Shown: in pieces, positions 1 to 64,000 of the stretch | Position numbering within the stretch: position 1 is the first letter of the stretch | Layout of the letters: the number at the start of each line of letters is the position of its first letter | NCBI GenBank assembly: GCA_021791545.1 | Contig: JAJYWL010000016.1 | Location: forward strand, 9,533-73,532 | Direction: 5' to 3' | Length of the DNA: 64,000 bases | DNA from: a bacterium | GTDB taxonomy: Bacteria; Patescibacteriota; Microgenomatia; Levybacterales; UBA12049 | Notes under the pieces: generated by a model | The model's database searches: none | Told to the model about the DNA's origin: nothing | The model's input: only the letters and a program-made list of their open reading frames with translations | Program-made: the position numbers and the translations under genes

Positions 1-450
1 TCCCTTTCCTTCATTTAGTTTTTCTCTAAAATCAAGGATTTTTCTTAGTCCAATCAAATTCTTATGTTCTCCTTTTTCCATTAATTTTGCTATTTCACAA
101 AAAATTGAAAAATTCTTCTTTTTTGAATCTGAAAGAACTGGGAATCTTTGAAAATATGGAATAACTTTCTGAATTATATCCTTTGGATTTGTTACATCAA
201 AAGAGTGTAAGTTATCAATTTTTCTGACTTTAATAATTCCGCAATCCAACTCCTGCTTTAGTAAATAAAGCATAGAAGGATCCTTTTGTGAAACATTAAA
301 GCTCATTACAACTTGCCAATTAACTTTATAATCAGCTTTTCTTCGTAAAGAAACATTGAAACTACCTTCTCCTTCGACAAATCCTGCTAGGAAAAATCCA
401 AGTTTTTCCTTATTCAAGTCTTTCCTGCTGATTTTCCGCACTGAACTCAT
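1..450 (-). CDS. LAGLIDADG homing endonuclease encoded inside a group I intron. It is 3'-truncated by the window edge, with about 150 aa visible.
   Basis: Minus-strand translation from the ATG at 450 reads MSSVRKISRKDLNKEKLGFFLAGFVEGEGSF..., which carries the LAGLIDADG motif LAGFVEGEGSF. The frame stays open to position 1. It is absent from the ORF track only because it is incomplete. Confidence 0.8.
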   Translation of the reverse strand, partial: MSSVRKISRKDLNKEKLGFFLAGFVEGEGSFNVSLRRKADYKVNWQVVMSFNVSQKDPSMLYLLKQELDCGIIKVRKIDNLHSFDVTNPKDIIQKVIPYFQRFPVLSDSKKKNFSIFCEIAKLMEKGEHKNLIGLRKILDFREKLNEGKG

Positions 451-558
451 TATCACCATAATACATGGTAGAGTCAGATACTTCAACCGTTTGTTTTTCA
501 ACAACGGTACGGTTTTTCCAGCATATAGTCGACTTTTACAACTACAACAACTTTTGGT
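1..558 (-). mobile_element. Group I intron (5' part) inserted in 23S rRNA near E. coli positions 1917-1923. It carries the homing endonuclease ORF, and its 3' part lies beyond the window start.
   Basis: The 23S exon, read in the rRNA sense, ends ...GTAAACGGCAGCAGTAACTATAA at plus 560-600. This matches E. coli GTAAACGGCGGCCGTAACTATAACGG. The following 558 nt are AT-rich non-rRNA sequence containing the LAGLIDADG ORF. The boundary is good to about 5 nt. Confidence 0.65.
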
Positions 559-2525
<1,967 letters not shown>

Positions 2526-2601
2526 GACTTTAATTTCTGTTATACAACAGATTTAAAGACTTTCTTCTCTTCACTTTTCAAAGAGCCAAATCATCATTAT
2601 C

Positions 2602-2645
2602 TAGTGCGTAGCGACCAGGTCATTCTGGTACAGCGCTACGCACTA
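2602..2645 (-). other. Perfect 12-bp inverted repeat (hairpin) between tRNA-Ala and the 23S 5' end. It may be a processing or RNase III stem.
   Basis: tagtgcgtagcg (2602-2613) and cgctacgcacta (2634-2645) are exact reverse complements, separated by a 20-nt loop. Confidence 0.4.
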
Positions 2646-2659
2646 AACAACAATGTGAG

Positions 2660-2733
2660 TGGACCGGAAGAGATTCGAACTCTCGACCTTCGCGATGCAA
2701 ACGCGACGCTCTACCAGCTAAGCTACCGGCCCG
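2660..2733 (-). tRNA. tRNA-Ala(TGC)
   Basis: The reverse complement is GGGCCGGTAGCTTAGCTGGTAGAGCGTCGCGTTTGCATCGCGAAGGTCGAGAGTTCGAATCTCTTCCGGTCCA. It has a 7-bp acceptor stem, an anticodon loop TTTGCAT and a T-loop GTTCGAATC. CCA is not encoded. Confidence 0.85.
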
Positions 2734-2906
2734 AGTCTCTGGGTCCAAAATATTAAAAGTACAATTTGAAAGTTATTAAAGCGGAAAAAATACCTAAGAA
2801 GCCATCAAAAACCCTTTTGGGTTAAAGACATTATTCTGTTTGCTATCATAAGTAAGTTTCCACTTTATCAAGCCAACTAAGGCTGGATAAACGTTCACTA
2901 ACAGGG

Positions 2907-2935
2907 AGTTTACCATAGGTAAAAGAAGGTGTCAA
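2907..2935 (-). promoter_or_regulatory. Candidate sigma70 promoter for the tRNA-Ala/23S transcription unit.
   Basis: The minus strand reads TTGACA, 17 nt, then TAAACT. It lies about 170 nt upstream of tRNA-Ala in transcript orientation. Confidence 0.3.
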
Positions 2936-2970
2936 TAGCCTTGTAAGAGTAGGGTAAGAAAAAGCTGATT

Positions 2971-3249
2971 TTACTTTTCTTCGTTATCTTTTTTTCTTAA
3001 TTCTTTTTCTTTTTCCAACTCTGGCTCAACTTCTTCCTCTACCTTGCTATTCATTTTCGTCCTCATCTCAAAAATCTGTTCACGCAGCCTATCATTTAAC
3101 TCTTCTGCTCTTTTCTTAAACTTCTTGTTCTTCAGTGCTTCCGAAAGTCCTATCGCAAGTCCAGCTCCCGCCAAAGCACCCATAAACCCGGCCAGTGCTG
3201 AACCTAGCCCCCTATCATCATTTCTTTCATCATAATATGCCATACTCAA
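2971..3249 (-). CDS. Hypothetical small protein with a Gly-zipper hydrophobic segment followed by a charged helix.
   Basis: 92-aa ORF with a GLGSALAGFMGALAGAGLAIGLS segment and a KE-rich tail. Confidence 0.4.
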   Translation of the reverse strand: MSMAYYDERNDDRGLGSALAGFMGALAGAGLAIGLSEALKNKKFKKRAEELNDRLREQIFEMRTKMNSKVEEEVEPELEKEKELRKKDNEEK

Positions 3250-3333
3250 ACTATAGTCGTTAAAGGAAACAAAGTTTACAAAATAAGGTAAGAAAAAAGT
3301 AATTAGAAAATTTACTTCTGATATACTTAATGA

Positions 3334-4005
3334 ATGAATCCAGGTTCTCCCGAAACTTCACACCAAAATCCCAATGGAACAATAACAACAGAATCGCTCT
3401 CCCATTTAGACCAGTGGGCCATTGCACCAATCTTAAAATTTGAACCCCAAATTCTTGCACAAGATAAATGGCAAGAAATGATTGAAAATACCCAAGCTGA
3501 TGGAAATGAAAGAGGGATAGTTATCAGTTGGGATGGTAAAAAACTTTTAGAAAGTAAAGTCTTTAGCGGAACAGAGGCTGGAATTGTTTCACCCGGACTT
3601 CCACATGGGCTAAAAACCCTAAGCCCTTTTATAAACGAATTGGTGAATATACATACTCATCCTCTACCCCAAGATTTAAAAGTTCCAACCACTATTTTTT
3701 CAGACCTGGATATTAATGCCCTTCTTAAAAGATCACTTAAAGCTTTAGTTGTCTTAGATAAAGGCGGAGTACACATGTTATCAAGGACCCCCTACTCTTC
3801 TTATTTTTCAGATCCTGAACAAGGAGACAAACCGGTGAGAATATCAAATGAGGTAATTGGTATAGCTGAAAACAACACCGGTCTTATAGCTGAAGCAAGG
3901 CTTGAAATGGCTAAAAGACTTAAGCCATTGGGAATAAATTACTATTATTCGCCTGATTTAAATCTGTCTGCAGATAGACTTGTTGAGTTAGCCCAAGTAA
4001 GATAG
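3334..4005 (+). CDS. Hypothetical protein
   Basis: 223-aa ORF with no recognisable motif. The true start may be internal. Confidence 0.35.
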   Translation: MNPGSPETSHQNPNGTITTESLSHLDQWAIAPILKFEPQILAQDKWQEMIENTQADGNERGIVISWDGKKLLESKVFSGTEAGIVSPGLPHGLKTLSPFINELVNIHTHPLPQDLKVPTTIFSDLDINALLKRSLKALVVLDKGGVHMLSRTPYSSYFSDPEQGDKPVRISNEVIGIAENNTGLIAEARLEMAKRLKPLGINYYYSPDLNLSADRLVELAQVR

Positions 4006-4007
4006 CT

Positions 4008-4409
4008 TTACCTTTGCTCCAAGGCAACACCTAACCCTGTTTTTTCTAAATAATCGCTTGTTGCCCTCCTAAATTCCCTTTGCTTTTCTTCCAATTCCCT
4101 TGCTAATTCCAAATCTTCAATTGCCATATTAGCATCAAAACCAAAACTAACAACACTCGTATTTACCGAAGATCTTTGTATTAAAAGCCTTGAATATGGA
4201 AATTTTTTAGAAGCAATTTTAAGATCAAATTCTGTCCAAAATTTTAAGACATGAGAAACATCATCCAAATTAGGATACCTTTTAGAAGGCTCGGGAGTTT
4301 GGGCAACATTAAAATATATTTCAGATATATCTTTTAATCTTTCTTGAGATAAATCTGAAAGCCTAATTCCATAAAACACTTCCTGAGGTCGCTTTCCTGC
4401 TTCTGTCAT
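4008..4409 (-). CDS. Hypothetical protein
   Basis: 133-aa ORF convergent with the previous gene. No recognisable motif. Confidence 0.35.
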   Translation of the reverse strand: MTEAGKRPQEVFYGIRLSDLSQERLKDISEIYFNVAQTPEPSKRYPNLDDVSHVLKFWTEFDLKIASKKFPYSRLLIQRSSVNTSVVSFGFDANMAIEDLELARELEEKQREFRRATSDYLEKTGLGVALEQR

Positions 4410-4446
4410 TTCAAAAATTATAGCAAAATATAAATATTGAAGAAAA

Positions 4447-4824
4447 CTACATTCCCGGAGGAGTTTCTATAATTGCAATAGTATTCCCCTCCGTATCTTT
4501 AAATTGAGAATAAATTCCTACTCTTTCCATTTCTACTTTTTCGTTTACTTTAGTTCCTCCTGCTTTTTGAATTTTTTCTGCATAATCGTCGTAATTTGGT
4601 ACCTGAACATATATCACACAGGCATTTGGATCGCCTTCAGATGAAGGATTTTCCCTTCTCATCAGTCCTCCGTTTAAACCTTCTTTTGTATCAATGTTCC
4701 AGTAATCAATTCCGCCCTCCTCTGAACCTTGAAATTTCGTTATTTCCCAACCGAAAACATCCCGATAAAACTTTATTGCTCTCTCGGGATCATCCGCGTG
4801 AATTTCAAAGTGGACTATTTTCAT
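4447..4824 (-). CDS. VOC/glyoxalase-bleomycin resistance family protein
   Basis: 125 aa. The N-terminus MKIVHFEIHADDPERAIKFYRDVFGWE is typical of the glyoxalase I/VOC fold. Confidence 0.7.
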   Translation of the reverse strand: MKIVHFEIHADDPERAIKFYRDVFGWEITKFQGSEEGGIDYWNIDTKEGLNGGLMRRENPSSEGDPNACVIYVQVPNYDDYAEKIQKAGGTKVNEKVEMERVGIYSQFKDTEGNTIAIIETPPGM

Positions 4825-4887
4825 ATAAAAATATTATCTCAAGAATAAATATTTAAGAATAAAAAATAGTAAGAAGAAAGTAAAAAA

Positions 4888-6282
4888 TTAATGGATGTAT
4901 TTTCTAAACAAGCCGCTTCTAAAAGTAGGGTCTGCGTATTTTCCAATGTAATTTGAAAAACTTTTAATACCAGCTCTTATCTTTGGAGCAACGTATCCTA
5001 CGCTTACTCTTGTTAAATAAAATCTTTCTATAGTCTTTTTATTTTTATGTATTACATTATAAATAGGAACCAAACCCAAAATACCCTTAAGCCTACTTTT
5101 CTTTCCGCTTTTTTGCCAAGTCTTAAAGTATTGATAAGCTGCAATTGCCCAAAGCTGAGGATCATTTTTCCCGGGCTTCATTGTTTGATTGTCTATTATA
5201 AAAAGTTCCGGGTAACTTCCCTCATAGGAAAATAGATAATTAGTTACTCTGAAACTTACTTCTTTTACATGATTTAGTACCATAACAAGTTCTTCATCCT
5301 CTATCTTTTTTGCCCACTCTAAATGTTTTACAGCACCTTTATGGATAAGAGCTTGTTCATGAGTCCAAAGAGTTCTTGCATGATAAGCATCTGGGACTCT
5401 TGCGGCATCTTTTGGGTCCAAAACTCTGTATCCAAGAGGCGTTTCCAACACCACTGAAGACTGAACAATTTCTTTAATCATCTTTGGAGATATATCTTGA
5501 GGATTTAAATAAAATAGAGCTTCCAGCCCGTCCGAACTTATCGCTTTTATTTCACCATTCCCGTCTATTGCTATCGGAAAATTCCCCATCTCCTTATCGA
5601 AAAGTAAGGGAATGCTTTTTCTCATTTCCTCTGCCCTTTTATAAAGATCTTCTGACATAAGTAAATGAGATGCAGCTCTTAGACCTGCCAAATTCTGAAT
5701 CTGCACAAGAGGATATTTAACGGGATATATAGGTTCTCCGTTAGTTCTGTCTAAAAGAATTGAGTCTTTCCAATATGTAACTTTTAAAGCATATTTTTGC
5801 GCATCGCTAAATCTTGGATCTTCTATAAATATATTATTTTCGTCCAAATGCATAAGTATATATTCTGCCGCCATTTTTATATTCTCTTTTTGAGCATCGG
5901 AAAGATGCCTGTTTCCTGTAAGTTTTTGATATTCTTCATGGGCGATAAGATAAAGTGCCGTCGTATCCGATGCATTAAATTTTGTAGTAAGACCCGGACT
6001 TTGAGAAAGCTCTACCCCATCGTTTAATTCGGTATCATATTCATGAAAAATTATTCCGGGTTGTTCACCTGTTCTTGGATCTTTTTTGACTCCCTGAATA
6101 GAAGCTGCAAACTTTAGCTTATTCTCAAGCATCATTGCATTTCCCGACAAAAGAGCAGACAAAACTCCGTCTCTCATAAATGTCCTGGGAAATCCGGGAA
6201 GACCCGCTTTATAGAGGATATAGTCACCATATTTAAAACTTAACTGGTCCAGTGGATCAATAGATAAATTAGCTTTTGCCAT
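4888..6282 (-). CDS. Putative (alpha/alpha)6-barrel glycoside hydrolase of the amylo-alpha-1,6-glucosidase (GDE_C-like) family
   Basis: 464 aa. The segment GLPGFPRTFMRDGVLSALLSG resembles the GDE_C signature WFGxWGRDTxISLxGL. No signal peptide. Confidence 0.4.
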   Translation of the reverse strand: MAKANLSIDPLDQLSFKYGDYILYKAGLPGFPRTFMRDGVLSALLSGNAMMLENKLKFAASIQGVKKDPRTGEQPGIIFHEYDTELNDGVELSQSPGLTTKFNASDTTALYLIAHEEYQKLTGNRHLSDAQKENIKMAAEYILMHLDENNIFIEDPRFSDAQKYALKVTYWKDSILLDRTNGEPIYPVKYPLVQIQNLAGLRAASHLLMSEDLYKRAEEMRKSIPLLFDKEMGNFPIAIDGNGEIKAISSDGLEALFYLNPQDISPKMIKEIVQSSVVLETPLGYRVLDPKDAARVPDAYHARTLWTHEQALIHKGAVKHLEWAKKIEDEELVMVLNHVKEVSFRVTNYLFSYEGSYPELFIIDNQTMKPGKNDPQLWAIAAYQYFKTWQKSGKKSRLKGILGLVPIYNVIHKNKKTIERFYLTRVSVGYVAPKIRAGIKSFSNYIGKYADPTFRSGLFRKYIH

Positions 6283-6359
6283 ATTACTTACCTACTATAA
6301 CCCCGGATTAAGAAATTACAACACTGAATCTAACTAGAGGACTTCTTATAGTAATTTTG

Positions 6360-7274
6360 CTATGAGGTTTCTCTTAGGTATTTTTCTACCTCAAGAGCGG
6401 CTGCCGAACCGTAGCCGGCCGCTGTTATAGCCTGTCTATAATGTGTATCGTGAACGTCTCCTGCCGTATAAACTCCCTTGATGTTAGTCTTGAAATGATC
6501 ATAAGCTTTTATGTAACCTACCTCGTCAAGATCAATTACCCCCTGGAATAGCTTGGTATTGGGTATATGACCTATTGCTACAAAAACTCCGTCTATGGGC
6601 ATTTCCGACTCTTCGCCAGTTTTATTATTTTTTATTTTGACTTTTTCTACCTTAAGCTCTCCTAATATCTCTGTTACTTCGGTGTTATATATAAACTTTA
6701 TCTTGGGGTTTTCCATTGCCTTTTGCTGCATTGCCTTTGAAGCTTTTAGGGTGTCCCCTCTGTAAACGACGGTAACCGAGGTCGCAAAATTAGCTAATAC
6801 TGTAGCTTCTTCCATCGCAGAATCTCCTCCCCCCACAACTATTACATTTCTGTCTCTAAAAAAGGCGGCATCACAAGGAGCACAAGAAGATACCCCTCTT
6901 CCGATCTTTTCTGCTTCTCCCGGTACTCCGAGCCATTTAGTATCGGCTCCTGTTGCCAAGATAACGGTTTTTCCTTCATATTCCTGGTCTCCTACTTTTA
7001 CCTTAAAAATATCACCGGAAAAGTCAAGAGAAGTAAAGTCGGAATCAACCATTTCTGCTCCAAATCTCTCTGCCTGTTTTCTCATGTTTGTCATAAGCTC
7101 AGGTCCCTGAATCCCTTCAGGAAATCCGGGAAAATTCTCTACGAGAGTCGTAAGCATTAATTGTCCTCCCCATTTAACACCGCTAATAACCAAAGTCTTA
7201 AGTGATGCTCTGGTCGTATAAATTGCTGCGGTTAAACCGGCAGGACCTCCACCTAAAATAATTACGTCGTACAT
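6360..7274 (-). CDS. trxB: Thioredoxin-disulfide reductase
   Basis: FAD-binding N-terminus MYDVIILGGGPAGLTAAIY, redox motif CAPCDAAFF and an NADPH site VVGGGDSAMEEA. Confidence 0.9.
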   Translation of the reverse strand: MYDVIILGGGPAGLTAAIYTTRASLKTLVISGVKWGGQLMLTTLVENFPGFPEGIQGPELMTNMRKQAERFGAEMVDSDFTSLDFSGDIFKVKVGDQEYEGKTVILATGADTKWLGVPGEAEKIGRGVSSCAPCDAAFFRDRNVIVVGGGDSAMEEATVLANFATSVTVVYRGDTLKASKAMQQKAMENPKIKFIYNTEVTEILGELKVEKVKIKNNKTGEESEMPIDGVFVAIGHIPNTKLFQGVIDLDEVGYIKAYDHFKTNIKGVYTAGDVHDTHYRQAITAAGYGSAAALEVEKYLRETS

Positions 7275-7284
7275 ATTAAAAGTC

Positions 7285-7602
7285 TTATCCGAGAACTGCG
7301 TCTATTTCTTTCTTGAAATTCTCTTTGCTTTGTGCCCCTATCATTTGCTTAACGGGCTGTCCGTTTTTGAAAATCATTATTGTAGGAATACTCATAATTC
7401 CAAAGCTGGAAGCTGTTTGACCGTTCTGATCTACATTTAATTTACCTACTTTAAGTTTTCCGGAGTAATCTCCGGCGAGTTCTTCTACTATTGGGCCTAC
7501 AATTCTGCAAGGCATACACCATTCTGCCCAGAAATCAACCAATACAGGAACTTCCGATTTTAATACTTCTTCCGCAAAATTTTGATCTGTAATATCTACC
7601 AT
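7285..7602 (-). CDS. trxA: Thioredoxin
   Basis: 105 aa with the motif [10 protein letters not shown], a CxxC site in CMPC form. Confidence 0.85.
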
Positions 7603-7652
7603 CGTTCACCTCCTCGCTTTCTAAAATACCAGAGAAAAATCTTCCCTGTCAA

Positions 7653-7970
7653 TTAGTTTTCAAGTATTTTCTTTACAAACTGTGCGTTCTCGCCTTCTCC
7701 CAATGAATAACAAATATTCTGTCCTGTCCTTTTAGTTTCTACAATACCCATAGATTTAAGTTTGGAAAGTTGATGAGATACTGCAGAAATTGAAATATCG
7801 ACCTTCTTTGTTATGTCCGAAACACATGGACCGTTCTCCTCTACCAAAACGGAAAGGATCTTAAGACAATTAGGATCTCCTATACATTTAAATATTGCTG
7901 CCTTTTCTAAAAGTTGGACATCTTTCTGTTTATTGATATTGAATGGATTCATATTTGAATGATTGCTCAA
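7653..7970 (-). CDS. ArsR/SmtB-family HTH transcriptional regulator
   Basis: A helix-turn-helix region DPNCLKILSVL...VSDITKKVDISISAVSHQLSKLKSMGIV. It sits directly upstream of trxA-trxB on the same strand. Confidence 0.7.
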   Translation of the reverse strand: MSNHSNMNPFNINKQKDVQLLEKAAIFKCIGDPNCLKILSVLVEENGPCVSDITKKVDISISAVSHQLSKLKSMGIVETKRTGQNICYSLGEGENAQFVKKILEN

Positions 7971-8001
7971 ATACTAAAATACACCCGGAAAAGGTTTTAT
8001 G

Positions 8002-9009
8002 TCAAGCAGTTTTTACTAAATTCTGGTATTTCCCCATTAAGAAAGCTTTTATATTAAGTATTGTAGTATCCAGAATCTGGATTAACGCCTCATTACTATT
8101 GAAAGCATTGTGCGGAGTAATGACTACGTCATCCCTTGTTAAAAGTACATGATCCAAAAGCTGTGTTTTTAGATCGACCTTGCTCAGGTACTCAGAGGAA
8201 AGGAATTCTCTCTCTTCTTTAAGACCTACTTCTTCTTCCAAAACATCAAGTCCTGCTCCCGAAAGTATTCCCCTCTCTAAACCCTCAAGCACTGCCTGAG
8301 TCTCTACTAATGATCCTCTTGCCGTATTTATTAGAATTGCTCCTTTTTTGAATTTCCCAATATTTTCCATATTAATGATGTGGTTTGTCTCCTTACAGGC
8401 GGGAAGATGAAGACTAACGACATCCGAATTGGCAAGAAGCTCATCCAAAGAAACAAAACTTACTCCCTTCAAAACGAGGTCTTCATCTATTGTTCTATTA
8501 TGTGCAAGAACTTTCATTCCAAACCCTTGAGCTATCTGTATTGCACTTTTCCCTATATGTCCCGTTCCTATGACACCGAGTGTTTTTCCAAAAAGATCGA
8601 AACCTGTCAATCCTACACTCGAGAAATCCCCCTTCTTAGCCTGCTCTACGGATGGAATGAGTTTTTTAGATAGAGCAAGAATAAGAGCGAAGGCGTGCTC
8701 GGCAACCGTATGGGAACCGTAAGTGGGAACATTTGAGACCGCAATATTATGTGAAGCACAATACGAAAGGTCTATATGATCAAACCCCATGGAACGGGAA
8801 GAAATATATTTAAGATGAGGCATCTTAGAAAGAGTTTCTGCGTTTACTGTTGAATAGATAAATGGAGAAAGAATGGTCGCGTCTTCAAATTTAGAGGCAT
8901 TTGTAGCCTCAAGCTTTTCCGGAGTCAATTCTAATACGTGGTCCGGAAGAGCTTTTCTTATATAATCCTCTTCCCATTTTTCTATCTCACAAAATACGAT
9001 TTTTTCCAT
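8002..9009 (-). CDS. D-isomer-specific 2-hydroxyacid dehydrogenase, NAD-binding
   Basis: NAD fingerprint GKTLGVIGTGHIGKSAIQIAQGFGMKV, plus catalytic-domain similarity. Confidence 0.75.
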   Translation of the reverse strand: MEKIVFCEIEKWEEDYIRKALPDHVLELTPEKLEATNASKFEDATILSPFIYSTVNAETLSKMPHLKYISSRSMGFDHIDLSYCASHNIAVSNVPTYGSHTVAEHAFALILALSKKLIPSVEQAKKGDFSSVGLTGFDLFGKTLGVIGTGHIGKSAIQIAQGFGMKVLAHNRTIDEDLVLKGVSFVSLDELLANSDVVSLHLPACKETNHIINMENIGKFKKGAILINTARGSLVETQAVLEGLERGILSGAGLDVLEEEVGLKEEREFLSSEYLSKVDLKTQLLDHVLLTRDDVVITPHNAFNSNEALIQILDTTILNIKAFLMGKYQNLVKTA

Positions 9010-9074
9010 TCAATTAAACTATAACATAAGTTTGGTTATTGACAAAAGTTTTAAAAAAAGGCTAAAATTCTTTT

Positions 9075-9860
9075 ATGGCAAAAGCGGCTAAGCCTCAAAA
9101 ACTCAATTTTTTACCTAAAAAAACTCCTGCTTTTATAGATAATGTAGTAAAAGGAAAATCATATACTCCTCTTTTAGTCCTTCTTTTAGTAGTAGCTGCA
9201 TTCTTAATAGGAATGCTTGTCACAAAAATTCAATATCTTGAAAAGAGTGCACAGCAAGCTCCATCCGTTGCCCAACAACAGCAACAGCAGGGACAACAAC
9301 CTCCTACCCTTGCACCGGGACAAAGAGTCACTGTTGATACGGGAAATCTTCCTGTTATGGGAGACAAAAATGCAAAAGTAACAGTTGTTGAATTTGCAGA
9401 CTATCAATGCCCATACTGCGAAAAATGGTTTACAGATTCGGAGCAAAATATGATAAACGATTATGTTAAAACAGGAAAAGTAAAATTTGCTTTCAGAGAT
9501 TATCCTTTCCTCGGTCAAGAGTCTACCTGGGCAGCAGAAGCCGCAAGATGCGCTAACGATCAAGGCAAATTCTGGGATTATCATGATTATCTATACAAAC
9601 ATCAGGGTCCTGAAAATGGCGGAACATTCACTAAAGACAGCCTTAAGAAATTCGCAGCAGATTTGGGACTTGATACTACCCAATTCAACTCCTGCCTAGA
9701 CACAGATAAATACTCAAAAGCCGCAGCCGATGACTTGGCAGCAGGACAAAAAGCTGGAGTATCAGGAACTCCAACAATCTATGTAAATGGTCTTCAGTTA
9801 GTAGGAGCACAACCTTACGAGACACTTAAACAAACTATTGATCAGGAGCTTTCAAAATAA
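9075..9860 (+). CDS. DsbA-family thiol:disulfide oxidoreductase with an N-terminal membrane anchor
   Basis: A transmembrane segment (PLLVLLLVVAAFLIGMLV), a Gln-rich linker and a thioredoxin fold with FADYQCPYCEKWF. Confidence 0.8.
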   Translation: MAKAAKPQKLNFLPKKTPAFIDNVVKGKSYTPLLVLLLVVAAFLIGMLVTKIQYLEKSAQQAPSVAQQQQQQGQQPPTLAPGQRVTVDTGNLPVMGDKNAKVTVVEFADYQCPYCEKWFTDSEQNMINDYVKTGKVKFAFRDYPFLGQESTWAAEAARCANDQGKFWDYHDYLYKHQGPENGGTFTKDSLKKFAADLGLDTTQFNSCLDTDKYSKAAADDLAAGQKAGVSGTPTIYVNGLQLVGAQPYETLKQTIDQELSK

Positions 9861-9862
9861 CC

Positions 9863-10618
9863 TCAACCCAGAAGCTTAATTAATCCCCAGATAAGAAGAA
9901 TGCCCAAGATAAAGAAGAATGTTTCATTAAAGGCAAGACTTCTTTTTGCTTTGGTATGTATTTCGGGAAGAAGGTCTGTTGCCGAAAGGTAAAGAAAATT
10001 TGCCGTAGTTATAGCAAGCATTACGGGGATAATCTTTTCAAAAAAGCTTCCTACATAGAATGCGATAAGTGCTCCTAAAATAGCCAAAACCCCCGTAAGG
10101 AAATTAAATCCGAATACTTTCCATCTTCCATATCCTTTATGAATTAATATTCCAAAATCCCCTAGCTCATGGGGAATCTCATGGATAAAAACTGCTGTTG
10201 CAGTAACTAAACCTAAAGGAAAACTTACCAAAAAGCTGGTAGCAATAGAAATTCCGTCTATGAAGTTATGCATTCCGTCTCCGGAAAGAAGAAAGCCTAC
10301 AGGAAGCCTCATTTCATCTTCCAACGCCTTCTTATCCTCTTCCCCATGATGATGAATAAAGATAAAAAGCCTCTCTATGACAAAAAAGGCGGCAAAAGAA
10401 ATAGCAATCCATAGAAAAGCATTGTCTCCTCCCTTTTCTATCGTCTCCTTCATCGTGTCCAAAAAACCTGTTGCGAGAAGTGCCCCCGCGGCAAAAGAAA
10501 CCAAAGAAAAGGAAAACTTTTTCATTAATTCCTCTTTAAAAAGAAGTATACCCACCAAGAATAATGACAGTATCGAAGCCAGAAAGGTGAAAAATAAAAT
10601 GGTTACTAATGTATTCAT
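9863..10618 (-). CDS. zupT: ZIP-family zinc/iron permease (ZupT-like)
   Basis: Polytopic membrane protein with the ZIP signature HEIPHELGDFGIL and His-rich loops. Confidence 0.8.
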   Translation of the reverse strand: MNTLVTILFFTFLASILSLFLVGILLFKEELMKKFSFSLVSFAAGALLATGFLDTMKETIEKGGDNAFLWIAISFAAFFVIERLFIFIHHHGEEDKKALEDEMRLPVGFLLSGDGMHNFIDGISIATSFLVSFPLGLVTATAVFIHEIPHELGDFGILIHKGYGRWKVFGFNFLTGVLAILGALIAFYVGSFFEKIIPVMLAITTANFLYLSATDLLPEIHTKAKRSLAFNETFFFILGILLIWGLIKLLG

Positions 10619-11091
10619 TTCTTACAAGCTGAGCAGAGGCCGAAAAATTCAAGAGCATGTCTTTTCACAAAAAATTTATTAGCTTTCTCTATCTCTTTCT
10701 CCATTTGGGGAATTACAGTATCCGAAATAGTCTGTACTTTTCCGCAGTTTTCGCAGATCAAGTGATGGTGATCCCCCTTACTGTTAAGTTCATAGCTAAT
10801 TTTACCTTTTTTAACTTGAACCTCGTGTGTTATTCCCTTCTTCAGAAAGTCGTTCATCATTCTAAATACGGTTGCTCTGTCTACTCTAATATTATTATTT
10901 TTTAAATAATCTAGGATTTCTCCGGCGTCAACCGGACCTTGAGTTTCAAAAAACCTAAGGACCTCTACTCTTGCGGGTGTAGCTTTGAGGTTAAATTCTT
11001 TCAGTTCATCTTCGCACCTATGTTCTTGTTTCTTAAAGGGGTTTAACATGGCACAAGTATATGCAACTTGATTGCATTTGTCAAGTATCAA
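10615..11091 (-). CDS. zur: Fur-family metalloregulator, probably Zur
   Basis: Winged-helix N-terminus and C-terminal HHHLICENCGKV...CSACKK metal sites. It overlaps zupT by 4 nt. Confidence 0.75.
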   Translation of the reverse strand: MILDKCNQVAYTCAMLNPFKKQEHRCEDELKEFNLKATPARVEVLRFFETQGPVDAGEILDYLKNNNIRVDRATVFRMMNDFLKKGITHEVQVKKGKISYELNSKGDHHHLICENCGKVQTISDTVIPQMEKEIEKANKFFVKRHALEFFGLCSACKK

Positions 11092-11357
11092 TGGAGAATT
11101 TGGAAATCTAAGAAGCTATCCTGATTATTTTCCCAATTAACATCCAAGCTTTTTACTTCAGAAAGGAAGGGGCCTTTCTCCATAATTCTTATTAAATCTT
11201 CTATCTTTTCTTTAGGGCCCCGAACGACTGCCTCTACTCTTCCGTCTGAAAGATTCTTAACCCATCCTTTTAATTCTAATTTTCTTGCGTTTCTTTTTAC
11301 AAAAGCTCTATATCCAACACCTTGAACAAAACCAATAACAAAAATGTGAGCGTCCAT
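11088..11357 (-). CDS. acyP: Acylphosphatase
   Basis: 89 aa with the acylphosphatase signatures VQGVGYR and GWVKNLSDGRVE. It overlaps zur by 4 nt. Confidence 0.8.
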   Translation of the reverse strand: MDAHIFVIGFVQGVGYRAFVKRNARKLELKGWVKNLSDGRVEAVVRGPKEKIEDLIRIMEKGPFLSEVKSLDVNWENNQDSFLDFQILH

Positions 11358-11359
11358 AA

Positions 11360-11629
11360 TTATTTTGAAGCCTTATCCTCTGATTTTAACTGTTTCATTT
11401 TCCACATAAAGAGACCAATTTTGTTGTCTGCGTTACTGTCAGAAACAAAAGATAAAGCCTTATCCAAAATAGATCTATGAACAGTCTTTGCAAGCTTTAT
11501 ATACATTGCTCTATGTTTATAATCGTCTAGCTGCTCCGCAAGATATATACCGTATGACTGGAATTCTCTTGAAATATATTTGTCTTTTGCCGGATCGAAG
11601 TTTTTGAGGATTTTACCTACCTGTTGCAT
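11360..11629 (-). CDS. Hypothetical protein
   Basis: 89-aa ORF with coding-like composition, in an operon with acyP and pth. Confidence 0.4.
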   Translation of the reverse strand: MQQVGKILKNFDPAKDKYISREFQSYGIYLAEQLDDYKHRAMYIKLAKTVHRSILDKALSFVSDSNADNKIGLFMWKMKQLKSEDKASK

Positions 11630-11646
11630 TGATTTATTATAGCAAA

Positions 11647-12246
11647 TTACTTTATATTAAATTTATTCATTGCAGCTTCCAAACCCTTGTCCAAAGACAT
11701 AATAATTGCCTCTACTCCCTTTTTCTCTAGTTCCCTAATATTTCCCATATCGCCTTTTTTAAACTTTCCCAGGACATAACTATCTATTTTCTTAGGTTGT
11801 TTTTGCTTAAGAGCTCCCTGAAGTTGTCTTCCTATTCCCATCCTAAATCTCCAAAATTTATCCGTTCCCAAGGTATTTATAATTGAATCAACTCCCCTAT
11901 GTCCTGCCGATGCTCCTCCGAATCTTATCTTCATATTTCCTATAGAAATATCTACATCATCATGGATTACCCAAATATCTTCAGGCGGGATTTTATAATA
12001 TTGGGAAATTGCTTTCACGGCCATACCTGAATTATTCATAAAAGTCTTTGGCCTTACGAGGATAATTTTCTCTTCCTTGTATTCTACTTCTGCAGTTTCT
12101 GCCTTAAACTTCTCGTTATCATTCCACTTCGTCTCTTTTACGGGCTCCATTTTCCTTAAGAAACTCGAAAGTACAATAAAACCGAGATTATGTCTGGTTT
12201 TCTCGTACTTAAGTCCCGGATTTCCTAGTCCGACTATGAGTTTCAT
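11647..12246 (-). CDS. pth: Peptidyl-tRNA hydrolase
   Basis: MKLIVGLGNPGLKYEKTRHNLGF matches the Pth N-terminus. The ORF-track start at 12264 adds 6 aa and is probably not used. Confidence 0.85.
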   Translation of the reverse strand: MKLIVGLGNPGLKYEKTRHNLGFIVLSSFLRKMEPVKETKWNDNEKFKAETAEVEYKEEKIILVRPKTFMNNSGMAVKAISQYYKIPPEDIWVIHDDVDISIGNMKIRFGGASAGHRGVDSIINTLGTDKFWRFRMGIGRQLQGALKQKQPKKIDSYVLGKFKKGDMGNIRELEKKGVEAIIMSLDKGLEAAMNKFNIK

Positions 12247-12364
12247 ATGTTTATTATAAGGCATCTCTGCAAGAATTTAGTTAATTATTCTTAAGTAAAA
12301 AGAAATGACGTATTCTAACCCTTCAGGAAGAAGCATTAAAATACGTCAAAAGATCTTTTACCGA

Positions 12365-12805
12365 CTATTTATAGTAGGGTTTTATCTGGAAAAGGAAATA
12401 GAATGCTATTAACGAAACCAAAACTCCTACTACTGAGAATGAAATTACTGCAGCTACTACTGCTACGACTTCCGACCAGAACATAAGGTTCCAGCCTGCC
12501 ATTTTTCTTTTGAAAAGACTTGGTGATGCAACGAGCATCATTACGCTTTCCACCAAACCCAATACTGCTGCTACCAATAATCCCGTTGCGAGTCCTACTC
12601 CACCTGCCATCGCGGCAAAAGGTGAAAATACAGCAGAAAGTCCGAATGCCGAAAGAGATGCCAATACTCCCAAAACACCGAATATCAAAGCTAACCAGGG
12701 AGTTATTGTCACTATAAATTCTCGGACGCTGGGGGCCAAAGCTGGAAGTTTTTTATAAACGTCCTCTACGGAAGCTACCAAATTTAATGTTTTTGTTTGT
12801 GCCAT
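12365..12805 (-). CDS. Hypothetical polytopic membrane protein
   Basis: Four hydrophobic helices. The likely start is MAQTKTL; the ORF track extends to 12823. Confidence 0.5.
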   Translation of the reverse strand: MAQTKTLNLVASVEDVYKKLPALAPSVREFIVTITPWLALIFGVLGVLASLSAFGLSAVFSPFAAMAGGVGLATGLLVAAVLGLVESVMMLVASPSLFKRKMAGWNLMFWSEVVAVVAAVISFSVVGVLVSLIAFYFLFQIKPYYK

Positions 12806-12942
12806 TTTGTCACCTCCTTTCACTCGATTGGAGAATCAAACCGGCTTTAATTGATAGTATAGTTAATAATTTTAAAAGTCAAGGCCAAGCCTACATAAAA
12901 TTAAGTATTGAAAAGATGAGTTTATAAGTGATTAAATAAATT

Positions 12943-13242
12943 ATGGCGTTAAGGGAAATGGAATCATCTTTATTTGAACCGCAACAAGTAACGCCCCCCG
13001 CCCCCGAAGAAGTAGACCCTGAAGAAATAAAACAAATGTTGAGGTTTTTAAGAGACGGAACCCACCCTGATCCAAAATACGGAACAGTACGCGGGAATCA
13101 ATTGGTATTAGGAGCACAAGCCGAGGAGCCCGAAAAACCAATGCTGACGGTAATAGAAAATAGAAAACCCGGAATTCTTCAAAGAATATTTAGTAGAAAA
13201 GATGCACCTATTTCTTCCCCTGCTGCTGGTACATCTCGATAA
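12943..13242 (+). CDS. Possible small ORF, relatively GC- and Pro-rich. It may not be expressed.
   Basis: 99-aa ORF antiparallel to both neighbours. It overlaps the ligase 3' end by 35 nt. Confidence 0.2.
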   Translation: MALREMESSLFEPQQVTPPAPEEVDPEEIKQMLRFLRDGTHPDPKYGTVRGNQLVLGAQAEEPEKPMLTVIENRKPGILQRIFSRKDAPISSPAAGTSR

Positions 13243-14938
13243 GTTCTTCAACACTGGTTGCGTCTTCTGCCTTTTTATCGGCATTCCTGAATGAAACAAG
13301 TCTTGGAAATCTTAAAGCATATCCGGGTTCTCCGTCTTCTTTTCCTGCAGTATGGACGGGAGATCGGGTTATTTCATCTGCCAAGACTTCTATAACAATC
13401 TCCGGTCTTATCCAAACTGAAGGATTAATTATCGAATTTACTCTTGGAGGTTTATGATCCAGAGCTATTTTATCTGCCCTGTTATGTATCTCTCTCCACT
13501 CTTCATCCGAAAGTCCTGTTCCGATTTTGCTGACAGTAACAAATTCATCCTTTTTGGGGTCGTATATCCCCACCAGAAGAGCTCCCGCACCAAAAGCCGT
13601 TCTCTTACCTCTTCCCGTTATATATCCCAAAATTACGCAATCTATGGTGTCATTTAATTCTCCCGAAGAATGTCTCTTTAATTTCACCCAATTAAAGTTT
13701 CTTGCTCCTGCTTCATATGGACTTTGAAGTTTTTTAATTACTACTCCCTCAAGGCCCTTAGATATTGCATCCTCAAGTAAATTTGAGAGAGTTTTTGGAT
13801 CCTTTATCGTCTGGTTACCGGTCTTAATCAAGACATCATTATTCGGAATCGTTTCCTTTAAAATTTGAAGCCTCTCTTCCAATGGCTTATCCAGTAGTCC
13901 TTTTCCGTCTTTATATAAAATGTCGAAAACAAAAGCTTTTAAGGGAAGGCTTTTTGCCATTTCTTCGATTCCATGCTTCCTTCTTCTTTTGGTTGTTTCC
14001 TGGAAAGGAAGAAACTCTTCGGATTCGGGACTATAAGCAAGAGCTTCTGAATCAAGTATTACAGATTCTGCTTTGATTTCCGTTTTTGCAGCTTCAATAA
14101 GTTCGGGGAACATATGGGTCATTTCCTCAAGATTTCTTGAAAACATCCTAATGTTGTCACCGTCTTTATGTATCTGGACTCTGAACCCGTCATATTTATA
14201 CTGAGCGTCTACTTCCCCCATTTTTTCTATTACCTTAGCTGGACTTGGAAGTCTTTCGCAAAGCTCTGATCTTATTGGATTTCCCACTCTTACTTCCAGT
14301 TTCTCTACCCCATCAAGTCCTTTATTAAATAGTGTTTTTGCAATAAGTCCCAGATCGGAAGTCCTGTTATATGCTCCTTCCATTAGTTTTCTGTTTGATT
14401 TATCTCCGAGTTTTGCCGTTGCCAAGGCGTCTAAAACAGTAGGATCTCCTATACCAAGCCTTAAGTTTCCTAAAGGAATCCTGACCAGGTGTTTTGCCGA
14501 AACCGCATCTACATTTTCCAAAAGCCCCGTTAAGAGAGTCTGTCTTTTCTCGACAGTTCCTGCTCCCTGAGTCTTAGCTATTTCTTCCAATGTTTTATAG
14601 ACATCTTCTACTGTTAACCCGCTATCTTTTGCCCCGGTCTTTTGCGCAAGCTCTCCTGCGGCAAGCCCTTCGTCTCCCAATTTGGCAAAAAGTTTAAGAA
14701 CATCTTCTTTATTCGATTTATATGCATTGGCTATAGAAACAGCCACGTTTTTCTCTGCCATTCCTATCTCTAATGGGACGAAAAACGGAGCAAGTCGCCC
14801 CTGGAGAAGATAAACAATCTTATCTATTTCTTTTTCCTCTGTTTCCTTAAAAAGATCGGAAAGAATATCTATTAAGGAAAGTCTTGAAGAAGTTTTTTCT
14901 AGATTTTCAAAATATTCGCTAAGTTTTGAGAATTTCAT
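13208..14938 (-). CDS. lig: ATP-dependent DNA ligase (archaeal/eukaryal type)
   Basis: Adenylation motif I KYDGFRVQIHKDGDNIRMFSRN (KxDGxR). At 576 aa it has a conserved OB-fold C-terminus. Confidence 0.85.
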   Translation of the reverse strand: MKFSKLSEYFENLEKTSSRLSLIDILSDLFKETEEKEIDKIVYLLQGRLAPFFVPLEIGMAEKNVAVSIANAYKSNKEDVLKLFAKLGDEGLAAGELAQKTGAKDSGLTVEDVYKTLEEIAKTQGAGTVEKRQTLLTGLLENVDAVSAKHLVRIPLGNLRLGIGDPTVLDALATAKLGDKSNRKLMEGAYNRTSDLGLIAKTLFNKGLDGVEKLEVRVGNPIRSELCERLPSPAKVIEKMGEVDAQYKYDGFRVQIHKDGDNIRMFSRNLEEMTHMFPELIEAAKTEIKAESVILDSEALAYSPESEEFLPFQETTKRRRKHGIEEMAKSLPLKAFVFDILYKDGKGLLDKPLEERLQILKETIPNNDVLIKTGNQTIKDPKTLSNLLEDAISKGLEGVVIKKLQSPYEAGARNFNWVKLKRHSSGELNDTIDCVILGYITGRGKRTAFGAGALLVGIYDPKKDEFVTVSKIGTGLSDEEWREIHNRADKIALDHKPPRVNSIINPSVWIRPEIVIEVLADEITRSPVHTAGKEDGEPGYALRFPRLVSFRNADKKAEDATSVEELIEMYQQQGKK

Positions 14939-14939
14939 A

Positions 14940-15986
14940 TTATGCCATTATATACTTTGCGCCCTTGGTTACACCATGTTTTTTAATTATCCCGCTATGA
15001 ACAAGAACCTTCAATTCGTTAAGTATTGTATCTTCGGAAACCATAGGAAAAAGTTGGACAAAAGCCTTGTTCTGTAAAAAACCCGTCTTTTGAATGTACT
15101 GAATTATCTTTAATTGCCTGTCTGATAAAAGCAAGGGTTGTCCTCCAAGTTTTTCTTTAAGATTAACATCTACAGAAATAGCTTCAATCTTATCTTTAAT
15201 CTTTGAAAGTTCTATCGCAAGTCCTAAACTGAAATATTCAAGCCACTCGGTAAGAACACCATCGTTTTTTTCAACACTTTGAAGCGCCTGATAGTATCTT
15301 GCTGCGTCAGTATCAAAATATTCTTCCAAAGAGAAAAACTTTCGTATGTCATAGCCCTCCTGAAAAAGAATCAAAGTAGAAAGAGCCCTCGCTACTCTTC
15401 CATTACCGTCTAAAAAGGGATGGATTCTAACAAATTCGAAATGTGAAACTGCACTTTTTAAGATGGGATGAATATCTTCTTTGGAATTTAAAAACTCCAA
15501 TAAATCTTTTAACTGGAAAGGAACTGCAACCGCCATTGGAGGCCTGAATGAAATTTCCCCGGTATAACTATTTTTAACTACAACCTGCGTTTTCCTTAAT
15601 TGCCCACACTGATCAGCTGGAAGAATTTTATCCACTGTTATTTTATGCATTTGTTTTATTAAATCTTCCGTAATCTCCGTTTTTATATCTGAAATCCTTG
15701 AACTACCTATTAATTCCATTACCTTTCTGTAGTTAATTACTTCTTGGATATCTCTATCTCTTCCGGGCACCTCTATTCCGTCCATAACCTTTTCCGCTTG
15801 GCTTAGATTAAGCTCGTTTCCTTCTATATGAGTTCCGTAATGAACAGCCCTTACAAGTGCGTCTTTTTGGAATTCTCTCTCATAGAAAGGAAGGAGTGGA
15901 GCGTGGTCTATTACTTCCCTTGAAGCTTCAATACTTCCTATGTTTTTTAGTATCTGGTTGGTAATAGTAAATTTAGGAGAATACAT
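14940..15986 (-). CDS. Fic/DOC-family protein (adenylyltransferase-like)
   Basis: Fic motif HPFLDGNGRVARAL. The ORF track extends to 16091, but the plausible start is MYSPKF at 15986. Confidence 0.75.
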   Translation of the reverse strand: MYSPKFTITNQILKNIGSIEASREVIDHAPLLPFYEREFQKDALVRAVHYGTHIEGNELNLSQAEKVMDGIEVPGRDRDIQEVINYRKVMELIGSSRISDIKTEITEDLIKQMHKITVDKILPADQCGQLRKTQVVVKNSYTGEISFRPPMAVAVPFQLKDLLEFLNSKEDIHPILKSAVSHFEFVRIHPFLDGNGRVARALSTLILFQEGYDIRKFFSLEEYFDTDAARYYQALQSVEKNDGVLTEWLEYFSLGLAIELSKIKDKIEAISVDVNLKEKLGGQPLLLSDRQLKIIQYIQKTGFLQNKAFVQLFPMVSEDTILNELKVLVHSGIIKKHGVTKGAKYIMA

Positions 15987-16051
15987 CACAAAGATTATAT
16001 CAAAAATTCCCGAACTTTTCCCTAGATTACTCAATTTGATATAATTACTAC

Positions 16052-16333
16052 ATGGCAAAGAAAATAAATAAAAAAGAAGAAAACGGGACAAAATTTCATA
16101 TAGAACTGATAAAACAACTTACTGCTTTGTCAACCGCAGGATTCGGTTTAGTTGCAGCACTTGCCTGGAACAGTGTGATACAAGAATTAGTCAACACCTA
16201 CATCAAGAAATACTTTAAGGGAAGCGGACTCATTTCCCTTTTAATCTATGCCCTGATAGTAACTTTAATAGCAGTAATTGTCACTTACCAACTTTCAAAA
16301 CTTTCAAGAAAAGCCGGAGTAGAGAAAAAATAA
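16052..16333 (+). CDS. Small membrane protein
   Basis: 93 aa with two hydrophobic helices. Confidence 0.45.
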   Translation: MAKKINKKEENGTKFHIELIKQLTALSTAGFGLVAALAWNSVIQELVNTYIKKYFKGSGLISLLIYALIVTLIAVIVTYQLSKLSRKAGVEKK

Positions 16334-17395
16334 TCAAACCTCTTTTACGAATTTAATAAGCTGTACTTTATCTATAATTTCTTTTGGAAGAAACTCTTTA
16401 TGGGTTGTTGTAATAATCGTTTGCTGTTCTCCCAAAATTTCCAGAATAAGACCAATATGCCCCTCGTCAAGCTCGGAAAATATATCATCTAAAACAAAAG
16501 TAGGCCTTTTACCTAAAGCATTTTCTATATATTCAATTTCAATATGTTTAAGCTGTAATATCGCAAGCCTTTGTTGTCCTCTTGATCCGAAATATTTAAT
16601 ATCATGGGTAGAATCATCCGCTTTATTAAACATCGAGACAGAAAAATCGTCTCTATGAGGACCTACTAAAGTTACACCTGCTCCCACTTCCGCTTCCCTA
16701 TACTGATTTAATCTTTCCTCCGAAATTATGCTCTTATCGTAATTAATTAAGAAATCAAAAATTGTTTTTTGTGAATTGTTTGCAAAAGTTATAAACTCCT
16801 CTCTTTTATTTGTTATATTCTGGCCGTGTTTTATCAAAAGCTCGTTCCAATACTCGAATTGTTTTTCGTTTCTTACTCCCGTATCTCTTGCAAGTTCTAA
16901 AAGAGCATTTCTTTGTCTTAACGCTTTATTGTATGACGTTATATCCACTCTGTATGATTTGTCTACCTGCTCAAGTACTTCGTCTAGGAAATTTCTTCTT
17001 AAAGAAGGAGATTCTATTATTATCTCCAAATCCTGAGGAGAAAACATTACCACTGAAAAATTTCCCTGAAAATCAACTTTCCTTTTTGAAACACCGTTTA
17101 CAAGAAACTTTTTATATTGAGATTTCTGACCGTATAAAAAGCCGTTTGTCAAAACTACTTCAAGTTCTGTATCTTCGGTTTTTCCCTTTACCCTTCCTAT
17201 TTCTTCGCTAAATTTAAGCATTTGGGCATCCTTATCTGTCCTAAAGCTTTTACCAAAAGCAAGAAGATATATGCTTTCTACAAGATTTGTCTTACCTGAA
17301 GTGTTGGGGCCAATTACTACAGTTGTTAGTCCTTCAAATTCGAAGTCCTTTTTATCGTAGTTTCTGAAGTTTTGAAGCTGAAGTTTCTTTAACAT
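16334..17395 (-). CDS. recF: DNA replication and repair protein RecF
   Basis: MLKKLQLQNFRNYDKKDFEF..GPNTSGKTNLVESIY (Walker A) and the C-terminal signature DDIFSELDEGH. Confidence 0.85.
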   Translation of the reverse strand: MLKKLQLQNFRNYDKKDFEFEGLTTVVIGPNTSGKTNLVESIYLLAFGKSFRTDKDAQMLKFSEEIGRVKGKTEDTELEVVLTNGFLYGQKSQYKKFLVNGVSKRKVDFQGNFSVVMFSPQDLEIIIESPSLRRNFLDEVLEQVDKSYRVDITSYNKALRQRNALLELARDTGVRNEKQFEYWNELLIKHGQNITNKREEFITFANNSQKTIFDFLINYDKSIISEERLNQYREAEVGAGVTLVGPHRDDFSVSMFNKADDSTHDIKYFGSRGQQRLAILQLKHIEIEYIENALGKRPTFVLDDIFSELDEGHIGLILEILGEQQTIITTTHKEFLPKEIIDKVQLIKFVKEV

Positions 17396-17408
17396 GCCTT
17401 TGTGGCAT

Positions 17409-18110
17409 TTATTCTATCACAGTCCCTACAAACTTTTCTCCATTGAAGTATTTTTCCAAATTTTCAAAATCATGACCGGACAAAACAGTAACCTTAATAC
17501 CGAGCTCTTGCGCTTTTTTGGATGCTACGGGATCAAACGGAGCATTTAGACCCGGTGTCCACTCATCCCCCACTATCTTTCTGAAATCTTCCCATGAAAT
17601 CTTATCTATCGGCTTTGCGTCTTTAAACTTCTTTGGATCTTTATCATAAACCTTGGAAATATTACTTAAGTTTATTACTTCCTTAACTCCGTAGTCTTCG
17701 CAAAGAAGTACTGCGTCGTAATCCGTCGACCAACCGGGCTTCCATCCCGCTGCTACAACCACGGGTTCCGTTACTTTTCTTATGATTTCGTAATGTTTTA
17801 TTAAGTAGTGGTGAGCGATATCCTGGAAGATAGTCCTGACCAAATGAGCGTTTAGTCTACTTGCATGAATACCTAGCCAATCTAAATCTTCTCTTGATAA
17901 CTCATGTTTTACGACTTCTCTTCCCGCGTTGATATAGTGCCTTGCTGTTGCTCCTCCTCCGGCAACCAAAAAAAACTGGCGGTTCTTATTTTTCGCCAGT
18001 TGGTCTCGGACAAAATCGTTTAGATTGGAGAGAAACTTAGTATCAATTCCCCCATCGGGGACAATCAGGGAGCCTCCTATAGACATTATTACTTTGTCAG
18101 TAAAAGCCAT
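17409..18110 (-). CDS. pyrH: UMP kinase, archaeal-type (amino-acid kinase family)
   Basis: LVAGGGATARHYINAGRE...LDWLGIHASRLNAHLV and AGWKPGWSTDYDAVLL align motif for motif with archaeal UMP kinases (GGGSTARRYI...LGIWASRLNAYLV...GGFQPGQSTAAVAAL). Confidence 0.7.
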   Translation of the reverse strand: MAFTDKVIMSIGGSLIVPDGGIDTKFLSNLNDFVRDQLAKNKNRQFFLVAGGGATARHYINAGREVVKHELSREDLDWLGIHASRLNAHLVRTIFQDIAHHYLIKHYEIIRKVTEPVVVAAGWKPGWSTDYDAVLLCEDYGVKEVINLSNISKVYDKDPKKFKDAKPIDKISWEDFRKIVGDEWTPGLNAPFDPVASKKAQELGIKVTVLSGHDFENLEKYFNGEKFVGTVIE

Positions 18111-18168
18111 AAAAAATCTAGCTTGCGCTAGATATTAATAGTACCAATTGGATAATAAAATATCAACC

Positions 18169-19011
18169 CTACTTTTGACAATTTTCGCAAAAATATGTTC
18201 CTCTTCCGCCCAAAAAGATCTTCTTGACAGTTCCTCCGCAGTTTTCGCATTTATCTCCCTGTCTTCCATAAATTAAAGTGTGATTCTGATATCCACCCTC
18301 TTGTCCCAAGACATTTACAAAATTAAGTTCGCTTGCACCACCGTACTTTATTCCCTTTTCCATTACCGTATGGACTGCTTTATATAATTTTTCTATTTCC
18401 TCGTCCGAAAGGGTTTTTGCTTTTCTTCTAGGGTCTATTTTTGATAGAAACAAGGCATCGTTTGCATATATATTCCCTATTCCCCCTATTTTTTTCTGAT
18501 CCATGATAAGAGGTTTAATAACAGTATTAGAGTTTTTGATTACATTTTGGAATTTTTCCAAGGTTAAATCTTTAAATGGCTCAGGTCCCATTCCTTTAAA
18601 GTACGGTAGTTCCCCTACTTCACTCGTTGGTAAAACTTTAATCCAACCAAATCTTCTCCTGTCGTTATAATAAAGCATTGCTCCCTTATCCAAGGTGAAA
18701 ATTACGTGGGTTGCGGAAGAAGGAAGAGTTCCCACTTTTTCTTTTGATAAAGGTTCGTCTTTTGTTTTTTCGTCCCTATAAATAAGCTGACCCGTAAGTT
18801 TTACGTGTATTGCCATGGAGTTTCCGTTATCAAGGTCTATTATCAAACCCTTTCCCATTCTTCTTACTCCTATGACTTTCGCACCCATTACTTCTTGCGG
18901 TTTTCCTTGAAATAGCTTAGGCACCTTTACTTCGACAAGTTCAATCTTATGTCCAACGACATATTTCTCAAGACCCAATCTTAATGTTTCTACTTCTGGT
19001 AGTTCCGGCAT
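18169..19011 (-). CDS. mutM: Formamidopyrimidine-DNA glycosylase (Fpg/Nei family)
   Basis: N-terminal MPELPEVE with catalytic Pro2 and Glu3, an H2TH region, and a C-terminal zinc finger CENCGG...CENC. Confidence 0.85.
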   Translation of the reverse strand: MPELPEVETLRLGLEKYVVGHKIELVEVKVPKLFQGKPQEVMGAKVIGVRRMGKGLIIDLDNGNSMAIHVKLTGQLIYRDEKTKDEPLSKEKVGTLPSSATHVIFTLDKGAMLYYNDRRRFGWIKVLPTSEVGELPYFKGMGPEPFKDLTLEKFQNVIKNSNTVIKPLIMDQKKIGGIGNIYANDALFLSKIDPRRKAKTLSDEEIEKLYKAVHTVMEKGIKYGGASELNFVNVLGQEGGYQNHTLIYGRQGDKCENCGGTVKKIFLGGRGTYFCENCQK

Positions 19012-19012
19012 A

Positions 19013-20110
19013 TTATTTTCCTTTAGAAGTTACAAACTCTTTTATTTCCTTTTTAAAGTTAGAACCTTCAAATTTCTTTGAATTCTTTATTACATCTTCT
19101 CTTTTCCAATTCATTGTCTCAAACTTTTTTAAAGCTTGTGTAAGAGACTCTACCGTTAGTTGATCAAAAAATAAACCGGTTTTCCCCTCTTTTACTGTTT
19201 CCAAAGCACCACCTGATCTAAAAGCAATTACGGGAGTCCCTAGAGCCATTGCCTCAACCGGAGTTATCCCGAAATCTTCATCCTCAGAAGCAAAAATAAA
19301 AGCTTTTGCATTTCTCATTAACTTAAATTTATCTTCATCTTTTACTTCCCCTAAAAACTCTGTCTTATCTCCCGAAAGCTCGACGAGTTCTTCTCCATAT
19401 CCTGCAAACCCCTTTCCGAATACCTTAAGCTCCTTATCAAGATTGGCGAAGGTTTCAACAATTAAATCGGTGTGCTTCGGTCTTGCCAATCTTCCTCCTG
19501 TAAGATAATAATCTCCAGCCTTCGAAGCTTTTACTTTAGGAACGCTTACGGGAGGATATATTACTTTTGCATCTCTTCTATAGAATTTTTTAATTCTTTC
19601 CTTTACGTTTTCAGAGTTAGAGATAAAGAAATCTACGTTTTGTGAAGCTTTATAGTCAGCTATTCTTAAAAGATGGTTTACCACTTCTCCTACCGCTCTC
19701 ATAACAACATTTTTCTTCCAGTTTCTTGCTGTTGCAAAGCCATAAAGGTATCTTGGTGGCGTATGCGAATAACAAATTTGAACTGCATTCTTCTTATTTA
19801 TTGAGTTTGGGACATAAGCTCCTGTTTGAGAAACAATAATTACATCAAACTTTGAAAAATCAAATCTTTTAAAAGCAAAAGGAGCTACAAGACGAAAAGG
19901 ACTTATGAGTTTATATGCGAAAGGAACATTTTGAAGAAAGCTTGTATGAACTTTAAGTTTTTCGAATCTTTTTTTATGAGGTCCCAAGAAAGAAGGAAAA
20001 TATACCAAAGTAAAAATTTCAGCTCCCGGAAAGATTTCAACGAGGTTCTCTAAAACCTTTTCTGCTCCTCCGTATTCTTTTAGATAATCGTGAACTATAG
20101 CTACTTTCAT
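19013..20110 (-). CDS. Glycosyltransferase family 4 (GT-B fold)
   Basis: MKVAIVHDYLKEYGGAEKV N-terminus and a C-terminal EDFGITPVEAMALGTPVIA motif. Confidence 0.75.
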   Translation of the reverse strand: MKVAIVHDYLKEYGGAEKVLENLVEIFPGAEIFTLVYFPSFLGPHKKRFEKLKVHTSFLQNVPFAYKLISPFRLVAPFAFKRFDFSKFDVIIVSQTGAYVPNSINKKNAVQICYSHTPPRYLYGFATARNWKKNVVMRAVGEVVNHLLRIADYKASQNVDFFISNSENVKERIKKFYRRDAKVIYPPVSVPKVKASKAGDYYLTGGRLARPKHTDLIVETFANLDKELKVFGKGFAGYGEELVELSGDKTEFLGEVKDEDKFKLMRNAKAFIFASEDEDFGITPVEAMALGTPVIAFRSGGALETVKEGKTGLFFDQLTVESLTQALKKFETMNWKREDVIKNSKKFEGSNFKKEIKEFVTSKGK

Positions 20111-20661
20111 ATTCCAAGCTCTGCTTCTGTTTTACCTAGAAAATCTCTTATTATCTCCCCTTCTTCATCTGTCATTTTTGAAAGATCCCTTTGAACTCTA
20201 TATTGTAACTCCACGCCATTCCTACTTGAATATTGTACATGAAGTTCAAAATTACTATTTGTTCCAAAAGAAGCAAAAACATTGAGGCCTTGCCTTACTA
20301 TTCCTCCTATAGAAAGCAATATTGAATTAGGGTTTTGAAGATTGGAAGAAGCAATTATCTCATATTCATCAACCTTAAGAATGACGTCACTTTCTTCACA
20401 TATTTCAGGATCAGTCAGATAATCCGTAGAAGGGACTCCATTCTCTAAAACATAGTTTCTGATATTGCCTATTCTTAAAAGTAGCGGGTCGATCTCCTCA
20501 GGAGAAATTAGGTGCTCCGAAGAAGCCATATGACTTTGAGCACTGAGCCCCTTAATTATTCCTATTCCTTTTTGTATAGGATTATTTGGTAGAGCTTTTC
20601 TGTTAAAAGCACTTACTCTTCTTAATTTATCCTCTAATGAAGAATATATTGCCTCTGTCAT
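20107..20661 (-). CDS. Hypothetical protein
   Basis: 184-aa ORF in an operon between GT4 and the exonuclease. No recognisable motif. Confidence 0.4.
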   Translation of the reverse strand: MTEAIYSSLEDKLRRVSAFNRKALPNNPIQKGIGIIKGLSAQSHMASSEHLISPEEIDPLLLRIGNIRNYVLENGVPSTDYLTDPEICEESDVILKVDEYEIIASSNLQNPNSILLSIGGIVRQGLNVFASFGTNSNFELHVQYSSRNGVELQYRVQRDLSKMTDEEGEIIRDFLGKTEAELGI

Positions 20662-21579
20662 TTATAAAAGATCTAGTTGATCGGGCTCCTTTTTCTTTTC
20701 TTCTTCCGCTTTTTGCTCTTCCAACTTTATCTTCCCCACCAAACTTCTCATTCCAAGTTTATTGAAATATTCATATAAATCCTTTGTATTGAAGTTTTTC
20801 ATGGAAGCTTTACCAAGCTCTAGCGTTATGGGGGCATCTCTTACGATTGTTGCAAGTTTTTTAGCAAGTGCCGCCTGCTCCGCATCTGTGGCAAGCTTTA
20901 AAGAAAGATTTTGGGGAAGGTCGGAAAGATGAGAATAAAGATTCTCGAATGTTTCATACTTATGTAAAAGGTTTGCCGCTGTCTTTGGACCAACTCCGGT
21001 TACGCCTGGATAGTTATCTGAATTGTCCCCAACCAATGCTTTATAATCGATAAACTGGTGAGGATGCAGTCCGTATTTTTCCTGAACTTTTTCAGAATCG
21101 AAAAGAATCATCTTGGTGATTCCTACTATTGGAGCAAGAATCTTAACATTATCGTCAACTAATTGAAGAAGGTCCCTGTCACCCGTAACTATTATTGTCT
21201 CAAGGTCCTTATCAACAGATGCCTGGGTTGCAAGAGTTCCTATCAAATCGTCTGCTTCATATCCGTCAATTTCAAAAATCTCTACTTTTGCCTTCTCCAA
21301 AGCTTCATGGATAAGCTTAAATTGACCCGAAAGGCCGTCATCCATCTTTGGCCTAGTTGCCTGATACCCCACATATAATGACTTTCTAAAGGTTGGCTTA
21401 CCCCTATCAAAACAGACGACAAAATAATCAGGTTTAAGATCATTTATGATTTTTGTAATCATTGCGAAAAAACCGTAGACGGCATTTGTGGCAGTACCCT
21501 CTTTTGTACTTAAATTAGGCAATGCATGGTAAGCTCTGTGGACGATAGCGTTTCCGTCTATAAGTACGAATTTTTTCAT
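20662..21579 (-). CDS. Standalone 5'-3' exonuclease (Pol I N-terminal/FEN-like domain)
   Basis: MKKFVLIDGNAIVHRAYHALP, metal-binding Asp clusters, and an HhH GVTGVGPKTAANLL. There is no polymerase domain. Confidence 0.8.
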   Translation of the reverse strand: MKKFVLIDGNAIVHRAYHALPNLSTKEGTATNAVYGFFAMITKIINDLKPDYFVVCFDRGKPTFRKSLYVGYQATRPKMDDGLSGQFKLIHEALEKAKVEIFEIDGYEADDLIGTLATQASVDKDLETIIVTGDRDLLQLVDDNVKILAPIVGITKMILFDSEKVQEKYGLHPHQFIDYKALVGDNSDNYPGVTGVGPKTAANLLHKYETFENLYSHLSDLPQNLSLKLATDAEQAALAKKLATIVRDAPITLELGKASMKNFNTKDLYEYFNKLGMRSLVGKIKLEEQKAEEEKKKEPDQLDLL

Positions 21580-21603
21580 TTCAATAGTTAAATATTAACA
21601 CAA

Positions 21604-23463
21604 TTAGGCGGTAACTTTGGCGAGAGCTTTCTTGGGGCCAATTATTTTTTCAAAATCTTCCTGTTCTATCGTTTCTCTTTTAAGAAGCTCTTCTGCGAGT
21701 AAATCAAGTTTTCCTCTCAACTTAGAAAGGACAGTTACCGCACTCTTATATCCTGCATCTGTAAACTTTTTAACCTGTTCATCTATTTTTGCTGCCATCT
21801 CGGGAGAAACCTGTGGTTTGTCATACGGTGTTTTTGCTTCAGGATCCAGATTAACAGGCCCCAAGTCACTCATTCCATATTCAACTACCATTGTCCTTGC
21901 AACTTCTGTTGCTTTTGCAATATCATCCGAGGCTCCTGTTGTCATTTCTTTAAACACAAGACTTTCGGCAGCTCTTCCTCCGAGCATTACGGCAATCTGC
22001 TCAATAAGGTGTGATTTTGTCTCATGTAAGTGTTCCACTGGCTCCATCATTGTGTGCCCCAAAGACATTCCTCTTGAAACAATTGAAATTCTATGTACCG
22101 GATCCATGTTGGGCATATACCAGGAAACCAAAGCGTGTCCTGCTTCGTGATATGCGGTCATTTTTCTGTCCTCTTCCGACTGTAATCTTCTCTTCTCCGG
22201 TCCAAGCTTAACTTTTGTTGCAGCTTCTTCCAAATCTTTCATATCTATAGCTTTTTTTCCAAGCCTTGCAGCAAGGATTGCAGCTTCGTTTAACATGTTT
22301 TCTATATCTGCTCCTGAAAATCCTACAGTTCTTTTTGCAATTCTTTCCCATGAAACTGCCTTATCGAAAGGCTTTCCTCTTGCGTGAATAGAGAGAATTG
22401 CTTTTCTTCCCTGAACATCAGGCATATCAAGCATTACTCTTCTATCAAATCTTCCCGGCCTTATTAACGCCGGATCTAATACATCAGGCCTATTTGTTGC
22501 TGCCATAACTACCAATTGTTCTGTTGGAGCAAATCCGTCCATTTCTACTAGTATCTGGTTTAATGTTTGCTCTCTTTCATCATGTCCTCCCATTAGACCC
22601 ATTCCTCTTTGTCTTCCTATGGCATCTATTTCATCGATGAAAATTATTGCAGGTTGTGACTTTTTTGCAGTATTGAACAAATCTCTTACCCTAGATGCTC
22701 CTACTCCTACGAGCATCTCCATAAACTCGGAGCCGGCCATGGAAAAGAATGGAACTCCCGCTTCTCCAGCAGTTGCTCTTGCAAGAAGAGTTTTTCCTGT
22801 TCCCGCGGGTCCTACCATTAAAACACCCTTAGGAGTTCTTGCTCCCATTGCCTTATACTTACCCGGGTTTTTGAGAAAGTCTACAATCTCTGTCAATTCC
22901 TGTTTTGCCTCATCTACACCCGCTACATCTCCAAAACTTACTCTTGGAGTGTCTTTACTGAATAGTTTTGCCTTCGATTGTCCGAATGAAAAAACGCTTT
23001 CCTGTGCTCCCCTTGCCTGTCTAAATATGAAATAGAAAAATCCTACCATTAGAAGAATTGGTAAAACTCCGGAAAGAAGGTTAATCCAGTTATTTATCGT
23101 CGTCTCGTCATTTACCACTACTTTTGTGTTGTTGAGCCCTACTCCTGCATCTTTAAATAGCTGATAAACATTTGAGCTTGATTCCTTGAAGCTTTGCAAG
23201 GTTTGATTCTTCTCTGCAGCTGTTATCTTATTGGGATCAACCGTTATAGAGGTTACTTTTCCTGCCTTAACGTCTGAAATGATCTGAGAAAGAGGAACTG
23301 TTTTTGTCTCTGCAAAAGGCTGACTTCCGCTTGGCTGAGAAAGACCCATAAAAATGAAAGCGGCAAAGAGAAGTAAAAAAGCATAAATTACAATGTTCTT
23401 CCACGAGAACTTCATCTTAACTTTTACTTGCTTTAGTTTCTTGGGTTTTTTAATCGCAGCCAT
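21604..23463 (-). CDS. ftsH: ATP-dependent zinc metalloprotease FtsH
   Basis: N-terminal transmembrane helices, AAA motif GVLMVGPAGTGKTLLARA, SRH, and an M41 protease HEAGHALV. Confidence 0.9.
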   Translation of the reverse strand: MAAIKKPKKLKQVKVKMKFSWKNIVIYAFLLLFAAFIFMGLSQPSGSQPFAETKTVPLSQIISDVKAGKVTSITVDPNKITAAEKNQTLQSFKESSSNVYQLFKDAGVGLNNTKVVVNDETTINNWINLLSGVLPILLMVGFFYFIFRQARGAQESVFSFGQSKAKLFSKDTPRVSFGDVAGVDEAKQELTEIVDFLKNPGKYKAMGARTPKGVLMVGPAGTGKTLLARATAGEAGVPFFSMAGSEFMEMLVGVGASRVRDLFNTAKKSQPAIIFIDEIDAIGRQRGMGLMGGHDEREQTLNQILVEMDGFAPTEQLVVMAATNRPDVLDPALIRPGRFDRRVMLDMPDVQGRKAILSIHARGKPFDKAVSWERIAKRTVGFSGADIENMLNEAAILAARLGKKAIDMKDLEEAATKVKLGPEKRRLQSEEDRKMTAYHEAGHALVSWYMPNMDPVHRISIVSRGMSLGHTMMEPVEHLHETKSHLIEQIAVMLGGRAAESLVFKEMTTGASDDIAKATEVARTMVVEYGMSDLGPVNLDPEAKTPYDKPQVSPEMAAKIDEQVKKFTDAGYKSAVTVLSKLRGKLDLLAEELLKRETIEQEDFEKIIGPKKALAKVTA

Positions 23464-23519
23464 GCCTCGGATTATATCACTTTAAAAGCTCTATTGCCAG
23501 TATTTTGAGCTCAAGAATA

Positions 23520-24494
23520 TTAGATGAGTCCTACTTTTTGTTTTACATCAAGAAGGGTTTTTGAAGATTTAGAAATTGCATATTCTCTACCCTCATCAAG
23601 AATGTCTCTTAACGCTTTTTCATCTTTTCTTATTTCTTCATATTTTTCTCTAATTGGAAGAAGCGTTTCAAGGACTACTTCCGTAATTGAATTCTTTAGC
23701 TCAGAGTATGCTTTTCCTTCCATCTCATCCTGTGCTTTATTAAAAGAAATTCCCTTAAATGCAGAGTAAATCGTAAGAAGGTTTACTATTGCTTCACTCC
23801 CATGATCTTTGGAAACCTTTGAATTCGAATCCGTGACTGCTTTTTTTATCTTCTCTCTTATTTGTTCCTCCGTATCCAAAAGATTTATAGTTCCCAAGGG
23901 ATTATTATCAGACTTACTCATTTTTGAAGCGGGATTTTGAAGACTCATTATTCTTGCTGTTTGAGACTGAATTACAGGATTTGGAAGTTTAAATGTTTCT
24001 CCAAATCTTTTGTTAAACCTTTCCGCCAAATCTCTTGTAAGTTCTATATGCTGCTTCTGATCCTCTCCTACTGGAACTTCATCTGTTTGATATAAAAGAA
24101 TATCCGAAGCCATAAGTACCGGGTAGTCAAAAAGTCCAAGATTTTCTTCATGTTTTTGAGATTTTTCCTTGAACTGGGTCATTCTCTGAAGCTGTCCAAA
24201 AGGAGTAATAGTATTTAAGATCCATGCAAGATAGGAATGATCGGGATTTTCGGACTGGATAAAAATATGAGCTTTCTTGGGATCGATTCCGCATGCAAGA
24301 TATAAGGCTGCTACCTCTAAAACCTTTTCTCTTAAAGCTTTAGGATCCTGAGGAACAGTTATTGCATGTAGATCTACTATACAAAAAAGAGCATCATTTC
24401 CCTCCTGAACATTTACCCATTGTCTTAAAGCTCCAATGTAATTTCCTATATGAAGATTTCCTGAGGGTTGTACTCCTGAAAATATTGTTTTCAT
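23520..24494 (-). CDS. trpS: Tryptophan--tRNA ligase
   Basis: SGVQPSGNLHIGNYIGA (HIGH motif) and KMSKS. Confidence 0.9.
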   Translation of the reverse strand: MKTIFSGVQPSGNLHIGNYIGALRQWVNVQEGNDALFCIVDLHAITVPQDPKALREKVLEVAALYLACGIDPKKAHIFIQSENPDHSYLAWILNTITPFGQLQRMTQFKEKSQKHEENLGLFDYPVLMASDILLYQTDEVPVGEDQKQHIELTRDLAERFNKRFGETFKLPNPVIQSQTARIMSLQNPASKMSKSDNNPLGTINLLDTEEQIREKIKKAVTDSNSKVSKDHGSEAIVNLLTIYSAFKGISFNKAQDEMEGKAYSELKNSITEVVLETLLPIREKYEEIRKDEKALRDILDEGREYAISKSSKTLLDVKQKVGLI

Positions 24495-24508
24495 CTTAAT
24501 TTATATTA

Positions 24509-25696
24509 TCACATCAACCATTTTTTCTTAAGCTCTTTAAAGTTTCCTTCGAGAATGGATTTTCTTATGTCCTTAGTAAGATTGACAAGGAAATGAACGT
24601 TATGAAGACTTATCAAATTGTATGAAAGAAGTTCTTTTGCCCTGAATAGGTGGTGAATGTATCCTCTTGTAAAATTCTGACAGGTATAACAACTGCAATT
24701 AGGATCCAAAGGTTTCATATCTTTTACAAACTGAGGCTTATCAATGTCAGTTCTGAACCTATTCTTCATATTTCCCGATGGAGGGGATATAAAGAAAAAG
24801 CCTGTTCTTCCAATTCTTGTAGGAATAACACAATCGAAGGTATCCACTCCTCTTTCTACGCCTTCAAATAAATCATCTACTTCTCCAATTCCAAGCAGAT
24901 GTCTTGGTTTTTCCGAAGTTACAACATCTGTAGTCCAGTCAACAACTTCATAAAGATTTGTCTTTGAAAGATGAGCTCCTCCGAGAGCAATTGCGTCGAA
25001 ATTCTCGTCTACAAACCTTGCGGACTCTTCTCTTAAATCTCTGAATGGTCCTCCGTGAGTTACACCGTATAGGAGCTGGTCTTTCCTTTTATGAGCGTTT
25101 TTGCTTCTTATCTCCCATCTATTTGTCATCTCAAGACTCTTTTTAGTTTCTTCATAATCATACTTTGGAGATTCCAAATCGTCAAAAGAAACGATTAAAT
25201 CTGCCCCAATTTTCTCCTGTATATCTATTGAACTTTCAGGAGTAAGTTTATGAGTTGAACCGTCTAAATGTGACTGAAAAGTTACTCCCTCTTCGGTTAT
25301 CTTATTGAGTCTTGGTTTTGGATCATCTGTATTTCTTTCCTTTGGATCGTCCCTTAAAAACTTTACTCCTCCACCTTCTTTTCCTACTCCCAATGAGAAT
25401 ACCTGAAACCCACCTGAATCTGTCATGGTTGGTCCATTCCAAGACATAAACTTGGACAATCCTCCAAACTTTTTAATTAGATCTTCTCCGGGTCTTAAAT
25501 GAAGATGATAAGTATTGGCAAGAACAACCTCTGCCCCCATTTCCCTTAATTGTTTAGGGTCTACTGCTTTTACAGTTCCCTGTGTTCCTACAGGAACAAA
25601 AATGGGTGTTTCAATATCTCCGTTAGGAGTTGAAATAATACCTGCTCTTGCTTTTGTCTTTTTATCTTTTTGAAGTATTTTGTAGGAGGGTTTCAT
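24509..25696 (-). CDS. tgt: Queuine tRNA-ribosyltransferase
   Basis: LGIGEVDD...DTFDCVIPTR and the zinc site CSCYTCQNFTRGYIHHL. Confidence 0.85.
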   Translation of the reverse strand: MKPSYKILQKDKKTKARAGIISTPNGDIETPIFVPVGTQGTVKAVDPKQLREMGAEVVLANTYHLHLRPGEDLIKKFGGLSKFMSWNGPTMTDSGGFQVFSLGVGKEGGGVKFLRDDPKERNTDDPKPRLNKITEEGVTFQSHLDGSTHKLTPESSIDIQEKIGADLIVSFDDLESPKYDYEETKKSLEMTNRWEIRSKNAHKRKDQLLYGVTHGGPFRDLREESARFVDENFDAIALGGAHLSKTNLYEVVDWTTDVVTSEKPRHLLGIGEVDDLFEGVERGVDTFDCVIPTRIGRTGFFFISPPSGNMKNRFRTDIDKPQFVKDMKPLDPNCSCYTCQNFTRGYIHHLFRAKELLSYNLISLHNVHFLVNLTKDIRKSILEGNFKELKKKWLM

Positions 25697-27069
25697 TAGT
25701 TTTGAAGATTTTTTACCTGTTCTTTAAATTGATTTCCCCTGTCTTTATAGTTTTTGAACATATCAAATGACGCACAGGCTGGAGAAAGAAGAACTACATC
25801 ACCCGATACTGCTAGCTTTGAAGCGGCAAGCACTATTTGTTCCATGTTTTCTGCTCCCTCAATAGAGAGGAGTTTTACATTATGTTTTTCAATTTCCTCT
25901 TTTATCTTTTCCCACTCTATTCCTATTCCAATTATTGCTTTAATATTTTCTGCTTTTGAAATAATATCTCCAAGTTCCTCAAAGTCACTCCCTTTACTTG
26001 ATCCTCCCAGAATAATAATCTCGGGATTTTTGAAAGCTTTTATTGCGGCAATGGCAGTCTCGGGGGTTGTTGAGAATGAATCGTCATAATATCTGACACC
26101 ATTTACAGTTCCCACCAATTCAAGCCTATGTTCGAGTCCCTTAAATGTCTTTAATACTTCCTCTATATTCTCTATAGAGACTCCGGAAAGATAGGCCGCT
26201 AAACTTGCCGCACAGACATTTTCATAGTTATGTTCTCCCGGCAAAAGTATTTCTTTTGTATCTATTACCTTTTTCTCTCTTCCATCTACTCTTATCCAGA
26301 TAGCACCTTCCCTTACAAAAGAACCGTCTCCCATTACTTCCCTTTCTCTACTTGTATGTAAAACTTTACCGTCCGTATGAATGTCGGATTCGTTTGTTGC
26401 AGGATAGTCTCTATTTAAAATTGCAAAATCATCAGTAGTTTGAAATCTTAAAATGTTTCTCTTGGCATTAACATATTCTTCGGTTGTACCGTGATAGTTG
26501 AGATGCTCGCTTGTTACCATGAGCATTACTGCAATATGAGGACTTTTTGTAAGGTCCAAAAGCTGAAAACTGGAAAGTTCCAGAACAACTTTAGACTGAT
26601 CACTTAATTTATTCAAAAATTCAAAAGGAGGCACTCCTATATTCCCTCCTAAGTATGCATCAAACCCTTGTTTTTTAAGCATTTCCAAAATTAAAGTGGA
26701 AGTTGTTCCTTTTCCCTTTGTTCCGGTCACTCCTATAATTTCAGATGGACATAAATCAAAAAATATCTTTGTCTGAGATGTTATTTTCTCTGATTCTGTA
26801 AACTTTTGAAGAAGGTTTAATTGCACTCCCGGACTTCTAACGACAAGGTCAAAATATTTAAGATCATCAAGATAATCTTTGCCAAAAATAAACTTAATAG
26901 GTAGGTTTTCGACCTCTTTTATAAGCTCTATTTCTTTTTCTTCTCTTTCATCTAATACGGTAACATCCGCTCCCTTCTCCACCAAAAACTTTACAGAAGA
27001 AACACCTTCTATTCCAAGACCTACAACCGCTACTTTTTTGTTTTTGAAATCCATTGAGGAATTATCCAT
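25696..27069 (-). CDS. murD: UDP-N-acetylmuramoylalanine--D-glutamate ligase
   Basis: KKVAVVGLGIEGVS Rossmann N-terminus and the Mur ligase P-loop IGVTGTKGKGTTS. The start is set at MDNSSMDF (27069) because the ORF-track extension overlaps tRNA-Met. Confidence 0.8.
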   Translation of the reverse strand: MDNSSMDFKNKKVAVVGLGIEGVSSVKFLVEKGADVTVLDEREEKEIELIKEVENLPIKFIFGKDYLDDLKYFDLVVRSPGVQLNLLQKFTESEKITSQTKIFFDLCPSEIIGVTGTKGKGTTSTLILEMLKKQGFDAYLGGNIGVPPFEFLNKLSDQSKVVLELSSFQLLDLTKSPHIAVMLMVTSEHLNYHGTTEEYVNAKRNILRFQTTDDFAILNRDYPATNESDIHTDGKVLHTSREREVMGDGSFVREGAIWIRVDGREKKVIDTKEILLPGEHNYENVCAASLAAYLSGVSIENIEEVLKTFKGLEHRLELVGTVNGVRYYDDSFSTTPETAIAAIKAFKNPEIIILGGSSKGSDFEELGDIISKAENIKAIIGIGIEWEKIKEEIEKHNVKLLSIEGAENMEQIVLAASKLAVSGDVVLLSPACASFDMFKNYKDRGNQFKEQVKNLQN

Positions 27070-27079
27070 AAAAGAAAAG

Positions 27080-27153
27080 TACCAGGGGTGAGATTTGAAC
27101 TCACGACCGCAGGGATATGAATCCTGTGCTCTAACCAACTGAGCTACCCTGGC
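27080..27153 (-). tRNA. tRNA-Met(CAT). An elongator or Ile2-type identity cannot be decided.
   Basis: The reverse complement is GCCAGGGTAGCTCAGTTGGTTAGAGCACAGGATTCATATCCCTGCGGTCGTGAGTTCAAATCTCACCCCTGGTA. The anticodon loop is TTCATAT and the T-loop GTTCAAATC. Confidence 0.8.
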
Positions 27154-27337
27154 TTGTCCAACTATTTTAGCATCTGCTTCAATTTAATTCAATTTTGATG
27201 TATAATACTTAAACTCACGCGCGGGGTAGTGTACAGTGCACATGAGGCTCATAATCTCATAGGCTAGGCGCAACTCCTAGCCCCGCAACACATTTTTCAT
27301 TGACTTAGCCCCAATTGCCTTCTATAATTCCAACCCT

Positions 27338-28132
27338 ATGGCAGAACGAGAGCTTTCTTTTGTTCCTGATTTGAGTCAAGGACAAGGAAGAAATTACAAA
27401 GAAAGACCCACTCCCCATCCCAAAACCCTCAGGTTTTTAAATGACGCAAGAGTTAATGGAGTTTTTTATTCCCTACCCGAAGAAACAAGACACATAATAG
27501 ATGTGTACTACTATTCCGATTCTGGATTAAAAGACCTTCGAGGATTAGTTCACCCTAAAACAGGTGCCCAAGTCAAAAGTGTTATTTTCCAAGCTTTAAA
27601 AGATGTTTGGGAAAAATTGCCATCTGAAATTCGGGAAAGAAACCCCCTGGATGATGTATTGAAGCTAAAGCACCAATCTTACTCTCAAGAACACGCCGAA
27701 AGAATGAAGAATCCTTCCGAAGAAACACGAAAGAAAATATCGGAAAAAGCCTTAGAGAGAGGTTTTCCTCCAGGATTTGAGGAAAAAAGACTGAGAAAAA
27801 TTAGAGGAAAACATAGATCACTTAAAACCAAAAGAAGGATAGCCCGAACTCTAACAGAACTTTGGAGCGATCCAAGTTATAGGGAGGAAAGAAAGAAAAC
27901 CTTTCCAAAAAAAGCAAAAGAAAGGATATCAAGAGCCCTGGCAGATAGAGATATAGATAGAAAACTTTGGTCATTAGCACGAAACAATGATGAATTATCA
28001 GATTTTTTCACTGTGGAAGAAATTGATACTTTAAGAAACGTATTGGAACTTAAAAAAGAGACAAGAATGCCAAGTGCACATATTTCAGCTCTAATCGACA
28101 GACTATCTATTTTTGTAGCCAATAAATGTTAA
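27338..28132 (+). CDS. NUMOD3-repeat DNA-binding protein, homing-endonuclease-associated type. No recognisable nuclease domain.
   Basis: Three NUMOD3-like repeats: HAERMKNPSEETRKKISEKALERG, RGKHRSLKTKRRIARTLTELWSD and SYREERKKTFPKKAKERISRALAD. Confidence 0.55.
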   Translation: MAERELSFVPDLSQGQGRNYKERPTPHPKTLRFLNDARVNGVFYSLPEETRHIIDVYYYSDSGLKDLRGLVHPKTGAQVKSVIFQALKDVWEKLPSEIRERNPLDDVLKLKHQSYSQEHAERMKNPSEETRKKISEKALERGFPPGFEEKRLRKIRGKHRSLKTKRRIARTLTELWSDPSYREERKKTFPKKAKERISRALADRDIDRKLWSLARNNDELSDFFTVEEIDTLRNVLELKKETRMPSAHISALIDRLSIFVANKC

Positions 28133-28464
28133 AAGAATAAATTTAGCCATTGTTGCCAGTTGGGAATTTGTTTTTTAGGAGCTTCGCTACCCTTTTGTTC
28201 CTCTGTTTGTGGAATTAATATTTCTTGTTCTCCGGGTTTTATCAAAAAAAGCTTATTTCTGGCCTCTTCCTCCAGAAACTGCTGACTTTGCACATAAGAA
28301 AGTTCGGCTTTTAACTTCTGATTCTTAGTCTTTTCTCTATCTAATTGCTTCTGAGCATTGGTCAAAACATCCTGTTTTTGATAAATATCGATGATTGAAT
28401 GAGCCAAATTATTTATTATAAAAAGCAAAATCAAAACGACGATAAAATAAGGAATTTTCTTCAT
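28129..28464 (-). CDS. Septum formation initiator family protein (FtsB/DivIC-like)
   Basis: N-terminal transmembrane segment, a coiled coil and the C-terminal motif ARNKLFLIKPGEQEILIP. Confidence 0.65.
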   Translation of the reverse strand: MKKIPYFIVVLILLFIINNLAHSIIDIYQKQDVLTNAQKQLDREKTKNQKLKAELSYVQSQQFLEEEARNKLFLIKPGEQEILIPQTEEQKGSEAPKKQIPNWQQWLNLFF

Positions 28465-28530
28465 AATTTAATCTTATCACCTATTTGCTGACCTTGACTA
28501 CTTTCTCTCTAAGTGATATTATAGGCCACT

Positions 28531-29391
28531 ATGAAACCCATTAAACTTCACGATGCTCACGAGGAGTTCAAAAACTATTTGAAACAGAATAATAGGTCTA
28601 CTTCAACAGTCATTGCCTACGGCAAAGACATTGAACAATTGGTAGGCTTTCTTCAGGAACTCGAAAGAAATCACGTACATGAAGTAACAAAAGAAGATAT
28701 AGAAGCATTCCTGGCCAGAATGAGTAAGGAAGGATACACTCCAAAGTCGATTTCAAGAAAAATTAACTCAACAAGAACTTTTTACAGATTCCTAAAAATA
28801 AACGAATATATTACGGATGACCCTTCTCTACTGGTCTCTCACCCTAAATATCAGTTAGCACCACCCAGAATACTTACTCCTACGGAATATAGAGCCTTAA
28901 GAGATGCTGCTCACAACGATCCGAGAATGTATGCAATCATAGAGCTACTTCTACAAACAGGAATAAGAATAGGAGAACTCGCAGCACTTAAGCTTTCAGA
29001 CGTACAAAAAGACAATTTACACATAGCTCCATTTGAAAAACACGAAGAAAGAACGGTTCCTCTTAACAAAAGAGCAAAAGAAGCACTTGATAGATATATG
29101 GAAGTAAGACCAAAAGTATCAGACGACCATCTTTTCGTAACAAAATCTGGAAAACCTTTCCTTATAAGAAACATTAGAACGGCAATTGAAAGATACTTTA
29201 GACTTGCTGAAATAAAAGACGCAAAAGTAAATGACCTAAGACACACATTTGTAGCACACCATTTAAGACACGGCGTTTCATTGGTTCTTCTTTCCAAAGT
29301 ACTCGGGCATAAAAGACTTTCTACAACGGAAAGATATCTTCAGTTTGTCTCTGATAGAGGCAAGGAATCAACTTCTTTAACGGAGCTTTAA
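28531..29391 (+). CDS. Tyrosine site-specific recombinase (XerC/XerD-like)
   Basis: Xer-length protein of 286 aa with an N-terminal SAM-like domain. Catalytic motifs TGIRIGEL, LRHTFVAHHLRHG and GHKRLSTTERYLQ supply the R..HxxR..Y residues. Confidence 0.8.
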   Translation: MKPIKLHDAHEEFKNYLKQNNRSTSTVIAYGKDIEQLVGFLQELERNHVHEVTKEDIEAFLARMSKEGYTPKSISRKINSTRTFYRFLKINEYITDDPSLLVSHPKYQLAPPRILTPTEYRALRDAAHNDPRMYAIIELLLQTGIRIGELAALKLSDVQKDNLHIAPFEKHEERTVPLNKRAKEALDRYMEVRPKVSDDHLFVTKSGKPFLIRNIRTAIERYFRLAEIKDAKVNDLRHTFVAHHLRHGVSLVLLSKVLGHKRLSTTERYLQFVSDRGKESTSLTEL

Positions 29392-29402
29392 GCTACAAAA
29401 TG

Positions 29403-29474
29403 TGCGTCCACTTGGGTTCGAACCAAGGACATCTACTTTATAAGAGTAGCGCTCTACCACTGAGCTATGGACGC
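29403..29474 (-). tRNA. tRNA-Ile(TAT)
   Basis: The reverse complement is GCGTCCATAGCTCAGTGGTAGAGCGCTACTCTTATAAAGTAGATGTCCTTGGTTCGAACCCAAGTGGACGCA. The anticodon stem is CTACT/AGTAG with loop CTTATAA, giving anticodon UAU. Confidence 0.75.
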
Positions 29475-29514
29475 GTAAAAAGTATTATAGCAGTAAATTA
29501 GTATTCTTCAAGAA

Positions 29515-31905
29515 TTAAAGTCTTGCTCTTGTGGCTATCTCACCTTCCAAAGACCTTACTTCTTTTCCGTACTTTAGTCTTGAAAGTTCTTTAACGAGCT
29601 CTGCGACTCGAGGATTCATTAGTGCTTTTTCCTTTGTCATATCTTTAGTAGTGTCCATTGAAAAAGGCGTCATAGGCTCATTTCCTACGATAGTCTTCAC
29701 GTAAGCGTTAAATACGTCTATATTTATTAGATCAGCCTCGGAGAACGTAGGCTGGAACTCATGTTGGAGATAATTTGCATCGGTTACACCAACTCTAAAT
29801 GAAGCCAAAGTTCCTACGTTTCCAAATATGGCGTTTTTTACCTCTTCATCCATCTGTCCTATAAACTGATTCGCGACGATAAGATTGAGTCTATATTTTC
29901 TTGCCTCGGAAAGTATCTGGGCAAAATCCGGAGTTGCAAAGTTTTGGAACTCGTCTACATAAAGATAAAAGTCTTTTCTTTGATCTTGGGGCATGTCTTG
30001 TCTACTCATAGCAGCAACCAAAAGCTTAGGAACTAAAACCAAACCCAAGAAGCTTGCATTCTCCTCCCCTATCTTTCCCTTAGAAAGATTTACGAGAAGA
30101 ATTTTTTGTTCATCCATTACTTTTCTGAAATCAAATGCAGAATGAGATTGCCCAATGATATTTCTCATCATCTTGTTGGTGACGAACCTTCCAAACTTTG
30201 AAACTATATAATCGAGTGTTTCCGACTTATGGAAGTCTGATGTCTGAGCTATCTGATCTGTCCAGTATCTTCTAACGATAGGGTCCTGAACCTTAGGCAA
30301 AAGCTCTTGGACAAAAGAAGCATCTGTTAAAGCCCTTACTACTTCTATGAACGTGCTTCCGGGCTCAGACATTACTGTTAACATTGCGTTTCTTATTGCG
30401 TGTTCAAACCTTGGACCTATGATACCTGTCTTATTAGGATCATAAAGTTTGTACATGAGTCCAACGATTGAAGAAACTATGTAATGTTTTTCTTCTTCGG
30501 TTTGAGCCTCAATCATGTTAAGACCCATTGGTCTTTCGGTATCCGAAGGGTCAAAAAGTATTACATCTTCTGCCCTTTGAGGAGGAATTAACTGAAGTAT
30601 ATCTTCGATCAAATCTCCATGAGGATCGATTACTCCTATTCCCTTCCCGTTATTTATATCCTGGATGATCATCTGTTTCAAAAGTTCTGATTTTCCTACA
30701 CCTGTTTTTCCAATTATGTACATATGTCTTCTTCTATCATCGTCTGCCATATATACAGGTCTTTCCAAGCCCCTATATACGCTTTTACCCAGGTATAGAC
30801 CTTCGCTAGGGATTTGAGCCGGAGCGGGAGCTCTTTTTGAAGTGAGCCAGAAAATATGAGGAGTTGAAACACTTTTATTTGGGAAATGGAAAATCGTAGC
30901 TAATTCTTCACTTGTTAAAACTGAACCTACTCCTCTCATGGGAAGATAGCGATAAACAAAGTCTGTAATAAAACCTCCCTTAAATCTCATGCTCTCTTTT
31001 GTTAATTGATTAGCACCTGAAAATTGCGAGAAACTTGAAACGATATTCTCAAGATGAGCTTCGGCAGCTTCTTTTGTACTTGAAGATACAACGATTCTAA
31101 TGAAGGTGTTAAAGCCGGGCTTCCCTATTTTTCCCTCAACCGCCTCAAGTTCTTTGGCATCTACCGAATATTTGGCTGTTTCCGGATTTGCCTCACTTTT
31201 TTTAGTATTTGAAATAAACTTTCTTCCCTTTTTACTCCAGGAAGAATTAGCACCCGAAATCAATATTTGTATTGCCGCTCCCTCCCCCGGACTCATCTTT
31301 GCAAGAACGGATGTTATTGAAGACATTGGATCTACTGCAAAATCCTTATAGACCTTGATAGGTTTGAAATTTGAATCTTTCAACTTAAGAGAGGCAAAAG
31401 CTACTCTTCCCGTATCGGAAAAGATGTTATATTCATTTCCCAAGATATAACCTTCTTTTGAATCTTTTTCGTCTACGACTCTTATCTCCGCGTCCGGATA
31501 AGCTCCGTTTATCTGTTTTTCTACAAAATCCCTATATTTGTTCGGGGTATTTACATAAAAACGGATATCTCCCGGCATACCTACAATTTCAAAAGAAAGG
31601 TGTGGAGGAAGTTTTAAGAAAGAAAACATTCCGCTTCCTCCTTTTATAGAAGCAAAGCTTGCAAAAAGCTGTTCTGCGGTATCTATTTTTACCTCATTAT
31701 CCCTCGGAACACTTATCTGTAAAAGGGTGGAATCCAATGACTGTCTTTCCCTATCCCTGTTTCTATACCAAATAGAAAATACATAACCAAGGCCAATAAA
31801 GATTACTGCCAAGAAAGCCACGACAAGAGTGACAACAATAATTGCAAAAAACAATGCGTTCAATGCTGCCAACGGATCTACCATAAATGACGATGATGTA
31901 TTCAT
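29515..31905 (-). CDS. Membrane-anchored P-loop ATPase of the VirD4/TraG/TraD coupling-protein (HerA-FtsK) class, with a novel roughly 380-aa N-terminal domain
   Basis: N-terminal transmembrane helix, Walker A YIIGKTGVGKSELL, and a Walker B/TraM-recognition-like segment FYLYVDEFQNFATPDFAQILSEARKYRLNLIVANQFIGQM. The region before the ATPase has no recognisable motif. Confidence 0.6.
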   Translation of the reverse strand: MNTSSSFMVDPLAALNALFFAIIVVTLVVAFLAVIFIGLGYVFSIWYRNRDRERQSLDSTLLQISVPRDNEVKIDTAEQLFASFASIKGGSGMFSFLKLPPHLSFEIVGMPGDIRFYVNTPNKYRDFVEKQINGAYPDAEIRVVDEKDSKEGYILGNEYNIFSDTGRVAFASLKLKDSNFKPIKVYKDFAVDPMSSITSVLAKMSPGEGAAIQILISGANSSWSKKGRKFISNTKKSEANPETAKYSVDAKELEAVEGKIGKPGFNTFIRIVVSSSTKEAAEAHLENIVSSFSQFSGANQLTKESMRFKGGFITDFVYRYLPMRGVGSVLTSEELATIFHFPNKSVSTPHIFWLTSKRAPAPAQIPSEGLYLGKSVYRGLERPVYMADDDRRRHMYIIGKTGVGKSELLKQMIIQDINNGKGIGVIDPHGDLIEDILQLIPPQRAEDVILFDPSDTERPMGLNMIEAQTEEEKHYIVSSIVGLMYKLYDPNKTGIIGPRFEHAIRNAMLTVMSEPGSTFIEVVRALTDASFVQELLPKVQDPIVRRYWTDQIAQTSDFHKSETLDYIVSKFGRFVTNKMMRNIIGQSHSAFDFRKVMDEQKILLVNLSKGKIGEENASFLGLVLVPKLLVAAMSRQDMPQDQRKDFYLYVDEFQNFATPDFAQILSEARKYRLNLIVANQFIGQMDEEVKNAIFGNVGTLASFRVGVTDANYLQHEFQPTFSEADLINIDVFNAYVKTIVGNEPMTPFSMDTTKDMTKEKALMNPRVAELVKELSRLKYGKEVRSLEGEIATRARL

Positions 31906-31907
31906 AT

Positions 31908-32306
31908 TTATTTTATAAGGCCCAAAAGCCTATCCAAAACCTTTATTCTTAAAACCGCAAACCAAGTAGAAGCAAGTGATTTATCTCCTTTTGCGAGCTC
32001 CTTAGCCTCACTTTCCTCCTTTATTATATCCTCTCTTGTCATCCCATTAAGGTTTGGCATGGTAACAGATGGAGCATGTTCGACCAAGCCTTCATGAGTA
32101 TCATCAAGACTGGCTCTTGTCTCGTTTACTTTTATTATTTCCTTTAATTCATCCTTTATCTGAGGCTCTGTTTCCTCCGTAGTTGAAGGTCTTACTAAAG
32201 GTTCGGGTGAAGTTCTTGTCTCTAAAGGAGCACCCTCTTTACTTATTGAAGGTACTGAAACTTGATTATTAGCATTTTGTGTATCATTTTGAGCTTGGGC
32301 ATCCAT
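31908..32306 (-). CDS. Hypothetical acidic protein, co-transcribed with the T4CP-like ATPase
   Basis: 132 aa, Glu/Asp/Thr-rich, with a 2-nt gap to the downstream ATPase gene. Confidence 0.45.
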   Translation of the reverse strand: MDAQAQNDTQNANNQVSVPSISKEGAPLETRTSPEPLVRPSTTEETEPQIKDELKEIIKVNETRASLDDTHEGLVEHAPSVTMPNLNGMTREDIIKEESEAKELAKGDKSLASTWFAVLRIKVLDRLLGLIK

Positions 32307-32375
32307 AGGTTAATAATAACATTATTGACTTTAAAGGACAATTAAATTTAGATTACAAAAACCTAACAAAGTAAC

Positions 32376-33461
32376 TTAAGCGCAGGCTTCTCCACCGTCT
32401 TCGGCAAATTCTTCTTTTGTTAAATGACATGATGGACATTCGTTTCCGACGGGACCGGTTGCATGATAATCGCATTTGGGACAGACAAACCATTCGCTTT
32501 CCGACTCTCCTTTTGCTCCAGAACCTAAATTAGGTCTCAAACCCCTAAAAATATTAGGACTTTGTAAGCCTCCACCCAAACCACAACTTCCCTTAGTAGG
32601 AGGTGGTGCTTGATTATATCTCGATTCTTTCATTGCTTCTGAAAGCTCTAGTTCTTTATGATCAAGATAGACTACGTTTTCGTTTTCTTCTCCCTCAAGT
32701 CTTCTTCTGAGCTCAATTGCCATATTTTCTATGGCGTTTCTTGCTATTCCTCCTCTTCCCTCTCTTACTAATCTTGGAAATTCTTCAATTGCTCTTTTAA
32801 GTTTTCTAATTGATGCTTCAAATATTTCTCTACTCTTTGCCGACTTAATCTCAAAATTTCCGTGTATAAACTCATTTACTTTATCCTCATCTACATCTAT
32901 AACTCTTGGATTTCTTAAATAACCTTCGGCATCATCGTACTCTTCCCCAGTTAAGGATCTACTTGCTTTATTAAAATCTGCGATATTAGGATCCTCAAGT
33001 CTGATTGCAGTCATTTTTAACTTTTCTCCATCTAATTTTCCTGTAAAACCAAATCCGTAATCACCGTATCCAAGCTCTTTTGGACCAGTAGGACTAAACC
33101 AAACAACTGTTCCGGTTGGATTTTCTATCAACTGTCTTCCGAGGCTTCTCATTCCCAAATATTCTGCTTCTTCTCTTGAAGTATCGAGTCCTTGTTCTTC
33201 TCTTTCCCTAATTGCTCTCTTTGACTTTAGAGCCATTGATTCACCGCTTACCGGATCGACAATTTCTCCAGCTCTAAATCCAAGTTCATATTGAAAATCA
33301 GATACTTCAAACCTATATTCTCCAAGATATGAAACCATATCATCTATGATTTGCTGATCGCTTGCCCATTCATAAAACTCGACATTGAACGCCTGGGGGA
33401 GATTTTCTCCTCTCTTATTTCCTATAACTTGATATTCTCTTTCCATAAAAAAACTCCTCAC
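32376..33461 (-). CDS. Hypothetical protein with a C-terminal zinc ribbon
   Basis: 361-aa ORF. The C-terminus carries CPKCDYH...CPSCH after a Gly-rich linker. It is first in the apparent three-gene unit. Confidence 0.45.
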   Translation of the reverse strand: MRSFFMEREYQVIGNKRGENLPQAFNVEFYEWASDQQIIDDMVSYLGEYRFEVSDFQYELGFRAGEIVDPVSGESMALKSKRAIREREEQGLDTSREEAEYLGMRSLGRQLIENPTGTVVWFSPTGPKELGYGDYGFGFTGKLDGEKLKMTAIRLEDPNIADFNKASRSLTGEEYDDAEGYLRNPRVIDVDEDKVNEFIHGNFEIKSAKSREIFEASIRKLKRAIEEFPRLVREGRGGIARNAIENMAIELRRRLEGEENENVVYLDHKELELSEAMKESRYNQAPPPTKGSCGLGGGLQSPNIFRGLRPNLGSGAKGESESEWFVCPKCDYHATGPVGNECPSCHLTKEEFAEDGGEACA

Positions 33462-33569
33462 TTCCGAGGAGTTGTATTACAAAAATACACTTCTGCTCGG
33501 AAGATTTCCAACGGGGCTCTGACTTTACAGTTGCGGCACAGTATCGGAATTACACCGAATTCACCCGAT

Positions 33570-34106
33570 TTATCTAGACCAAATGTTTTCTTTTTTCTTT
33601 TCCTTAAAGTTTATATACCTTGCAAAAGTAAACAAAAGGTCTGATAGCCTATTAATATATACCAGAATCTCTTCGTTGACAACATCATGTTCTGAAAGTC
33701 CTACAATTCTTCTCTCTGCTCTTCTTGCTATCGTCCTTGACAGATGTAAAAGTGAGCCTGTCTCTCCTCCCCCCGGAAGAATGAAGTTTTCAAGTTCCGG
33801 AAGCTTTTTCGTGAGGTTATCTATAATTTTTTCAAATTCTTTTACTCTTTCTAGGAAATATTTTTTCTCTTCTTTTTTAAGAGACGGTCTTGCAATAATT
33901 GCCCCTATTTCAAAGATATCTTTTTGTATTTTCAGAAGCTCTTCTTTTATCTTTTTGTCTTTAATTCTTGCGACAACAACACCCAAAGAACTATTGAGTT
34001 CATCCAGATTTCCGCAAGTTTCGATACGGGGGTCTGTTTTTGAAACCGTCATTCCTCCGAAAAGCGAAGTATTTCCTTTGTCTCCAAATCTTGTATATAC
34101 GCTCAT
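33570..34106 (-). CDS. pduO: ATP:cob(I)alamin adenosyltransferase, PduO/MMAB type
   Basis: MSVYTRFGDKGNTSLFGG...DPRIETCGNLDELNS matches the PduO-type adenosyltransferase N-terminal signature. Confidence 0.8.
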   Translation of the reverse strand: MSVYTRFGDKGNTSLFGGMTVSKTDPRIETCGNLDELNSSLGVVVARIKDKKIKEELLKIQKDIFEIGAIIARPSLKKEEKKYFLERVKEFEKIIDNLTKKLPELENFILPGGGETGSLLHLSRTIARRAERRIVGLSEHDVVNEEILVYINRLSDLLFTFARYINFKEKKKENIWSR

Positions 34107-34124
34107 TTTAAAAGAGGGTAAAAA

Positions 34125-36542
34125 CTAGCACTTTGAGTAGCCGCAACCATAGCAATGCCTGCAACCTTCTTCATAGGCAAGGCTTGCTGCTCCACACTCG
34201 GGGCAGATATCATAAAGTCCTGTTGAAAGTCCCTCTGTAGGAGAAAGAGTCCCTTGTGGGGTAGCTAATGTTAACTGCTCAAGTTTTACTATTTCTTCCT
34301 TTGTACCTACTGGTTCATCTGCCTTTACGTGAGTCTGTACTCCGTTTGATGAGTGTCCGTTTGAAAGACCGTTAGCAGAAGGTTTATCTTCAACAACGCC
34401 GTTTACTCTGAACTCGAAATGTTTTGAAAGAACCTTTGCTACTGCATCGGGAAGAGACCTTACTCTGTTTTCCCCAAAGCCTACGCTGGTTGCTCCACCT
34501 ATTCCTACCAACTGAGCTACAATCTGTTTTATCTTATCTCTTGGAGTAAGGTGTCCTACCAACCTTAAATTGAGAGAAATCATTCTTCCCAAAGCATCTG
34601 CCATTGCGGTAACATCGGATCCCGATTTTCCTACTGTTATGAATACCTCAAATGGCTCCCTACTCTCGTTATGGTTGATTGTTATAAATGTTTTTCCTAC
34701 AGGTGTTTCTGCCTGATATGTAACTCCTTCAACCATCATTGGTCTTGGCATTACCGGGTTTTTAATAACTTCTGCTTTTGTTTCTTCCTTTTTCTCTTCT
34801 TTTTTATCTTCAATTCTTTCCAAAACACCCTGTCTTGAACCGTCTCTCATATATGTAATCCCTTTAAGGCCCATGTCATATGCCATTTCATAAAGTTTCT
34901 TTACGTCGTCTACCGTGTGAGTTTTAGGAGCATTTACAGTTTTAGATATTGATGAATCTATGTATTCCTGAGCAACTGCCTGGACTTTTACATGTTCCTC
35001 TGGTGTAAGATCGTTTGCCGAGACAAAATATTCCGGTCTTTTTTCATTTGGATGGGCATTTTTCCATTCGTCAAAAAGAGGATGGTAAACAAGGTGTTCT
35101 CCCAATCTGTCTCTTCTTTTGAATTCGAATTCATATACCGGCTCTATTCCTGAAGAAACTCCGGCCAAAAGTCCCGTAGATCCTGTAGGAGCAATTGTTA
35201 ATAAGACTGCATTTCTTATCCCCTGTTTTGCGATTTTTTCTCTTACTTCTTTAGGAAGCTGTTTTATATACCAACCTTTAAGATATTTTTCTTTATTATA
35301 TTTAGGGAATGAACCTTTCTCTTTTGCGATGTCCGCTGAAGATGTATACGCGTTGTCTCTTAATGTCCTGAACATTTTGTCGATTATTTTAAGAGACTCT
35401 TCGGAACCGTATTTTACTTCCATTTTTATAAGAGCATCTGCAAGACCTAGTATTCCAAGACCCTGTCTTCTTATATCCTTTGCTACTTTCTCGTTTTCTT
35501 TAATGAAGTAATTTGTATCGTCTATTACGTCATCAAGGAATCTTACTGCAACCTGGACATCTTTTCCGAATGCTTCATAATCGAATTTTTTATCTTTTAC
35601 ATATACTGCCAGGTTCATCGCACCGAGGTTACATACCGCCCATGGAGATAGTGGCTGTTCTCCGCAAGGATTTGTTGCTACGAGTCTTTCAAAATAATAT
35701 GTGTTTGATCTTTTGTTGCTTCTGTCTAAGAAATGGAGTCCTGGTTCTGCGCTTCTCCATGCAGCTTCACAAATGAGATTCCATTGTTCTCTTGCTTTAA
35801 CTGTTTTATATTTTTTTACTTTTCCTCCCAGTTTTTTCCATTCGACCAAATCTCCCGTCCATTTTTTATCGTATTTTGGATCGTCTAAATCTGCATACTC
35901 TAAATCCCAATCCGCATCTTTCTTGACCGCTTCCATAAAGTCGTCGGAGACGCAGACAGAAAGATTTGCTCCGTTAAGTTTGGTTAAATCCTGTTTTGTT
36001 GTTATGAATTCCTCGATATCAGGATGCCAGTCATGAAGCATCAACATTAAAGCTCCTCTTCTTGATCCACCCTGCTGGATAATATCTTTTGTTGCTGTCG
36101 AATAAAGCTCTGCCCAATTCAAAGGTCCGGAGGAAAAGCCGTTAACTTTCTTGACCCTTGCTCCTCTTGGTCTTAGGGACGACAAATTAACTCCTACTCC
36201 TCCCCCGTGGGCCATAATTTCAATCATTTGAGACAGATTTTCCATTATTCCGCCTCGAGAGTCGGGAGGATTAGGAATTACAAAGCAGTTATAATAAGTC
36301 ATGTCAAAGCCTGTTCCTGCGCCTGATAATATTCTTCCACCGGGGACAAATTTGAAGTCTTGCATCAATTCATAGAATTTCTTCTCCCATTTCTTTCTTA
36401 CTGCAGGTTTTTCAACTCCCGCAATTCCCTTGGCAACTCTTTGCCACATTTCTTCGGGAGTTTTTTCAATAGGATTTCCCTTTATATCTTTTAATGAGTA
36501 TCTGTCTAAAAATACTTTTTGTCTTAAACCTGTTAGTTCCAT
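34125..36542 (-). CDS. nrdJ: Adenosylcobalamin-dependent ribonucleotide reductase (class II)
   Basis: Active-site motifs VATNPCGEQPLSPWAVCNLGAMNL, the expected size for a monomeric class II RNR (805 aa), and a C-terminal Cys-rich zinc ribbon CPECG...CRHCYGCG. Confidence 0.85.
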   Translation of the reverse strand: MELTGLRQKVFLDRYSLKDIKGNPIEKTPEEMWQRVAKGIAGVEKPAVRKKWEKKFYELMQDFKFVPGGRILSGAGTGFDMTYYNCFVIPNPPDSRGGIMENLSQMIEIMAHGGGVGVNLSSLRPRGARVKKVNGFSSGPLNWAELYSTATKDIIQQGGSRRGALMLMLHDWHPDIEEFITTKQDLTKLNGANLSVCVSDDFMEAVKKDADWDLEYADLDDPKYDKKWTGDLVEWKKLGGKVKKYKTVKAREQWNLICEAAWRSAEPGLHFLDRSNKRSNTYYFERLVATNPCGEQPLSPWAVCNLGAMNLAVYVKDKKFDYEAFGKDVQVAVRFLDDVIDDTNYFIKENEKVAKDIRRQGLGILGLADALIKMEVKYGSEESLKIIDKMFRTLRDNAYTSSADIAKEKGSFPKYNKEKYLKGWYIKQLPKEVREKIAKQGIRNAVLLTIAPTGSTGLLAGVSSGIEPVYEFEFKRRDRLGEHLVYHPLFDEWKNAHPNEKRPEYFVSANDLTPEEHVKVQAVAQEYIDSSISKTVNAPKTHTVDDVKKLYEMAYDMGLKGITYMRDGSRQGVLERIEDKKEEKKEETKAEVIKNPVMPRPMMVEGVTYQAETPVGKTFITINHNESREPFEVFITVGKSGSDVTAMADALGRMISLNLRLVGHLTPRDKIKQIVAQLVGIGGATSVGFGENRVRSLPDAVAKVLSKHFEFRVNGVVEDKPSANGLSNGHSSNGVQTHVKADEPVGTKEEIVKLEQLTLATPQGTLSPTEGLSTGLYDICPECGAASLAYEEGCRHCYGCGYSKC

Positions 36543-36545
36543 AAT

Positions 36546-36995
36546 TTATTTAATTAATCTTTTTACTTCTTTCTCAAAATCTTCTACATCTACAAACCTT
36601 TTAAATACGCTCGAAAATCTTATATATGCCACTTTGTCTAACTTTTTAAGTCTTGTCGAAACCATTTGTCCTATCTTGTTACTTCCCACTTCGACTCCTG
36701 ATTCCGACCTTAATTCCCTTTCTATCTCCGAGACAATTCTTTCTATCTGATCAAGAGAAATTTTGGTTTTCTCGCAAGATCTTATTATTCCGTTTTTTAG
36801 CTTGTCTCTATTAAACTGTTCTCTTCTTCCGTCTTTTTTTATTACTACTAGATTGACGTTTTCAACTCTTTCATAAGTAGTAAATCTTTTTTCGCATTTG
36901 AGACAAGCTCTTCTTCTTCTAATAGTCTCTAAATCTTCGCTGTCTCTTGTCTCGACTACTTCTGTTTCTGTACTTCCGCAATATGGACACTTCAT
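36546..36995 (-). CDS. nrdR: Transcriptional repressor NrdR
   Basis: MKCPYCGSTETEVVETRDSED...RRRRACLKCEKRFTTYE, a zinc ribbon followed by an ATP-cone. Confidence 0.9.
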   Translation of the reverse strand: MKCPYCGSTETEVVETRDSEDLETIRRRRACLKCEKRFTTYERVENVNLVVIKKDGRREQFNRDKLKNGIIRSCEKTKISLDQIERIVSEIERELRSESGVEVGSNKIGQMVSTRLKKLDKVAYIRFSSVFKRFVDVEDFEKEVKRLIK

Positions 36996-37040
36996 ATCTT
37001 TTTGCCTACGTCTAGCATTCGATCTTGTACTTATTGCTAA

Positions 37041-37056
37041 ACGCTAGATATAGTGC
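37041..37056 (-). promoter_or_regulatory. Candidate NrdR box (proximal) overlapping the nrdR transcription start
   Basis: The minus strand reads GCACTATATCTAGCGT. It matches the published NrdR-box consensus acaCwAtATaTwGtgt at 13 of 16 positions and sits immediately downstream of a TATGAT -10. Confidence 0.45.
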
Positions 37057-37064
37057 CAAGACAA

Positions 37065-37093
37065 ATCATAGAACCCTAGGACTAGGGTGTCAA
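37065..37093 (-). promoter_or_regulatory. Candidate sigma70 promoter of nrdR-nrdJ-pduO with a perfect palindrome in the spacer (distal NrdR-box candidate, 37073..37088)
   Basis: The minus strand reads TTGACA, a 17-nt spacer CCCTAGTCCTAGGGTTC, then TATGAT. The palindrome ACCCTAG..CTAGGGT lies centre to centre 32 bp from the proximal box, the usual tandem NrdR-box spacing. Confidence 0.4.
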
Positions 37094-37259
37094 CTATAAA
37101 TAAATATATCAAAAATAGTCAACTTATTTTTTAGCCTCAAATTTTTATCCATTTAAAAAATTTGTCTAAAAAGAATATAAAAGGTAATCTATCTAAAAAG
37201 AGCGGCTCTTTTTTGTGGATAAAAAAGATATCCAAAGTAGCAGAAATAAAGCCTTTTAT

Positions 37260-37766
37260 CTATCTAAACTGTTCAGTATTTTTTACAAGATCTTCTACTC
37301 TTTTCTCTTCATTCTGCAGGTTTTTCTTTACATCTCCGTTTGTTTTGGAAATTAGATCTTTTATTACTTCCTGATGTTTTTTTGCTGCAGTTTCTAATGT
37401 ACTTTTGAAACCACTGATATCTTCTCCCTGTTTTTGCGCAACCTTTAAGTTATCGATTGCCATTTCCAAATAGTTCTCCCCTTTTGAAATTGTAGATACC
37501 ATCAAGGGATATTTTGAAGAACCTTTAGCAAATAGATATTGTCCGCTTGCAAGCCTTTTATCCGCCTGCAAAAGATCAAACTGAGATTTTTTAAGAGGAT
37601 CCGTGATAAAGAAATTTATTATTTGATCTCTGGCAAGTTTAAGTATATATAGAGGACTATCGGGTAAAAGACCGGGATAAGGTAAAGCATAATCTATTTT
37701 TTGGGCGCTAGCGGCTTGTAGAGGAACAATAAGAAAGAAAAGTAAAATTAATAACAGTTTCTTCAT
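37260..37766 (-). CDS. Secreted hypothetical protein with a signal peptide and coiled coil
   Basis: MKKLLLILLFFLIVPLQAASA leader, then a helical, charged body. Confidence 0.5.
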   Translation of the reverse strand: MKKLLLILLFFLIVPLQAASAQKIDYALPYPGLLPDSPLYILKLARDQIINFFITDPLKKSQFDLLQADKRLASGQYLFAKGSSKYPLMVSTISKGENYLEMAIDNLKVAQKQGEDISGFKSTLETAAKKHQEVIKDLISKTNGDVKKNLQNEEKRVEDLVKNTEQFR

Positions 37767-37798
37767 AAAGTTAAGTAATTATACACCCACCATTCAAT

Positions 37799-38383
37799 TT
37801 ACTTAACGAAGCCGAGTTTTTCTAAGACATAATCTAGAGTACCTTGCTTAGTCAAAGAATAAGTATTTACCAAAAGATCATAATATTTGGGATCCCAATA
37901 CACCCACTCGGGATCGTTATCTGCATAAAGTCTTCTGTATTTTTCAAGGTTTTTCTGTTCTCTCTCGAGAATTTCTTCTTTTGCTTCGTCTGAAGTTATC
38001 TCATCTCTATTCATTAACCTATCTATCCTTATAGAGGCCTTATCTTCTCCCCTATCGTTCTCGCAAATTAAAAGTATTTTAAATATTCCGTCTATTCCTT
38101 GGGCATCAAAACCTGCAAGATGTGATTGAATTACATAATTATTTTCTTTTTTTAAAAGGTTTTTCAAAAGTTCTTCAAATTCAAGATCAAAAGCATCGGG
38201 TCTTTTATGAGTGTCTTTAATATGTAACCCCTGTTCCTTAACGAATTTTCTTACTATCTGACCTCCATCCAAAACATTCCAATTAAGTGTCTTTGCCAGA
38301 TTATTTGCAAGAGTTGTTTTTCCCGTAGCGATTCTTCCTGAAATAGTAATATTACGTATGTTTTTAATCAAAGGGTTGTCCAT
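37799..38383 (-). CDS. cmk: Cytidylate kinase-like P-loop NMP kinase
   Basis: ITISGRIATGKTTLANNLAK P-loop with NMP-kinase architecture, at 194 aa. Confidence 0.6.
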   Translation of the reverse strand: MDNPLIKNIRNITISGRIATGKTTLANNLAKTLNWNVLDGGQIVRKFVKEQGLHIKDTHKRPDAFDLEFEELLKNLLKKENNYVIQSHLAGFDAQGIDGIFKILLICENDRGEDKASIRIDRLMNRDEITSDEAKEEILEREQKNLEKYRRLYADNDPEWVYWDPKYYDLLVNTYSLTKQGTLDYVLEKLGFVK

Positions 38384-38388
38384 AAAGT

Positions 38389-39453
38389 CTATAAAGAGGG
38401 AGTCTGGGGCAATTTACTGCCTACCATAATTACTTCTTCCACAAGTCTATTTGCATAACCATACTCGTTGTCATACCAGGCAATTACTTTAACCATATTT
38501 CCCATAACCTGAGTGAGAGTAAGATCAACTATTGCAGAATAAGGATTTCCTATGATATCGCTTGAAACAATTGGATCTTCCGTAACCATTAGAATGCCGT
38601 TATAGATTGGGTTTTGAGCTTCTTTTTTAAATACCGACACAATCTCTTCTTTTGTGGTTTCTCTTTTAAGAATAAAAGTAAAATCCGAAAGAGAACCGAC
38701 AGCAACAGGAACTCTTATAGCAAGGCCTTGGAATATTCCGGAAAGAGCAGGAAGTGCTTTTGCTGCTGCCAGAGTCGCTCCCGTTGAAGTAGGAATTATA
38801 TTCATAGCTGCTGCTCTTGCCCTCCTATAATCGTCGTGTCCTCCGTCGTGAAGTCTTTGGTCCGAAGTATATCCATGGATAGTTGTCATCATTGCTTTTT
38901 CGATTCCGAAATTATCGGAAATAACTTTTGCGACAGGAGTTATGCAATTTGTCGTACAGGAAGCATTACTTATAAGATTTTCGCCATTATAATTTTGACT
39001 GTTTATAGACATGACAAATGTAGGTATTTCGCCTTCCTTTACGGGTGCCGACAAAACGGCAGCTTTTGCACCTGCTGTTAAATGAGCTTTAAGTTTTTCC
39101 TCTGTCGTATAGTGGCCGGTCGATTCGATTACAACATCTACGCTAAGATCTTTCCATGGAAGAAACGTTGCGTCTTTTTGAGACAAAACGGGAATTTTTT
39201 TATTATCTACTATTAGATATCCTATTAAATCTTTGAACTCGGGGGTTTCCCCTGCCTCCTGGTAGGAGATATCGATGCTATAAATAGGACCATAGGAACT
39301 ATCGTATTTGAGAAGATACATCCAGCCTTTTATGTCTGTCGAGGAACCGGCGTTAATTGCAACAACTTCTATTTCTTCTAAGAATTTTTCGAGGATAACC
39401 CTATGAGCTACTCTTCCTATTCTTCCGTATCCGTTAATTGCAACCTTAACCAT
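38389..39453 (-). CDS. gap: Glyceraldehyde-3-phosphate dehydrogenase, type I
   Basis: MVKVAINGYGRIGR and the catalytic SCTTNC. Confidence 0.9.
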   Translation of the reverse strand: MVKVAINGYGRIGRVAHRVILEKFLEEIEVVAINAGSSTDIKGWMYLLKYDSSYGPIYSIDISYQEAGETPEFKDLIGYLIVDNKKIPVLSQKDATFLPWKDLSVDVVIESTGHYTTEEKLKAHLTAGAKAAVLSAPVKEGEIPTFVMSINSQNYNGENLISNASCTTNCITPVAKVISDNFGIEKAMMTTIHGYTSDQRLHDGGHDDYRRARAAAMNIIPTSTGATLAAAKALPALSGIFQGLAIRVPVAVGSLSDFTFILKRETTKEEIVSVFKKEAQNPIYNGILMVTEDPIVSSDIIGNPYSAIVDLTLTQVMGNMVKVIAWYDNEYGYANRLVEEVIMVGSKLPQTPSL

Positions 39454-39484
39454 AAATTAAGTATAACTTATAGATTTTTAATTC

Positions 39485-40543
39485 TCAATCAACTAAAGCT
39501 TCTAAACCAGGAAGATTCTCTCCTGCGAGGAAATTAAGCATTGCTCCTCCCCCCATTGATACAAAAGCGAATTTATGAAGAATCTGATGTTCTTTAAGAA
39601 AAGAGATTGTATCTCCTCCCCCGGCAACTGTAAAAGCGGAAGTCTTTGAAATTCCTTCTGCAATATCTTTCGTTCCTTTCTCAAAACCTTCCTCAAAAAG
39701 CCCCATTGGACCGTTCCATACAATGGTCTGGGCTTGATAAATTGTCTGAAGGAATTTTTCTATCGTATCTTCTGTAATATCTTTTCTATTTGAGAGAAGT
39801 TCACCAATAAGAAGTTCAGATTTAACTCCTTCTGTTTTTTCATGTGCGACCTTCATCAAAACTTGATCCTGCTCTGCAATCTCCCCTCCTACCAAGACGT
39901 AATCGGCAAGTTTGTGCATTTTTTCTACCATCGGTAGTTTTGTTTCTATTTTTGCTCCTCCTATTACAACAACTAATGGCCTTTTAGGATTTGTAATAAC
40001 AGCTGAAAGGTTCTTAATTTCTTCCTGCAATCTTATACCGGCAAAATGAGGTAGAAATTTTGTAATTGCAACTACAGAAGCGTCATTTCTATGGGAAACT
40101 GCGAATGCATCGTTTACATAGAGATCGCATCCTTTTGATAATTTTTCGGCAAAGGTTTTGTCATTCTCCTCTTCCTCTTTATAAAACCGTAAGTTCTCCA
40201 ACAGGAATACATTTTTTTCCACCTTCCACCCGTCAAAACCGTTTTTAGAGAAAGGAGTAATTTCATTGTGAAGTTCAAGTTGTGAGGCGAGCCAATCGGC
40301 GACAGGTCTTAAGCTAAAATTTTCCATCCTTCCATTAGGTCTTCCCAAATGTCCGACAATGGTAAGGTTTGCCTGGTTAGATAAAAGATATTCTAAAGTA
40401 GGAAGCCAGGATTTTAACCTTGTATCGTCAGCAATTACTGCTTTATCTCCCTCTTCTTTAAGGGGTACGTCTAAATCGCAACGTAAAAGAACATTCTTTC
40501 CTTTTACATCTGTTTCTCTTATATCTTTTATGTTTCCTATCAT
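39485..40543 (-). CDS. pgk: Phosphoglycerate kinase
   Basis: KNVLLRCDLDVPL, IADDTRL and TIVGHLGRPNG N-domain motifs, with C-domain GGGA motifs. Confidence 0.85.
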   Translation of the reverse strand: MIGNIKDIRETDVKGKNVLLRCDLDVPLKEEGDKAVIADDTRLKSWLPTLEYLLSNQANLTIVGHLGRPNGRMENFSLRPVADWLASQLELHNEITPFSKNGFDGWKVEKNVFLLENLRFYKEEEENDKTFAEKLSKGCDLYVNDAFAVSHRNDASVVAITKFLPHFAGIRLQEEIKNLSAVITNPKRPLVVVIGGAKIETKLPMVEKMHKLADYVLVGGEIAEQDQVLMKVAHEKTEGVKSELLIGELLSNRKDITEDTIEKFLQTIYQAQTIVWNGPMGLFEEGFEKGTKDIAEGISKTSAFTVAGGGDTISFLKEHQILHKFAFVSMGGGAMLNFLAGENLPGLEALVD

Positions 40544-41554
40544 TTAATCTGTAAATTCCTGGCAAAACATTTCGCCGTATGCTCCTCCGTCTATTACCCC
40601 TACTCCGAGTTTATGAAAATCCTTGGACAGAATATTTGCCCTATGCCCCGGACTTTGCATGAGTCCCTTCATCGCCAAATCAACGTTTGGAGCAAGTGCA
40701 AGATTTTCACCTGCATAATTAAAGGTTATATCCGCCTGAGACATTCTGTCAAAGGGAGAAAGTCCTTCAGGTGTATAGTGAGAGAAGTATCCTCTCTTAA
40801 ACATGTCCTCACAATGTGCTCTTCCCACATCCGTTAAGGCAGTTGATGTCTCAAGAGCAGATAATCCCCTTGATGTTCTTTCCTGATTTACCATCTCAAA
40901 CATTTTTTTTTCCGATGCATTATCTACGGATATGTTAGTTGTAGAAAAATTAAGATTTACGGATGAATCGCTTTTTGGCTCAACAGTAAGAAAAGAAAGT
41001 GTTTCGTTTAACGCTCCCCCGAAAATATTATTCAGGTCTTTTGCCATCCCCTGTGTATTTGCAACCAAAATATTACCTACTTTAGACTCAGAAACTGAAT
41101 GCTTAAGAAAATTAGAGAAAGGAAGAGCGATTATGAGAGTCAAAATAAAGGAAGTAAGCAAAAGTCCTGAAAGTATTCCCGGTATTATTCCCAAAAACTT
41201 ATTTATTGAATTAAAAATTCCGGGCGTTGGATTAAGATTTTTCAGAACATTCAATACCAGGAGTTTTAAAAACATAAATAAAATAACTTCGGTTAAAGCA
41301 GCAACTGCAAAAAATCCTATGGCATTTCCAAAAGCCTGGGGAATATGGAAAAGATCAACTATAAACTTGCCGACAACGAAGTAAAAAGATAAACCGAGGA
41401 TAAATGAAGCTACAAAACTTAGAAGGTCCAAAAAAGCTGCCAAAAAACCTAGTCCGTATCCCTCGATTCCATAAATCACCAAAACAACAAGAACAAATAT
41501 GTCTACCCAATTAAATCCTAATGCGGAAAAAGAAAGAAGAGATAAAAGATTCAT
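40544..41554 (-). CDS. CvpA-family membrane domain fused to a C-terminal CAP/SCP (cysteine-rich secretory protein-like) domain
   Basis: N-terminal four-transmembrane CvpA-like region. The C-terminal CAP motifs are NQERTSRGLSAL, HCEDM, GENLA, GHRANIL and HKLGVGV. Confidence 0.6.
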   Translation of the reverse strand: MNLLSLLSFSALGFNWVDIFVLVVLVIYGIEGYGLGFLAAFLDLLSFVASFILGLSFYFVVGKFIVDLFHIPQAFGNAIGFFAVAALTEVILFMFLKLLVLNVLKNLNPTPGIFNSINKFLGIIPGILSGLLLTSFILTLIIALPFSNFLKHSVSESKVGNILVANTQGMAKDLNNIFGGALNETLSFLTVEPKSDSSVNLNFSTTNISVDNASEKKMFEMVNQERTSRGLSALETSTALTDVGRAHCEDMFKRGYFSHYTPEGLSPFDRMSQADITFNYAGENLALAPNVDLAMKGLMQSPGHRANILSKDFHKLGVGVIDGGAYGEMFCQEFTD

Positions 41555-41604
41555 AATAATACTATTATAGTAGATACTAATAATATTGTAAGTCTACCTT
41601 TCAG

Positions 41605-43818
41605 ATGCTATCATTAAGCCGTATGAAAAAGGCTAAAAAAGAGAAAGAAACAAGTCTTAAAAAAATTCTCCTTCCGTTAAGAAAATTCTTCTTTCAAAGG
41701 CCTTTTCTGGGGATATTCATAATAGTTTTATCAAGCCTTTTCTATTTTTTCATATTAAGAGATCTTCCTCTCCCGACACGCCTTTCAAGTTCGAGCACAC
41801 CTCAATCTTCCCAGATATTCGACAGGAATGGAAAGCTTCTCTATACAATCTTTGACAAGAAAAACCAAACATTCATTCCTCTTTCTCAAATTCCTCAAAA
41901 TCTTCAGAATGCAACTATAGCAATCGAGGATAAAGGCTTCTATCAACACGGGGCCGTCGATATAAGAGGAATAGCAAGAGCTTTTGTTTCAACCGTCTTT
42001 CATCAGCAGATACAGGGAGGGTCAACTCTAACCCAACAACTCGTTAAGAATAGTCTCTTAACTCAGGAACAGACAATTCCAAGAAAAGTAAAAGAGATAA
42101 TTCTGGCCTTTGCAACGGAACTAATCTATTCAAAAAAACAAATTCTTGAAATGTACCTTAATCAAACTCCATATGGAGGGACTGCATACGGAGTAGAAGC
42201 TGCATCCGAACTATATTTCGGAAAACCGGCAAAAAACCTCGATCTTGCAGAAAGCGCTCTATTGGCAGGCCTTCCTCAATCTCCTACCCAATATTCACCT
42301 TTCGGATCACACCCTGAAGAAGGAAGAGACAGGCAAATAGAAGTATTAAAAGCAATGCAAGAACAAGGATATATCTCAAAAGACCAGGAACAAAAAGCAA
42401 TGAAAGAAACACTTGATTACAAAAGAATATCCAATTCAATCCAGGCTCCACACTTCGTTTTATACATAAAGGACCTTTTAACTCAAAAATATGGAGATAA
42501 AGTGGTAGAAGAAGGAGGACTTAAAGTAACGACCACTCTTGATCTTGACCTACAAAACGCAGCCCAAGCATCGGTAGCGGCAGAAATAAACGATCTTCCA
42601 AAATATTATCGAGTATCAAACGGAGCGGCAATGGTAGTACAACCGGGAACAGGAGAAATTCTTGCAATGGTAGGAAGTAAAGATTATTTTGACTCTTCAA
42701 TAGACGGTAATGTAAATGTTCCCCTTTCTCTAAGACAACCAGGTTCTTCCATAAAACCCATAAATTATGCAGCGGGAATAGCAAACGGTTATACTGCGGC
42801 GACACCTTTTATAGACGAACCTACATGCTTCCCCAATCAGGGAGGAAAAGATTATTGTCCGGTAAATTACGACGGCAAATTCCATGGAGTGGTTGAAATG
42901 AGAACTGCACTTGCCAACTCATTTAATATTCCTGCCGTAAAGATGCTCAAAGCAAACGGAATTTCTACTATGATTGCCACCGCTTCAGCAATGGGAATAA
43001 GCACTTTTACCCATCCGGAAAAATATGGACTTTCTCTAACATTGGGCGGAGCCGAAGTAAGCATGTACGAAATGATGGAAGTATACTCCGACTTTGCAAA
43101 TCAGGGATATAGGATTCCTCTCCAGCCTATCTTAAAGGTAACAGACAAGAACGGAAAAACTCTTGAAAACTACACTCCCCCTGCAAGTCCTATTATGGGA
43201 AAAAAAGTTCTTCCTGAGGGAGTTGCCTACATAATTTCAAATATTTTGTCCGACAATAACGCAAGAGCTTTAGAGTTTGGCGAACACTCCTCTTTATATA
43301 TTCCGGGTCAAACAGTAGCCGTAAAAACAGGAACAACCAATGACATTAAAGACAACTGGACATTCGGCTACACTCCTTCTTATGTCGTAGGCACATGGGT
43401 CGGAAATAACGATAACTCCCCCATGAGCGGTCTTGTTTCAGGAATAACCGGTGCAGCACCCATCTGGCACGACATCATGTCATATATTCTAGAGAATAAA
43501 CCTGTCCAGCCCTTCGACAGGCCTTCAAACATAGTTCAAAAATCAGTCTGTTCCGATACTGGTGCCTTACCTGACGCAAACAACAAATGTCCGACGAGAA
43601 TGGAATACTTCATAAAAGGAAAAGAACCGGTAAATTACGTGTCCCAAAAGAATACTTGGGTAGACAAAAATACACAGGACCTCCCTGCTAAAGGACAAAC
43701 AGATAATCTTGAGCTCAAAGACGTTACCTTACTTACCGATCCTGTTGGAGATCAATATTGCCTTTCATGTCCTCATCCCTCACCTTCCCCGTCACCGTCC
43801 CCTACCCCGGCCCATTGA
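41605..43818 (+). CDS. Class A penicillin-binding protein (PBP1A-type transglycosylase/transpeptidase)
   Basis: GT51 motifs ATIAIEDKGFYQHGAVD and GGSTLTQQLVKN, transpeptidase SSIKP/SxN/KTGT, and a C-terminal PSPSPSPSPTP tail. Confidence 0.85.
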   Translation: MLSLSRMKKAKKEKETSLKKILLPLRKFFFQRPFLGIFIIVLSSLFYFFILRDLPLPTRLSSSSTPQSSQIFDRNGKLLYTIFDKKNQTFIPLSQIPQNLQNATIAIEDKGFYQHGAVDIRGIARAFVSTVFHQQIQGGSTLTQQLVKNSLLTQEQTIPRKVKEIILAFATELIYSKKQILEMYLNQTPYGGTAYGVEAASELYFGKPAKNLDLAESALLAGLPQSPTQYSPFGSHPEEGRDRQIEVLKAMQEQGYISKDQEQKAMKETLDYKRISNSIQAPHFVLYIKDLLTQKYGDKVVEEGGLKVTTTLDLDLQNAAQASVAAEINDLPKYYRVSNGAAMVVQPGTGEILAMVGSKDYFDSSIDGNVNVPLSLRQPGSSIKPINYAAGIANGYTAATPFIDEPTCFPNQGGKDYCPVNYDGKFHGVVEMRTALANSFNIPAVKMLKANGISTMIATASAMGISTFTHPEKYGLSLTLGGAEVSMYEMMEVYSDFANQGYRIPLQPILKVTDKNGKTLENYTPPASPIMGKKVLPEGVAYIISNILSDNNARALEFGEHSSLYIPGQTVAVKTGTTNDIKDNWTFGYTPSYVVGTWVGNNDNSPMSGLVSGITGAAPIWHDIMSYILENKPVQPFDRPSNIVQKSVCSDTGALPDANNKCPTRMEYFIKGKEPVNYVSQKNTWVDKNTQDLPAKGQTDNLELKDVTLLTDPVGDQYCLSCPHPSPSPSPSPTPAH

Positions 43819-43879
43819 GGCTTTCATTTTGGAATAACTTATAGTATAATCTGGGGCAATCTACCCCAATAAAAAAGAT

Positions 43880-46204
43880 ATGACATTCTTATTAAATGTA
43901 ACTATTTTTGTATTAAGGGTGTTAATAGCAATTGGAGATATAGTAATTCTCCTTTTTAACCTTGCTTTCAATATTGTCAAAACCGCATTTTTCCTCGTAA
44001 AAGAAAGGGTCAAAGACGTCAAAAATTCGATCTTTGGCTTAAAAAATATTTTCAAAATAAGGAAAATAAAGCTTAGACTGCCAAGAGTAAAGATATCTCT
44101 TCCCAAAATAAGTATAAAAAGTCCTTTTAGAAGACCCTCGTATAGTCCCCTTACAGTCGTTAGATCTTTTGAAGTCGCAAAAAAAGAATTCAAAAGAACA
44201 AAAAGAATTAAACCTCTAAAACCCAAAACCGTAACTGTTTTTCCTCTTCCGGCAGCTTTTAAATTTAAATACTTTTTCTTCGGGTTATTGTTCTTTTTTA
44301 TATTCATATTCATTCCTTTTGGAATATATAGTTTCCTTCAAAGCCTTCCCAATCCAAAACAACTTTCAGAAAGAGAAATTCCTCAAACAACCAAAATCTT
44401 TGACAGAAACGGAAATCTTTTGTATCAAATCTATGTAAATCAAAATAGGACCCTTATTCCCTTGTCTTCTGTTCCAAAGAATCTTATAAACGCAACTATT
44501 GCAATCGAGGATAAAGATTTCTACAGAAACCCGGGTTTTGATTTCCCTTCAATAGTAAGAGCGGCAATTGCGGACGCTTCGGGAAAACCCGTACAGGGAG
44601 GTTCGACGATAACACAACAGCTTATAAAGTCTACCCTTCTTACTCCGGAAGTAAGTATCACAAGAAAAATAAAAGAAATTGTCCTGGCTTTCTGGGCAGA
44701 AAGGATATATTCAAAAAATGAAATCTTGGAGATGTATCTTAACCAGGTTGCATATGGCGGAACTTCCTGGGGAATAGAAGCAGCCTCCGAAGTATACTTC
44801 GGTAAAAAAGCTTCTGATCTTGACCTTGCACAATGCGCATTCTTGGCGGGAATGCCTCAAGCTCCTTCCGATTATTCTCCATATGGAGAAAATCCCAATC
44901 TTTGGAAGAAAAGACAAAAAGAAGTTTTGGATAAGATGCAAAAACTTTCCTATATAACAAAACAGCAGGAAGACGAGGCTCTTTCCGAACAGCTTATTTT
45001 TCAATCACCTCAAACACCTATTTATGCTCCACACTTCGTAATGTATGTAAAAGATTATTTAATTCAAAAATATGGACTACCTTTAGTTGAAAAAGGGGGT
45101 CTTAACGTTGTCACATCTTTAGACCTTAAAACCCAACAAATGGCAGAAAACGTAGTAAGAAACGAGGTAAATAACGATGCATACCTTAACCTTACAAACG
45201 GAGCCGCCTTGATAACAAATCCGTCAAACGGAGACATACTCGCTATGGTAGGAAGCAAAGATTACGATGATCCGAACGGAGGAAATGTTAACCTCACTAC
45301 GGCACTAAGACAACCGGGATCTTCTATAAAGGTAGTAACGTATAGCGCAGCTTTAACCAGCGGGTTCACTGCGGCAACCATCCTTGACGATAGTCCAGTG
45401 ACCTATGTCACCGCCGGAAGCACTCCCTACTCACCCGTTAATTATGACGGCAAATTTCATGGACATGTTCCTTTGAGAATTGCTCTTGCCAACTCATTTA
45501 ATATTCCTGCCGTAAAAACATTACAAAAAATTGGCGTACCCCAGATGATGAATTTGGCAAAAGACATGGGAATTACTACCTGGAAAGAACCAAGTGATTA
45601 CGGGTTGGCAATTACCTTAGGAGCCGCCGAAGTTAAAATGACTGACATGGCAACAGTATATGGAACTTTAGCAAACGAGGGAGAAAAGATAGACCTTGAT
45701 CCGATTCTAAAAATAACAGACTACAAAGGAGACATGATATATAGCAAAGGATTTATTCAAAGAACACGAGTATTGGATAAAGGAATCGCTTTTATTATGT
45801 CAAACATATTATCCGATAATCAGGCAAGATCTATAGAGTTTGGAACCAATTCTCCTCTTAACATTCCTGGTCATACCGTTTCGGTTAAGACAGGTACCAC
45901 AGATAATAAAAGAGATAATTGGACTTTTGGATATACCCCAAACACTTTAGTCGCTGTCTGGGTCGGAAATAACGACAATTCACCCATGAGCCAAAATCTG
46001 GCATCCGGAATTACGGGGGCAGCTCCTATCTTTCATGCAATTATGGAAAACCTGCTTAACGGAAAACCTGATCAAAAAATGGCAATGCCCGGAGATGTAG
46101 TGCAAAAAACATGTTATGGAAAACCCGAGTATTTTATAAAAGGGACCGAAAATCTTGTAAACTGTAATTTTATTGCAACCCCAAGCGCTACCGTTACACC
46201 TTAA
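43880..46204 (+). CDS. Second class A penicillin-binding protein (tandem paralog)
   Basis: ATIAIEDKDFYRNPGFD, GGSTITQQLIKS, SSIKV and KTGTT. It has a roughly 130-aa basic N-terminal extension before the transmembrane segment. The true start may be internal. Confidence 0.8.
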   Translation: MTFLLNVTIFVLRVLIAIGDIVILLFNLAFNIVKTAFFLVKERVKDVKNSIFGLKNIFKIRKIKLRLPRVKISLPKISIKSPFRRPSYSPLTVVRSFEVAKKEFKRTKRIKPLKPKTVTVFPLPAAFKFKYFFFGLLFFFIFIFIPFGIYSFLQSLPNPKQLSEREIPQTTKIFDRNGNLLYQIYVNQNRTLIPLSSVPKNLINATIAIEDKDFYRNPGFDFPSIVRAAIADASGKPVQGGSTITQQLIKSTLLTPEVSITRKIKEIVLAFWAERIYSKNEILEMYLNQVAYGGTSWGIEAASEVYFGKKASDLDLAQCAFLAGMPQAPSDYSPYGENPNLWKKRQKEVLDKMQKLSYITKQQEDEALSEQLIFQSPQTPIYAPHFVMYVKDYLIQKYGLPLVEKGGLNVVTSLDLKTQQMAENVVRNEVNNDAYLNLTNGAALITNPSNGDILAMVGSKDYDDPNGGNVNLTTALRQPGSSIKVVTYSAALTSGFTAATILDDSPVTYVTAGSTPYSPVNYDGKFHGHVPLRIALANSFNIPAVKTLQKIGVPQMMNLAKDMGITTWKEPSDYGLAITLGAAEVKMTDMATVYGTLANEGEKIDLDPILKITDYKGDMIYSKGFIQRTRVLDKGIAFIMSNILSDNQARSIEFGTNSPLNIPGHTVSVKTGTTDNKRDNWTFGYTPNTLVAVWVGNNDNSPMSQNLASGITGAAPIFHAIMENLLNGKPDQKMAMPGDVVQKTCYGKPEYFIKGTENLVNCNFIATPSATVTP

Positions 46205-46826
46205 AAATTAACGAGGATAATGTCTCAAAATTAGTCTTAATATCTCCCTTAAAAAGAAAACTTGTCGATATAAAATAATTTGCTCCGGCGTCTTCTATAT
46301 CTCTTATATTTTTGTCGTTTACCCCTCCGTCAACCTCAATACTAACTAGTGAGTTTTTCCTTATTTCTCGGACTTTTTCTAAAGAATCGGGTAAAAATTG
46401 TTGTCCCGAGAAACCCGCATTAACACCCATCACTAAAACTGTATCAAGGTCCTCAAAAGACACTTTTATCTCCTCTATCGGCGTCTTAAAATCTAGAGCA
46501 AGACCTACTTCGCCCATCTCCTGTGCTTTTACTACAAAATCCTCCTGACTTCCCATTTTTTCAATATGTCCAACAAATCTTTTAAAACCCGCGTCAGCCA
46601 AAGGTTTAATAAAATCTATCGGTTCATCCACCATCAAATGAGCTTCTAAAAATAAGTCTTTTGAAAGAGATGAAAATTTTTGAAAATCCAAAAAAGTAGT
46701 ATTCTGAGAAAACTTTCCGTCAATAAAATCTATATGTATTGTCCTTGTAAATTCCCGGCAAAGATTAATTTTTGCTTCAATTTCTTCCCATGAGGTTTCT
46801 AATATTCCGGGGATAATTTCATTCAT
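46194..46826 (-). CDS. rpe: Ribulose-phosphate 3-epimerase
   Basis: TIM-barrel motifs IHIDFIDG, HLMV and VDGGVN. Confidence 0.8.
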   Translation of the reverse strand: MNEIIPGILETSWEEIEAKINLCREFTRTIHIDFIDGKFSQNTTFLDFQKFSSLSKDLFLEAHLMVDEPIDFIKPLADAGFKRFVGHIEKMGSQEDFVVKAQEMGEVGLALDFKTPIEEIKVSFEDLDTVLVMGVNAGFSGQQFLPDSLEKVREIRKNSLVSIEVDGGVNDKNIRDIEDAGANYFISTSFLFKGDIKTNFETLSSLIFKV

Positions 46827-47271
46827 AATTACTTTCTATCTCTTTAATTTTCTCTATCCTTCTTACGTGCCTCTGGTCACCACTAAAGGGAGTGTTAAGA
46901 AAAAGTTCTACAAACTCCTCGGCCGTTCTTTCATCTACAAAAGCAGATCCTAAAGACAAAACATTAGCGTTGTTATGTTCTCTTAATAGTTTTACGTTTT
47001 CTTCGTTAAAACCTAGTCCTGCCCTTACATTTTTAAATTTATTTGCAACTATTGCCTCTCCTCCTCCGGACTTTCCGAAGATAATCGCAAAATCGTCAGG
47101 ATTTTCGGAAACCTTTTCCGCAGCCCTCTTTATTAAATCGGGATAATCGTCATTATTATTGAATTCATAGGCTCCCATGTCCTCTACATCCATGTTTTTT
47201 CTTTTAAGGAAATCTTTTATTTTATCCTTTAATTCCAAGCCTGCATGATCGGTTGCCAAATAAACTTTCAT
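46819..47271 (-). CDS. rpiB: Ribose-5-phosphate isomerase B
   Basis: MKVYLATDHAGLELKDKI and the C-terminal ...RHVRRI, at 150 aa. Confidence 0.8.
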   Translation of the reverse strand: MKVYLATDHAGLELKDKIKDFLKRKNMDVEDMGAYEFNNNDDYPDLIKRAAEKVSENPDDFAIIFGKSGGGEAIVANKFKNVRAGLGFNEENVKLLREHNNANVLSLGSAFVDERTAEEFVELFLNTPFSGDQRHVRRIEKIKEIESNYE

Positions 47272-47336
47272 TAACTTTATTAAAACACATAGATAACTTA
47301 AAACTCAAATTTGGAATTATTAACTAAACTGTTATA

Positions 47337-49052
47337 ATGGATAAAGCCATGAAAAAAATTCTCTTCTTATTCTCCGTCGTAGTCTTACTTTCCATTACTG
47401 TCGTTCTTGTTCCTGTAAGAGCCCAGGATGATATGTGCAAGAATCCTTCAACTCTTCAGCTTGAAGATATAAATAGATGTCTCGACCAGCTAAACAAAGC
47501 AAAACAAGATTCGGAAAATGCAACCAAACCTCTCGAAGATCAGGTTGCAGGAATAAAACAAAGAGTTGCCAATATCGAATACGACATGGGAATTAAACAA
47601 AAAAACATTGAAGACGGATATAAAAACCTTGAAAAACAAACCGAAATACTTAATGCGACAATAAAAGACTTCTATATAAAATCCTATTACAATTCACCAT
47701 TACTACTTCTCCTCGCATCTAACACGGCTTCGGAATTTACCCAGGTATTAGGGTATCAGAGGGCAAATGCAGATAGAGACAAAGCAATAATCACCAACAT
47801 TGCATTAACCATTCAGGATCTTGAAAACAAAAAGAAAGAGCTGCAAAGCGAAGAACAAAGCCTGGTAGTAGTAAAAAGTAAACTGGATAAAATTGTTGCC
47901 GATGCAAAAGCCTATCAAGCAACTTTATCGAGCCAAATATCACAGTTATCTGCAAGACAGCAGCAGATATTGGCCCAAAGACTTGCGAGTCTTAATATTC
48001 CCCTTTATGCAAATACTTCGGGTGGGTGCTCAAGTGACGTGGGGAAAAACCCGGGTTTTGGAGGAGCAATAGCATTCTTTACTTATGGTGTTCCCAACCG
48101 AGTAGGTCTTAATCAATACGGAGCTTTAGGAAGATCAAAAGCAGGACAAAAATATGAAGATATTCTAAGAGCCTATTACAACTTCGATTCACTTGAGAAA
48201 AGAGACGCCACCATTAATGTAGACGGAAACGGAAGCTATTCCTTAGACGACTATGTTAAAAGAATTTATGAAGTACCTAATGAATGGGGAGATCAGGGAG
48301 GAATGGACGCATTAAGAGCTCAGGCAATAGCTGCACGTTCTTATGCCCTTGCCTACACAAATAACGGAGCTAATTCTATTTGCACAACTCAGCAATGCCA
48401 GGTTTTCCAGCCAAACCCCAAAGGAGGAAACTGGGATCAGGCAGTTAATGACACGGCGGGTCTTGTTATGGTACAGGGCGGACAACCAATAAAAGCATGG
48501 TTCTCCTCAACCCACGGAGGATATATGTTTAGTTCGGGAGATATCGGCTGGAGTGGAACATCCTGGACTAAAAACGGACAAGATGCAAACGGCAGTATAA
48601 ACAACTGGTCCGATCTTAAAAATAATGCATATGACAAAGACTCTCCCTGGTTCTACTGCGATTGGGGATCAAGAGGTGACTACAATAATACAGCTTGGTT
48701 AAAGCCGGAAGAAGTAGCAGACATTATAAATGTAATACTTCTTATGCAAAAAGATTCAGGGGTAAGAGACCACATTTATCAGACAGATAAATCTAACCCT
48801 GCGGGAACAGACACCTGGGATGCGAATAGAGTAAGACAGGAACTTAAGAATCGAGGAGGAAATCCCTTCTCAAGCGTCTCGGATATATCCGTTTCTGCCG
48901 ATTTTGGTTCCGGTAAAACAACTAATGTACATGTTTCCGGAGATGCAGGCTCTGTTGACATAAACGGGTCCGATTTCAAGAACTACTTCAACCTTAGAGC
49001 TCCTGCCAACATCCAAATTGTTGGACCGTTGTATAATGTAGAAAAGGAATAA
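47337..49052 (+). CDS. SpoIID/LytB-domain protein with an N-terminal signal peptide and a long coiled coil
   Basis: AQAIAARSYALAY, CTTQQCQVF and SSTHGGY SpoIID/LytB signatures, preceded by roughly 200 aa of heptad-rich sequence. Confidence 0.7.
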   Translation: MDKAMKKILFLFSVVVLLSITVVLVPVRAQDDMCKNPSTLQLEDINRCLDQLNKAKQDSENATKPLEDQVAGIKQRVANIEYDMGIKQKNIEDGYKNLEKQTEILNATIKDFYIKSYYNSPLLLLLASNTASEFTQVLGYQRANADRDKAIITNIALTIQDLENKKKELQSEEQSLVVVKSKLDKIVADAKAYQATLSSQISQLSARQQQILAQRLASLNIPLYANTSGGCSSDVGKNPGFGGAIAFFTYGVPNRVGLNQYGALGRSKAGQKYEDILRAYYNFDSLEKRDATINVDGNGSYSLDDYVKRIYEVPNEWGDQGGMDALRAQAIAARSYALAYTNNGANSICTTQQCQVFQPNPKGGNWDQAVNDTAGLVMVQGGQPIKAWFSSTHGGYMFSSGDIGWSGTSWTKNGQDANGSINNWSDLKNNAYDKDSPWFYCDWGSRGDYNNTAWLKPEEVADIINVILLMQKDSGVRDHIYQTDKSNPAGTDTWDANRVRQELKNRGGNPFSSVSDISVSADFGSGKTTNVHVSGDAGSVDINGSDFKNYFNLRAPANIQIVGPLYNVEKE

Positions 49053-49054
49053 TT

Positions 49055-49723
49055 ATGCCTGACCTTTTCATTGCTCCCCTTAACAAACAGGAAGAGCCGA
49101 AACAATCGGACGATTTGTTAATGAGTAAATCCTCACTCCCCCTAACCGAACTCCCCAGCAATCTCCATTTGTTCAGCTCTTTTGTAGCAAACCCCAGAGG
49201 AATTCATTTTCAAAATCAGGATTCGGACGAAAAAGTACTTCTTTTCATAAAAAGGGATTTAATAACTAATATCGTATGGGTTGGTATTTCAATCTTATTT
49301 ATCTTTATTCCCATAATTATTGCTGTTGCTTCCCCGTTTATGGGAAACTTTTTGAATTTTCTTCCTGGAAGACATATTTTCTTCTATCTTCTTTTATATT
49401 ACCTTTTTGTCGGAACATATGTCTTTGTTAACTTCTTCACTTGGTATTTCAATATTGCTTTGGTAACAAATAAGAGAATTATAGATGTAGACTTCTCAAG
49501 CCTTGTATATAAAAATGTGGCCGCAACAAAACTTTCCTTGGTACAAGATGTAAGCTATGACCAAGTCGGAATAGTAAGGTCAATTTTTGATTATGGAGAT
49601 ATTTTGGTACAAACCGCAGGGACGCTAGACAACTTTCATTTTGAAGCTGCACCTTCGCCTGAAAACGCAGTCCACATAATCCAGGATCTTATTGGAAAGG
49701 AGGCCAGAAATGGACTTAGTTAA
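49055..49723 (+). CDS. Membrane protein with a bacterial PH-like (YdbT/DUF304-type) domain
   Basis: Two transmembrane helices, then NKRIIDVDFSSLVYKNVAATKLSLVQDVSYDQ.GIV..I.DYGDILVQTAG. Confidence 0.5.
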   Translation: MPDLFIAPLNKQEEPKQSDDLLMSKSSLPLTELPSNLHLFSSFVANPRGIHFQNQDSDEKVLLFIKRDLITNIVWVGISILFIFIPIIIAVASPFMGNFLNFLPGRHIFFYLLLYYLFVGTYVFVNFFTWYFNIALVTNKRIIDVDFSSLVYKNVAATKLSLVQDVSYDQVGIVRSIFDYGDILVQTAGTLDNFHFEAAPSPENAVHIIQDLIGKEARNGLS

Positions 49724-49934
49724 TCAAATACTAAATTCATTCATTCTTTTTAAAGCAGCCTTTTTAATACTTAATCTCATTCTAATAGTCTTTCTTCTGG
49801 TCGTACTTCAACAGGTCTTTGCCATGAGCTCGGTAATAACGGACGCTTTTGATTCGGGAATCATAAGAACAGTTGCAATTGCTCTTTTAGTAATATCTGT
49901 TTCGCTTTTTTTGACAGCTCTTGTTATACTATAG
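49692..49934 (+). CDS. Small two-helix membrane protein
   Basis: 80-aa ORF that overlaps the upstream gene's end. The likely start is MDLVNQ. Confidence 0.4.
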   Translation: MERRPEMDLVNQILNSFILFKAAFLILNLILIVFLLVVLQQVFAMSSVITDAFDSGIIRTVAIALLVISVSLFLTALVIL

Positions 49935-49937
49935 AAA

Positions 49938-51719
49938 ATGGCTGAAACGAACTTAAATTTTGCCAAAATCGTTGCCAACCCCAATGTCTATTCCTGGTCT
50001 CAAGCATATAACGCAGGAAAGCTATTTTCAGTACTTTCGCTTGAGAAATTTGATCAGACAGGCGAAGAAAAGGATTTCTTAGGTGTCTTAGGAAAAGAAA
50101 TCTTTAACACTCTTGAACAGGAATTCTTTACTCTGGAATCAAAAAATCTCGAATCAATAAAAAGTGCCATAAAAACTACTGCGGAAAAAATCCCGGACGG
50201 AGTTAATTGTTCTTTTGTAATAGGATATATTGCCGGAAACATCCTCTACATATTCATCTTGGGAAACGGAAAAGTAGATATCAAAAGAAACGATAAATTG
50301 GGAAACCTCCTCTCCTCCAAAGACAGCAGCAAAGAAAACATAAAAGCTTCCTCAGGATATCTTGAAGAAGGAGATTATATTTTCCTTGAAACGGACCAAT
50401 TCGCAAATATAATTTCTGCGGAAACCCTATCCTCCCACCTTGAGAACAAAAAACCCGAAGAGGTATCGGAAGAGATTGCTCCAATACTTCATGAAAGAGA
50501 AGAAGCTGCGGCAGCAGCCATAATCTTGGAATATAAAGGAGAAGAAAAACCTTCAATCCTTACCGCTCCCATCGAAGAACTGGAAAAACAAGCAGAAAAC
50601 CCCTTCGGAATAGAAAGTTCTCAAGAAAAATCTTCCTCAAAATTCTTGGATTCTGCTAAAACTTTTGCCCTGGGTCTTATATCTAAAATTAAGACTCCAT
50701 CTATTAAGGGCTTCAGTTTCTCGGGCGGCAGAAAAATAATTTTAATAGCTGCAGTCATAATTGTCGCAGTTTTTGTATTCAGCATCTATAAAGGACTTCA
50801 AAAACAACAAAACGATAAATATGAAGCGACTTTCCAGGCTTTTTATCCTCAGGCTCAGAAAAAATATGACGAAGGACAAAGTTTAATGGATCTAAACCAA
50901 AGTTTGGCAAAAGACAGTTTCCAGCAGGCGCAAAAAATCCTCAACGACAATAAAGACAAGTTCCCCGCAAAATCTTCTCAGGAAAAACAGATTCAGGATC
51001 TTCTTTCAAAAGTAAACTCTGCCTTAGGCGGAAGCGGAACTAGCAATCAATCAAATCAGGTAACCCCTGAAGAAGTAGATTCAAGCGTAAGTCCTATTCT
51101 GGCAACAGAGATCAAATATAACTCTTCTTCATACTTTACACAGGACGATCAAAATATATACTTCATAGATTCTGCAGGAATTGAATCTGTAAGTAAACAA
51201 GGAGGAACCAAAAAGAAAATAATAGACTCAAGTGAACTTCCGAAGAATGTAGGCGGCCTTTCTGTATACTACGGCAATTTCTATGTAGTAGATAAAGACG
51301 CAAACCAAATAACCAAATTTATTGCGGCAACCGACGGCTTTGGAAAAACCGACTACCTTAAAGGGACAAACAACATTTCAAACTCGATTTCGATAGCAAT
51401 CGACAGCGACTTATGGCTTCTCCAAAAATCCGGCTCACTTTTACAATTTACCAAAGGAAATAATGATAACTTAAATGTATCCGGGCTTTCCACTCCTCTT
51501 TCATCCCCAACCAGAGTATCTACGACACTAGGAGAAAATAATGTATATATATTGGACAATGGAAATTCAAGAATGGTAGTCTTGGATAAAAAAGGAAACT
51601 TTGTTAATCAGTATCAAGCAGAAATATTAAAACAAGCTAAAGACTTTGAAGTATCGGAAGCAAGTAAAAGAGCTTTTGTTCTCTCCGGAGGAAAAGTCTA
51701 CCAGATAAACCTTAAGTAA
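49938..51719 (+). CDS. Hypothetical bitopic protein with a cytoplasmic N-domain, one transmembrane helix and an extracytoplasmic repeat (beta-propeller-like) C-domain
   Basis: Transmembrane helix KIILIAAVIIVAVFVFSIY at mid-protein. The C-terminal repeats are NIYFIDSAG, FYVVDKDANQITKF and NVYILDNGNSRMVVLDKKGNF. Confidence 0.45.
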   Translation: MAETNLNFAKIVANPNVYSWSQAYNAGKLFSVLSLEKFDQTGEEKDFLGVLGKEIFNTLEQEFFTLESKNLESIKSAIKTTAEKIPDGVNCSFVIGYIAGNILYIFILGNGKVDIKRNDKLGNLLSSKDSSKENIKASSGYLEEGDYIFLETDQFANIISAETLSSHLENKKPEEVSEEIAPILHEREEAAAAAIILEYKGEEKPSILTAPIEELEKQAENPFGIESSQEKSSSKFLDSAKTFALGLISKIKTPSIKGFSFSGGRKIILIAAVIIVAVFVFSIYKGLQKQQNDKYEATFQAFYPQAQKKYDEGQSLMDLNQSLAKDSFQQAQKILNDNKDKFPAKSSQEKQIQDLLSKVNSALGGSGTSNQSNQVTPEEVDSSVSPILATEIKYNSSSYFTQDDQNIYFIDSAGIESVSKQGGTKKKIIDSSELPKNVGGLSVYYGNFYVVDKDANQITKFIAATDGFGKTDYLKGTNNISNSISIAIDSDLWLLQKSGSLLQFTKGNNDNLNVSGLSTPLSSPTRVSTTLGENNVYILDNGNSRMVVLDKKGNFVNQYQAEILKQAKDFEVSEASKRAFVLSGGKVYQINLK

Positions 51720-52176
51720 GCTCCTCTGCGTTATGCACCGGATTTCTTAGTGCCTTATCCATCGCTTCTCTTTGTATGTCTCTGTTAACAACCCATTCGT
51801 CTCTTTTGAGAATAGTCCCTGACCCCATAGGATCTCCCCCTATGATTATTGTCCCGTCAGAAAAGGCCTGAATAACAATTGCATGAAAAAAACAAGGTTC
51901 TGTTGAACTAGTTTCGGGAAAAATATAATGTTTTACGATACTCCCATCGTCTTCTAGCCTTGTTCTTTCTTCAAAAGATCCTCTCTCCTCTTCTCCTAAT
52001 TCTTCCTTCATTTTTTCAAAATATCCTGGAAAGTCTGTGGCAGAAAGCATTAATTTAGATGAATTATGTTTTTGCTCTATTTCCGAAGAAAATCTGTGCT
52101 TTTCAACAAAAAGGTTCAAAGAGAAATGATAGGGGTCTTCTGGCATTCCTCTCTCAATGTCGAATTCGAGGCTCAT
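51712..52176 (-). CDS. Hypothetical protein
   Basis: 154-aa ORF convergent with the previous gene, overlapping it by 8 nt. Confidence 0.35.
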   Translation of the reverse strand: MSLEFDIERGMPEDPYHFSLNLFVEKHRFSSEIEQKHNSSKLMLSATDFPGYFEKMKEELGEEERGSFEERTRLEDDGSIVKHYIFPETSSTEPCFFHAIVIQAFSDGTIIIGGDPMGSGTILKRDEWVVNRDIQREAMDKALRNPVHNAEELT

Positions 52177-52225
52177 TTAAATCGATTATAGTCAGATTTA
52201 CATTTAAAAACAATTAAAGTATTAT

Positions 52226-52669
52226 GTGTTTATGAAAATCACTAATAAAAGAGCATTTTTTGATTATCAGATAACGGAAAAGTTTGAGGCGGGAATCAAC
52301 CTTTACGGATATGAGGTTAAATCCTTAAAGCTTGGACATGCGGACCTTACGGGGTCGTATGTCAAGATTTCGGGAAGCGAGGCTTATCTTATTAACGCCA
52401 AAATCTTCCCTTATGCAGCGGCAAATATTTCTGAATATGACCAGAGAAGAACAAGGAAACTCCTTCTTCATAAAGCCGAACTTATTTCCTTAAAAAATAA
52501 GATTGAGGGGTCTAATAACATGGCTCTTGTACCCATATCTTTCTATACAAAACATAACCTCATAAAAGTAGAAATTGGCCTTGGAAAAGGTAAAAGAAAA
52601 TTCGAGAAAAAAGAGAATATCAAGAAGAAAGATATAGAAAGACAAATTGAACAAGAATTGCAGAGTTAG
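52226..52669 (+). CDS. smpB: SsrA-binding protein SmpB
   Basis: NKRAFFDYQI, GYEVKSL and a Lys-rich C-terminal tail. Confidence 0.85.
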   Translation: MFMKITNKRAFFDYQITEKFEAGINLYGYEVKSLKLGHADLTGSYVKISGSEAYLINAKIFPYAAANISEYDQRRTRKLLLHKAELISLKNKIEGSNNMALVPISFYTKHNLIKVEIGLGKGKRKFEKKENIKKKDIERQIEQELQS

Positions 52670-52680
52670 CTTCAAAAAAT

Positions 52681-52708
52681 TGACTTTTGGCATTAAATTT
52701 GGTATACT
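52681..52708 (+). promoter_or_regulatory. Candidate sigma70 promoter of the tmRNA
   Basis: TTGACT, a 17-nt spacer, then TATACT, ending 11 nt before the GGGG 5' end. Confidence 0.45.
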
Positions 52709-52719
52709 CTCAGGCAATT

Positions 52720-53080
52720 GGGGATGCATTGCATCGACAAGAAAGCACATTAAAAAATAGCAAGCAGGCTTCGATTAATAGCCTTAAAACAGAATCAAAA
52801 AATAAATGCTAATCGTAATGATTATGCGTTTGCAAGAATTTACGCTTAAGTAAGTTTTTTCAAACTGTTCTTTACACCTTCTCTCAGTGAGATGTTTAGA
52901 GCATAAACTTAGCTGAGAAATTAATAAGGATTTGGTTAGGCCTTATCGAATTTATCAACCTCCGGCTTTGTTCCTTTCTATTTCAATCGAGAAGAACAGG
53001 GCGACATTAAAGATTGAATAAGCTTGTAGAAGTTTTTTAATAAGATTTCTTGGACTCGGAGTCACTCTCCGACATCTCCA
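52720..53080 (+). ncRNA. ssrA: tmRNA (SsrA)
   Basis: 5' end GGGGATGCATTGCATCGACAAG (GGGG...TCGAC). The 3' tRNA-like end is TCGGAGTCACTCTCCGA (T-arm) followed by CATCTCC, which pairs with the 5' GGGGATG. It lies adjacent to smpB. A candidate tag ORF reads ...ANRNDYAFARIYA* at about 52808-52849. A promoter lies upstream and a terminator downstream. Confidence 0.6.
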
Positions 53081-53082
53081 CA

Positions 53083-53111
53083 AATAAAACCCGCTTTAAT
53101 CGGCGGGTTTT
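53083..53111 (+). terminator. Rho-independent terminator after the tmRNA
   Basis: AAAACCCGCTTTAATCGGCGGGTTTTTTAA. The stem CCCGC/GCGGG is followed by a T-run. Confidence 0.6.
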
Positions 53112-53747
53112 TTAATGCTCTTTCCTAGTCAAAACAATGCCCACTACCCTTTTTACCCTATTTCTTTTTAAAACTTTTGTCGCTTCTAAAAGAGTTGAGC
53201 CCGACACCCAAACATCATCCACCAGAAAAATGTTCTTATAATAAATATCCTTCTTAATCACAAATTTATCGTTCGCTCCCCTTTCTAGAATATCTGCCTC
53301 TCTGATCCCAAGTTTTTTAGAAAGTTCTTTTGCCAGAAGTTGTGATTGATTGTATCCTCTTTTCCTAAAGCTTTGCCTAAAAAGAGGAACAGGAACAAGA
53401 ATCCATTCCTTACTTAATTCTTTCTCAAACTGTTCGTTTTGAATCAAACTCTCATACATTAACTCGGAGAGAATACCCTTTAGATCTGAAATATAAGGCT
53501 TTTTCTTAAAACTTAAAACAAGCTTCCTGACCACTCTGTTATAAGCTACGGCCGAAAAACATCCGTCTATTGTAAATTTTCTCTTGCATAAAGGATGAGT
53601 AAGTCCGTTAAAAGAAGGCTTTTTGCAGACAAGACAGAAATTTTTAACGTCAAAAGAAAGAAAGGAAAAACATGTCGGGCAAAGGTAAGAACCGAAGCTC
53701 CCGCAAAAAACGCATCTTTTGGGAAATATCCAGTCCAGGATATCCAT
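53112..53747 (-). CDS. comFC: ComF-family protein (phosphoribosyltransferase-like, competence-associated)
   Basis: N-terminal zinc-finger Cys pairs (CVFCGS...CPTC...CLVCK...C) and a C-terminal PRTase motif IFLVDDVWVSGSTL. The start is set at MDIL (53747) because the ORF-track extension overlaps tRNA-Ser. Confidence 0.7.
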   Translation of the reverse strand: MDILDWIFPKRCVFCGSFGSYLCPTCFSFLSFDVKNFCLVCKKPSFNGLTHPLCKRKFTIDGCFSAVAYNRVVRKLVLSFKKKPYISDLKGILSELMYESLIQNEQFEKELSKEWILVPVPLFRQSFRKRGYNQSQLLAKELSKKLGIREADILERGANDKFVIKKDIYYKNIFLVDDVWVSGSTLLEATKVLKRNRVKRVVGIVLTRKEH

Positions 53748-53748
53748 T

Positions 53749-53840
53749 TGGCGGAGGAGGTGGGATTCGAACCCACGCGAGCCTATTCGACTCAAGGGTT
53801 TAGCAAACCCTCGCAATGGACCATGCTATGCGACTCCTCC
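53749..53840 (-). tRNA. tRNA-Ser(GCT), CCA encoded
   Basis: The reverse complement is GGAGGAGTCGCATAGCATGGTCC...AGGGTTTGCTAAACCCT...GGGTTCGAATCCCACCTCCTCCGCCA. It has a long variable arm and an anticodon loop TTGCTAA. Confidence 0.8.
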
Positions 53841-53889
53841 AGTAAAAAGCATTATAGCCCAAAAAACTGATATAATCTAGTTTGTAGAA

Positions 53890-55680
53890 ATGAGATCAAA
53901 ATACATAAACCTAATCGATACTTTTAAAGTTCCCCTTATAATCTTTCTGGGAATAATCATATATATAGCTTTGGAACTATTGAAACTTCCCCTTCCCGCC
54001 GCGATTGTTGCCGTAACTATCACTCTTTTGGGAAGCTTTAGACTTTTTAAGGAAAGTATCGAAGGATTATTAAAAAAAGACTTTGCCCTTGATTACATAG
54101 CAATTCTTGCAATAGTAGTTTCCCTCATAACAAGAGAATATCTCGTAGCTTCTATTTTAGCCCTTATGATCGAAAGCGGACGAACTCTTGAGGATTACGG
54201 AGTTGCCCAAGCCAAAAAATCTCTTACCAAGCTTGCCGAAAGAATTCCTGATCAGGTAGTCCTATGGGAAAACAAAAAGGCAGGAGCAAAAATAAGCATT
54301 GGCAAGGTTAAAAAAGGAGACATGATCCTTATCCGAAGAGGAGAAGTAATAGGATTAGACGGAATATTGGAATCAGAAGCAGGATTTACGGATGAATCGT
54401 CGCTAACAGGAGAACCCTATACCGTAGAAAAAATAAAAGGAGACCCAATTAGGTCCGGAACAGTAAATGTGGGAGACCCCATTATTATAAAAGTAACAAA
54501 AGTACAAGATGACTCTACATATAAAAAAATAGTTGATCTAGTAAAAAAAGCCCAAGACGAAAAATCCCCTATGGTAAGAATGGCCGATAAATATAGTGGA
54601 GTCTTTACTATAGTGACCTTAGGAATAACAGGATTTGCTTACTTTTTATCAGGTTTTAACCTTGAAAGAGCTCTATCTGTTCTTGTTATAGCAACACCCT
54701 GCCCTCTCATAATCGCAACCCCTATTGCACTTTTAGGAGGAGTTAATTCTGCTTCAAAAAGAAATATTATTGTAAAAAAACTTGCAAGTATAGAAGTTTT
54801 GTCTAGAGCAAAAGCCCTAATCTTTGATAAAACTGGCACTATTACTTTAGGAAAACCAAAAGTAACTGAGTTTGTAAATGAAAGCGACATCAAGGACTCC
54901 GAACTATTAGCAGCATCAGAAGCAATTGAGAGAAATTCTCTTCACCCTTTGGCAAAAGCCATAGTCGACTTTGCAAAAGAAAAGGCAGCAAAGACACTAC
55001 ATGCAGAAAATATAGAAGAAAAGATAGGCCAAGGAATTTCAGGAGTGGTTGACGGAAAAAAGTATAGACTATCAAGACTTGAATCAAAAGAGGGAATGTC
55101 TATAGGAATCTATGACGACGGAAAGCTTTTAGCATTCTTTAGATTTGAAGATGAGATAAAAGAAGAATCAAAAAGCACTATAGAAATACTAAAACAAAGC
55201 GGATTTGAGCTTTTTATTTTTACTGGAGATAAGAAAGAAGCTGCAGAAAAACTCGTGAAAAACCTTAATCTTGACGTACAAATCAAGGCTGAATGCACTC
55301 CTGAGGATAAGCAAGAAGGGATAGAAAAACTTAAAAAAAGCGGAAAAATTACAGCTATGGTAGGAGACGGAATAAACGACGCTCCAGCCCTAGCACTTGC
55401 AGACGTAGGAATGGTTTTCTCAAACGAAGAACAGACAGCAGCCTCAGAAGCAGCAGACATTGTATTCCTTGGGGGAAATTTTTCTCATGTAGTTGAATCA
55501 TTAAACATCGCTAAAAGAACAATAAACATTGCAAAACAAAGTATTTTTGTAGGAATAGGAGTAAGTATCGTGGGAATGGTTTTTGCCTCAGTAGGGCTAA
55601 TTCCTCCTATAGGTGGAGCTTTTATTCAGGAAGCAATAGATGTAGCAGTAATAATAAATGCACTTAGAACAAGTAGGTAA
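53890..55680 (+). CDS. P-type ATPase, P1B-like (CPC motif) cation transporter lacking an N-terminal metal-binding domain
   Basis: DKTGTIT phosphorylation site, TGDK and GDGINDAPALA motifs, and the transmembrane motif ATPCPLIIATP. It is only 596 aa. Confidence 0.75.
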   Translation: MRSKYINLIDTFKVPLIIFLGIIIYIALELLKLPLPAAIVAVTITLLGSFRLFKESIEGLLKKDFALDYIAILAIVVSLITREYLVASILALMIESGRTLEDYGVAQAKKSLTKLAERIPDQVVLWENKKAGAKISIGKVKKGDMILIRRGEVIGLDGILESEAGFTDESSLTGEPYTVEKIKGDPIRSGTVNVGDPIIIKVTKVQDDSTYKKIVDLVKKAQDEKSPMVRMADKYSGVFTIVTLGITGFAYFLSGFNLERALSVLVIATPCPLIIATPIALLGGVNSASKRNIIVKKLASIEVLSRAKALIFDKTGTITLGKPKVTEFVNESDIKDSELLAASEAIERNSLHPLAKAIVDFAKEKAAKTLHAENIEEKIGQGISGVVDGKKYRLSRLESKEGMSIGIYDDGKLLAFFRFEDEIKEESKSTIEILKQSGFELFIFTGDKKEAAEKLVKNLNLDVQIKAECTPEDKQEGIEKLKKSGKITAMVGDGINDAPALALADVGMVFSNEEQTAASEAADIVFLGGNFSHVVESLNIAKRTINIAKQSIFVGIGVSIVGMVFASVGLIPPIGGAFIQEAIDVAVIINALRTSR

Positions 55681-55681
55681 A

Positions 55682-56341
55682 TTATCTTCCTCCCACTAAC
55701 CTTAAAAAGACTATTAGAGCAATATCCATTAAAAGAGGCATTAGAAGAAATAAATCTCCTTTTTTAAAAATTTCCTGTGCATTTTGAGAGGAAAATAAAT
55801 TTCCTAGATATGTAAGTATTGATGGATTAAAAAACAATATTACTAGGAAGATAAGGATAAGAGCGACAAATAATGTAAATGTTCCTTCTATATCTTTTTT
55901 ACTTGAAAACATAGTATTCCCTACCTCTAAAATTACAAAAAAAGAAATTAAATATGCTAGAAAACTATTAAAACTGTTATTTTGAATGTAATAGATTGTT
56001 CCAAAAACAATAACAGAACCAATAATTACAGGAGCAACGCCAATTAATGCCATTCTTATAAAATCAGTCCTTTCTGTTTGGACACTTCCCAACCTCAATC
56101 CTCCATCTACGGTTTTGGGTAAAATATCTATATCTCCAGTTTTTACGAATAAAACTCCTGCTGTAAGAAAATGAGATAGTTCATGAACTATGACTCCGGG
56201 AAGAAAAAATAGGGAAATAAGATAAATTGAAACTTTGGTACTTTTTGTTGCCTTCAAAAATACTTTCATTAATGATCTTGATAAAAGTTTTGCTAGGAAA
56301 AAAAGAAGAATAAATTCAAAAATAAATAAAAGAGGAAACAT
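55682..56341 (-). CDS. Polytopic membrane protein with an HExxH motif (putative intramembrane zinc metalloprotease)
   Basis: VIVHELSHFLTAG lies within a transmembrane helix. About six hydrophobic segments. Confidence 0.45.
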   Translation of the reverse strand: MFPLLFIFEFILLFFLAKLLSRSLMKVFLKATKSTKVSIYLISLFFLPGVIVHELSHFLTAGVLFVKTGDIDILPKTVDGGLRLGSVQTERTDFIRMALIGVAPVIIGSVIVFGTIYYIQNNSFNSFLAYLISFFVILEVGNTMFSSKKDIEGTFTLFVALILIFLVILFFNPSILTYLGNLFSSQNAQEIFKKGDLFLLMPLLMDIALIVFLRLVGGR

Positions 56342-56426
56342 TATTTAAATTCTATCCTTAAAATGTTAGTTAAACAAGTTTTTAAAGTGGCGAATAATCT
56401 TAATTTAAGGTAAAATACAAGCACAC

Positions 56427-56516
<90 letters not shown>

Positions 56517-56561
56517 CTATCAAAGTTGACTTTAAAAGCTCTCATAATATAAAGTTAAAGT

Positions 56562-57092
56562 ATGCCCGCCAAAGGAAGTAAAAGAGAAGAAAAAACAGAA
56601 AATCATCAATATACAAGTACTTTAATTGAATGGAATGCCCCTGGAAGACCTTTTAAAAAGAGGACGAGTCAATTTTATCTAACAGGGCTTCTACTCATGC
56701 TTCTTATAGAAATAATTCTCTTTTTATTTTCCCAGTATATTTTAATGCTCTTGGTATTATCCCTTGTATTTGTAGCTTTTTCTTTAGAAACTGTTCCTCC
56801 TAAAAATTTTTACTACAGAATAAGCACAGAAGGAATTATGGTAGAAGACAGATTTTTGATTTGGGATGAACTTTATGATTTTTATTTTAAAAAAGAGTCT
56901 GGAATAGAAGTCCTTCATGTTGGCACTAAAGCTTTTCTCCCCGGTGAACTTAGCTTAACCTTAAATGAGGAAGACAAGGAGATAATAAAGGAAATCTTAA
57001 TAAATTATCTACCATTCAGAGAATATATAAAACCTACATTCACAGAGAAAGCCGGGGCTTGGCTAGCTAAAAATTTTCCTCTTGAGAAATAA
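56562..57092 (+). CDS. Hypothetical membrane protein
   Basis: 176 aa with two hydrophobic helices after a basic N-terminus. Its stop codon abuts tRNA-Ser(GGA). Confidence 0.45.
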   Translation: MPAKGSKREEKTENHQYTSTLIEWNAPGRPFKKRTSQFYLTGLLLMLLIEIILFLFSQYILMLLVLSLVFVAFSLETVPPKNFYYRISTEGIMVEDRFLIWDELYDFYFKKESGIEVLHVGTKAFLPGELSLTLNEEDKEIIKEILINYLPFREYIKPTFTEKAGAWLAKNFPLEK

Positions 57093-57094
57093 TG

Positions 57095-57181
57095 CGGAGG
57101 GAGGGAGATTCGAACTCCCGGTTGCCTTTCGACAACATTCGCTTTCCAAGCGAACGCACTAGACCACTATGCGACCCCTCC
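57095..57181 (-). tRNA. tRNA-Ser(GGA)
   Basis: The reverse complement is GGAGGGGTCGCATAGTGGTCTAGTGCGTTCGCTTGGAAAGCGAA...GGGAGTTCGAATCTCCCTCCCTCCG. The anticodon loop is TTGGAAA, with a long variable arm. Confidence 0.75.
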
Positions 57182-57192
57182 AGAAGGCTTAA

Positions 57193-57621
57193 TTATACAA
57201 TATCTAACACTATTTTTTCTGCTTCTTCCCAAGCTTTTTTATCAGATTTGTAAGTTATCCTATCCATTACCTTTTCCATTTCTAACCATTCTACGTTTTC
57301 CATTTCCCAATCATGCTTTGTTATATCTCCACCTAATTCTTCCATTACAAAATAATAAACAGTCTTTTTAATTCTTTCCCCATCCATTGCATACCAATAT
57401 TGAATTGGTTCAATTGGTCTTAAGATTTTACCCTTAACTCCCGTTTCTTCTTCTACTTCTCTAACAGCAGTGTCTTCTTTTTTCTCTCCCTTTATATGAT
57501 CACCTATCCTTCCTTTAGGAAAAACCCAACCATGGTGTCCAGAATGCTGAGAAACAAGAATCATAATCTTTTCTTTTTCTTTTTTAAAAACTATTCCACC
57601 TGCTGAAAATTCAAATTTCAT
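57193..57621 (-). CDS. NUDIX hydrolase
   Basis: Nudix box GEKKEDTAVREVEEETGV. Confidence 0.75.
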   Translation of the reverse strand: MKFEFSAGGIVFKKEKEKIMILVSQHSGHHGWVFPKGRIGDHIKGEKKEDTAVREVEEETGVKGKILRPIEPIQYWYAMDGERIKKTVYYFVMEELGGDITKHDWEMENVEWLEMEKVMDRITYKSDKKAWEEAEKIVLDIV

Positions 57622-58083
57622 TTATTTTCCTTTCAAAAATGTTTGTTTTTTAATATAAAATTTCTTCTTTAAGTAATTTTCTAAAACTCCAAAGCTTGGA
57701 AAATATCTTGGGTGTGGAAGTTTATCAAGACTAAACCATTCCCATTCAGTAATTTCATCTGGCTCCATTACTTTTTCCTCACCTTTCCATTTCTTTGCAG
57801 TCATACCTACTGTTACGAAGTGAGCAAACTCATTCTTAAAATTATGTACAGAAATAACTTTAGGATCAATTATAGTAATTCCCGTTTCCTCTTTTACTTC
57901 TCTTATTGCTCCTTCTTCTAAAGTTTCTCCAAAATCAAGCTTACCGCCTGGTAAACACCATTCTCCTGAACTTCTAAATGAAGAATCAGCTTTATCAGGA
58001 TCAGGATGTCGTCTCCCAAGCAAAACTTTCCCGTTCTTTATTAAAATGACTCCTATTCCTGCACCTACTTTTTTCTTATCCAT
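57622..58083 (-). CDS. NUDIX hydrolase, tandem paralog
   Basis: Nudix box GETLEEGAIREVKEETGI. Confidence 0.75.
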   Translation of the reverse strand: MDKKKVGAGIGVILIKNGKVLLGRRHPDPDKADSSFRSSGEWCLPGGKLDFGETLEEGAIREVKEETGITIIDPKVISVHNFKNEFAHFVTVGMTAKKWKGEEKVMEPDEITEWEWFSLDKLPHPRYFPSFGVLENYLKKKFYIKKQTFLKGK

Positions 58084-58101
58084 ATTTTACTTCCTTATGT
58101 G

Positions 58102-58188
58102 CGGAGAGGGTGAGATTTGAACTCACGGTTGCCTTTCGACAACAGCGGTTTTCGAAACCGCCGCACTAGGCCACTATGCGACCTCTCC
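58102..58188 (-). tRNA. tRNA-Ser(CGA)
   Basis: The reverse complement is GGAGAGGTCGCATAGTGGCCTAGTGCGGCGGTTTCGAAAACCGC...GTGAGTTCAAATCTCACCCTCTCCG. The anticodon loop is TTCGAAA, with a long variable arm. Confidence 0.75.
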
Positions 58189-58193
58189 GTTTG

Positions 58194-58266
58194 CGTGCCC
58201 GAGAGGAGTCGAACCTCCAACCGCCTGGACCGCAACCAAGTGTTCTATCCATTGAACTACGGGCAC
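58194..58266 (-). tRNA. tRNA-Arg with the unusual anticodon GCG (as read)
   Basis: The reverse complement is GTGCCCGTAGTTCAATGGATAGAACACTTGGTTGCGGTCCAGGCGGTTGGAGGTTCGACTCCTCTCGGGCACG. A standard 73-nt cloverleaf, with anticodon stem CTTGG/CCAGG (one G-U pair) and loop TTGCGGT. Confidence 0.55.
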
Positions 58267-58350
58267 ACTCTGACTTGTATTTTACTTTAAAACCTTTCTT
58301 TTAACAAACTTGACAACTTTTTTAAAATAGCTCAAACTAAACTTAAGCAT

Positions 58351-60441
58351 ATGAAATTTTCTGTCCGCCTGGCCCTTGTTTTAGGAACGATACTATTTCT
58401 TTTCCCCTTTTTCAAAGTAAATACTTTTGCTCAAATTTCAAACACACCTACCCCTGCAGTTCAAAATTATACTACTCCTGACACAAACTCCAATGTTCCC
58501 AAGAATATGCACACCCTAACCCAGAGTCTTGTAATAGAAATACTATCTTCGTTTGTTTGCCAACTGGGGGGAATTGATCCTATGAACAAAAATCAGGAAT
58601 GTTTAGGGGTTGATCCAAACACAGGCAAAATTGGTTTTGTCAAAAATGGAGGAGGCCTAGTCGGAGTCGCACAAAAAATGATTGTTAGTACTTATTCCCT
58701 ACCTATTCATACCGGTGATTATATTGCCTATGTAGGACGAAATTTCGGAATAACCAAACCCACCTATGCTGCCGATCCAAATTCGAGCTTAGGCTTACAA
58801 AGCCTTTCACCCTTAATTAATCTTTGGGTAGCTTTTAGAAATATTGTTTATCTTCTTTTTGTTGTAATCTTCACAGTTATAGGTTTAGCAATAATGCTGA
58901 GGGTGCGAATAGACCCAAGAACCGTAATGACAATTCAAAACCAAATACCTAAACTTATAATAGGCATCGTTCTTGTTACATTCTCTTTTGCATTATCCGG
59001 ATTTCTTGTAGACCTTATGTATGTTTCCTCTTACCTTGGAATAGGAGTTGTGGCTTCAGCAGACAAATCCGGGAATATTTCTCCAAACATAGGCGTGCAA
59101 TTGATGACCGCCACAAACCCCATACATGCTGCAGATATAGCAACAATGGGAGGAAAATATGATGGAAACAACCCAGCAAAATCATCAAATGATTTAGGTT
59201 TGCAAACCGGTCTTATCGGAATCGCTGTGCTACCTGCTAATGCTGCTGGTCATTTCTTGGGACCACTTTTTGCAAATCCAGTAGGATCTCTACTTATGGC
59301 TTTTGTTATGGGAGTACTGGGACACACTGCGGGACAAAGCATAGGAACAATCGTAGGGGCACTTTTAGGAGCGGGCGTAGCAATCTTAGGAATCCTTGGG
59401 GCGCCAGTCACGGGGGGAGCAAGTTTAATAGTAACCGGAGCTCTTGTAGGAGGAACCTTAGGAGCAGCTATGGGAACTACGGTAGGGGGTATTTGGGGAG
59501 CAACAGACCCTGCGAGTGCAGCAGGAGGCTTTATATCGATAATTGCTTATCTTATTATCCTTATAGCAATTCTATATTCTCTTTATAAACTTTGGTTCCA
59601 GTTAATAATCGCCTACATAAGTATCTTTATAGATGTTATTTTCTCACCTTTCTGGATAGCTGCTGGATTAATACCTGGAAGTAAAATAGGATTTGGCTCA
59701 TGGCTGAGAGACATTATTTCAAACCTTTCTGTTTTCCCCATCACATTATTAATGTTTCTCCTCTCAAAAGTAATTATAGATGCTATGGGACCATGCCAAG
59801 GAGGTACTGTTGCGGGTTTTGCATGTACTAATCCTCAGAATTTTTTTGTTGCTCCATTAATCGGCAATCCTTCTTTCCCCAATGAAATTGTTGCAATAAT
59901 AGGCCTTGGCTTCATACTCTCCACACCAGAAGTAGTTAAAATAGTAAAGACAGCTCTTAAAGCACCTCAAACTCCTCTCGGTGGACCTGCCTCTGCAATA
60001 GGGTTTGCTGCTAAGATACCTGCTGCCTTTGGAAAAGGTACCTGGGGAAGTATAATGAAAAGAGATCAATATGGTCGTCCTTTAGGAGGAGGAGCATTCC
60101 TTTGGGACGAAGGAAAAGGGATGATAAGAAGAGGTGCGGTAAGAGTAGTTCCTGGTTACAGAACGGTAGAGAACATAAGACAACGTATAGAGGACAGGAA
60201 TGCAAACAGAGGGGCAGCACGAGTTGCACCAGCAGCAGGAGGCGGAACACCACCTCCACCTCCTCCAGCAGCAGGAGGAGCACCAGCAGCAGGAGGCGGA
60301 ACACCACCTCCACCTCCTCCAGCAGCAGGAGGAGCAGCACCAGCAGGAGCAGGCTGGAGACAAGAAGGACGACAAAGAGCAGATAGAATAATTAACAGAA
60401 TGACACCCAGGGTAAATAATCCCTTTAGAAGAAGACCCTAA
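58351..60441 (+). CDS. Polytopic membrane protein, VirB6/TrbL-like architecture, with a C-terminal Pro/Gly-rich repeat tail
   Basis: Signal peptide, a roughly 100-aa extracytoplasmic region and at least six Gly-rich transmembrane helices. The C-terminal tail carries two copies of AAGGGTPPPPPPAAGG. Confidence 0.45.
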   Translation: MKFSVRLALVLGTILFLFPFFKVNTFAQISNTPTPAVQNYTTPDTNSNVPKNMHTLTQSLVIEILSSFVCQLGGIDPMNKNQECLGVDPNTGKIGFVKNGGGLVGVAQKMIVSTYSLPIHTGDYIAYVGRNFGITKPTYAADPNSSLGLQSLSPLINLWVAFRNIVYLLFVVIFTVIGLAIMLRVRIDPRTVMTIQNQIPKLIIGIVLVTFSFALSGFLVDLMYVSSYLGIGVVASADKSGNISPNIGVQLMTATNPIHAADIATMGGKYDGNNPAKSSNDLGLQTGLIGIAVLPANAAGHFLGPLFANPVGSLLMAFVMGVLGHTAGQSIGTIVGALLGAGVAILGILGAPVTGGASLIVTGALVGGTLGAAMGTTVGGIWGATDPASAAGGFISIIAYLIILIAILYSLYKLWFQLIIAYISIFIDVIFSPFWIAAGLIPGSKIGFGSWLRDIISNLSVFPITLLMFLLSKVIIDAMGPCQGGTVAGFACTNPQNFFVAPLIGNPSFPNEIVAIIGLGFILSTPEVVKIVKTALKAPQTPLGGPASAIGFAAKIPAAFGKGTWGSIMKRDQYGRPLGGGAFLWDEGKGMIRRGAVRVVPGYRTVENIRQRIEDRNANRGAARVAPAAGGGTPPPPPPAAGGAPAAGGGTPPPPPPAAGGAAPAGAGWRQEGRQRADRIINRMTPRVNNPFRRRP
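60226..60345 (+). repeat. Tandem direct repeat, 54-bp unit in about 2.2 copies, encoding the Pro-rich tail
   Basis: gcaccagcagcaggaggcggaacaccacctccacctcctccagcagcaggagga recurs at 60226 and 60280. Confidence 0.7.
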
Positions 60442-60485
60442 GCTATTTAATAAATGATGAGGAAGGTTTAAAAAAGAATTCTAAT

Positions 60486-63400
60486 TTAACTTACCTTATA
60501 TATCTGGCCAATATTTCCCAAAAGAGCTTTAAGTGCTTCCGCAAGTCCCCCTCCTACTGCTCCCCCGCTTGATTGAAGGAATAAACCATAAGTAGTGGTA
60601 TGAGTTTCTCTCCTCATTTTTTGTATTTCTTGTTCTGAATAATAATGCTTCGTGCGCAAGAAATCCCAAATAGCCTCCATTTGTACCATATTAAATCTGG
60701 GTTGATCACTGGTTACATTTCTATGAGATTCTATTTCTGCCTCTACAATATAGGCAAAGGCATCTTTCCAAAGAAGTTCTCTTATATCAGACTCCTGAAT
60801 TCTTGCAACATCGATATCAAACCCAGGACTAAGTTCTTTTCCAGTCCTAGGATCTCTTGTCCCTTCGATTCTCCATATTTTTGGCTGATAACTGGCTGGA
60901 GGTTCAAATAGAGTCTTTGAATCCTTTTCTTCATATCTATCTTTGATTTTTCTTAATATTTCAGCTCCAAAAAGATTTGCAACAATAGGAAGATCTATTG
61001 CATCGTCTACTGTTTTCCCATCAGAGCCTGCGTGTTTTTCCCAGGTCCTTATTGTCTTACCGTAATCTGTTCCTCCCCAAGTCGAAAGCCAATATCTTAC
61101 TGCTTTTTCAACCCCATCTACCATTTTATTTGCTTTCTCATAATCTATAATTGCCCTTCCTGTACCGGGTTCAAAGGTAAGAAAGTCTTGAAAATTAAGT
61201 TGATTATGATCAACTAGAAACTCGTGAAGGTGAAATCCTGAAGCAACATGATTCGAAGCAAAATTACCCATTATATGTTGCTGAAATCTTATACCCCTGT
61301 CTTTTCCATACAAATCCCTAATAGAAGTGTTAAGATTGCTTAAATCATTCCCTTCTCCCCCCTGAATTGCTTCCAGAAGAGTTCTTCCCTCCGTGTCTCT
61401 TACTCCTTCAAAAAAATTAAGACCTAATCTTTTAAGCCCAAGTACGTTAAAAATATTTCCATAAGAAGCATTTCTTTTATCAGCCATCTGCCTTATTCTG
61501 TATTCCTGAGAATTTATAATCTTTGTCCATGCATCGAAACCTACTGCTCCTGTATCATTCTTTGCAGCTAAGCCAGTCCATTTAGTCATAGAAAAAGCCC
61601 AGTTTTCTGCATATTGAGCTTCTCTTCTGTCTAGCCCCGTTTGCTCCATTATTGCCCTTACCATCCTCTCTCTTACTTGGGTGATTACAGCCTCGTCCTT
61701 ATTTGGCCCTGGTCCTGTAAATACATTTATATATTCCATAAAGTCTTTTGGGGGATTTCCGTTTTCATCCAAAATGAGCTTACCATCTCTAAACCATTTA
61801 CTCGAGTCGTAATGGCGTCCTGGACCTTTTACTCCTGTAAAAGTTTTTTCTACTTCCTCATCCTCGTCCCATCCAGTATATTTTTCTGAAAAAAGAGATG
61901 AATCTGGAAATATTTTTTGTAGAGAATCGTAATCGTAGATGTAATAATATGCCATTAAAGCTTTTCTTACTGCCTGGCCAACATCGGAATTCTTGTCGAC
62001 CCTGTCTTTTATTTCCTCTCCTTGATGTAATTCTAATCCAGGAACCTTATCCGCATCCCTCATCGATGGCATGCTTAGAATAAATTCCATAAAGTTAGAC
62101 CTGGTAAACATGTTTGTTCCATATATCTTTGATATTGTTTCTAAAAGCTTATGTTCATCAAACTGAATGTTCACATATTCTACATGGTTATTCCTTGATG
62201 TATTAAATAGAAATGCCTCTGTTAACAATTGTTGTCTTAATTTTTCATAGTCTTTATTTTTATGATAAGTCGCCTCTGATTGAGCTATCATCGGCTTCTT
62301 TTTATCAATATTCCCATGCTTATCTATATTTGGAACAATCTTTTTTACATTTCTTTTTTCAGTAAAATAACTTCCAGTAAGAACCATTTCTTGTAGACTT
62401 ATCTGACTCCATCTTGATTTAACCGTTATCTGACTAAAGAAATCAACAGTAGAATTAGGAGAAAATTCATGTATTTCTATCATTCTTTTTCTTACCCATG
62501 CCATAAAATGAGCCTTATTAACTTTTCCCTCTCTACTCAAAAGCTCATTTTCTCCCCCAGTCTTCCACTCCTCGTTTTCTGAATTCATTATGAGAGCACA
62601 TAGGTCTTCCAAAGATGCAGGAATGTCGGGAAGAGCACCCTCAAGGCTATAGTAATGGGAAATTACCCTTTGAGAAAATGGAGGCTTTCCTCCAAAAACT
62701 TCACTTTTAATCCCATTAAGATCCCGATCTTTTCTTAATCTCTCCAATCTCTTTACGATTGGTTCATAGTCTCTTTCATAAGCATCTTTTGAAATCGCTC
62801 CTGTTGTTTCAAGTGCCTTGGCGAAAAAGATAAGATTATCTACCTCTGTGTCTACCTCATTTGTATAAGATGTTGCACTATCAATAACGTCCATGCTCTC
62901 TCTATAATTTTGTTGGAAAGTTTTAATACCCTCTTCTGCTTCAGGTTGATCCTCAGAAGTTCCTGTTCCTGATTTTCTAGTAGCCCTGACTATATCCTCC
63001 GTAGTGCTCGTGGCTTCTCTTGCCATTTCGTCATTTTGTCTTTTTAATTCTTGGTATTCCGGATCATCTTCATCATCATGGTCATCATTTTCCCCACCAT
63101 CTTCATCGTCGGGATTGTCGTCGGGTGTCTCATCGTCCTCATTATTGTCATCATTTTCTTCATCTGGAGAGGATGACTTAACATCATCCTTTTCCTCAAT
63201 TGCTTCAGCTTGCGAAGAATTATCAAATTGATCTCTTTTTTTTCTTAAAATTTCCATTAACTCAGAAAGGTTTGATTCCTTAATTGTTTCTTTATCAACT
63301 CCATTTTCAAGAAGGATTCTTTCTAAGTTGCTCGTCATAGCAAATGGAACCCCTCCGCTCCCAATCTTATCTAAAAGACTTCTTGCTTCGGCTGTTATGT

Positions 63401-63785
63401 CTTGCACGCCTTCATTTTCTGCTCCATTTATTTCTGACTCGCGTGGATTTTCCGATTCTTCTTCAGGAGGAGTATCTTCTGCCCCAGAAATTGGAAGAAC
63501 TCCCATTTCTATTAATTCTAGTGTTGTTCTTCTTTCGTCTACGGATAAGCTTTCCCAGGGGCGTATCCTTTCCCAAGCTTCCCTGGAGGCCCTCTTAGCT
63601 TCTTCACTTACAATTTTTTCTCTAGGACTTTGTCCTTCATTATTCATCGGTGTTTCACCACCACCTGGTTCTGGCATAAAAATTTCGCCTTCTCTTTCCA
63701 GAGTAGAAGAATTGGAGTTTGATGTCAACTCATCCAGGCTCAACTGATTTCCCCTGAAATTTCTTGGGTCCATTTCATTTTTCAT
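60486..63785 (-). CDS. Giant hypothetical protein (1099 aa) with an N-terminal acidic low-complexity region
   Basis: A long uninterrupted ORF with an acidic stretch EEKDDVKSSSPDEENDDNNEDDETPDDNPDDEDGGENDDHDDEDD. No known catalytic motif recognised. Confidence 0.55.
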   Translation of the reverse strand: MKNEMDPRNFRGNQLSLDELTSNSNSSTLEREGEIFMPEPGGGETPMNNEGQSPREKIVSEEAKRASREAWERIRPWESLSVDERRTTLELIEMGVLPISGAEDTPPEEESENPRESEINGAENEGVQDITAEARSLLDKIGSGGVPFAMTSNLERILLENGVDKETIKESNLSELMEILRKKRDQFDNSSQAEAIEEKDDVKSSSPDEENDDNNEDDETPDDNPDDEDGGENDDHDDEDDPEYQELKRQNDEMAREATSTTEDIVRATRKSGTGTSEDQPEAEEGIKTFQQNYRESMDVIDSATSYTNEVDTEVDNLIFFAKALETTGAISKDAYERDYEPIVKRLERLRKDRDLNGIKSEVFGGKPPFSQRVISHYYSLEGALPDIPASLEDLCALIMNSENEEWKTGGENELLSREGKVNKAHFMAWVRKRMIEIHEFSPNSTVDFFSQITVKSRWSQISLQEMVLTGSYFTEKRNVKKIVPNIDKHGNIDKKKPMIAQSEATYHKNKDYEKLRQQLLTEAFLFNTSRNNHVEYVNIQFDEHKLLETISKIYGTNMFTRSNFMEFILSMPSMRDADKVPGLELHQGEEIKDRVDKNSDVGQAVRKALMAYYYIYDYDSLQKIFPDSSLFSEKYTGWDEDEEVEKTFTGVKGPGRHYDSSKWFRDGKLILDENGNPPKDFMEYINVFTGPGPNKDEAVITQVRERMVRAIMEQTGLDRREAQYAENWAFSMTKWTGLAAKNDTGAVGFDAWTKIINSQEYRIRQMADKRNASYGNIFNVLGLKRLGLNFFEGVRDTEGRTLLEAIQGGEGNDLSNLNTSIRDLYGKDRGIRFQQHIMGNFASNHVASGFHLHEFLVDHNQLNFQDFLTFEPGTGRAIIDYEKANKMVDGVEKAVRYWLSTWGGTDYGKTIRTWEKHAGSDGKTVDDAIDLPIVANLFGAEILRKIKDRYEEKDSKTLFEPPASYQPKIWRIEGTRDPRTGKELSPGFDIDVARIQESDIRELLWKDAFAYIVEAEIESHRNVTSDQPRFNMVQMEAIWDFLRTKHYYSEQEIQKMRRETHTTTYGLFLQSSGGAVGGGLAEALKALLGNIGQIYKVS

Positions 63786-63849
63786 AATCCCATTTTATTT
63801 TCATATCCCTCAGTTCGCTTGATATTTGCTTTACAAAAAAATTACAATA

Positions 63850-64000
63850 TGATTACCATGAAAGAACGTTTTGACTCACTTTATCCTGAAGAAACAAGAT
63901 TTTCTGAAATAGAAAAAATACTTTCTTTTGCAAAAGAAGGGAATTCCTGTCAGGTTATTGGAATTCCCGGAACAGGGAGATCAAATATATTAGGTCTCTT
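63850..64000 (+). CDS. Partial ORF, 5' end only, with a possible P-loop NTPase motif
   Basis: MITMKERFDSLYPEETRFSEIEKILSFAKEGNSCQVIGIPGTGRSNILGL... It is preceded by TTGATA, 18 nt, then TACAAT. The Walker-A-like GIPGTGRS has Arg in place of Lys. Confidence 0.35.

Follow-up and report, generated by a model that had tools for sequence, protein, structure and literature searches.

A compact initiator-type tRNA gene followed by a nuclease-free NUMOD3-type reading frame in a candidate cassette slot of a Microgenomates bacterium

INTRODUCTION

What fills the GC-rich gap that separates a tRNA-Met gene from an open reading frame of 264 amino acids (ORF264) in a Microgenomates bacterium (contig JAJYWL010000016.1)? 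The preliminary description of the stretch analyzed here (64,000 nucleotides [nt], the window) had read the gap as a structured leader, possibly a regulatory RNA belonging to the ORF, and the ORF as a NUMOD3-repeat DNA-binding protein sitting in a tRNA-flanked 2.3-kb islet with a recombinase. Our analysis leads to another probable reading, in which two independent genes stand here, first an initiator tRNA and then a nuclease-free DNA-binding ORF in a cassette slot.

RESULTS

A tRNA cloverleaf in the GC-rich gap

The rise in GC content is real: 100-nt windows across 27200 to 27349 reach 0.46 to 0.48, compared with 0.27 to 0.45 (mostly 0.30 to 0.42) in the flanks. The complementary segments pointed out earlier (gcgcgggg...ccccgc and ctaggcgcaactcctag) do pair: they belong to a cloverleaf, as its acceptor stem and T arm. 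ARAGORN calls positions 27220 to 27289 as tRNA-Met(CAT), and Rfam model RF00005, applied to a 101-nt slice, gives 37.3 bits (gathering score, 29) over model positions 1 to 71, so that the supposed untranslated leader is called as a tRNA instead. The gene occupies 27220 to 27288 on the forward strand; it has 69 nt (57% GC in this core) and no encoded CCA, the cloverleaf is its minimum-free-energy fold, and it scores 91.8 bits on a model of its own family. An Rfam scan over 2.8 kb (26900 to 29700) at E ≤ 1 missed it, presumably because of speed filters.

The acceptor stem, CGCGGGG/CCCCGCA, is one that we take to be identical to that of the Escherichia coli initiator; it shows a C1xA72 mismatch and A73, presumably also found in E. 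coli tRNA-fMet, and G2-C71 and C3-G70 are present as read from the sequence. With E. coli tRNA-fMet (metZWV/metY), the compact tRNA shares a CAU anticodon and the organization as a separate gene under its own promoter. The 1:72 mismatch, G2-C71, and C3-G70 are determinants for Fmt (PMC5389676). A further initiator hallmark, the consecutive G-C pairs 29:41, 30:40, and 31:39 (PMC5389676), is kept in one pair of the three, the anticodon stem reading A29-U41/G30-C40/G31.U39; this au/GC/gu variant is a natural exception that keeps the essential G30 and has been reported only from some mycoplasmas and alpha-proteobacteria (PMC5389676). The 7-nt anticodon loop is CUCAUAA.

In several respects the molecule departs from bacterial tRNA-fMet. 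Apart from its short length and the missing CCA, a 4-bp D stem closes a D loop of only 5 nt (ACAGU), in which A18 stands for G18 next to G19; the T loop is CGCAACU (C54, G55, C56) and not T-Psi-C; the variable region is 4 nt; 26:44 is a Watson-Crick pair; 11:24 is a U-A pair of elongator type; and au/GC/gu replaces the three G-C pairs. The canonical elbow set of G18, G19, T54, Psi55, and C56 is incomplete in the window's tRNA.

A canonical tRNA-Met(CAU) of elongator type (ARAGORN; 66 bits on the Rfam tRNA model) lies divergently from the compact tRNA on the reverse strand at 27080 to 27153, with G1 and normal D and T loops. In related loci, 89 G1-type CAT tRNAs with canonical loops were found beside the compact tRNA; all neighboring CAT tRNAs were of the G1 type, and no other C1xA72 CAT tRNA occurred within about 0.9 Mb of related loci.

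Covariation in the compact tRNA family

At least 119 species genomes share this compact form, nearly all of them Microgenomates. These relatives were found with a length-restricted pattern that fixed the acceptor stem, and the invariance of this stem is no independent evidence because the search imposed it. The family alignment comprises 79 distinct sequences with 97.6% of the cells paired and 10 pairs with double-sided changes; none of 500 shuffles came up to these figures, and slid controls were 26 to 53% paired. The D loop has 5 to 6 nt across the family, T54 is missing in many members, and 78 of 79 have the au/GC/gu anticodon stem. At the elbow, A18 is accompanied by G55 (37 of 37 cases) and G18 by U or C at position 55 (41 of 41), and the mutual information of this pair, 1.0 bit, is the highest among all unpaired column pairs. 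Because G19-C56 is invariant and 18:55 co-varies, the elbow contact seems to be re-coded and not lost; the elbow would be held by G19-C56 and by an 18:55 contact alternating between G18.U/C55 and A18.G55.

Could the cloverleaf be something other than a working initiator, namely, a pseudogene, an attachment-site relic, or an elongator or Ile2-type CAU tRNA? Its Rfam score of 37 bits is far under the 66 to 74 bits of the neighboring tRNAs, it is without G18, T54, and Psi55 and without two of the three initiator G-C pairs, and genuine relics of the tRNA 3' end are present nearby in other genomes. However, the compensatory changes in four stems across 79 distinct sequences, together with the perfect 18:55 covariation, indicate that the compact tRNA is no relic. 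Promoter-like elements are common upstream of it, C1xA72, G2-C71, C3-G70, and A73 are initiator features (PMC5389676), a canonical elongator tRNA-Met adjoins it, and AUA is already served by the tRNA-Ile(UAU) of the genome. We regard a nonfunctional or noninitiator tRNA as very unlikely.

A literature search on the shape of the initiator tRNA in CPR/Patescibacteria returned nothing relevant. From its sequence features, the gene at 27220 to 27288 appears to be the initiator tRNA (tRNA-fMet) gene of this Microgenomates/Patescibacteria (CPR) bacterium, and its transcript would pass through processing, CCA addition, charging, and formylation.

Separate promoters for the tRNA gene and ORF264

The TATAAT that had been placed ahead of the leader is indeed present at 27201 to 27206 on the forward strand, 13 nt before tRNA position 1, and it is the -10 element of the tRNA gene, with a weak -35 (TTCAAT) at 27178 to 27183. 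Of the fetched loci, 118 include 60 nt upstream of the compact tRNA, and 103 of these have a -10-like hexamer within that distance; in 65 of the 103, the hexamer ends 9 to 15 nt ahead of the tRNA, frequently with a -35 of the form TTGAC. Terminator-like hairpins follow the 3' end of the compact tRNA in many loci.

ORF264 has its own sigma-70-type promoter at 27300 to 27328 on the forward strand (TTGACT, 17 nt, TATAAT; 11 of 12 matches), whose -10 element ends 9 nt before the ATG. Because of this spacing and because no Shine-Dalgarno sequence was found for ORF264, its mRNA is probably leaderless. Both hexamers are kept in a 90%-identical strain (L006), in which the 17-nt spacer carries 3 substitutions, and the homologue P0012 is preceded by a promoter of the same geometry.

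These arrangements bear on the idea that the GC-rich structure is a cis-regulatory 5' untranslated leader, such as a riboswitch or attenuator, of the NUMOD3 protein. The structure does lie 49 nt upstream of ORF264 on the same strand with a TATAAT before it, and no terminator-like site was found between the two, so that some read-through is possible. Nevertheless, it matches the tRNA model and not any cis-regulatory family (no Rfam family of this kind matched anywhere overlapping 27156 to 27337), and the same RNA occurs in the at least 119 genomes beside unrelated genes. The near-consensus promoter of ORF264 sits downstream of the structure; the compact tRNA is not directly upstream of the orthologues with readable upstream DNA (L005, L126, and L127); and the fold of the 184-nt gap as a whole is no more stable than those of shuffled sequences (z = -0.28). 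A leader is thus extremely unlikely, and the proposal that the ORF has its own regulatory RNA gives way to an independent tRNA gene with its own -10 element.

ORF264 as a candidate DNA-binding protein

ORF264 (27338 to 28132, forward strand) is a real reading frame of 264 amino acids with the extent described earlier and has a gene call on 7 public contigs. With 5 sequences, AF2 gave a low-confidence model (pLDDT 61.6), in which Foldseek saw only weak sigma-4 hints; the model from a 47-sequence alignment reached pLDDT 90.9 and is almost wholly helical. It comprises an N-terminal helix-turn-helix domain of the sigma-70 region 4/LuxR type (residues about 27 to 107; 27416 to 27658), two NUMOD3-like modules (residues 124 to 156 and 158 to 190; 27707 to 27907), and a C-terminal helical domain (residues about 196 to 263; 27923 to 28126), the last being conserved throughout the family and occurring in addition as free-standing proteins of 86 to 124 amino acids. 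Foldseek gave no significant matches for this model (E > 0.8), a profile search of the PDB by sequence gave nothing significant, and NCBIfam had no match.

Three NUMOD3 modules had been proposed, and two of them stand. In several registers, residues 123 to 196 match the array of repeats in P0052 (BLASTP, E = 3e-6 to 1e-4), a protein with a strong Pfam NUMOD3 match (4.5e-20), and 21 of the 47 family members match Pfam NUMOD3, the best at 6.8e-37. The Pfam profile itself (PF07460) stays below threshold on ORF264 (E = 0.95; 9.9 bits versus a cut-off of 20.4) and gives E = 0.016 to 0.042 on its closest orthologues. The third candidate (residues about 191 to 205) is lineage specific and doubtful, as the stretch holding FPKKAKERISRAL is absent in the orthologues P0004 and P0005 and largely absent in P0006.

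No catalytic nuclease domain (GIY-YIG, HNH, LAGLIDADG, or Vsr-like) was found in ORF264, and domain searches and the structure model agree with the earlier statement that the N-terminal 110 residues hold no nuclease motif. Compared with sigma-70 region 4 and LuxR-GerE domains, ORF264 stays below the Pfam thresholds (including that of Sigma70_r4) and is without region 2, because of which it cannot be a sigma factor. Its sigma-4-type helix-turn-helix, and the fusion of ORF264-family domains to full sigma factors in P0032 and P0111, point to a DNA-binding or transcription role. Since no catalytic domain is present, ORF264 is most likely, on the evidence of the model, a site-specific DNA-binding or regulatory protein and not a homing endonuclease; it would bind DNA via the helix-turn-helix, the two NUMOD3-type modules, and the helical C-terminal domain. 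With NUMOD3-type modules and no recognizable nuclease, the domesticated DNA-binding protein suggested at the outset comes close to the mark.

An unlikely alternative is that ORF264 is the decaying remnant of a homing endonuclease, with the nuclease domain lost and no function of its own. Residues 114 to 223 match PHROG 314, "homing endonuclease" (E = 1.2e-4), which fits such a remnant, as do the NUMOD3-type modules; P0052, which matches in the repeat region only, has a DUF559/Vsr-type endonuclease domain, and other genomes have stand-alone GIY-YIG genes in the same slot. ORF264 also evolves about ten times faster than its neighbors (dN of 0.059 versus 0.003 to 0.007 in the comparison with L006). 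Against decay, its dN/dS of 0.15 versus L006 (0.02 to 0.03 for the neighbors) means that ORF264 is under purifying selection. Moreover, orthologues as distant as 37% identity keep an uninterrupted frame, each of them at the same position, the promoter is conserved, all three domains are modeled at high confidence, and the sigma-4-type N-terminal domain and the two sigma fusions do not suit a remnant.

The preliminary description asked for a check of patchy distribution, and the distribution looks patchy: none of the 119 related species loci examined contains ORF264. Within the subclade carrying the gene, it is kept vertically beside divIC. The two genes overlap by 4 nt at their stop codons, and the same overlap is found in L005, L006, L126, L127, and the contig of P0005. 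Two tandem paralogues that had seemed to be present in L005 were rejected, as the upstream gene of 241 amino acids is unrelated to ORF264; the N-terminal YDA(I/L)LVHGYWM motif of that gene is common to unannotated slot genes in L017, L066, and L084.

A variable slot between the tRNA gene and divIC

The distal edge of the slot is formed by divIC/ftsB (28129 to 28464, reverse strand; Pfam DivIC, 1e-12), which is convergent with ORF264. It is followed by a gene for an Xer-family tyrosine recombinase (28531 to 29391, forward strand; Pfam Phage_integrase, 2.7e-30; XerD/XerC/XerA-like in NCBIfam with 166 to 173 bits, under the equivalog cut-offs), and the conserved block ends with the tRNA-Ile(UAU) gene (29402 to 29474, reverse strand; ARAGORN and Rfam). 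Among 119 GTDB loci, the Xer gene is present in 82 at 45 to 85% identity and DivIC was found with the compact tRNA in 73; tRNA-Ile(UAU) and a DUF8128/TraG-like gene also recur in related loci. The 2.3-kb tRNA-flanked islet is therefore not a unit, as DivIC and Xer are conserved core genes and only the sub-slot holding the ORF varies.

The tRNA-to-divIC gap can be as short as 9 nt or exceed 6 kb, and its contents differ from genome to genome. In some genomes, it holds cassettes of 0.5 to 3.3 kb, each ending in a conserved copy of about 34 nt of the tRNA 3' end (AAATAGGTTCTnATTTCTTGnAnnCCCCGCAACA; 39 distinct copies aligned). Extra 3'-end copies lie downstream on the same strand in 13 cases, upstream on the same strand in none, and on the opposite strand in 3, and the last copy is 8 to 12 nt from the divIC stop. 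The bounded units examined are mostly 0.5 to 1.2 kb (largest, 3.3 kb) with one or two genes, their cargo including a toxin-antitoxin pair, GNAT, Fic, GIY-YIG, and GrpB, and they occur in tandem in L099, L111, L140, L199, L207, and L235. No tyrosine recombinase was found in the sample of cassettes examined by tblastn and Pfam.

As for ORF264, its homologue P0012 lies between two such copies 873 nt apart and is itself a cassette. In the window, neither a distal att copy nor a relic was found at the ORF264/divIC junction, and because a second tRNA 3'-end copy is missing, the cassette origin of the window's gene rests on its position and on this one homologue; the closer orthologues (L005, L126, and L127) adjoin divIC without an adjacent tRNA. 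From these sequence relations, ORF264 appears to be an old, fixed cassette.

It seems possible that the slot between tRNA-fMet and divIC-xer takes up small cassettes, each with a tRNA 3'-end copy at its boundary; such recombinase-free units with their own promoter would insert beside the tRNA and accumulate towards divIC, ORF264 being an old one that got fixed, and the conserved Xer-type recombinase, one gene away from the tRNA landing site, may be what recombines them. The full proposal, that the tRNA-fMet 3' end is a cassette landing site of Microgenomates and that the compact A18.G55 tRNA is the only initiator of the clade, is put forward tentatively, at less than even confidence. Islands that carry an integrase are classically recognized by their insertion into a tRNA gene at its 3' end and by the duplicated 3' end that results, and it is quite conceivable, if somewhat short of an even chance, that the repeat-bounded segments are ordinary decayed tRNA-targeting islands that have lost their integrases and were not moved in trans by the Xer-type neighbor. 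Besides the duplicated 3' end, this would fit an approximately 34-nt element with no hairpin propensity (mean z = +0.39) and no dyad symmetry (best 5 of 7, site consensus), a recombinase that scores as generic Xer, and the many loci in which tRNA and xer are several kb apart or inverted. Decayed islands sit less well, however, with units as small and as free of detected tyrosine recombinases as those examined, with their tandem occurrence, and with an element-side arm of the repeat that is conserved across many genomes.

Searches outside these genomes added little. A related-locus search of JGI metagenomes with A2 gave no confirmed relatives, and about 90 of 120 metagenome pattern matches were discarded as chance or as a recurrent conserved motif (GGGAAATAGGTG...CTGCCCCCGCAACGGTAA), which we take to be cobalamin-riboswitch cores. 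The literature on cassette arrays in CPR/Patescibacteria yielded nothing relevant.

DISCUSSION

Reduced D/T-loop interaction, with a shortened D loop and a noncanonical T loop, is well known from animal mitochondrial tRNAs, and the compact tRNA resembles them in both loops. It differs in that all four arms are kept, G19-C56 is invariant with 18:55 co-varying, and the change is confined to the initiator, these genomes having a canonical elongator tRNA-Met.

ORF264, in turn, shares with the tails of I-TevI-type GIY-YIG and HNH enzymes the tandem NUMOD3-type modules, a helix-turn-helix, and the nature of a small gene with an apparently patchy distribution. Unlike these, it has no catalytic domain, its helix-turn-helix is N-terminal and of the sigma-region-4 type, and it has an extra conserved C-terminal domain along with purifying selection and synteny in the subclade.

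The slot can be compared with integrons and with IMEX and Acinetobacter dif modules (PMC6449649, PMC7399989), which likewise consist of tandem one- or two-gene units with a conserved short site. As in integrons and Xer-dependent elements, the units adjoin a conserved tyrosine recombinase, here of the Xer family as for dif modules, and the cargo is typical of cassettes. In contrast to both, the putative attachment site here lies at the 3' end of the initiator tRNA gene. The recombinase does not qualify as an integron integrase (63 and 34.5 bits versus cut-offs of 265 and 435), the sites of about 34 nt lack an attC-like hairpin, and they also lack the inverted arms of dif sites, which are 28 to 31 nt with two such arms.

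Few bacterial RNAs are as conserved as the initiator tRNA. An entire class of the CPR seems to rely on a shortened form, in which A18.G55 replaces G18.Psi55. If this is true, the rules of elbow formation, of TruB/TrmA-type modification, and of initiator checking by IF3 and the 30S subunit would become testable in a natural system; meanwhile, filtered covariance-model scans can miss such a compact tRNA gene. ORF264 shows NUMOD3 modules outside nucleases, joined to a sigma-4-type helix-turn-helix. Genomes as tiny as these are thought to have little gene-capture machinery. If the cassettes are mobile, these organisms would have a gene-capture platform at tRNA-fMet, functionally similar to an integron or an Xer-module array but built on a tRNA gene.

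The compact tRNA gene upstream of ORF264

ORF264 (27338 to 28132) and the canonical tRNA-Met(CAU) gene (27080 to 27153, minus strand) border an interval (27154 to 27337) previously read as a GC-rich structured leader. Its nested complementary segments are real pairings, but instead of a leader they coincide exactly with a second tRNA-Met(CAT), found by ARAGORN at 27220 to 27289 (plus strand); gcgcgggg...ccccgc forms the acceptor stem and ctaggcgcaactcctag the T arm. The cloverleaf is the minimum-free-energy structure of the 73-nt segment (-24.5 kcal/mol, z = -2.0), and the entire 184-nt gap is no more stably folded than its shuffles (z = -0.28). A 101-nt slice matched Rfam RF00005 over its full length (37.3 bits; gathering score, 29), while the gap gave no match to any cis-regulatory family. 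The compact tRNA was absent from the Rfam output for 2.8 kb at E <= 1, presumably a filter effect.

The 69-nt sequence (CGCGGGG UA GUGU-ACAGU-GCAC A UGAGG-CUCAUAA-UCUCA UAGG CUAGG-CGCAACU-CCUAG CCCCGCA A) contains the C1xA72 mismatch, G2-C71, and C3-G70, which are marks of bacterial initiators read by formyltransferase (PMC5389676), and also A73. Compared with the textbook initiator, its D loop has 5 nt with A18 replacing G18, its T loop has C54 and G55 in place of T54 and Psi55, its variable region has 4 nt, and its anticodon stem is A29-U41/G30-C40/G31.U39; this au/GC/gu pattern is a rare natural exception that retains the essential G30 (PMC5389676). The full-text literature, at incomplete coverage, gave no account of a CPR initiator-tRNA shape.

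Conservation and covariation of the compact tRNA

We scanned GTDB, one genome per species, for the initiator acceptor stem plus CUCAUAA, accepting only arm lengths below canonical, and found at least 119 loci. Among the matches listed, nearly all came from Patescibacteria of the Microgenomates type (Levy-, Gottesman-, Woese-, and Roizmanbacteria). The matches also included about 40 MAGs deposited as "uncultured Gammaproteobacteria/Pseudomonadales" (L009 to L014, L021, L023 to L025, and about 30 more); those checked show the gene order of the window and flanking proteins 60 to 80% identical to its own (in L009, Xer 79%, TraG-like 75%, MurD 62%), so these labels look wrong.

Alignment of 79 distinct compact-tRNA sequences gave 97.6% of cells paired and both-side changes in 10 pairs, the acceptor stem giving no covariation information because the search pattern fixed it. 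None of 500 shuffles matched these pairing values, and slid controls were 26 to 53% paired. The top signal among unpaired columns joins D-loop position 18 and T-loop position 55 (mutual information, 1.0 bit; Fisher, 8e-22): A occurs with G in 37/37 cases and G with U or C in 41/41. With 18:55 co-varying and both G19 and C56 invariant, the elbow between the D and T loops is retained in re-coded form; Watson-Crick covariation is also seen at 26:44. The former leader is thus a compact initiator-tRNA gene, a variant of a known tRNA, conserved across Microgenomates. Three independent Logan assemblies (L002, L003, L006) each break off within this tRNA at their position 1, no more than 2 nt apart (27262 to 27264), likely because its 5' half is identical in many co-occurring Microgenomates and the assembly graph branches there.

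The TATAAT at 27201 is indeed a promoter element, but it belongs to the tRNA, since 103 of the 118 loci with enough upstream DNA have a -10-like hexamer in the 60 nt before the compact tRNA. The hexamer ends 9 to 15 nt before the tRNA in 65 of these loci, often preceded by a TTGAC -35; a hairpin and T-run follow the gene at many loci. ARAGORN found 89 other CAT tRNAs on these loci, all starting with G and having canonical D and T loops; therefore, the compaction is specific to the initiator. As tRNA-Ile(UAU) is present in the window for AUA codons, no candidate initiator other than the compact gene was seen, and we infer that it is the sole one.

Several other tRNA features were observed. In the Rfam alignment, the elongator tRNA-Met (27080 to 27153, minus strand) shows a G1.U72 wobble as well as a mismatch, A31xC39, at the anticodon-stem base. 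The UAU anticodon of the tRNA-Ile at 29402 to 29474 suggests AUA decoding that does not depend on lysidine (TilS). On the opposite strand, Rfam reported Plastid-ycf2 below threshold (46 versus 65.7 bits), a spurious match. Two Levybacteria-type loci (L017:1658-1730, L037:5577-5649) carry a second CAT tRNA with an odd D arm (GGCAGGA AG UGGAC UGGUG UCCC...), another non-canonical Met tRNA.

ORF264 is a nuclease-free protein with its own promoter

A TTGACT-17-TATAAT promoter (11/12 matches) lies between the tRNA and the ATG, at 27300 to 27328, and L006, a strain whose protein is 90% identical, retains both hexamers with three spacer substitutions. With only 9 nt between the end of the -10 and the ATG, and no Shine-Dalgarno sequence, the mRNA is probably leaderless. 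None of the orthologues with readable upstream DNA (L005, L126, L127) has tRNA-fMet directly upstream. With the promoter 3' of the tRNA and these orthologues lacking an adjacent tRNA-fMet, we rejected the proposal that the structure is the ORF's own regulatory RNA.

Only six relatives of ORF264 were found in 5.8 billion clustered proteins, and searching 1.84 billion representatives with a profile gave 205 proteins at E <= 0.001. Family matches are modular, covering an N-domain (residues about 27 to 115), a repeat region (about 115 to 195), and a C-domain (about 195 to 257) that occurs alone in some proteins. Pfam found nothing significant on ORF264 (NUMOD3, E = 0.95), and residues 114 to 223 matched PHROG 314, "homing endonuclease" (1.2e-4). 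NUMOD3 matched 21/47 family members (best, 6.8e-37), and the repeat array of the homologue P0052 (NUMOD3, 4.5e-20) aligns with residues 123 to 196 in several registers. These matches support two of the three NUMOD3 modules claimed in the preliminary description (124 to 156 and 158 to 190); the stretch that holds the third is lacking in P0004 and P0005 and for the most part in P0006.

Against L006, ORF264 shows a dN/dS of 0.15 (neighbor genes, 0.02 to 0.03) and a dN about ten times that of its neighbors; it is a functional yet fast-evolving gene. We conclude that ORF264 is a nuclease-free protein combining a sigma-4-type helix-turn-helix with NUMOD3 modules; judging from the predicted fold and domain fusions, its role is most likely site-specific DNA binding or transcription regulation. 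The preliminary observation was real, but its interpretation has changed.

A variable slot between the tRNA and divIC

DivIC, an Xer-type recombinase, tRNA-Ile(UAU), and a DUF8128/TraG-like ATPase lie 3' of ORF264 in every long-enough orthologous contig. DivIC accompanies the compact tRNA in 73/119 and Xer in 82/119 species loci among the matches listed; these are recurring core genes rather than parts of a recombinase islet. On the other side lies MurD (25696 to 27138, minus strand), for which the mechanical ORF list gives a TTG start that would run it into tRNA-Met; in the public gene call, the protein has 452 aa and begins at an ATG at 27054.

The distance from the tRNA 3' end to the divIC stop ranges from 9 nt (L061) to >6 kb, and its contents are unrelated among genomes (stand-alone GIY-YIG, RadC, SAM-hydroxide adenosyltransferase-like, several without Pfam match, and others). 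ORF264, absent from all 119 species loci among the matches listed, sits in this tRNA-linked insertion slot. Stand-alone GIY-YIG genes of 81 to 112 aa recur just 3' of tRNA-fMet (L014, L016, L030, L040, L044, L063, L084, L086, L119, L156); Pfam confirmed GIY-YIG in the two scanned (L016, 5.5e-19; L063, 6.6e-17), and the others were identified from the N-terminal motif. In L087, a 234-aa gene 102 to 806 nt downstream of the tRNA-fMet 3' end combines a helix-turn-helix at its N terminus (HTH_23/HTH_38/HTH_7, E about 1e-4) with, by eye, a LAGLIDADG-like motif, LIAGIALYWAEGTK; it may be of homing-endonuclease type.

Repeat-bounded cassettes in the slot

Beyond the tRNA itself, its 3' end (CCCCGCAAC) recurs 13 times downstream and 0 times upstream on the same strand, and 3 times on the opposite strand, over equal upstream and downstream spans of 0.42 Mb and against a chance expectation that we estimate at roughly 1.6 per class. 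Most belong to a conserved element of about 34 nt, AAATAGGTTCTnATTTCTTGnAnnCCCCGCAACA, in which the TAGG-N16-CCCCGCAAC spacing of the tRNA is retained but its T arm is not. About 30 further loci came from a metagenome scan, for a total of 39 distinct aligned copies (element loci: L014, L063, L099, L105, L111, L121, L128/L129, L140, L156, L199, L207, L213, L234, L235).

Units, from tRNA to copy or copy to copy, stand in tandem between the tRNA and divIC-xer; they span 0.48 to 3.3 kb, mostly 0.7 to 1.2 kb, and hold one or two genes (2-hydroxyacid dehydrogenase, GNAT, GIY-YIG, EEP, radical SAM, phosphorylase, YafQ-like toxin with partner, Fic-MerR, GrpB). No recombinase was detected in the units examined. 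The last copy lies 8 to 12 nt from the divIC stop (L199, L209, L235), the position that the tRNA end itself takes in empty-slot genomes. Such an arrangement is the trace left by insertion at the 3' end of the tRNA, in which newer units would adjoin the tRNA and older ones would be pushed towards divIC. In L025, L099, and L111, the local tRNA has its final 14 to 17 nt (acceptor strand together with the 3' strand of the T-loop/T-stem) duplicated 65 to 105 nt after it, flanking inserts of only 65 to 105 nt; these duplications may mark places where elements were excised.

One homologue of ORF264, P0012, constitutes a bounded unit of 873 nt between ATTTCTTCCAATCCCCGCAACA and GTAGCTCCAATCCCCGCAAT, with the TTGACT-17-TATAAT-9-ATG geometry of ORF264 directly 3' of the repeat. 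In the window, the tRNA 3' end is not repeated, and ORF264 overlaps divIC by 4 nt, as do most orthologues read (L005, L006, L126, L127, and the P0005 contig; not P0006). ORF264 in the window would be an old cassette, since fixed.

The element has neither hairpin propensity nor dyad symmetry, and the neighboring recombinase scores as a generic Xer and not as an integron integrase. Therefore, the system differs from integrons, with their element hairpin and integron integrase, and from dif modules, with their dyad, and is classifiable as neither. The full-text literature, at incomplete coverage, gave no account of cassette arrays at tRNA-fMet, and the bounded tandem units may represent an undescribed cassette platform. 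Taken jointly, we propose only tentatively, at somewhat under even chances, that the compact tRNA is the only initiator of the clade and that the slot is a platform whose units insert at the 3' end of this tRNA.

Follow-up and report, generated by a model that had tools for sequence, protein, structure and literature searches.

The locus lies in a 64-kb window (the whole stretch of DNA that was analysed) and centres on a gene for a P-loop ATPase of 796 aa, which is preceded on the same strand by two smaller open reading frames. The original prediction had reported ORFs of 796, 132 and 361 aa, a tRNA-Ile, a Xer recombinase and Walker motifs, all of which were found where it had placed them. The features are as follows:

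28531–29391, plus strand: Xer-type tyrosine recombinase with Phage_integrase and SAM-like domains, convergent with the ATPase gene
29402–29474, minus strand: tRNA-Ile(UAU) (ARAGORN and Rfam)
29515–31905, minus strand: ATPase ORF, DUF8128/T4CP-like, 796 aa (789 aa with the gene-caller start at Met8)
29518–30750, minus strand: P-loop ATPase domain of the coupling-protein type, residues 386–796 (Pfam, hhalign, PDB profiles)
29851–29901, minus strand: RKYRLNLIVANQFIGQM, residues 669–685 of the ATPase
29938–29961, minus strand: Walker B (DEFQNF; YVDEFQNF is residues 649–656)
30688–30711, minus strand: Walker A GKTGVGKS, residues 399–406
30751–31758, minus strand: DUF8128 domain, residues 50–385, with a VirB4/TrwK N-terminal-domain-like fold in a predicted model
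30877–30891, minus strand: FHFPN motif in the DUF8128 domain
31768–31872, minus strand: N-terminal membrane anchor, approximately residues 12–46 (hydrophobicity)
31908–32306, minus strand: small partner gene, 132 aa, family F1 (ORF; 2-nt gap to the ATPase start)
32376–33461, minus strand: zinc-ribbon ORF, 361 aa (from the likely ATG at 33446, 356 aa, 32376–33446)
32427–32483, minus strand: CPKC/CPSC zinc ribbon, C-terminal in the 356-aa protein (CPKC at residue 327 and CPSC at residue 342 in the 361-aa numbering)
33506–33579, minus strand: aptamer of an AdoCbl-II (cobalamin) riboswitch upstream of the 356-aa gene (Rfam RF01689)

The C-terminal half of the 796-aa protein proved to be a P-loop ATPase of the coupling-protein type, as had been proposed. 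It scored above the Pfam cut-offs for TrwB_AAD_bind (PF10412; 34.5 bits, cut-off 20.5), DUF87 (29.5 bits, cut-off 23.2) and TraG-D_C (PF12696; 25.7 bits, cut-off 22), sequence matches that indicate homology far above chance, whereas FtsK_SpoIIIE (PF01580) reached 14.6 bits, below its cut-off of 24, and covered only the P-loop. An hhalign comparison with TrwB of R388 gave a probability of 96.9 (E 1.3e-10, 270 columns), and the top matches in a PDB profile search were DotL and TrwB. The domain is thus closest in sequence to the type IV coupling proteins TrwB, DotL and TraD, and homology to TrwB (R388), TraD, VirD4 and DotL extends from Walker A via Walker B to the TraG-D_C region. The equivalog and subfamily cut-offs of NCBIfam were all missed by far (TraD 54.6 vs. 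366; VirD4 CD1115 43.3 vs. 250; another model 37 vs. 647). An N-terminal membrane anchor is common to the type IV coupling proteins and the ATPase studied here, but the latter has one transmembrane segment where the former usually have two, carries a VirB4-like domain of 330 aa between the anchor and Walker A (residue 399), and is encoded by a chromosomal, vertically inherited core gene without adjoining relaxase or T4SS genes. FtsK and SpoIIIE belong to the same broad ATPase superfamily and are also membrane-anchored, and the ATPase gene lies near a Xer recombinase gene; however, the 4TM, alpha and gamma domains of FtsK/SpoIIIE are missing from the protein.

The single N-terminal transmembrane helix of the original prediction corresponds to one hydrophobic segment at approximately residues 12–46. 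Kyte-Doolittle windows above 1.6 were confined to window starts 5–30, plus one at 616. The basic stretch YRNRDRER directly after this segment suggests a cytoplasmic C-terminal side, and the rest of the protein is accordingly predicted to be cytoplasmic. A transmembrane segment within the first 110 aa was found in 75 of 79 family members. The region that follows the anchor had been described as a novel domain, which was only partly borne out: it is already catalogued in Pfam as DUF8128 (PF26449; PF26449.1), annotated in the N-terminal third of the identical proteins P0001–P0005 and of every listed homologue, and the new element is its likeness to VirB4. In the predicted model, this cytoplasmic domain of about 330 aa adopts the fold of the VirB4 N-terminal domain, a likeness that is structural only. 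In the R388 machine, the N-terminal domain is the part of VirB4 that touches the membrane subunits. Sequence likeness between the ATPase and VirB4/TrwK of R388 (PDB 7o42, 7o43, 8rtd) is limited to the P-loop: the hhalign probability for the ATPase domain was 6.9, with the P-loop alone covered, a Pfam scan of the 796-aa protein at E ≤ 0.1 gave no VirB4-type match, and a PDB profile search at E ≤ 1 gave no VirB4 chain. The gene also differs from virB4 of the R388 T4SS in having no virB3, virB6 or virB8 neighbours. The enzyme can be described as a VirB4-like front half, as modelled, joined to a coupling-protein-like back half.

When residues 50–385, the DUF8128 region, were searched with phmmer, 2,109 cluster representatives were returned, in which the domain is invariably N-terminal and the host proteins are approximately 780–1130 aa long; the 796-aa protein shares the family layout of transmembrane anchor, DUF8128 and P-loop ATPase. 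Invariant throughout the family are E106, H340, P342, G399..K405, D651, E652, Q680 and Q684. Full-length homologues number in the thousands, with relatives of 38–75% identity from every class of Patescibacteria and at least 600 matches in species-representative genomes across all CPR classes, and a neighbour-joining tree of the family agrees with class taxonomy. In IMG/VR, the family was found in only 20 loci, just one of them full-length. The family is near-universal in Patescibacteria, a group of ultra-small organisms that makes up much of bacterial diversity and whose phylum-specific core genes mostly lack a known function.

The tight pairing of the ATPase gene with the gene of the 132-aa acidic protein was confirmed, both by the 2-nt gap between them and by the distribution of the small protein: a profile of its family, F1, was found at 23 loci, only directly upstream of the ATPase gene and in the same orientation, with varying genes beyond it. 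More broadly, 70 of 83 related loci have a small same-strand ORF ending between -130 and +250 nt from the ATPase start. The 132-aa protein (pI 4.8; 24 D+E vs. 16 K+R) is acidic and of low complexity in its N-terminal two-thirds, and its C-terminal part has the conserved motif ..LP.t..e...g.....s..W(L/F)a....r..K and ends in a basic helix. Where ATPases share about 80% identity, the small proteins share only about 30%. The protein is fast-evolving and has a disordered acidic body. It had no match in Pfam, NCBIfam, PADLOC or PHROG, and neither a signal peptide nor a transmembrane segment was found in it. The small upstream proteins of different CPR classes fall into families F1–F4, among which no homology was detectable, so the label "partner" may cover several unrelated proteins.

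The 361-aa protein does not belong with these two, and the proposed three-gene unit was not upheld. The protein (356 aa from the likely start) is acidic, is known only from the closest Levybacteria, and its gene adjoins genes for a B12-dependent ribonucleotide reductase (RNR) and PduO behind its own AdoCbl riboswitch. The latter scored 41.6 bits against RF01689 (gathering score 36.5), and a hairpin at 33452–33473 pairs a Shine-Dalgarno-like GAGGAG; a T-run and then the ATG at 33446 come next. An AdoCbl-II riboswitch also follows an RNR or PduO gene at five related loci (L002, L003, L004, L007 and L010). The zinc-ribbon gene is thus a separate gene under predicted cobalamin-riboswitch control and probably not part of the ATPase module; the real unit is two genes, the ATPase gene and the small ORF upstream of it.

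Coupling-protein-like ATPases are typical of conjugative elements, and with a tRNA gene and a tyrosine recombinase gene adjoining, the locus had been suggested to be integrated mobile DNA or a conjugative remnant, i.e. the residue of an integrative element or genomic island at tRNA-Ile with the recombinase as integrase. Mobile variants of the family do exist, such as an IMG/VR locus with an integrase nearby (L093), and ATPase-only relatives (28–33% identity) are found on plasmids among transposases and recombinases. The conservation of the locus argues against such an origin. The order RNR/PduO, ATPase, tRNA-Ile(UAU), Xer, DivIC, MurD is kept across species and is identical in those whose ATPases are 78–81% identical; among Levybacteria, ATPase identity is 75–83%, which places the gene among the most conserved of the region. 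Xer, DivIC and tRNA-Ile are kept at about 21 loci, including some where ATPase identity falls to about 45%, with the position and strand of Xer unchanged in 21 loci, and the tRNA gene directly follows the ATPase gene at 18 of 19 related loci scanned. As the tRNA-Ile(UAU)/Xer/DivIC neighbourhood is common to Microgenomatia and Dojkabacteria, it represents ancestral synteny; every close relative and many distant ones keep the gene order of the locus. In profile searches the recombinase matches XerC/XerD (172 bits), and it is 82–84% identical at two loci of other species (L002, L003), matching core genes.

The boundaries expected of an island were also looked for. Repeats of the tRNA-Ile 3' end had been suggested as a means to delimit any island; a search within 26–36 kb found no direct repeats involving the tRNA at 29402–29474, and there was no break in GC content or skew at the locus (GC 0.37–0.39, equal to the flanks). 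The description of the ATPase as an "orphan" stood: no VirB4, VirB11 or relaxase gene was found in the 64-kb window, no T4SS gene emerged when the neighbours and the window's large ORFs were scanned against Pfam, and tblastn of TrwK/VirB4 and of the ATPase itself against the 64 kb found no further copy. Relaxase and mating-pair-formation genes were absent from the recurrent neighbour families of 83 related loci, and at none of the loci examined was the ATPase gene linked to virB4. The tRNA-Ile(UAU) and Xer genes are conserved chromosomal neighbours and the tRNA is not an integration site; a tRNA beside a recombinase is here no evidence for an island, and a mobile origin appears extremely improbable. 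The gene pair thus keeps its place in the chromosome, with no T4SS, relaxase or island boundary anywhere near. The original prediction had set against its own reading an FtsK-like ATPase in a core position with partners that are not co-conserved. The core position was indeed found and the 361-aa partner lacks co-conservation; on the other hand, coupling proteins give the ATPase higher scores than FtsK does, and the 132-aa partner is co-conserved.

Outside of CPR bacteria, full-length homologues that include the DUF8128 region are encoded by Bacillus phages, namely SPO1 gp27.4 and phage G gp156. Alignment to phage homologues with hhalign gave E 3e-60 (703 columns) and E 3e-29 (726 columns); the phage family phrog_5156, to which these coupling ATPases belong, matched the ATPase with E 3.5e-90. 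Identity to the phage coupling ATPases (SPO1 gp27.4, 0305phi8-36 orf201, phage G gp156) is only 20–25%, and the phage homologues lack the transmembrane anchor found in the CPR proteins. The SPO1 gene adjoins the MobC-like nickase gp27.3 and the phage G gene a "VirB-like" protein; the SPO1-type arrangement has been interpreted as a "DNA translocation operon" of phages (Pathria et al. 2012, PMC3357382), and the coupling ATPase is dispensable for laboratory growth of 0305phi8-36 (PMC3357382). The CPR gene differs from these in being a core gene with no nickase nearby: no homologue of gp27.3 was found in the window or at the 83 loci (best E 0.09).

An anti-phage defence ATPase, HerA-like or resembling mad8 of MADS and acting with accessory proteins, would be consistent with the match of the PADLOC mad8 profile (E 2.4e-17, residues 383–692), with weak matches to HerA profiles and with the ATPase-only plasmid relatives. 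However, only the ATPase domain matches, PADLOC found nothing in the two upstream proteins (132 and 361 aa), and no MADS or other defence genes are adjacent, the neighbours being housekeeping genes. The family is moreover near-universal, syntenic, strongly conserved and probably essential, the opposite of how defence islands behave, which makes a defence role very unlikely.

A link to essentiality comes from Saccharibacteria, where the genes of one locus of the family (L062) agree with SEML1_0138–0145 of S. epibionticum in their order, strand and size. Tn-seq calls two of the latter essential, namely SEML1_0142, which encodes a core, Patescibacteria-enriched protein of 1019 aa, and SEML1_0141, which lies upstream of it and encodes 139 aa (PMC10633639, Table S1). 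The main text of that study does not discuss either gene; the data set is the only one of its kind for the group. The Saccharibacteria counterpart pair, assigned by synteny and the shared small-partner arrangement alone, is thus likely essential. A second S. epibionticum protein of similar architecture, SEML1_0293, is dispensable (PMC10633639). The T4SS of S. epibionticum is itself essential and its gene cluster has no recognisable coupling protein. The closest known relatives of the ATPase studied here are the Patescibacteria "T4CP homologues" not linked to virB4 (PMC12102498) and the Pfam DUF8128 (PF26449) proteins. T4CP-like genes occur in 2,918 of 3,035 CPR genomes, with only 148 of 5,713 near virB4 (Quinonero-Coronel et al. 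2025, PMC12102498). In the literature searched, we found no mention of four points: that DUF8128 folds like the VirB4 N-terminal domain, that a small ORF is conserved upstream, that phages encode relatives, and that the pair is probably linked to the essential SEML1_0141/0142.

Taken together, we lean towards a core module of two genes that is passed on vertically in Patescibacteria, here in a Levybacteria genome; it comprises a membrane-anchored VirB4/T4CP hybrid ATPase and a small partner and probably acts as a translocation motor. By analogy with its FtsK, HerA, VirB4 and VirD4 relatives, our best guess is that the ATPase forms a ring at the membrane and threads a macromolecule using ATP; the VirB4-like domain would serve as a docking platform, and the small partner might be an adaptor or substrate that engages via its C-terminal helix. 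Of the possible cargoes DNA is the likelier, as relatives adjoin a nickase or carry a DNA-binding HTH fusion (a C-terminal HTH_17 domain in the IMG/VR variant L093). The case for DNA is weaker for CPR than for the phage members, since neither the window nor the 83 loci contain a nickase or relaxase homologue.

The likeliest setting, which we put forward tentatively, is the relaxase-less chromosomal T4SS of Patescibacteria, encoded elsewhere in the genome, for which the protein would supply the "missing" second ATPase or the substrate receptor. A translocase that is independent of the T4SS is nearly as likely. More CPR genomes have T4CP-like genes than VirB4 (96% vs. 80%; PMC12102498), so that a T4SS-independent role fits at least as well. 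In its housekeeping form, such a translocase would be a stand-alone anchored ring ATPase on the lines of Streptomyces TraB or FtsK, moving chromosomal or foreign DNA in division, segregation or uptake with the small partner as regulator. The neighbours, which in each class are genes of DNA metabolism or division, point in this direction (Xer, DivIC, RNR and NrdR in Microgenomatia, DnaX in Parcubacteria-type loci, GyrB and YifB in Saccharibacteria), as do the phage relatives paired with a nickase and the HTH fusion. Such neighbourhoods are, however, weak arguments in tiny genomes dense in informational genes, and the VirB4-like docking domain hints at T4SS-type membrane partners. S. epibionticum also has a canonical, essential FtsK (SEML1_0096), so the ATPase is not an FtsK replacement, and its comEC is dispensable, which means that DNA uptake by itself could not account for an essential role. 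We consider this DNA pump somewhat unlikely. The hybrid layout gives a concrete hypothesis for a cultivable system, in which the protein would either be a stand-alone DNA pump or supply the second ATPase that the essential, relaxase-less T4SS is missing.

A VirB4-like ATPase for protein export or assembly, energising the secretion or surface assembly of small fast-evolving proteins alone or with T4SS pilus machinery, would suit the modelled N-terminal domain, the fast-evolving, acidic and disordered partner, the distance of the gene from any relaxase and the view that Patescibacteria T4SSs are non-conjugative. The basic C-terminal tail of the partner presumably resembles the C-terminal signals of T4SS substrates. 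Yet in sequence the ATPase resembles T4CPs and not VirB4, the partner lacks both a signal peptide and a transmembrane segment, and the upstream families of different classes are unrelated, and export of this kind seems improbable. A bolder version of the preferred two-gene translocation module, which we regard as rather unlikely, holds that the pair is a phylum-wide essential translocase without a canonical T4SS, forming a new class with VirB4-type docking and a coupling-protein-type engine, or else a surviving VirB4–T4CP intermediate shared only with some Firmicutes phages. The hybrid layout in any case bears on the divergence of VirB4 and coupling proteins.

The 796-aa ATPase gene is the last of three ORFs arranged in series on the minus strand and is followed by a tRNA-Ile(UAU) gene. 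The three ORFs, the tRNA-Ile, the Xer recombinase and the Walker motifs were all found as the original prediction had stated, and the locus is laid out as follows.

33452-33579, minus strand: AdoCbl-II riboswitch (RF01689) and Shine-Dalgarno-sequestering hairpin, directly upstream of the 356-aa gene (32376-33446, minus strand)
32376-33461, minus strand: 361-aa zinc-ribbon protein (ORF call; 356 aa from the ATG at 33446)
31908-32306, minus strand: 132-aa protein (ORF call)
29515-31905, minus strand: 796-aa ATPase (ORF call)
29402-29474, minus strand: tRNA-Ile(UAU), 3' of the ATPase gene
28531-29391, plus strand: Xer-type recombinase, convergent with the ATPase gene

With a pI of 4.8, the 132-aa protein is acidic; its gene ends 2 nt short of the ATPase start. 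A promoter scan gave no excess of promoter-like sites (19 vs 22.8 expected from shuffled sequence).

The ATPase contains a single hydrophobic segment (approximately residues 12-46) with a basic stretch after it, and the motifs GKTGVGKS (Walker A, 399-406), YVDEFQNF (649-656) and RKYRLNLIVANQFIGQM (669-685). Residues 389-711 matched TrwB_AAD_bind, DUF87 and TraG-D_C, each over the curated Pfam cut-off, while FtsK_SpoIIIE (PF01580) scored under its own, in agreement with the coupling-protein-type ATPase that had been predicted; NCBIfam TraD and VirD4 matches were sub-threshold. The only significant PDB sequence matches were TrwB, the coupling protein of R388, and DotL. In hhalign comparisons, 270 columns of the family profile, starting at Walker A and reaching beyond Walker B, matched TrwB (E 1.3e-10, probability 96.9), and the alignment with TrwK, the R388 VirB4, was confined to the P-loop (probability 6.9). 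As also predicted, T4SS parts are lacking nearby, with no VirB4, relaxase or second ATPase copy found in the 64 kb. A replacement for FtsK was ruled out by the PF01580 score together with the canonical FtsK of S. epibionticum (Saccharibacteria), which is present and essential (Wang et al. 2023, PMC10633639).

The N-terminal domain, originally thought novel, is already filed as Pfam PF26449 (DUF8128) in precomputed annotations; newly recognised here is its apparent VirB4-like fold. A phmmer search with residues 50-385 gave 2,109 matches among 1.84 billion cluster representatives, with the domain always located at approximately 40-400 in proteins of about 780-1130 aa or fragments. The AlphaFold2 model of DUF8128, built from a 97-sequence alignment, was confident (pLDDT 91.1, pTM 0.87), and its best 14 Foldseek matches were all TrwK chains (E 2e-8 to 1e-5), with the following match at E >1e-3. 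As the query was devoid of the P-loop domain and no P-loop ATPases other than TrwK were matched, the match presumably concerns the VirB4-specific N-terminal domain, the fold of which DUF8128 is thus predicted to share. A tie between DUF8128 and VirB4 was not detectable at the sequence level when comparing the family profile to TrwK (hhalign). Combined with the TrwB-type profile match of the ATPase domain, the Foldseek result indicates that the protein is a hybrid, with a predicted membrane anchor, then a VirB4-type N-domain, and then a coupling-protein-type ATPase. A role in protein export or assembly, as for the VirB4 proteins that the N-domain resembles, is improbable, and the ATPase domain is of the TrwB type.

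In 70 of 83 loci, an ORF of 80 aa or more on the strand of the ATPase ends -130 to +250 nt from the ATPase start. These small ORFs sort into class-specific families: F1 in Microgenomatia and Dojkabacteria (including the 132-aa protein), F2 in Parcubacteria-type loci (motif 'WLKLIPGVNKFFLEQEAKIK'), F3 in Staskawiczbacteria-type loci and F4 in Saccharibacteria, with no homology among the four detected by hhalign (probabilities <1%). The F1 profile matched 23 loci, each time directly upstream of the ATPase, and the genes farther upstream vary. In F1 members the N-terminal part is acidic and of low complexity, and the C-terminus carries a conserved motif whose invariant-like Trp lies in a basic helix. 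Their identity is only about 30% between loci whose ATPases share about 80%. The conserved unit consists of two genes, the ATPase and its small partner.

The proposed three-gene unit therefore stands for the ATPase/132-aa pairing and fails for the 361-aa protein, which was rejected as a partner on account of its narrow distribution and own riboswitch. Its homologues number only 175 (35-52% identity) and it occurs solely in the closest Levybacteria; it belongs to no Pfam family, and no PDB fold neighbour was found for its model. The riboswitch scored 41.6 bits (Rfam RF01689 gathering score 36.5), and the hairpin after it pairs a GAGGAG Shine-Dalgarno-like sequence. The riboswitch-bearing gene adjoins PduO and class II RNR, and in five relatives an AdoCbl-II riboswitch is likewise found 3' of a gene for B12-dependent RNR or PduO adenosyltransferase. 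The narrow distribution and the riboswitch beside RNR/PduO assign the gene to a cobalamin/RNR cluster, making the 356-aa protein a candidate new cobalamin-related protein.

The ATPase has thousands of homologues, the best 120 of which are full-length proteins of Levybacteria and related MAGs, 75-100% identical. The gene order is kept in two other species, whose ATPases are 81% and 78% identical: GAPDH, kinase, DUF5667, NrdR, class II RNR, PduO, variable protein, small protein, ATPase, tRNA-Ile, Xer (opposite strand), DivIC, MurD, TGT, TrpRS and FtsH. Species-representative genomes gave at least 600 matches, from which 80 full-length loci (38-75% identity) were retained, covering Levy-, Curtiss-, Davies-, Woese-, Roizman-, Shapiro-, Dojka-, WWE3, Sacchari-, Berkel-, Magasanik-, Uhr-, Falkow-, Staskawicz- and Doudnabacteria. 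A neighbor-joining tree of 79 members grouped broadly by class, and recent transfer was not seen.

The neighboring tRNA and recombinase had suggested integrated mobile DNA or an element remnant. The downstream Xer and DivIC genes are conserved in approximately 21 Microgenomatia and Dojkabacteria loci, and tRNA-Ile(UAU) occupies the same place in 18 of 19 loci scanned. Xer is 82-84% identical between species, on a par with RNR and NrdR, which argues for a housekeeping recombinase and not an island integrase. GC is flat, the direct-repeat search proposed for delimiting an island revealed no repeat of tRNA-Ile within 26-36 kb, and only 20 loci matched in IMG/VR, a single one of them full-length. 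An island was ruled out by the direct-repeat search, composition profile and synteny; the mobile-element reading is wrong, and a remnant is at most a very slight possibility.

The UAU anticodon of the tRNA-Ile is unusual, and its position 3' of the ATPase is held across Microgenomatia and Dojkabacteria (loci L002-L045). Parcubacteria-type loci (L048-L081) differ from this Xer/DivIC neighborhood, having a same-strand conserved ORF of about 213 aa after the ATPase (17 loci) and then DnaX (12 loci). Many public MAG records with the ATPase and syntenic neighbors (L005, L006, L009, L014, L029, L048 and others) are titled 'uncultured Gammaproteobacteria', 'Bathyarchaeia', 'Limisphaerales' or 'Methylomirabilota', labels that look unreliable.

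VirD4-type homologues have been reported from 2,918 of 3,035 Patescibacteria genomes (5,713 proteins), only 148 of the 5,713 lying near virB4, and VirB4 from 2,417 genomes (Quinonero-Coronel et al. 2025, PMC12102498). In S. epibionticum, the essential T4SS is encoded by a gene cluster without a recognisable coupling or relaxase protein, and Table S1 of the same study includes two proteins of the ATPase architecture, SEML1_0142, called essential, and the non-essential SEML1_0293 (921 aa); SEML1_0141 (139 aa), 12 nt ahead of SEML1_0142, was called essential too (Wang et al. 2023, PMC10633639). That article does not discuss SEML1_0141 or SEML1_0142 in its main text, and our literature search on DUF8128 and SEML1_0142 found no report. 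A Saccharibacteria MAG (L062) encodes a 1027-aa DUF8128 family member with a 146-aa F4 partner, and the genes around it (YifB, two small ORFs, ATPase, two minus-strand ORFs, GyrB) agree with SEML1_0138-0145 in annotation and size as well as in order and strand. From this synteny, rather than from sequence comparison, SEML1_0141/0142 are probably the Saccharibacteria version of the two-gene module.

The domain architecture, core syntenic inheritance, tight small-protein pairing and lack of nearby T4SS, relaxase or island features are directly supported, and a core membrane-anchored translocation ATPase module is very likely. It can be proposed tentatively that the module supplies, from a distant locus, the second ATPase of the chromosomal T4SS; a DNA pump operating independently of a T4SS is only slightly less likely. 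By analogy with its family, the membrane-anchored ring ATPase would thread a macromolecule, with the VirB4-like domain possibly acting as docking platform and the small upstream protein as adaptor or substrate.

Beyond the Patescibacteria, relatives of the ATPase domain alone (28-33% identity, E down to 6e-65) occur on plasmids/chromids of Proteobacteria, Actinobacteria and haloarchaea, mostly on non-mobilisable replicons; in Sulfitobacter it is a 395-aa stand-alone protein. The PADLOC mad8 model matches this same domain in the window ATPase. A defence system was ruled out, the mad8 and HerA models matching the ATPase domain alone, and such a function is extremely improbable. The phage family phrog_5156 (PHROGs) was strongly matched (E 3.5e-90). 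Individual relatives are:

Rhodococcus ruber pYYL1.1 140351-143029 (L085): ATPase-domain relative, 738 aa, N-terminus not DUF8128
Bacillus phage G gp156, 90859-93336 (L086): full-length DUF8128 ATPase homologue
SPO1 gp27.4, 92636-95356 (L087): full-length DUF8128 ATPase homologue

The Rhodococcus ATPase is followed by a small DUF5663 protein, another small unknown protein paired with the ATPase clade. The phage G and SPO1 proteins align with the family, DUF8128 region included (hhalign E 3e-60 over 703 columns and E 3e-29 over 726 columns), but unlike the Patescibacteria ATPase lack a TM anchor. Phage G gp156 adjoins the 'VirB-like' gp155, and the SPO1 gp27.4 gene overlaps the start of gp27.3, annotated 'replication initiation by nicking'. 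The gp27.3/gp27.4 pair and orf200/201 of phage 0305phi8-36 have been described as a relaxase and coupling-ATPase 'DNA translocation operon', dispensable in the laboratory (Pathria et al. 2012, PMC3357382). A viral-contig variant from IMG/VR (L093) carries a fused C-terminal HTH_17 DNA-binding domain. The nickase and HTH_17 associations suggest a DNA cargo for the wider family; beside the CPR ATPase genes, no nickase homologue was found.

The locus belongs to a catalogued, uncharacterised family (DUF8128/Patescibacteria T4CP-like) and is not new as a kind. The VirB4-NTD fold predicted for DUF8128, the hybrid nature of the protein, its conserved small partner, the relatives in phages and the probable tie of the module to a pair of essential genes of a cultivable species are new here and together make the family a good experimental target.

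Large ORFs without a Pfam match at E<=1e-5 are located at 60486-63785 (minus strand, 1099 aa), 58351-60441 (plus, 696 aa), 49938-51719 (plus, 593 aa) and 4888-6282 (minus, 464 aa). The MurD ORF as listed (25696-27138, minus, TTG start) runs over tRNA-Met at 27079-27153; gene callers placed its start farther downstream in an identical contig (452 aa). A 70-nt tRNA-Met(CAU)-like gene at 27220-27289 (plus), is divergent from this normal tRNA-Met; its D-loop is shortened and its T-loop (GGCGCAACUCC) non-canonical. The Rfam tRNA model gave it a score of only 37 bits, it was detected only in a short-stretch search, and it is kept in relatives.

Follow-up and report, generated by a model that had tools for sequence, protein, structure and literature searches.

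Two convergent genes at the left border of a Levybacteria-type type IV secretion locus: a probable VirB6-like membrane protein and a giant partner

Genes at the right-hand edge of the window

The window, which is the whole 64,000-nucleotide stretch of DNA analysed, ends on the right with a membrane protein gene, a giant gene convergent with it and the beginning of a third gene. These are laid out as follows.

58310..58338, + strand: predicted promoter of the membrane protein gene, TTGACA-N17-CAAACT, 12 nt before the ATG
58351-60441, + strand: gene for a 696-aa polytopic membrane protein (M696), with a signal peptide (aa 1-27), a conserved Cys-containing ectodomain (aa 28-150), a transmembrane bundle (aa 150-537) that holds a variable Gly-rich insert (about aa 300-385) and a TrbL-like core (about aa 309-531), and a basic disordered tail (aa 538-696)
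60486-63785, - strand: gene for a 1099-aa acidic orphan giant protein (G1099), convergent with M696
63819..63848, + strand: promoter-like site of the divergent regulator gene, TTGATA-N18-TACAAT
[quoted passage not shown]

The membrane protein gene has exactly the coordinates given in the first-pass annotation, which had also ascribed to its product a signal peptide and at least six Gly-rich helices. Both features were recovered, together with the Gly-rich string. The N-terminus, MKFSVRLALVLGTILFLFPFFKVNTFA followed by Q, resembles a Sec signal peptide, and in the family alignment A27 is invariant and Q28 is present in at least 90% of sequences. Hydropathy and an AF2 model of mediocre quality (pLDDT 64) place at least seven hydrophobic helices in residues 150-537, where at least five are expected of a VirB6/TrbL protein; the long helices of the model span residues 149-182, 189-237, 288-350, 359-430, 448-479 and 510-537. 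The parts best kept in the family, which is present in more than 565 species-level genomes, are the ectodomain, with C70 and C84 invariant, and the loop KIDPRTVMTIQNQIPK. The tail, in turn, has a net charge of +16 and a pLDDT below 50, and across the family it varies in sequence and in length, from 17 to 292 aa. As for expression, TTGAC(A/T)-N17/18-(C/T)AnACT precedes the majority of 40 orthologous genes, and an exact TTGACA lies upstream of 25 of these 40. Because the predicted promoter is only 12 nt from the ATG, the M696 mRNA would be nearly leaderless.

At the other end, a possible P-loop gene had been noted at the window edge. A P-loop-like GIPGTGRS motif does lie near the N-terminus of the product, but its only significant domain is a C-terminal winged helix of the OmpR/PhoB type (Trans_reg_C, E = 5e-19). 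The reverse complement of its promoter-like motif, AATATCAAGC, recurs at the same position in related loci. The absence of flanking T4SS genes, also noted earlier, holds inside the window but not directly beyond it. In same-strain contigs, the regulator gene is followed rightwards by four VirB2-like pilin genes (T4SS_pilin, PF18895), PrgI/VirB3 (PF12666), a TraC/TrsD-like gene (PF26593) and VirB4 (P-loop_TraG, 3e-26), and then by genes for a 485-aa bitopic protein with HExxH and SLT-like motifs, which is a putative VirB1-like hydrolase, and a 168-aa bitopic protein, before dnaN. Thus, extension of the contig in search of VirB4- or VirB11-like genes leads into a VirB4-containing T4SS cluster, and not into a flank of housekeeping genes only. 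M696 is the only polytopic membrane protein of this locus, in which neither a type IV coupling protein (T4CP) nor a relaxase was found.

This arrangement is kept across related genomes. The order membrane gene, giant gene, regulator and pilins, with the giant gene facing the membrane gene and diverging from the regulator, is near-universal in 80 species-level Levybacteria genomes. All 80 related loci whose sequence extends downstream of the M696 gene have a large convergent ORF, which starts less than 100 bp from the M696 stop or, in one exception, at 339 bp. Among the 53 loci with at least 8 kb downstream of that gene, 51 have at least two pilin genes and 45 have the regulator. A chance neighbourhood of M696, the giant gene and the T4SS is rejected by this synteny. 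The two window genes form the left end of a T4SS gene cluster on the chromosome of an ultra-small CPR bacterium of the Levybacteria type, in keeping with the initial suggestion of a secretion apparatus of a CPR episymbiont; nearly every named relative carries a Levybacteria or Patescibacteria label.

In the sole genetically tractable member of the Patescibacteria, a member of the Saccharibacteria, the T4SS is essential for epibiotic growth. MPF-FATA-like T4SSs of Patescibacteria were described between 2023 and 2025 and are reported to be pilin-array-bearing, relaxase-less and origin-proximal (PMC12102498; also PMC10633639, PMC12857230). The locus matches this type in VirB4, the TrsD-like gene, PrgI/VirB3, the VirB2-like pilin array, the lack of a relaxase and the position near dnaA/dnaN. 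For instance, the SEML1_0006-0019 locus of Southlakia epibionticum likewise has VirB4 with a TrsD-like protein, PrgI/VirB3 and a divergent VirB2-like pilin array, with neither relaxase nor T4CP in the cluster, beside dnaN near the origin (PMC10633639). A cluster-specific winged-helix regulator and a giant convergent partner gene were not found in the excerpts of these descriptions (PMC12102498, PMC10633639, PMC12857230). The machine is already known, and what is newly recognised in this lineage is the VirB6-like subunit and the giant protein.

Relationship of the membrane protein to VirB6/TrbL

M696 is probably a VirB6/TrbL-like polytopic membrane subunit. Its architecture had been likened to VirB6/TrbL channel subunits from the start, and profile comparisons agree, although the sequence signals are weak to moderate and leave homology probable but not proven. 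M696 itself has no match in Pfam, NCBIfam, PHROG or PDB profile and sequence searches. Among 77 of its species-level orthologues, however, TrbL (PF04610) is the sole recurrent Pfam family, matched by 9 of the 77 at E <= 0.1, with one further match to TrbL_5. Two of 42 orthologues score above the Pfam gathering score (32 versus 25.9 bits), the match covers the equivalent of M696 aa 309-524, and the share of orthologues touching TrbL is about 5-12%. That M696 is an unrelated transporter, which was the alternative raised at first, is rejected, as no transporter family recurs among the 77 orthologues.

Alignment of the M696 family with nine MPF-T VirB6 proteins by hhalign gave P = 4e-4 and a probability of 35% over 94 columns, pairing M696 418-531 with TrwI 166-266. 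Within this stretch, conserved residues of the two families coincide (P433/P181, F448/F196, W451/W199 and P526/P261). W451 is present in at least 90% of M696 orthologues and W199 is invariant in the VirB6 alignment. A conserved core Trp is reportedly essential for function in A. tumefaciens VirB6 (Judd et al. 2005). Six re-trimmed runs returned the same region with P = 0.001-0.008, against 0.3-0.6 for reversed-sequence controls; the probability across M696-VirB6 runs was 5-35%, and a larger local alignment (-M first) lowered the signal. When the family was compared with TrwI alone, no similarity was seen, a single-sequence comparison that is uninformative. Likewise, no similarity to PrgH of pCF10 was detected (probability 0.2%), a test that is weak because only one PrgH sequence was used. 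In a Foldseek search of the PDB with the M696 model, the best four matches were R388 TrwI/VirB6 chains, below significance.

It is also conceivable, although rather unlikely, that M696 is associated with the T4SS and yet is not a VirB6 homologue. It would then be a lineage-specific membrane platform, serving for instance the VirB2-like pilus or host contact through its ectodomain, and the TrbL signal would reflect convergence of membrane helices bearing Gly, Pro and Trp. The best-conserved parts of the family, the ectodomain and the loop, have no VirB6 counterpart, every profile and fold signal is sub-significant, and the transcription of the M696 gene outside the T4SS operon, and convergently to it, counts against a VirB6. 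Nevertheless, TrbL matches above the curated Pfam cut-off turn up in orthologues independent of one another, conserved positions of one family fall on those of the other, and the reversed controls score far lower. Furthermore, without M696 the cluster would lack the polytopic subunit that, according to PMC12102498, is found in nearly all T4SS classes.

If M696 is a VirB6, it is an unusual one. Like VirB6/TrbL proteins (PF04610; TrwI of R388, PDB 7O3V/8RTD), it is polytopic and encoded with a VirB4-containing T4SS, and its C-terminal helical core shares an aligned Pro, Phe, Trp and Pro with MPF-T VirB6. By contrast, M696 is about twice as long, adding a cleavable-looking signal peptide, a conserved 120-aa Cys-containing ectodomain, a variable glycine-zipper-like insert and a 160-aa basic low-complexity tail; it stays under every profile threshold, and its gene is convergent at the cluster edge. 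Another parallel may be the 'extended VirB6' class, which (Alvarez-Martinez and Christie 2009, via PMC12857230) also combines at least five hydrophobic helices with large hydrophilic regions. The likeness is one of description, since that class has a folded central or C-proximal hydrophilic domain, whereas M696 adds a disordered tail and, at its N-terminus, an ectodomain. The VirB6 analogues of monoderm MPF-FATA systems in Gram-positive bacteria (pCF10 PrgH, ConG, TcpH and Tn916 Orf15) are also polytopic, and several of them are large too. The survey in PMC12102498 calls VirB6 homologues 'scarce' in Microgenomatia, 'suggesting extreme sequence divergence'.

The reading that is favoured here, with reasonable though not high confidence, is that M696 is the VirB6-like unit of the T4SS locus at whose left border the window ends, with the giant protein as a T4SS-associated partner and the repeat described below as an expansion of the tail. 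The locus would be chromosomal and origin-proximal in a Levybacteria (Microgenomatia, Patescibacteria) genome, and M696 would most likely be a highly diverged 'extended' VirB6-like polytopic subunit. It may be exported N-out by means of its Sec signal peptide, exposing the conserved, disulfide-type ectodomain. The helical bundle would join PrgI/VirB3 and VirB4 in the membrane translocon, and the protein would terminate in the basic, disordered tail on the cytoplasmic side. The gene of the partner would invariably converge with the VirB6-like gene and diverge from that of the cluster regulator. As the probable missing VirB6, the M696 family would complete the T4SS parts list of the Microgenomatia, and the regulator and the giant orphan, which always travel with the T4SS, extend it. 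The giant protein and the M696 ectodomain would then be concrete candidates for what the T4SS binds or moves. Since both the machine and its place in CPR bacteria have been described before, this is an incremental advance and not a conceptual one.

The giant convergent protein

Two features within the giant gene are relevant to its interpretation.

63021..63200, - strand: Asp/Glu/Asn-rich run of G1099, about aa 196-255, pLDDT below 50
63675..63728, - strand: promoter-like element within the annotated 5' coding region, composed of TTGACA (63728-63723), a 17-nt spacer, TACTCT (63705-63700), an SD-like purine stretch and the Met37 ATG (63677-63675)

The N-terminal third of G1099 is acidic and disordered; a helical body follows, and the protein closes with an amphipathic helix at the C-terminus. 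The first-pass annotation had reported the convergent 1099-aa ORF, a run of about 60 Asp, Glu and Asn residues and no recognisable domain, and all three points hold. The run contains 28 D/E in 50 residues and 37 D/E/N in 60, and aa 1-290 have a net charge of -50. Direct searches with G1099 (Pfam, NCBIfam, PDB) found nothing, and a Pfam search with 41 diverse relatives and a PDB profile search returned only coiled-coil and low-complexity noise. Neither G1099 nor the 41 relatives matched a Walker A/B ATPase domain or showed VirD4/TcpA homology, and hydropathy gives G1099 no N-terminal hydrophobic segment. Assignment of G1099 to the T4 coupling proteins (VirD4/TcpA) is not supported, given the lack of an ATPase domain match and of an N-terminal membrane anchor. 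Structure prediction, proposed at the outset for this protein, did yield a model, but its pLDDT of 51 is too poor for interpretation, and the Foldseek matches to exportins and RyR are meaningless.

The giant family is small, with 312 representatives among 1.84 billion proteins. A third homology search with the giant-protein alignment added no members; acidic low-complexity words probably filled the candidate list. The giants split into families that scarcely recognise each other: F0 and F1 are still linked at 99.6%, while group T gives only short, low-probability matches to both. The neighbouring M696 keeps 30-50% identity. A hydrophobic, tail-anchor-like C-terminal helix is found in 28 of 30 F-family giants, and the C-terminus of G1099 is not truly hydrophobic (maximum hydropathy 0.94).

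What such a protein does for the T4SS can be stated only tentatively. One possibility is that it is a translocated substrate, an effector or a host-contact determinant; an arms race with the host bacteria would then explain how rapidly it diverges. The fixed position beside the T4SS in 80 of 80 loci, the divergence relative to M696, the small size of the family and the lack of a known domain are consistent with this, as are the absence of a Sec signal, the long acidic disordered N-terminal region and, at the C-terminus, a hydrophobic or amphipathic helix with Lys/Arg after it. CPR T4SSs have been proposed by Wang et al. (PMC10633639) to perhaps export proteins. T4SS and polymorphic effector loci offer an analogy, and only that: their products are also large, fast-diverging and devoid of a Sec signal, with a basic or hydrophobic C-terminus and a fixed site beside secretion genes. 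In contrast to such loci, the giant has no toxin/immunity module and no known translocation signal and is single-copy. Moreover, no toxin or enzyme domain is recognisable, the model is uninterpretable, secretion is hypothetical, and a strictly single-copy, always-present gene suits a structural role equally well.

Such a role, which is equally tentative, would make the giant a structural or cytoplasmic part of the machine, perhaps a membrane-tethered scaffold or a substitute for the missing coupling protein, with its acidic region possibly docking on the basic tail of M696. The charges of these two segments are complementary (-50 versus +16), the tail-to-tail pairing of the genes is obligatory, the locus has no T4CP and no relaxase, and the F-family helix could serve as a tether. 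On the other hand, there is no ATPase motif or VirD4/TcpA homology, the copy in the window lacks a truly hydrophobic C-terminus, and so fast a divergence is unusual in a core subunit.

The start of the giant gene adds a further element. The N-terminal motif 'ELT...GDIFM' of the giants is not purely a protein-level motif, because its Leu-Thr is always encoded as TTGACA, against 6% elsewhere in the same genes; on these grounds, it is rejected as a protein secretion signal. To judge from the sequence, Met37 may be the start of the giant gene, or an additional one. An unlikely extension of the effector proposal is that the Levybacteria T4SS has the giant as its dedicated cargo or host-contact determinant, and that nested promoters give rise to two isoforms of this protein. 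The long form would begin at the conserved MKE start and the short one at Met37, 3' of the TTGACA-N17-TAnACT element. If this were true, the giant would be the first candidate substrate of a CPR T4SS.

A tandem repeat in the membrane protein tail

The tail of M696 is encoded in part by a tandem repeat.

60214..60349, + strand: 54-bp in-frame tandem repeat, 2.5 copies (TRF: 93% matches, score 237)
60226-60279 and 60280-60333, + strand: 18-aa units APAAGGGTPPPPPPAAGG, aa 626-643 and 644-661

The peptide AAGGGTPPPPPPAAGG occurs twice without a mismatch, at aa 628-643 and 646-661. The repeat had been expected to expand or contract, and a difference in copy number accompanies the perfect duplication: P0001, a protein otherwise identical to M696, differs by exactly one 18-aa unit (a one-unit deletion allele). 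The assemblies behind the two alleles are 99.98% identical over 15.6 kb, and both alleles encode a full-length protein. The difference could be an assembly artefact, as two Logan contigs end exactly within the repeat.

Perfect identity of the units and a one-unit difference between near-identical assemblies are also what a contingency locus, with phase or antigenic variation of functional consequence, might show. This is improbable here. The unit lies inside the coding region, and no change of frame or promoter spacing with repeat number was found; since it comprises 18 codons, the reading frame survives any slippage. A cytoplasmic location is predicted for the tail, which is unconserved in the family, and the alleles seen are two, at a place where short-read assemblers break or collapse. 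As part of a tail that is basic, disordered and variable, the repeat has no means of turning expression off. The duplication would instead be a recent, lineage-specific, in-frame expansion of the low-complexity tail, altering its length and not expression.

M696 and its probable relation to VirB6

60486-63785, minus strand: G1099, acidic giant ORF product, 1099 aa
58351-60441, plus strand: M696, polytopic membrane ORF product, 696 aa

As a first-pass annotation of the sequence had described, the two ORFs are convergent; 44 bp lie between them. The layout that it proposed for M696 also holds: a signal-peptide-like segment ends between FA and Q, and at least seven hydrophobic helices (at least six had been claimed) lie in residues 150-537, judging by hydropathy and an AF2 model of mediocre quality (pLDDT 64; 70-94 in the membrane core). 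In comparison with canonical VirB6, M696 is extended by a family-conserved ectodomain (aa 28-150; C70 and C84 invariant), a strongly conserved loop (KIDPRTVMTIQNQIPK), a Gly-rich insert and a basic C-terminal tail (net charge +16), the last two being variable. The insert, previously described as Gly-rich helices, has low pLDDT and lacks conservation. There are more than 600 homologues, of which nearly all the named ones carry a Patescibacteria or Levybacteria label.

M696 itself has no match in Pfam, NCBIfam, PHROGs or PDB sequences. Nevertheless, two of 42 orthologues score 32 bits, above the curated Pfam TrbL threshold of 25.9, in the part that corresponds to M696 residues 309-524, and TrbL is the sole recurrent family among 77 species-level orthologues (nine matches and one to TrbL_5). 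No transporter family recurs among these 77, an unrelated one having been the outcome that the first-pass annotation considered contrary to its VirB6/TrbL-like reading. When the M696 family was compared by hhalign with nine MPF-T VirB6 proteins, including TrwI of plasmid R388, residues 418-531 aligned with TrwI 166-266 (P = 4e-4, probability 35%), and family-conserved residues coincided (M696/TrwI: P433/P181, F448/F196, W451/W199, P526/P261). The same region was recovered in six re-trimmed runs (P = 0.001-0.008), compared with P = 0.3-0.6 for reversed-sequence controls. In a Foldseek search of the PDB with the AF2 model, the top four hits were TrwI chains, below significance (E = 0.19-0.46). 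M696 is also the sole polytopic protein of a locus where the VirB6 role is otherwise missing, and the published survey (PMC12102498) calls VirB6 'scarce' in Microgenomatia, 'suggesting extreme sequence divergence'. Because several weak, independent signals converge on VirB6, homology to VirB6 is probable and membership of a type IV secretion system (T4SS) nearly certain, and together with the T4SS neighbours they support the VirB6/TrbL-like reading. M696 is, in effect, an extended and divergent VirB6-like subunit that borders a CPR T4SS locus of a type already described, and it is accompanied by a conserved orphan partner, the giant protein.

The T4SS locus

Among the GTDB species representatives scanned, at least 565 loci encode the M696 family, and 80 were fetched. 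Synteny was assessed in 80 loci with sequence downstream of the M696 homologue (78 fetched, plus L001 and L002). In all 80, a large opposite-strand ORF follows, of 770-1593 aa where complete, and its stop lies -7 to +81 bp from that of the M696 homologue, with one exception at 339 bp. Of the 53 loci with 8 kb or more of sequence on the downstream side, two or more pilin genes are found in 51 and the regulator, a winged-helix protein, in 45; PrgI, a TraC-like gene and VirB4 come next wherever the 10-kb flank extends to them. As this arrangement is conserved across loci, the association of M696 and the giant gene with a T4SS is firm. Rightward extension of the window, through same-strain contigs carrying the M696 homologue P0001, gave the following order.

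After the giant gene, start 63858, plus strand: regulator, 444 aa, C-terminal OmpR/PhoB-type winged helix (Trans_reg_C, 5e-19)
Next: four T4SS_pilin genes (PF18895, VirB2-like)
Next: PrgI/VirB3-like protein, 378 aa
Next: TraC/TrsD-like protein, 209 aa
Next: VirB4 ATPase, 596 aa (P-loop_TraG, 3e-26)
Next, L083 (contig beyond the window) 1236-2693, minus strand: bitopic protein, 485 aa, with HExxH (HILVHESAH) and SLT-like motifs
Next, L083 717-1223, minus strand: bitopic protein, 168 aa
Last: dnaN

Thus, the earlier statement that no other T4SS genes flank M696 is correct inside the window and fails just beyond it, where pilins, PrgI/VirB3, the TraC/TrsD-like protein and the VirB4 sought in that direction are encoded. 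The possible P-loop gene noted at the window edge is the regulator gene: it does contain a P-loop-like motif (GIPGTGRS), and the domain found is the winged helix. The 485-aa protein has no match in a Pfam search; its C-terminal AYCESRY...GLVQMNP resembles lytic transglycosylases, and the protein is, judged by eye, a likely VirB1 analogue. The two bitopic proteins probably fill VirB1-like and VirB8-like roles missed by current profiles. On the left, M696 is flanked by housekeeping genes (two tRNAs, NUDIX hydrolases, P-type ATPase, SmpB, PBPs) and, consequently, forms the border of the T4SS locus. The cluster agrees with the Patescibacteria T4SS as presented in Wang et al. 2023 (PMC10633639) and the survey of Quinonero-Coronel et al. 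2025 (PMC12102498), namely MPF-FATA-like, with pilin arrays, lacking a relaxase and near the origin.

In L007 (CAVRKE010000002.1), a second paralogue of M696, 808 aa long, follows a pilin-like gene and lies a few kb upstream of the main one. L025 and L079 have pilin genes on the upstream side of M696. Among the MAGs with this Levybacteria-specific locus, many bear the title 'uncultured Gammaproteobacteria bacterium' (TPA binchicken/SRP co-assemblies), and one each names Eisenbacteria and Acidiferrales; evidently, such taxonomic labels are placeholders or wrong.

The giant protein and local promoters

The acidic run noted in G1099 is present (37 of 60 residues are D/E/N), the net charge of residues 1-290 is -50, and the description as lacking a recognisable domain stands: neither G1099 nor 41 diverse relatives match Pfam, NCBIfam, PHROG or PDB entries. 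When 1.84 billion proteins were searched exhaustively with HMMER, 312 representatives were recovered, and most of the 150 best listed are 750-1650 aa long. With a pLDDT of 51, the AF2 model cannot be used, which makes a fold search meaningless. Divergence among the syntenic giants is far faster than in M696, and a local iterated HMM connects G1099 to only 49 of 82 loci. The 77 giants above 700 aa fall into the G1099 group (T, 47), F0 (17), F1 (12) and F2 (1). F0 and F1 are related (hhalign 99.6%); their matches to group T are short and of low probability, the best being F1 over 42 N-terminal columns (73%).

In 28 of 30 F-group proteins, a C-terminal hydrophobic helix followed by Lys/Arg has the look of a tail anchor, while that of the window's G1099 is amphipathic only. 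The giant protein is possibly, at rather low probability, a membrane-tethered structural or coupling component, whose acidic region might dock on the basic tail of M696. Equally tentative is a role as translocated effector or host-contact factor. With low probability, it may be the cargo of the T4SS.

63675-63728, minus strand: promoter-like element in the giant gene (TTGACA, TAnACT-type hexamer, SD-like stretch, ATG of the internal Met37), also in L003-L082
58310-58338, plus strand: putative M696 promoter (TTGACA-N17-CAAACT-N12-ATG), conserved across orthologues
63819-63848, plus strand: promoter-like site of the regulator

Judging by the window and 40 related loci, local promoters seem to follow the consensus TTGACA-N17/18-(C/T)AnACT, only 8-12 nt ahead of the start codon. 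Given this short distance, the mRNAs of M696 and the regulator would be nearly leaderless. The regulator promoter contains a direct repeat, TTGATA-N5-TTTACA, which is similar to OmpR/PhoB-family binding sites.

The giants share the N-terminal pattern MKE...(E)LT...G(D/N/E)IFM. Its Leu-Thr is encoded by TTG ACA in 30 of 30 strict-motif cases, whereas only 6.2% of Leu-Thr dipeptides elsewhere in these genes are; an exact in-frame TTGACA occurs in 62 of 76 giant genes. TAnACT or TAnnCT follows 17 or 18 nt downstream, independent of reading frame, and then a GGAGA-like stretch and the Met37 ATG. Because of this codon bias, the spacing, the SD-like stretch and a form like that of the M696 promoter, the element is best read as a putative local-consensus sigma-70 promoter and ribosome-binding site within the annotated 5′ end. 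Upstream of Met37, the reading frame, which begins with the conserved MKE, has a median open length of 42 codons, whereas the median is 6 for the other two. The explanation is either the use of two nested start sites or another factor that holds this frame open; element and open frame together may denote nested promoters and two isoforms.

Tail repeat and left-flank genes

As previously described, the M696 tail contains two perfect copies of AAGGGTPPPPPPAAGG, encoded by a tandem repeat with a 54-bp unit (TRF: 2.5 copies, 93% matches, score 237). The window's two units are identical, which makes the duplication a recent one. Since each is 18 codons, slippage alters tail length only and cannot turn expression off. 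P0001 is identical to M696 except for a clean 18-aa deletion, one repeat unit. Its contigs, which also encode an identical giant protein, differ from the window by five mismatches and a single 54-bp indel over 15.6 kb, and are essentially the same strain. Thus, the anticipated copy-number variation is seen in public assemblies, which hold both the 696-aa and the 678-aa allele. This difference could in principle be an assembly effect, as contig breaks inside the repeat are expected for short-k assemblies; indeed, two independent Logan assemblies (L084 and L085) stop at the same base within it (window 60307), showing that such assemblies break at the repeat, so that copy numbers called from assemblies need to be confirmed in reads. 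Across the family, the post-helix tail is 17-292 residues long, Gly/Ala/Arg/Pro-rich and unconserved, with polyproline in some lineages only.

58101-58188 and 58193-58266, minus strand: tRNA-Ser(CGA) and tRNA-Arg(GCG), between the NUDIX genes and M696
55682-56341, minus strand: polytopic protein, 219 aa, HELSH (HExxH) motif, 2 kb left of M696
49938-51719, plus strand: 593-aa protein without significant domain

Several related loci likewise show tRNA-like sequence upstream of M696. The 219-aa protein, with no match in a Pfam search, is a candidate protease for pilin processing; its gene lies within the T4SS cluster, directly after the pilin array, in at least ten related genomes (L005, L009, L010, L024, L030, L039, L048, L062, L063, L073). 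The 593-aa protein has sub-threshold matches to a contractile-injection tape-measure protein, LPD5 and NHL repeats, and is syntenic in 22 related loci.
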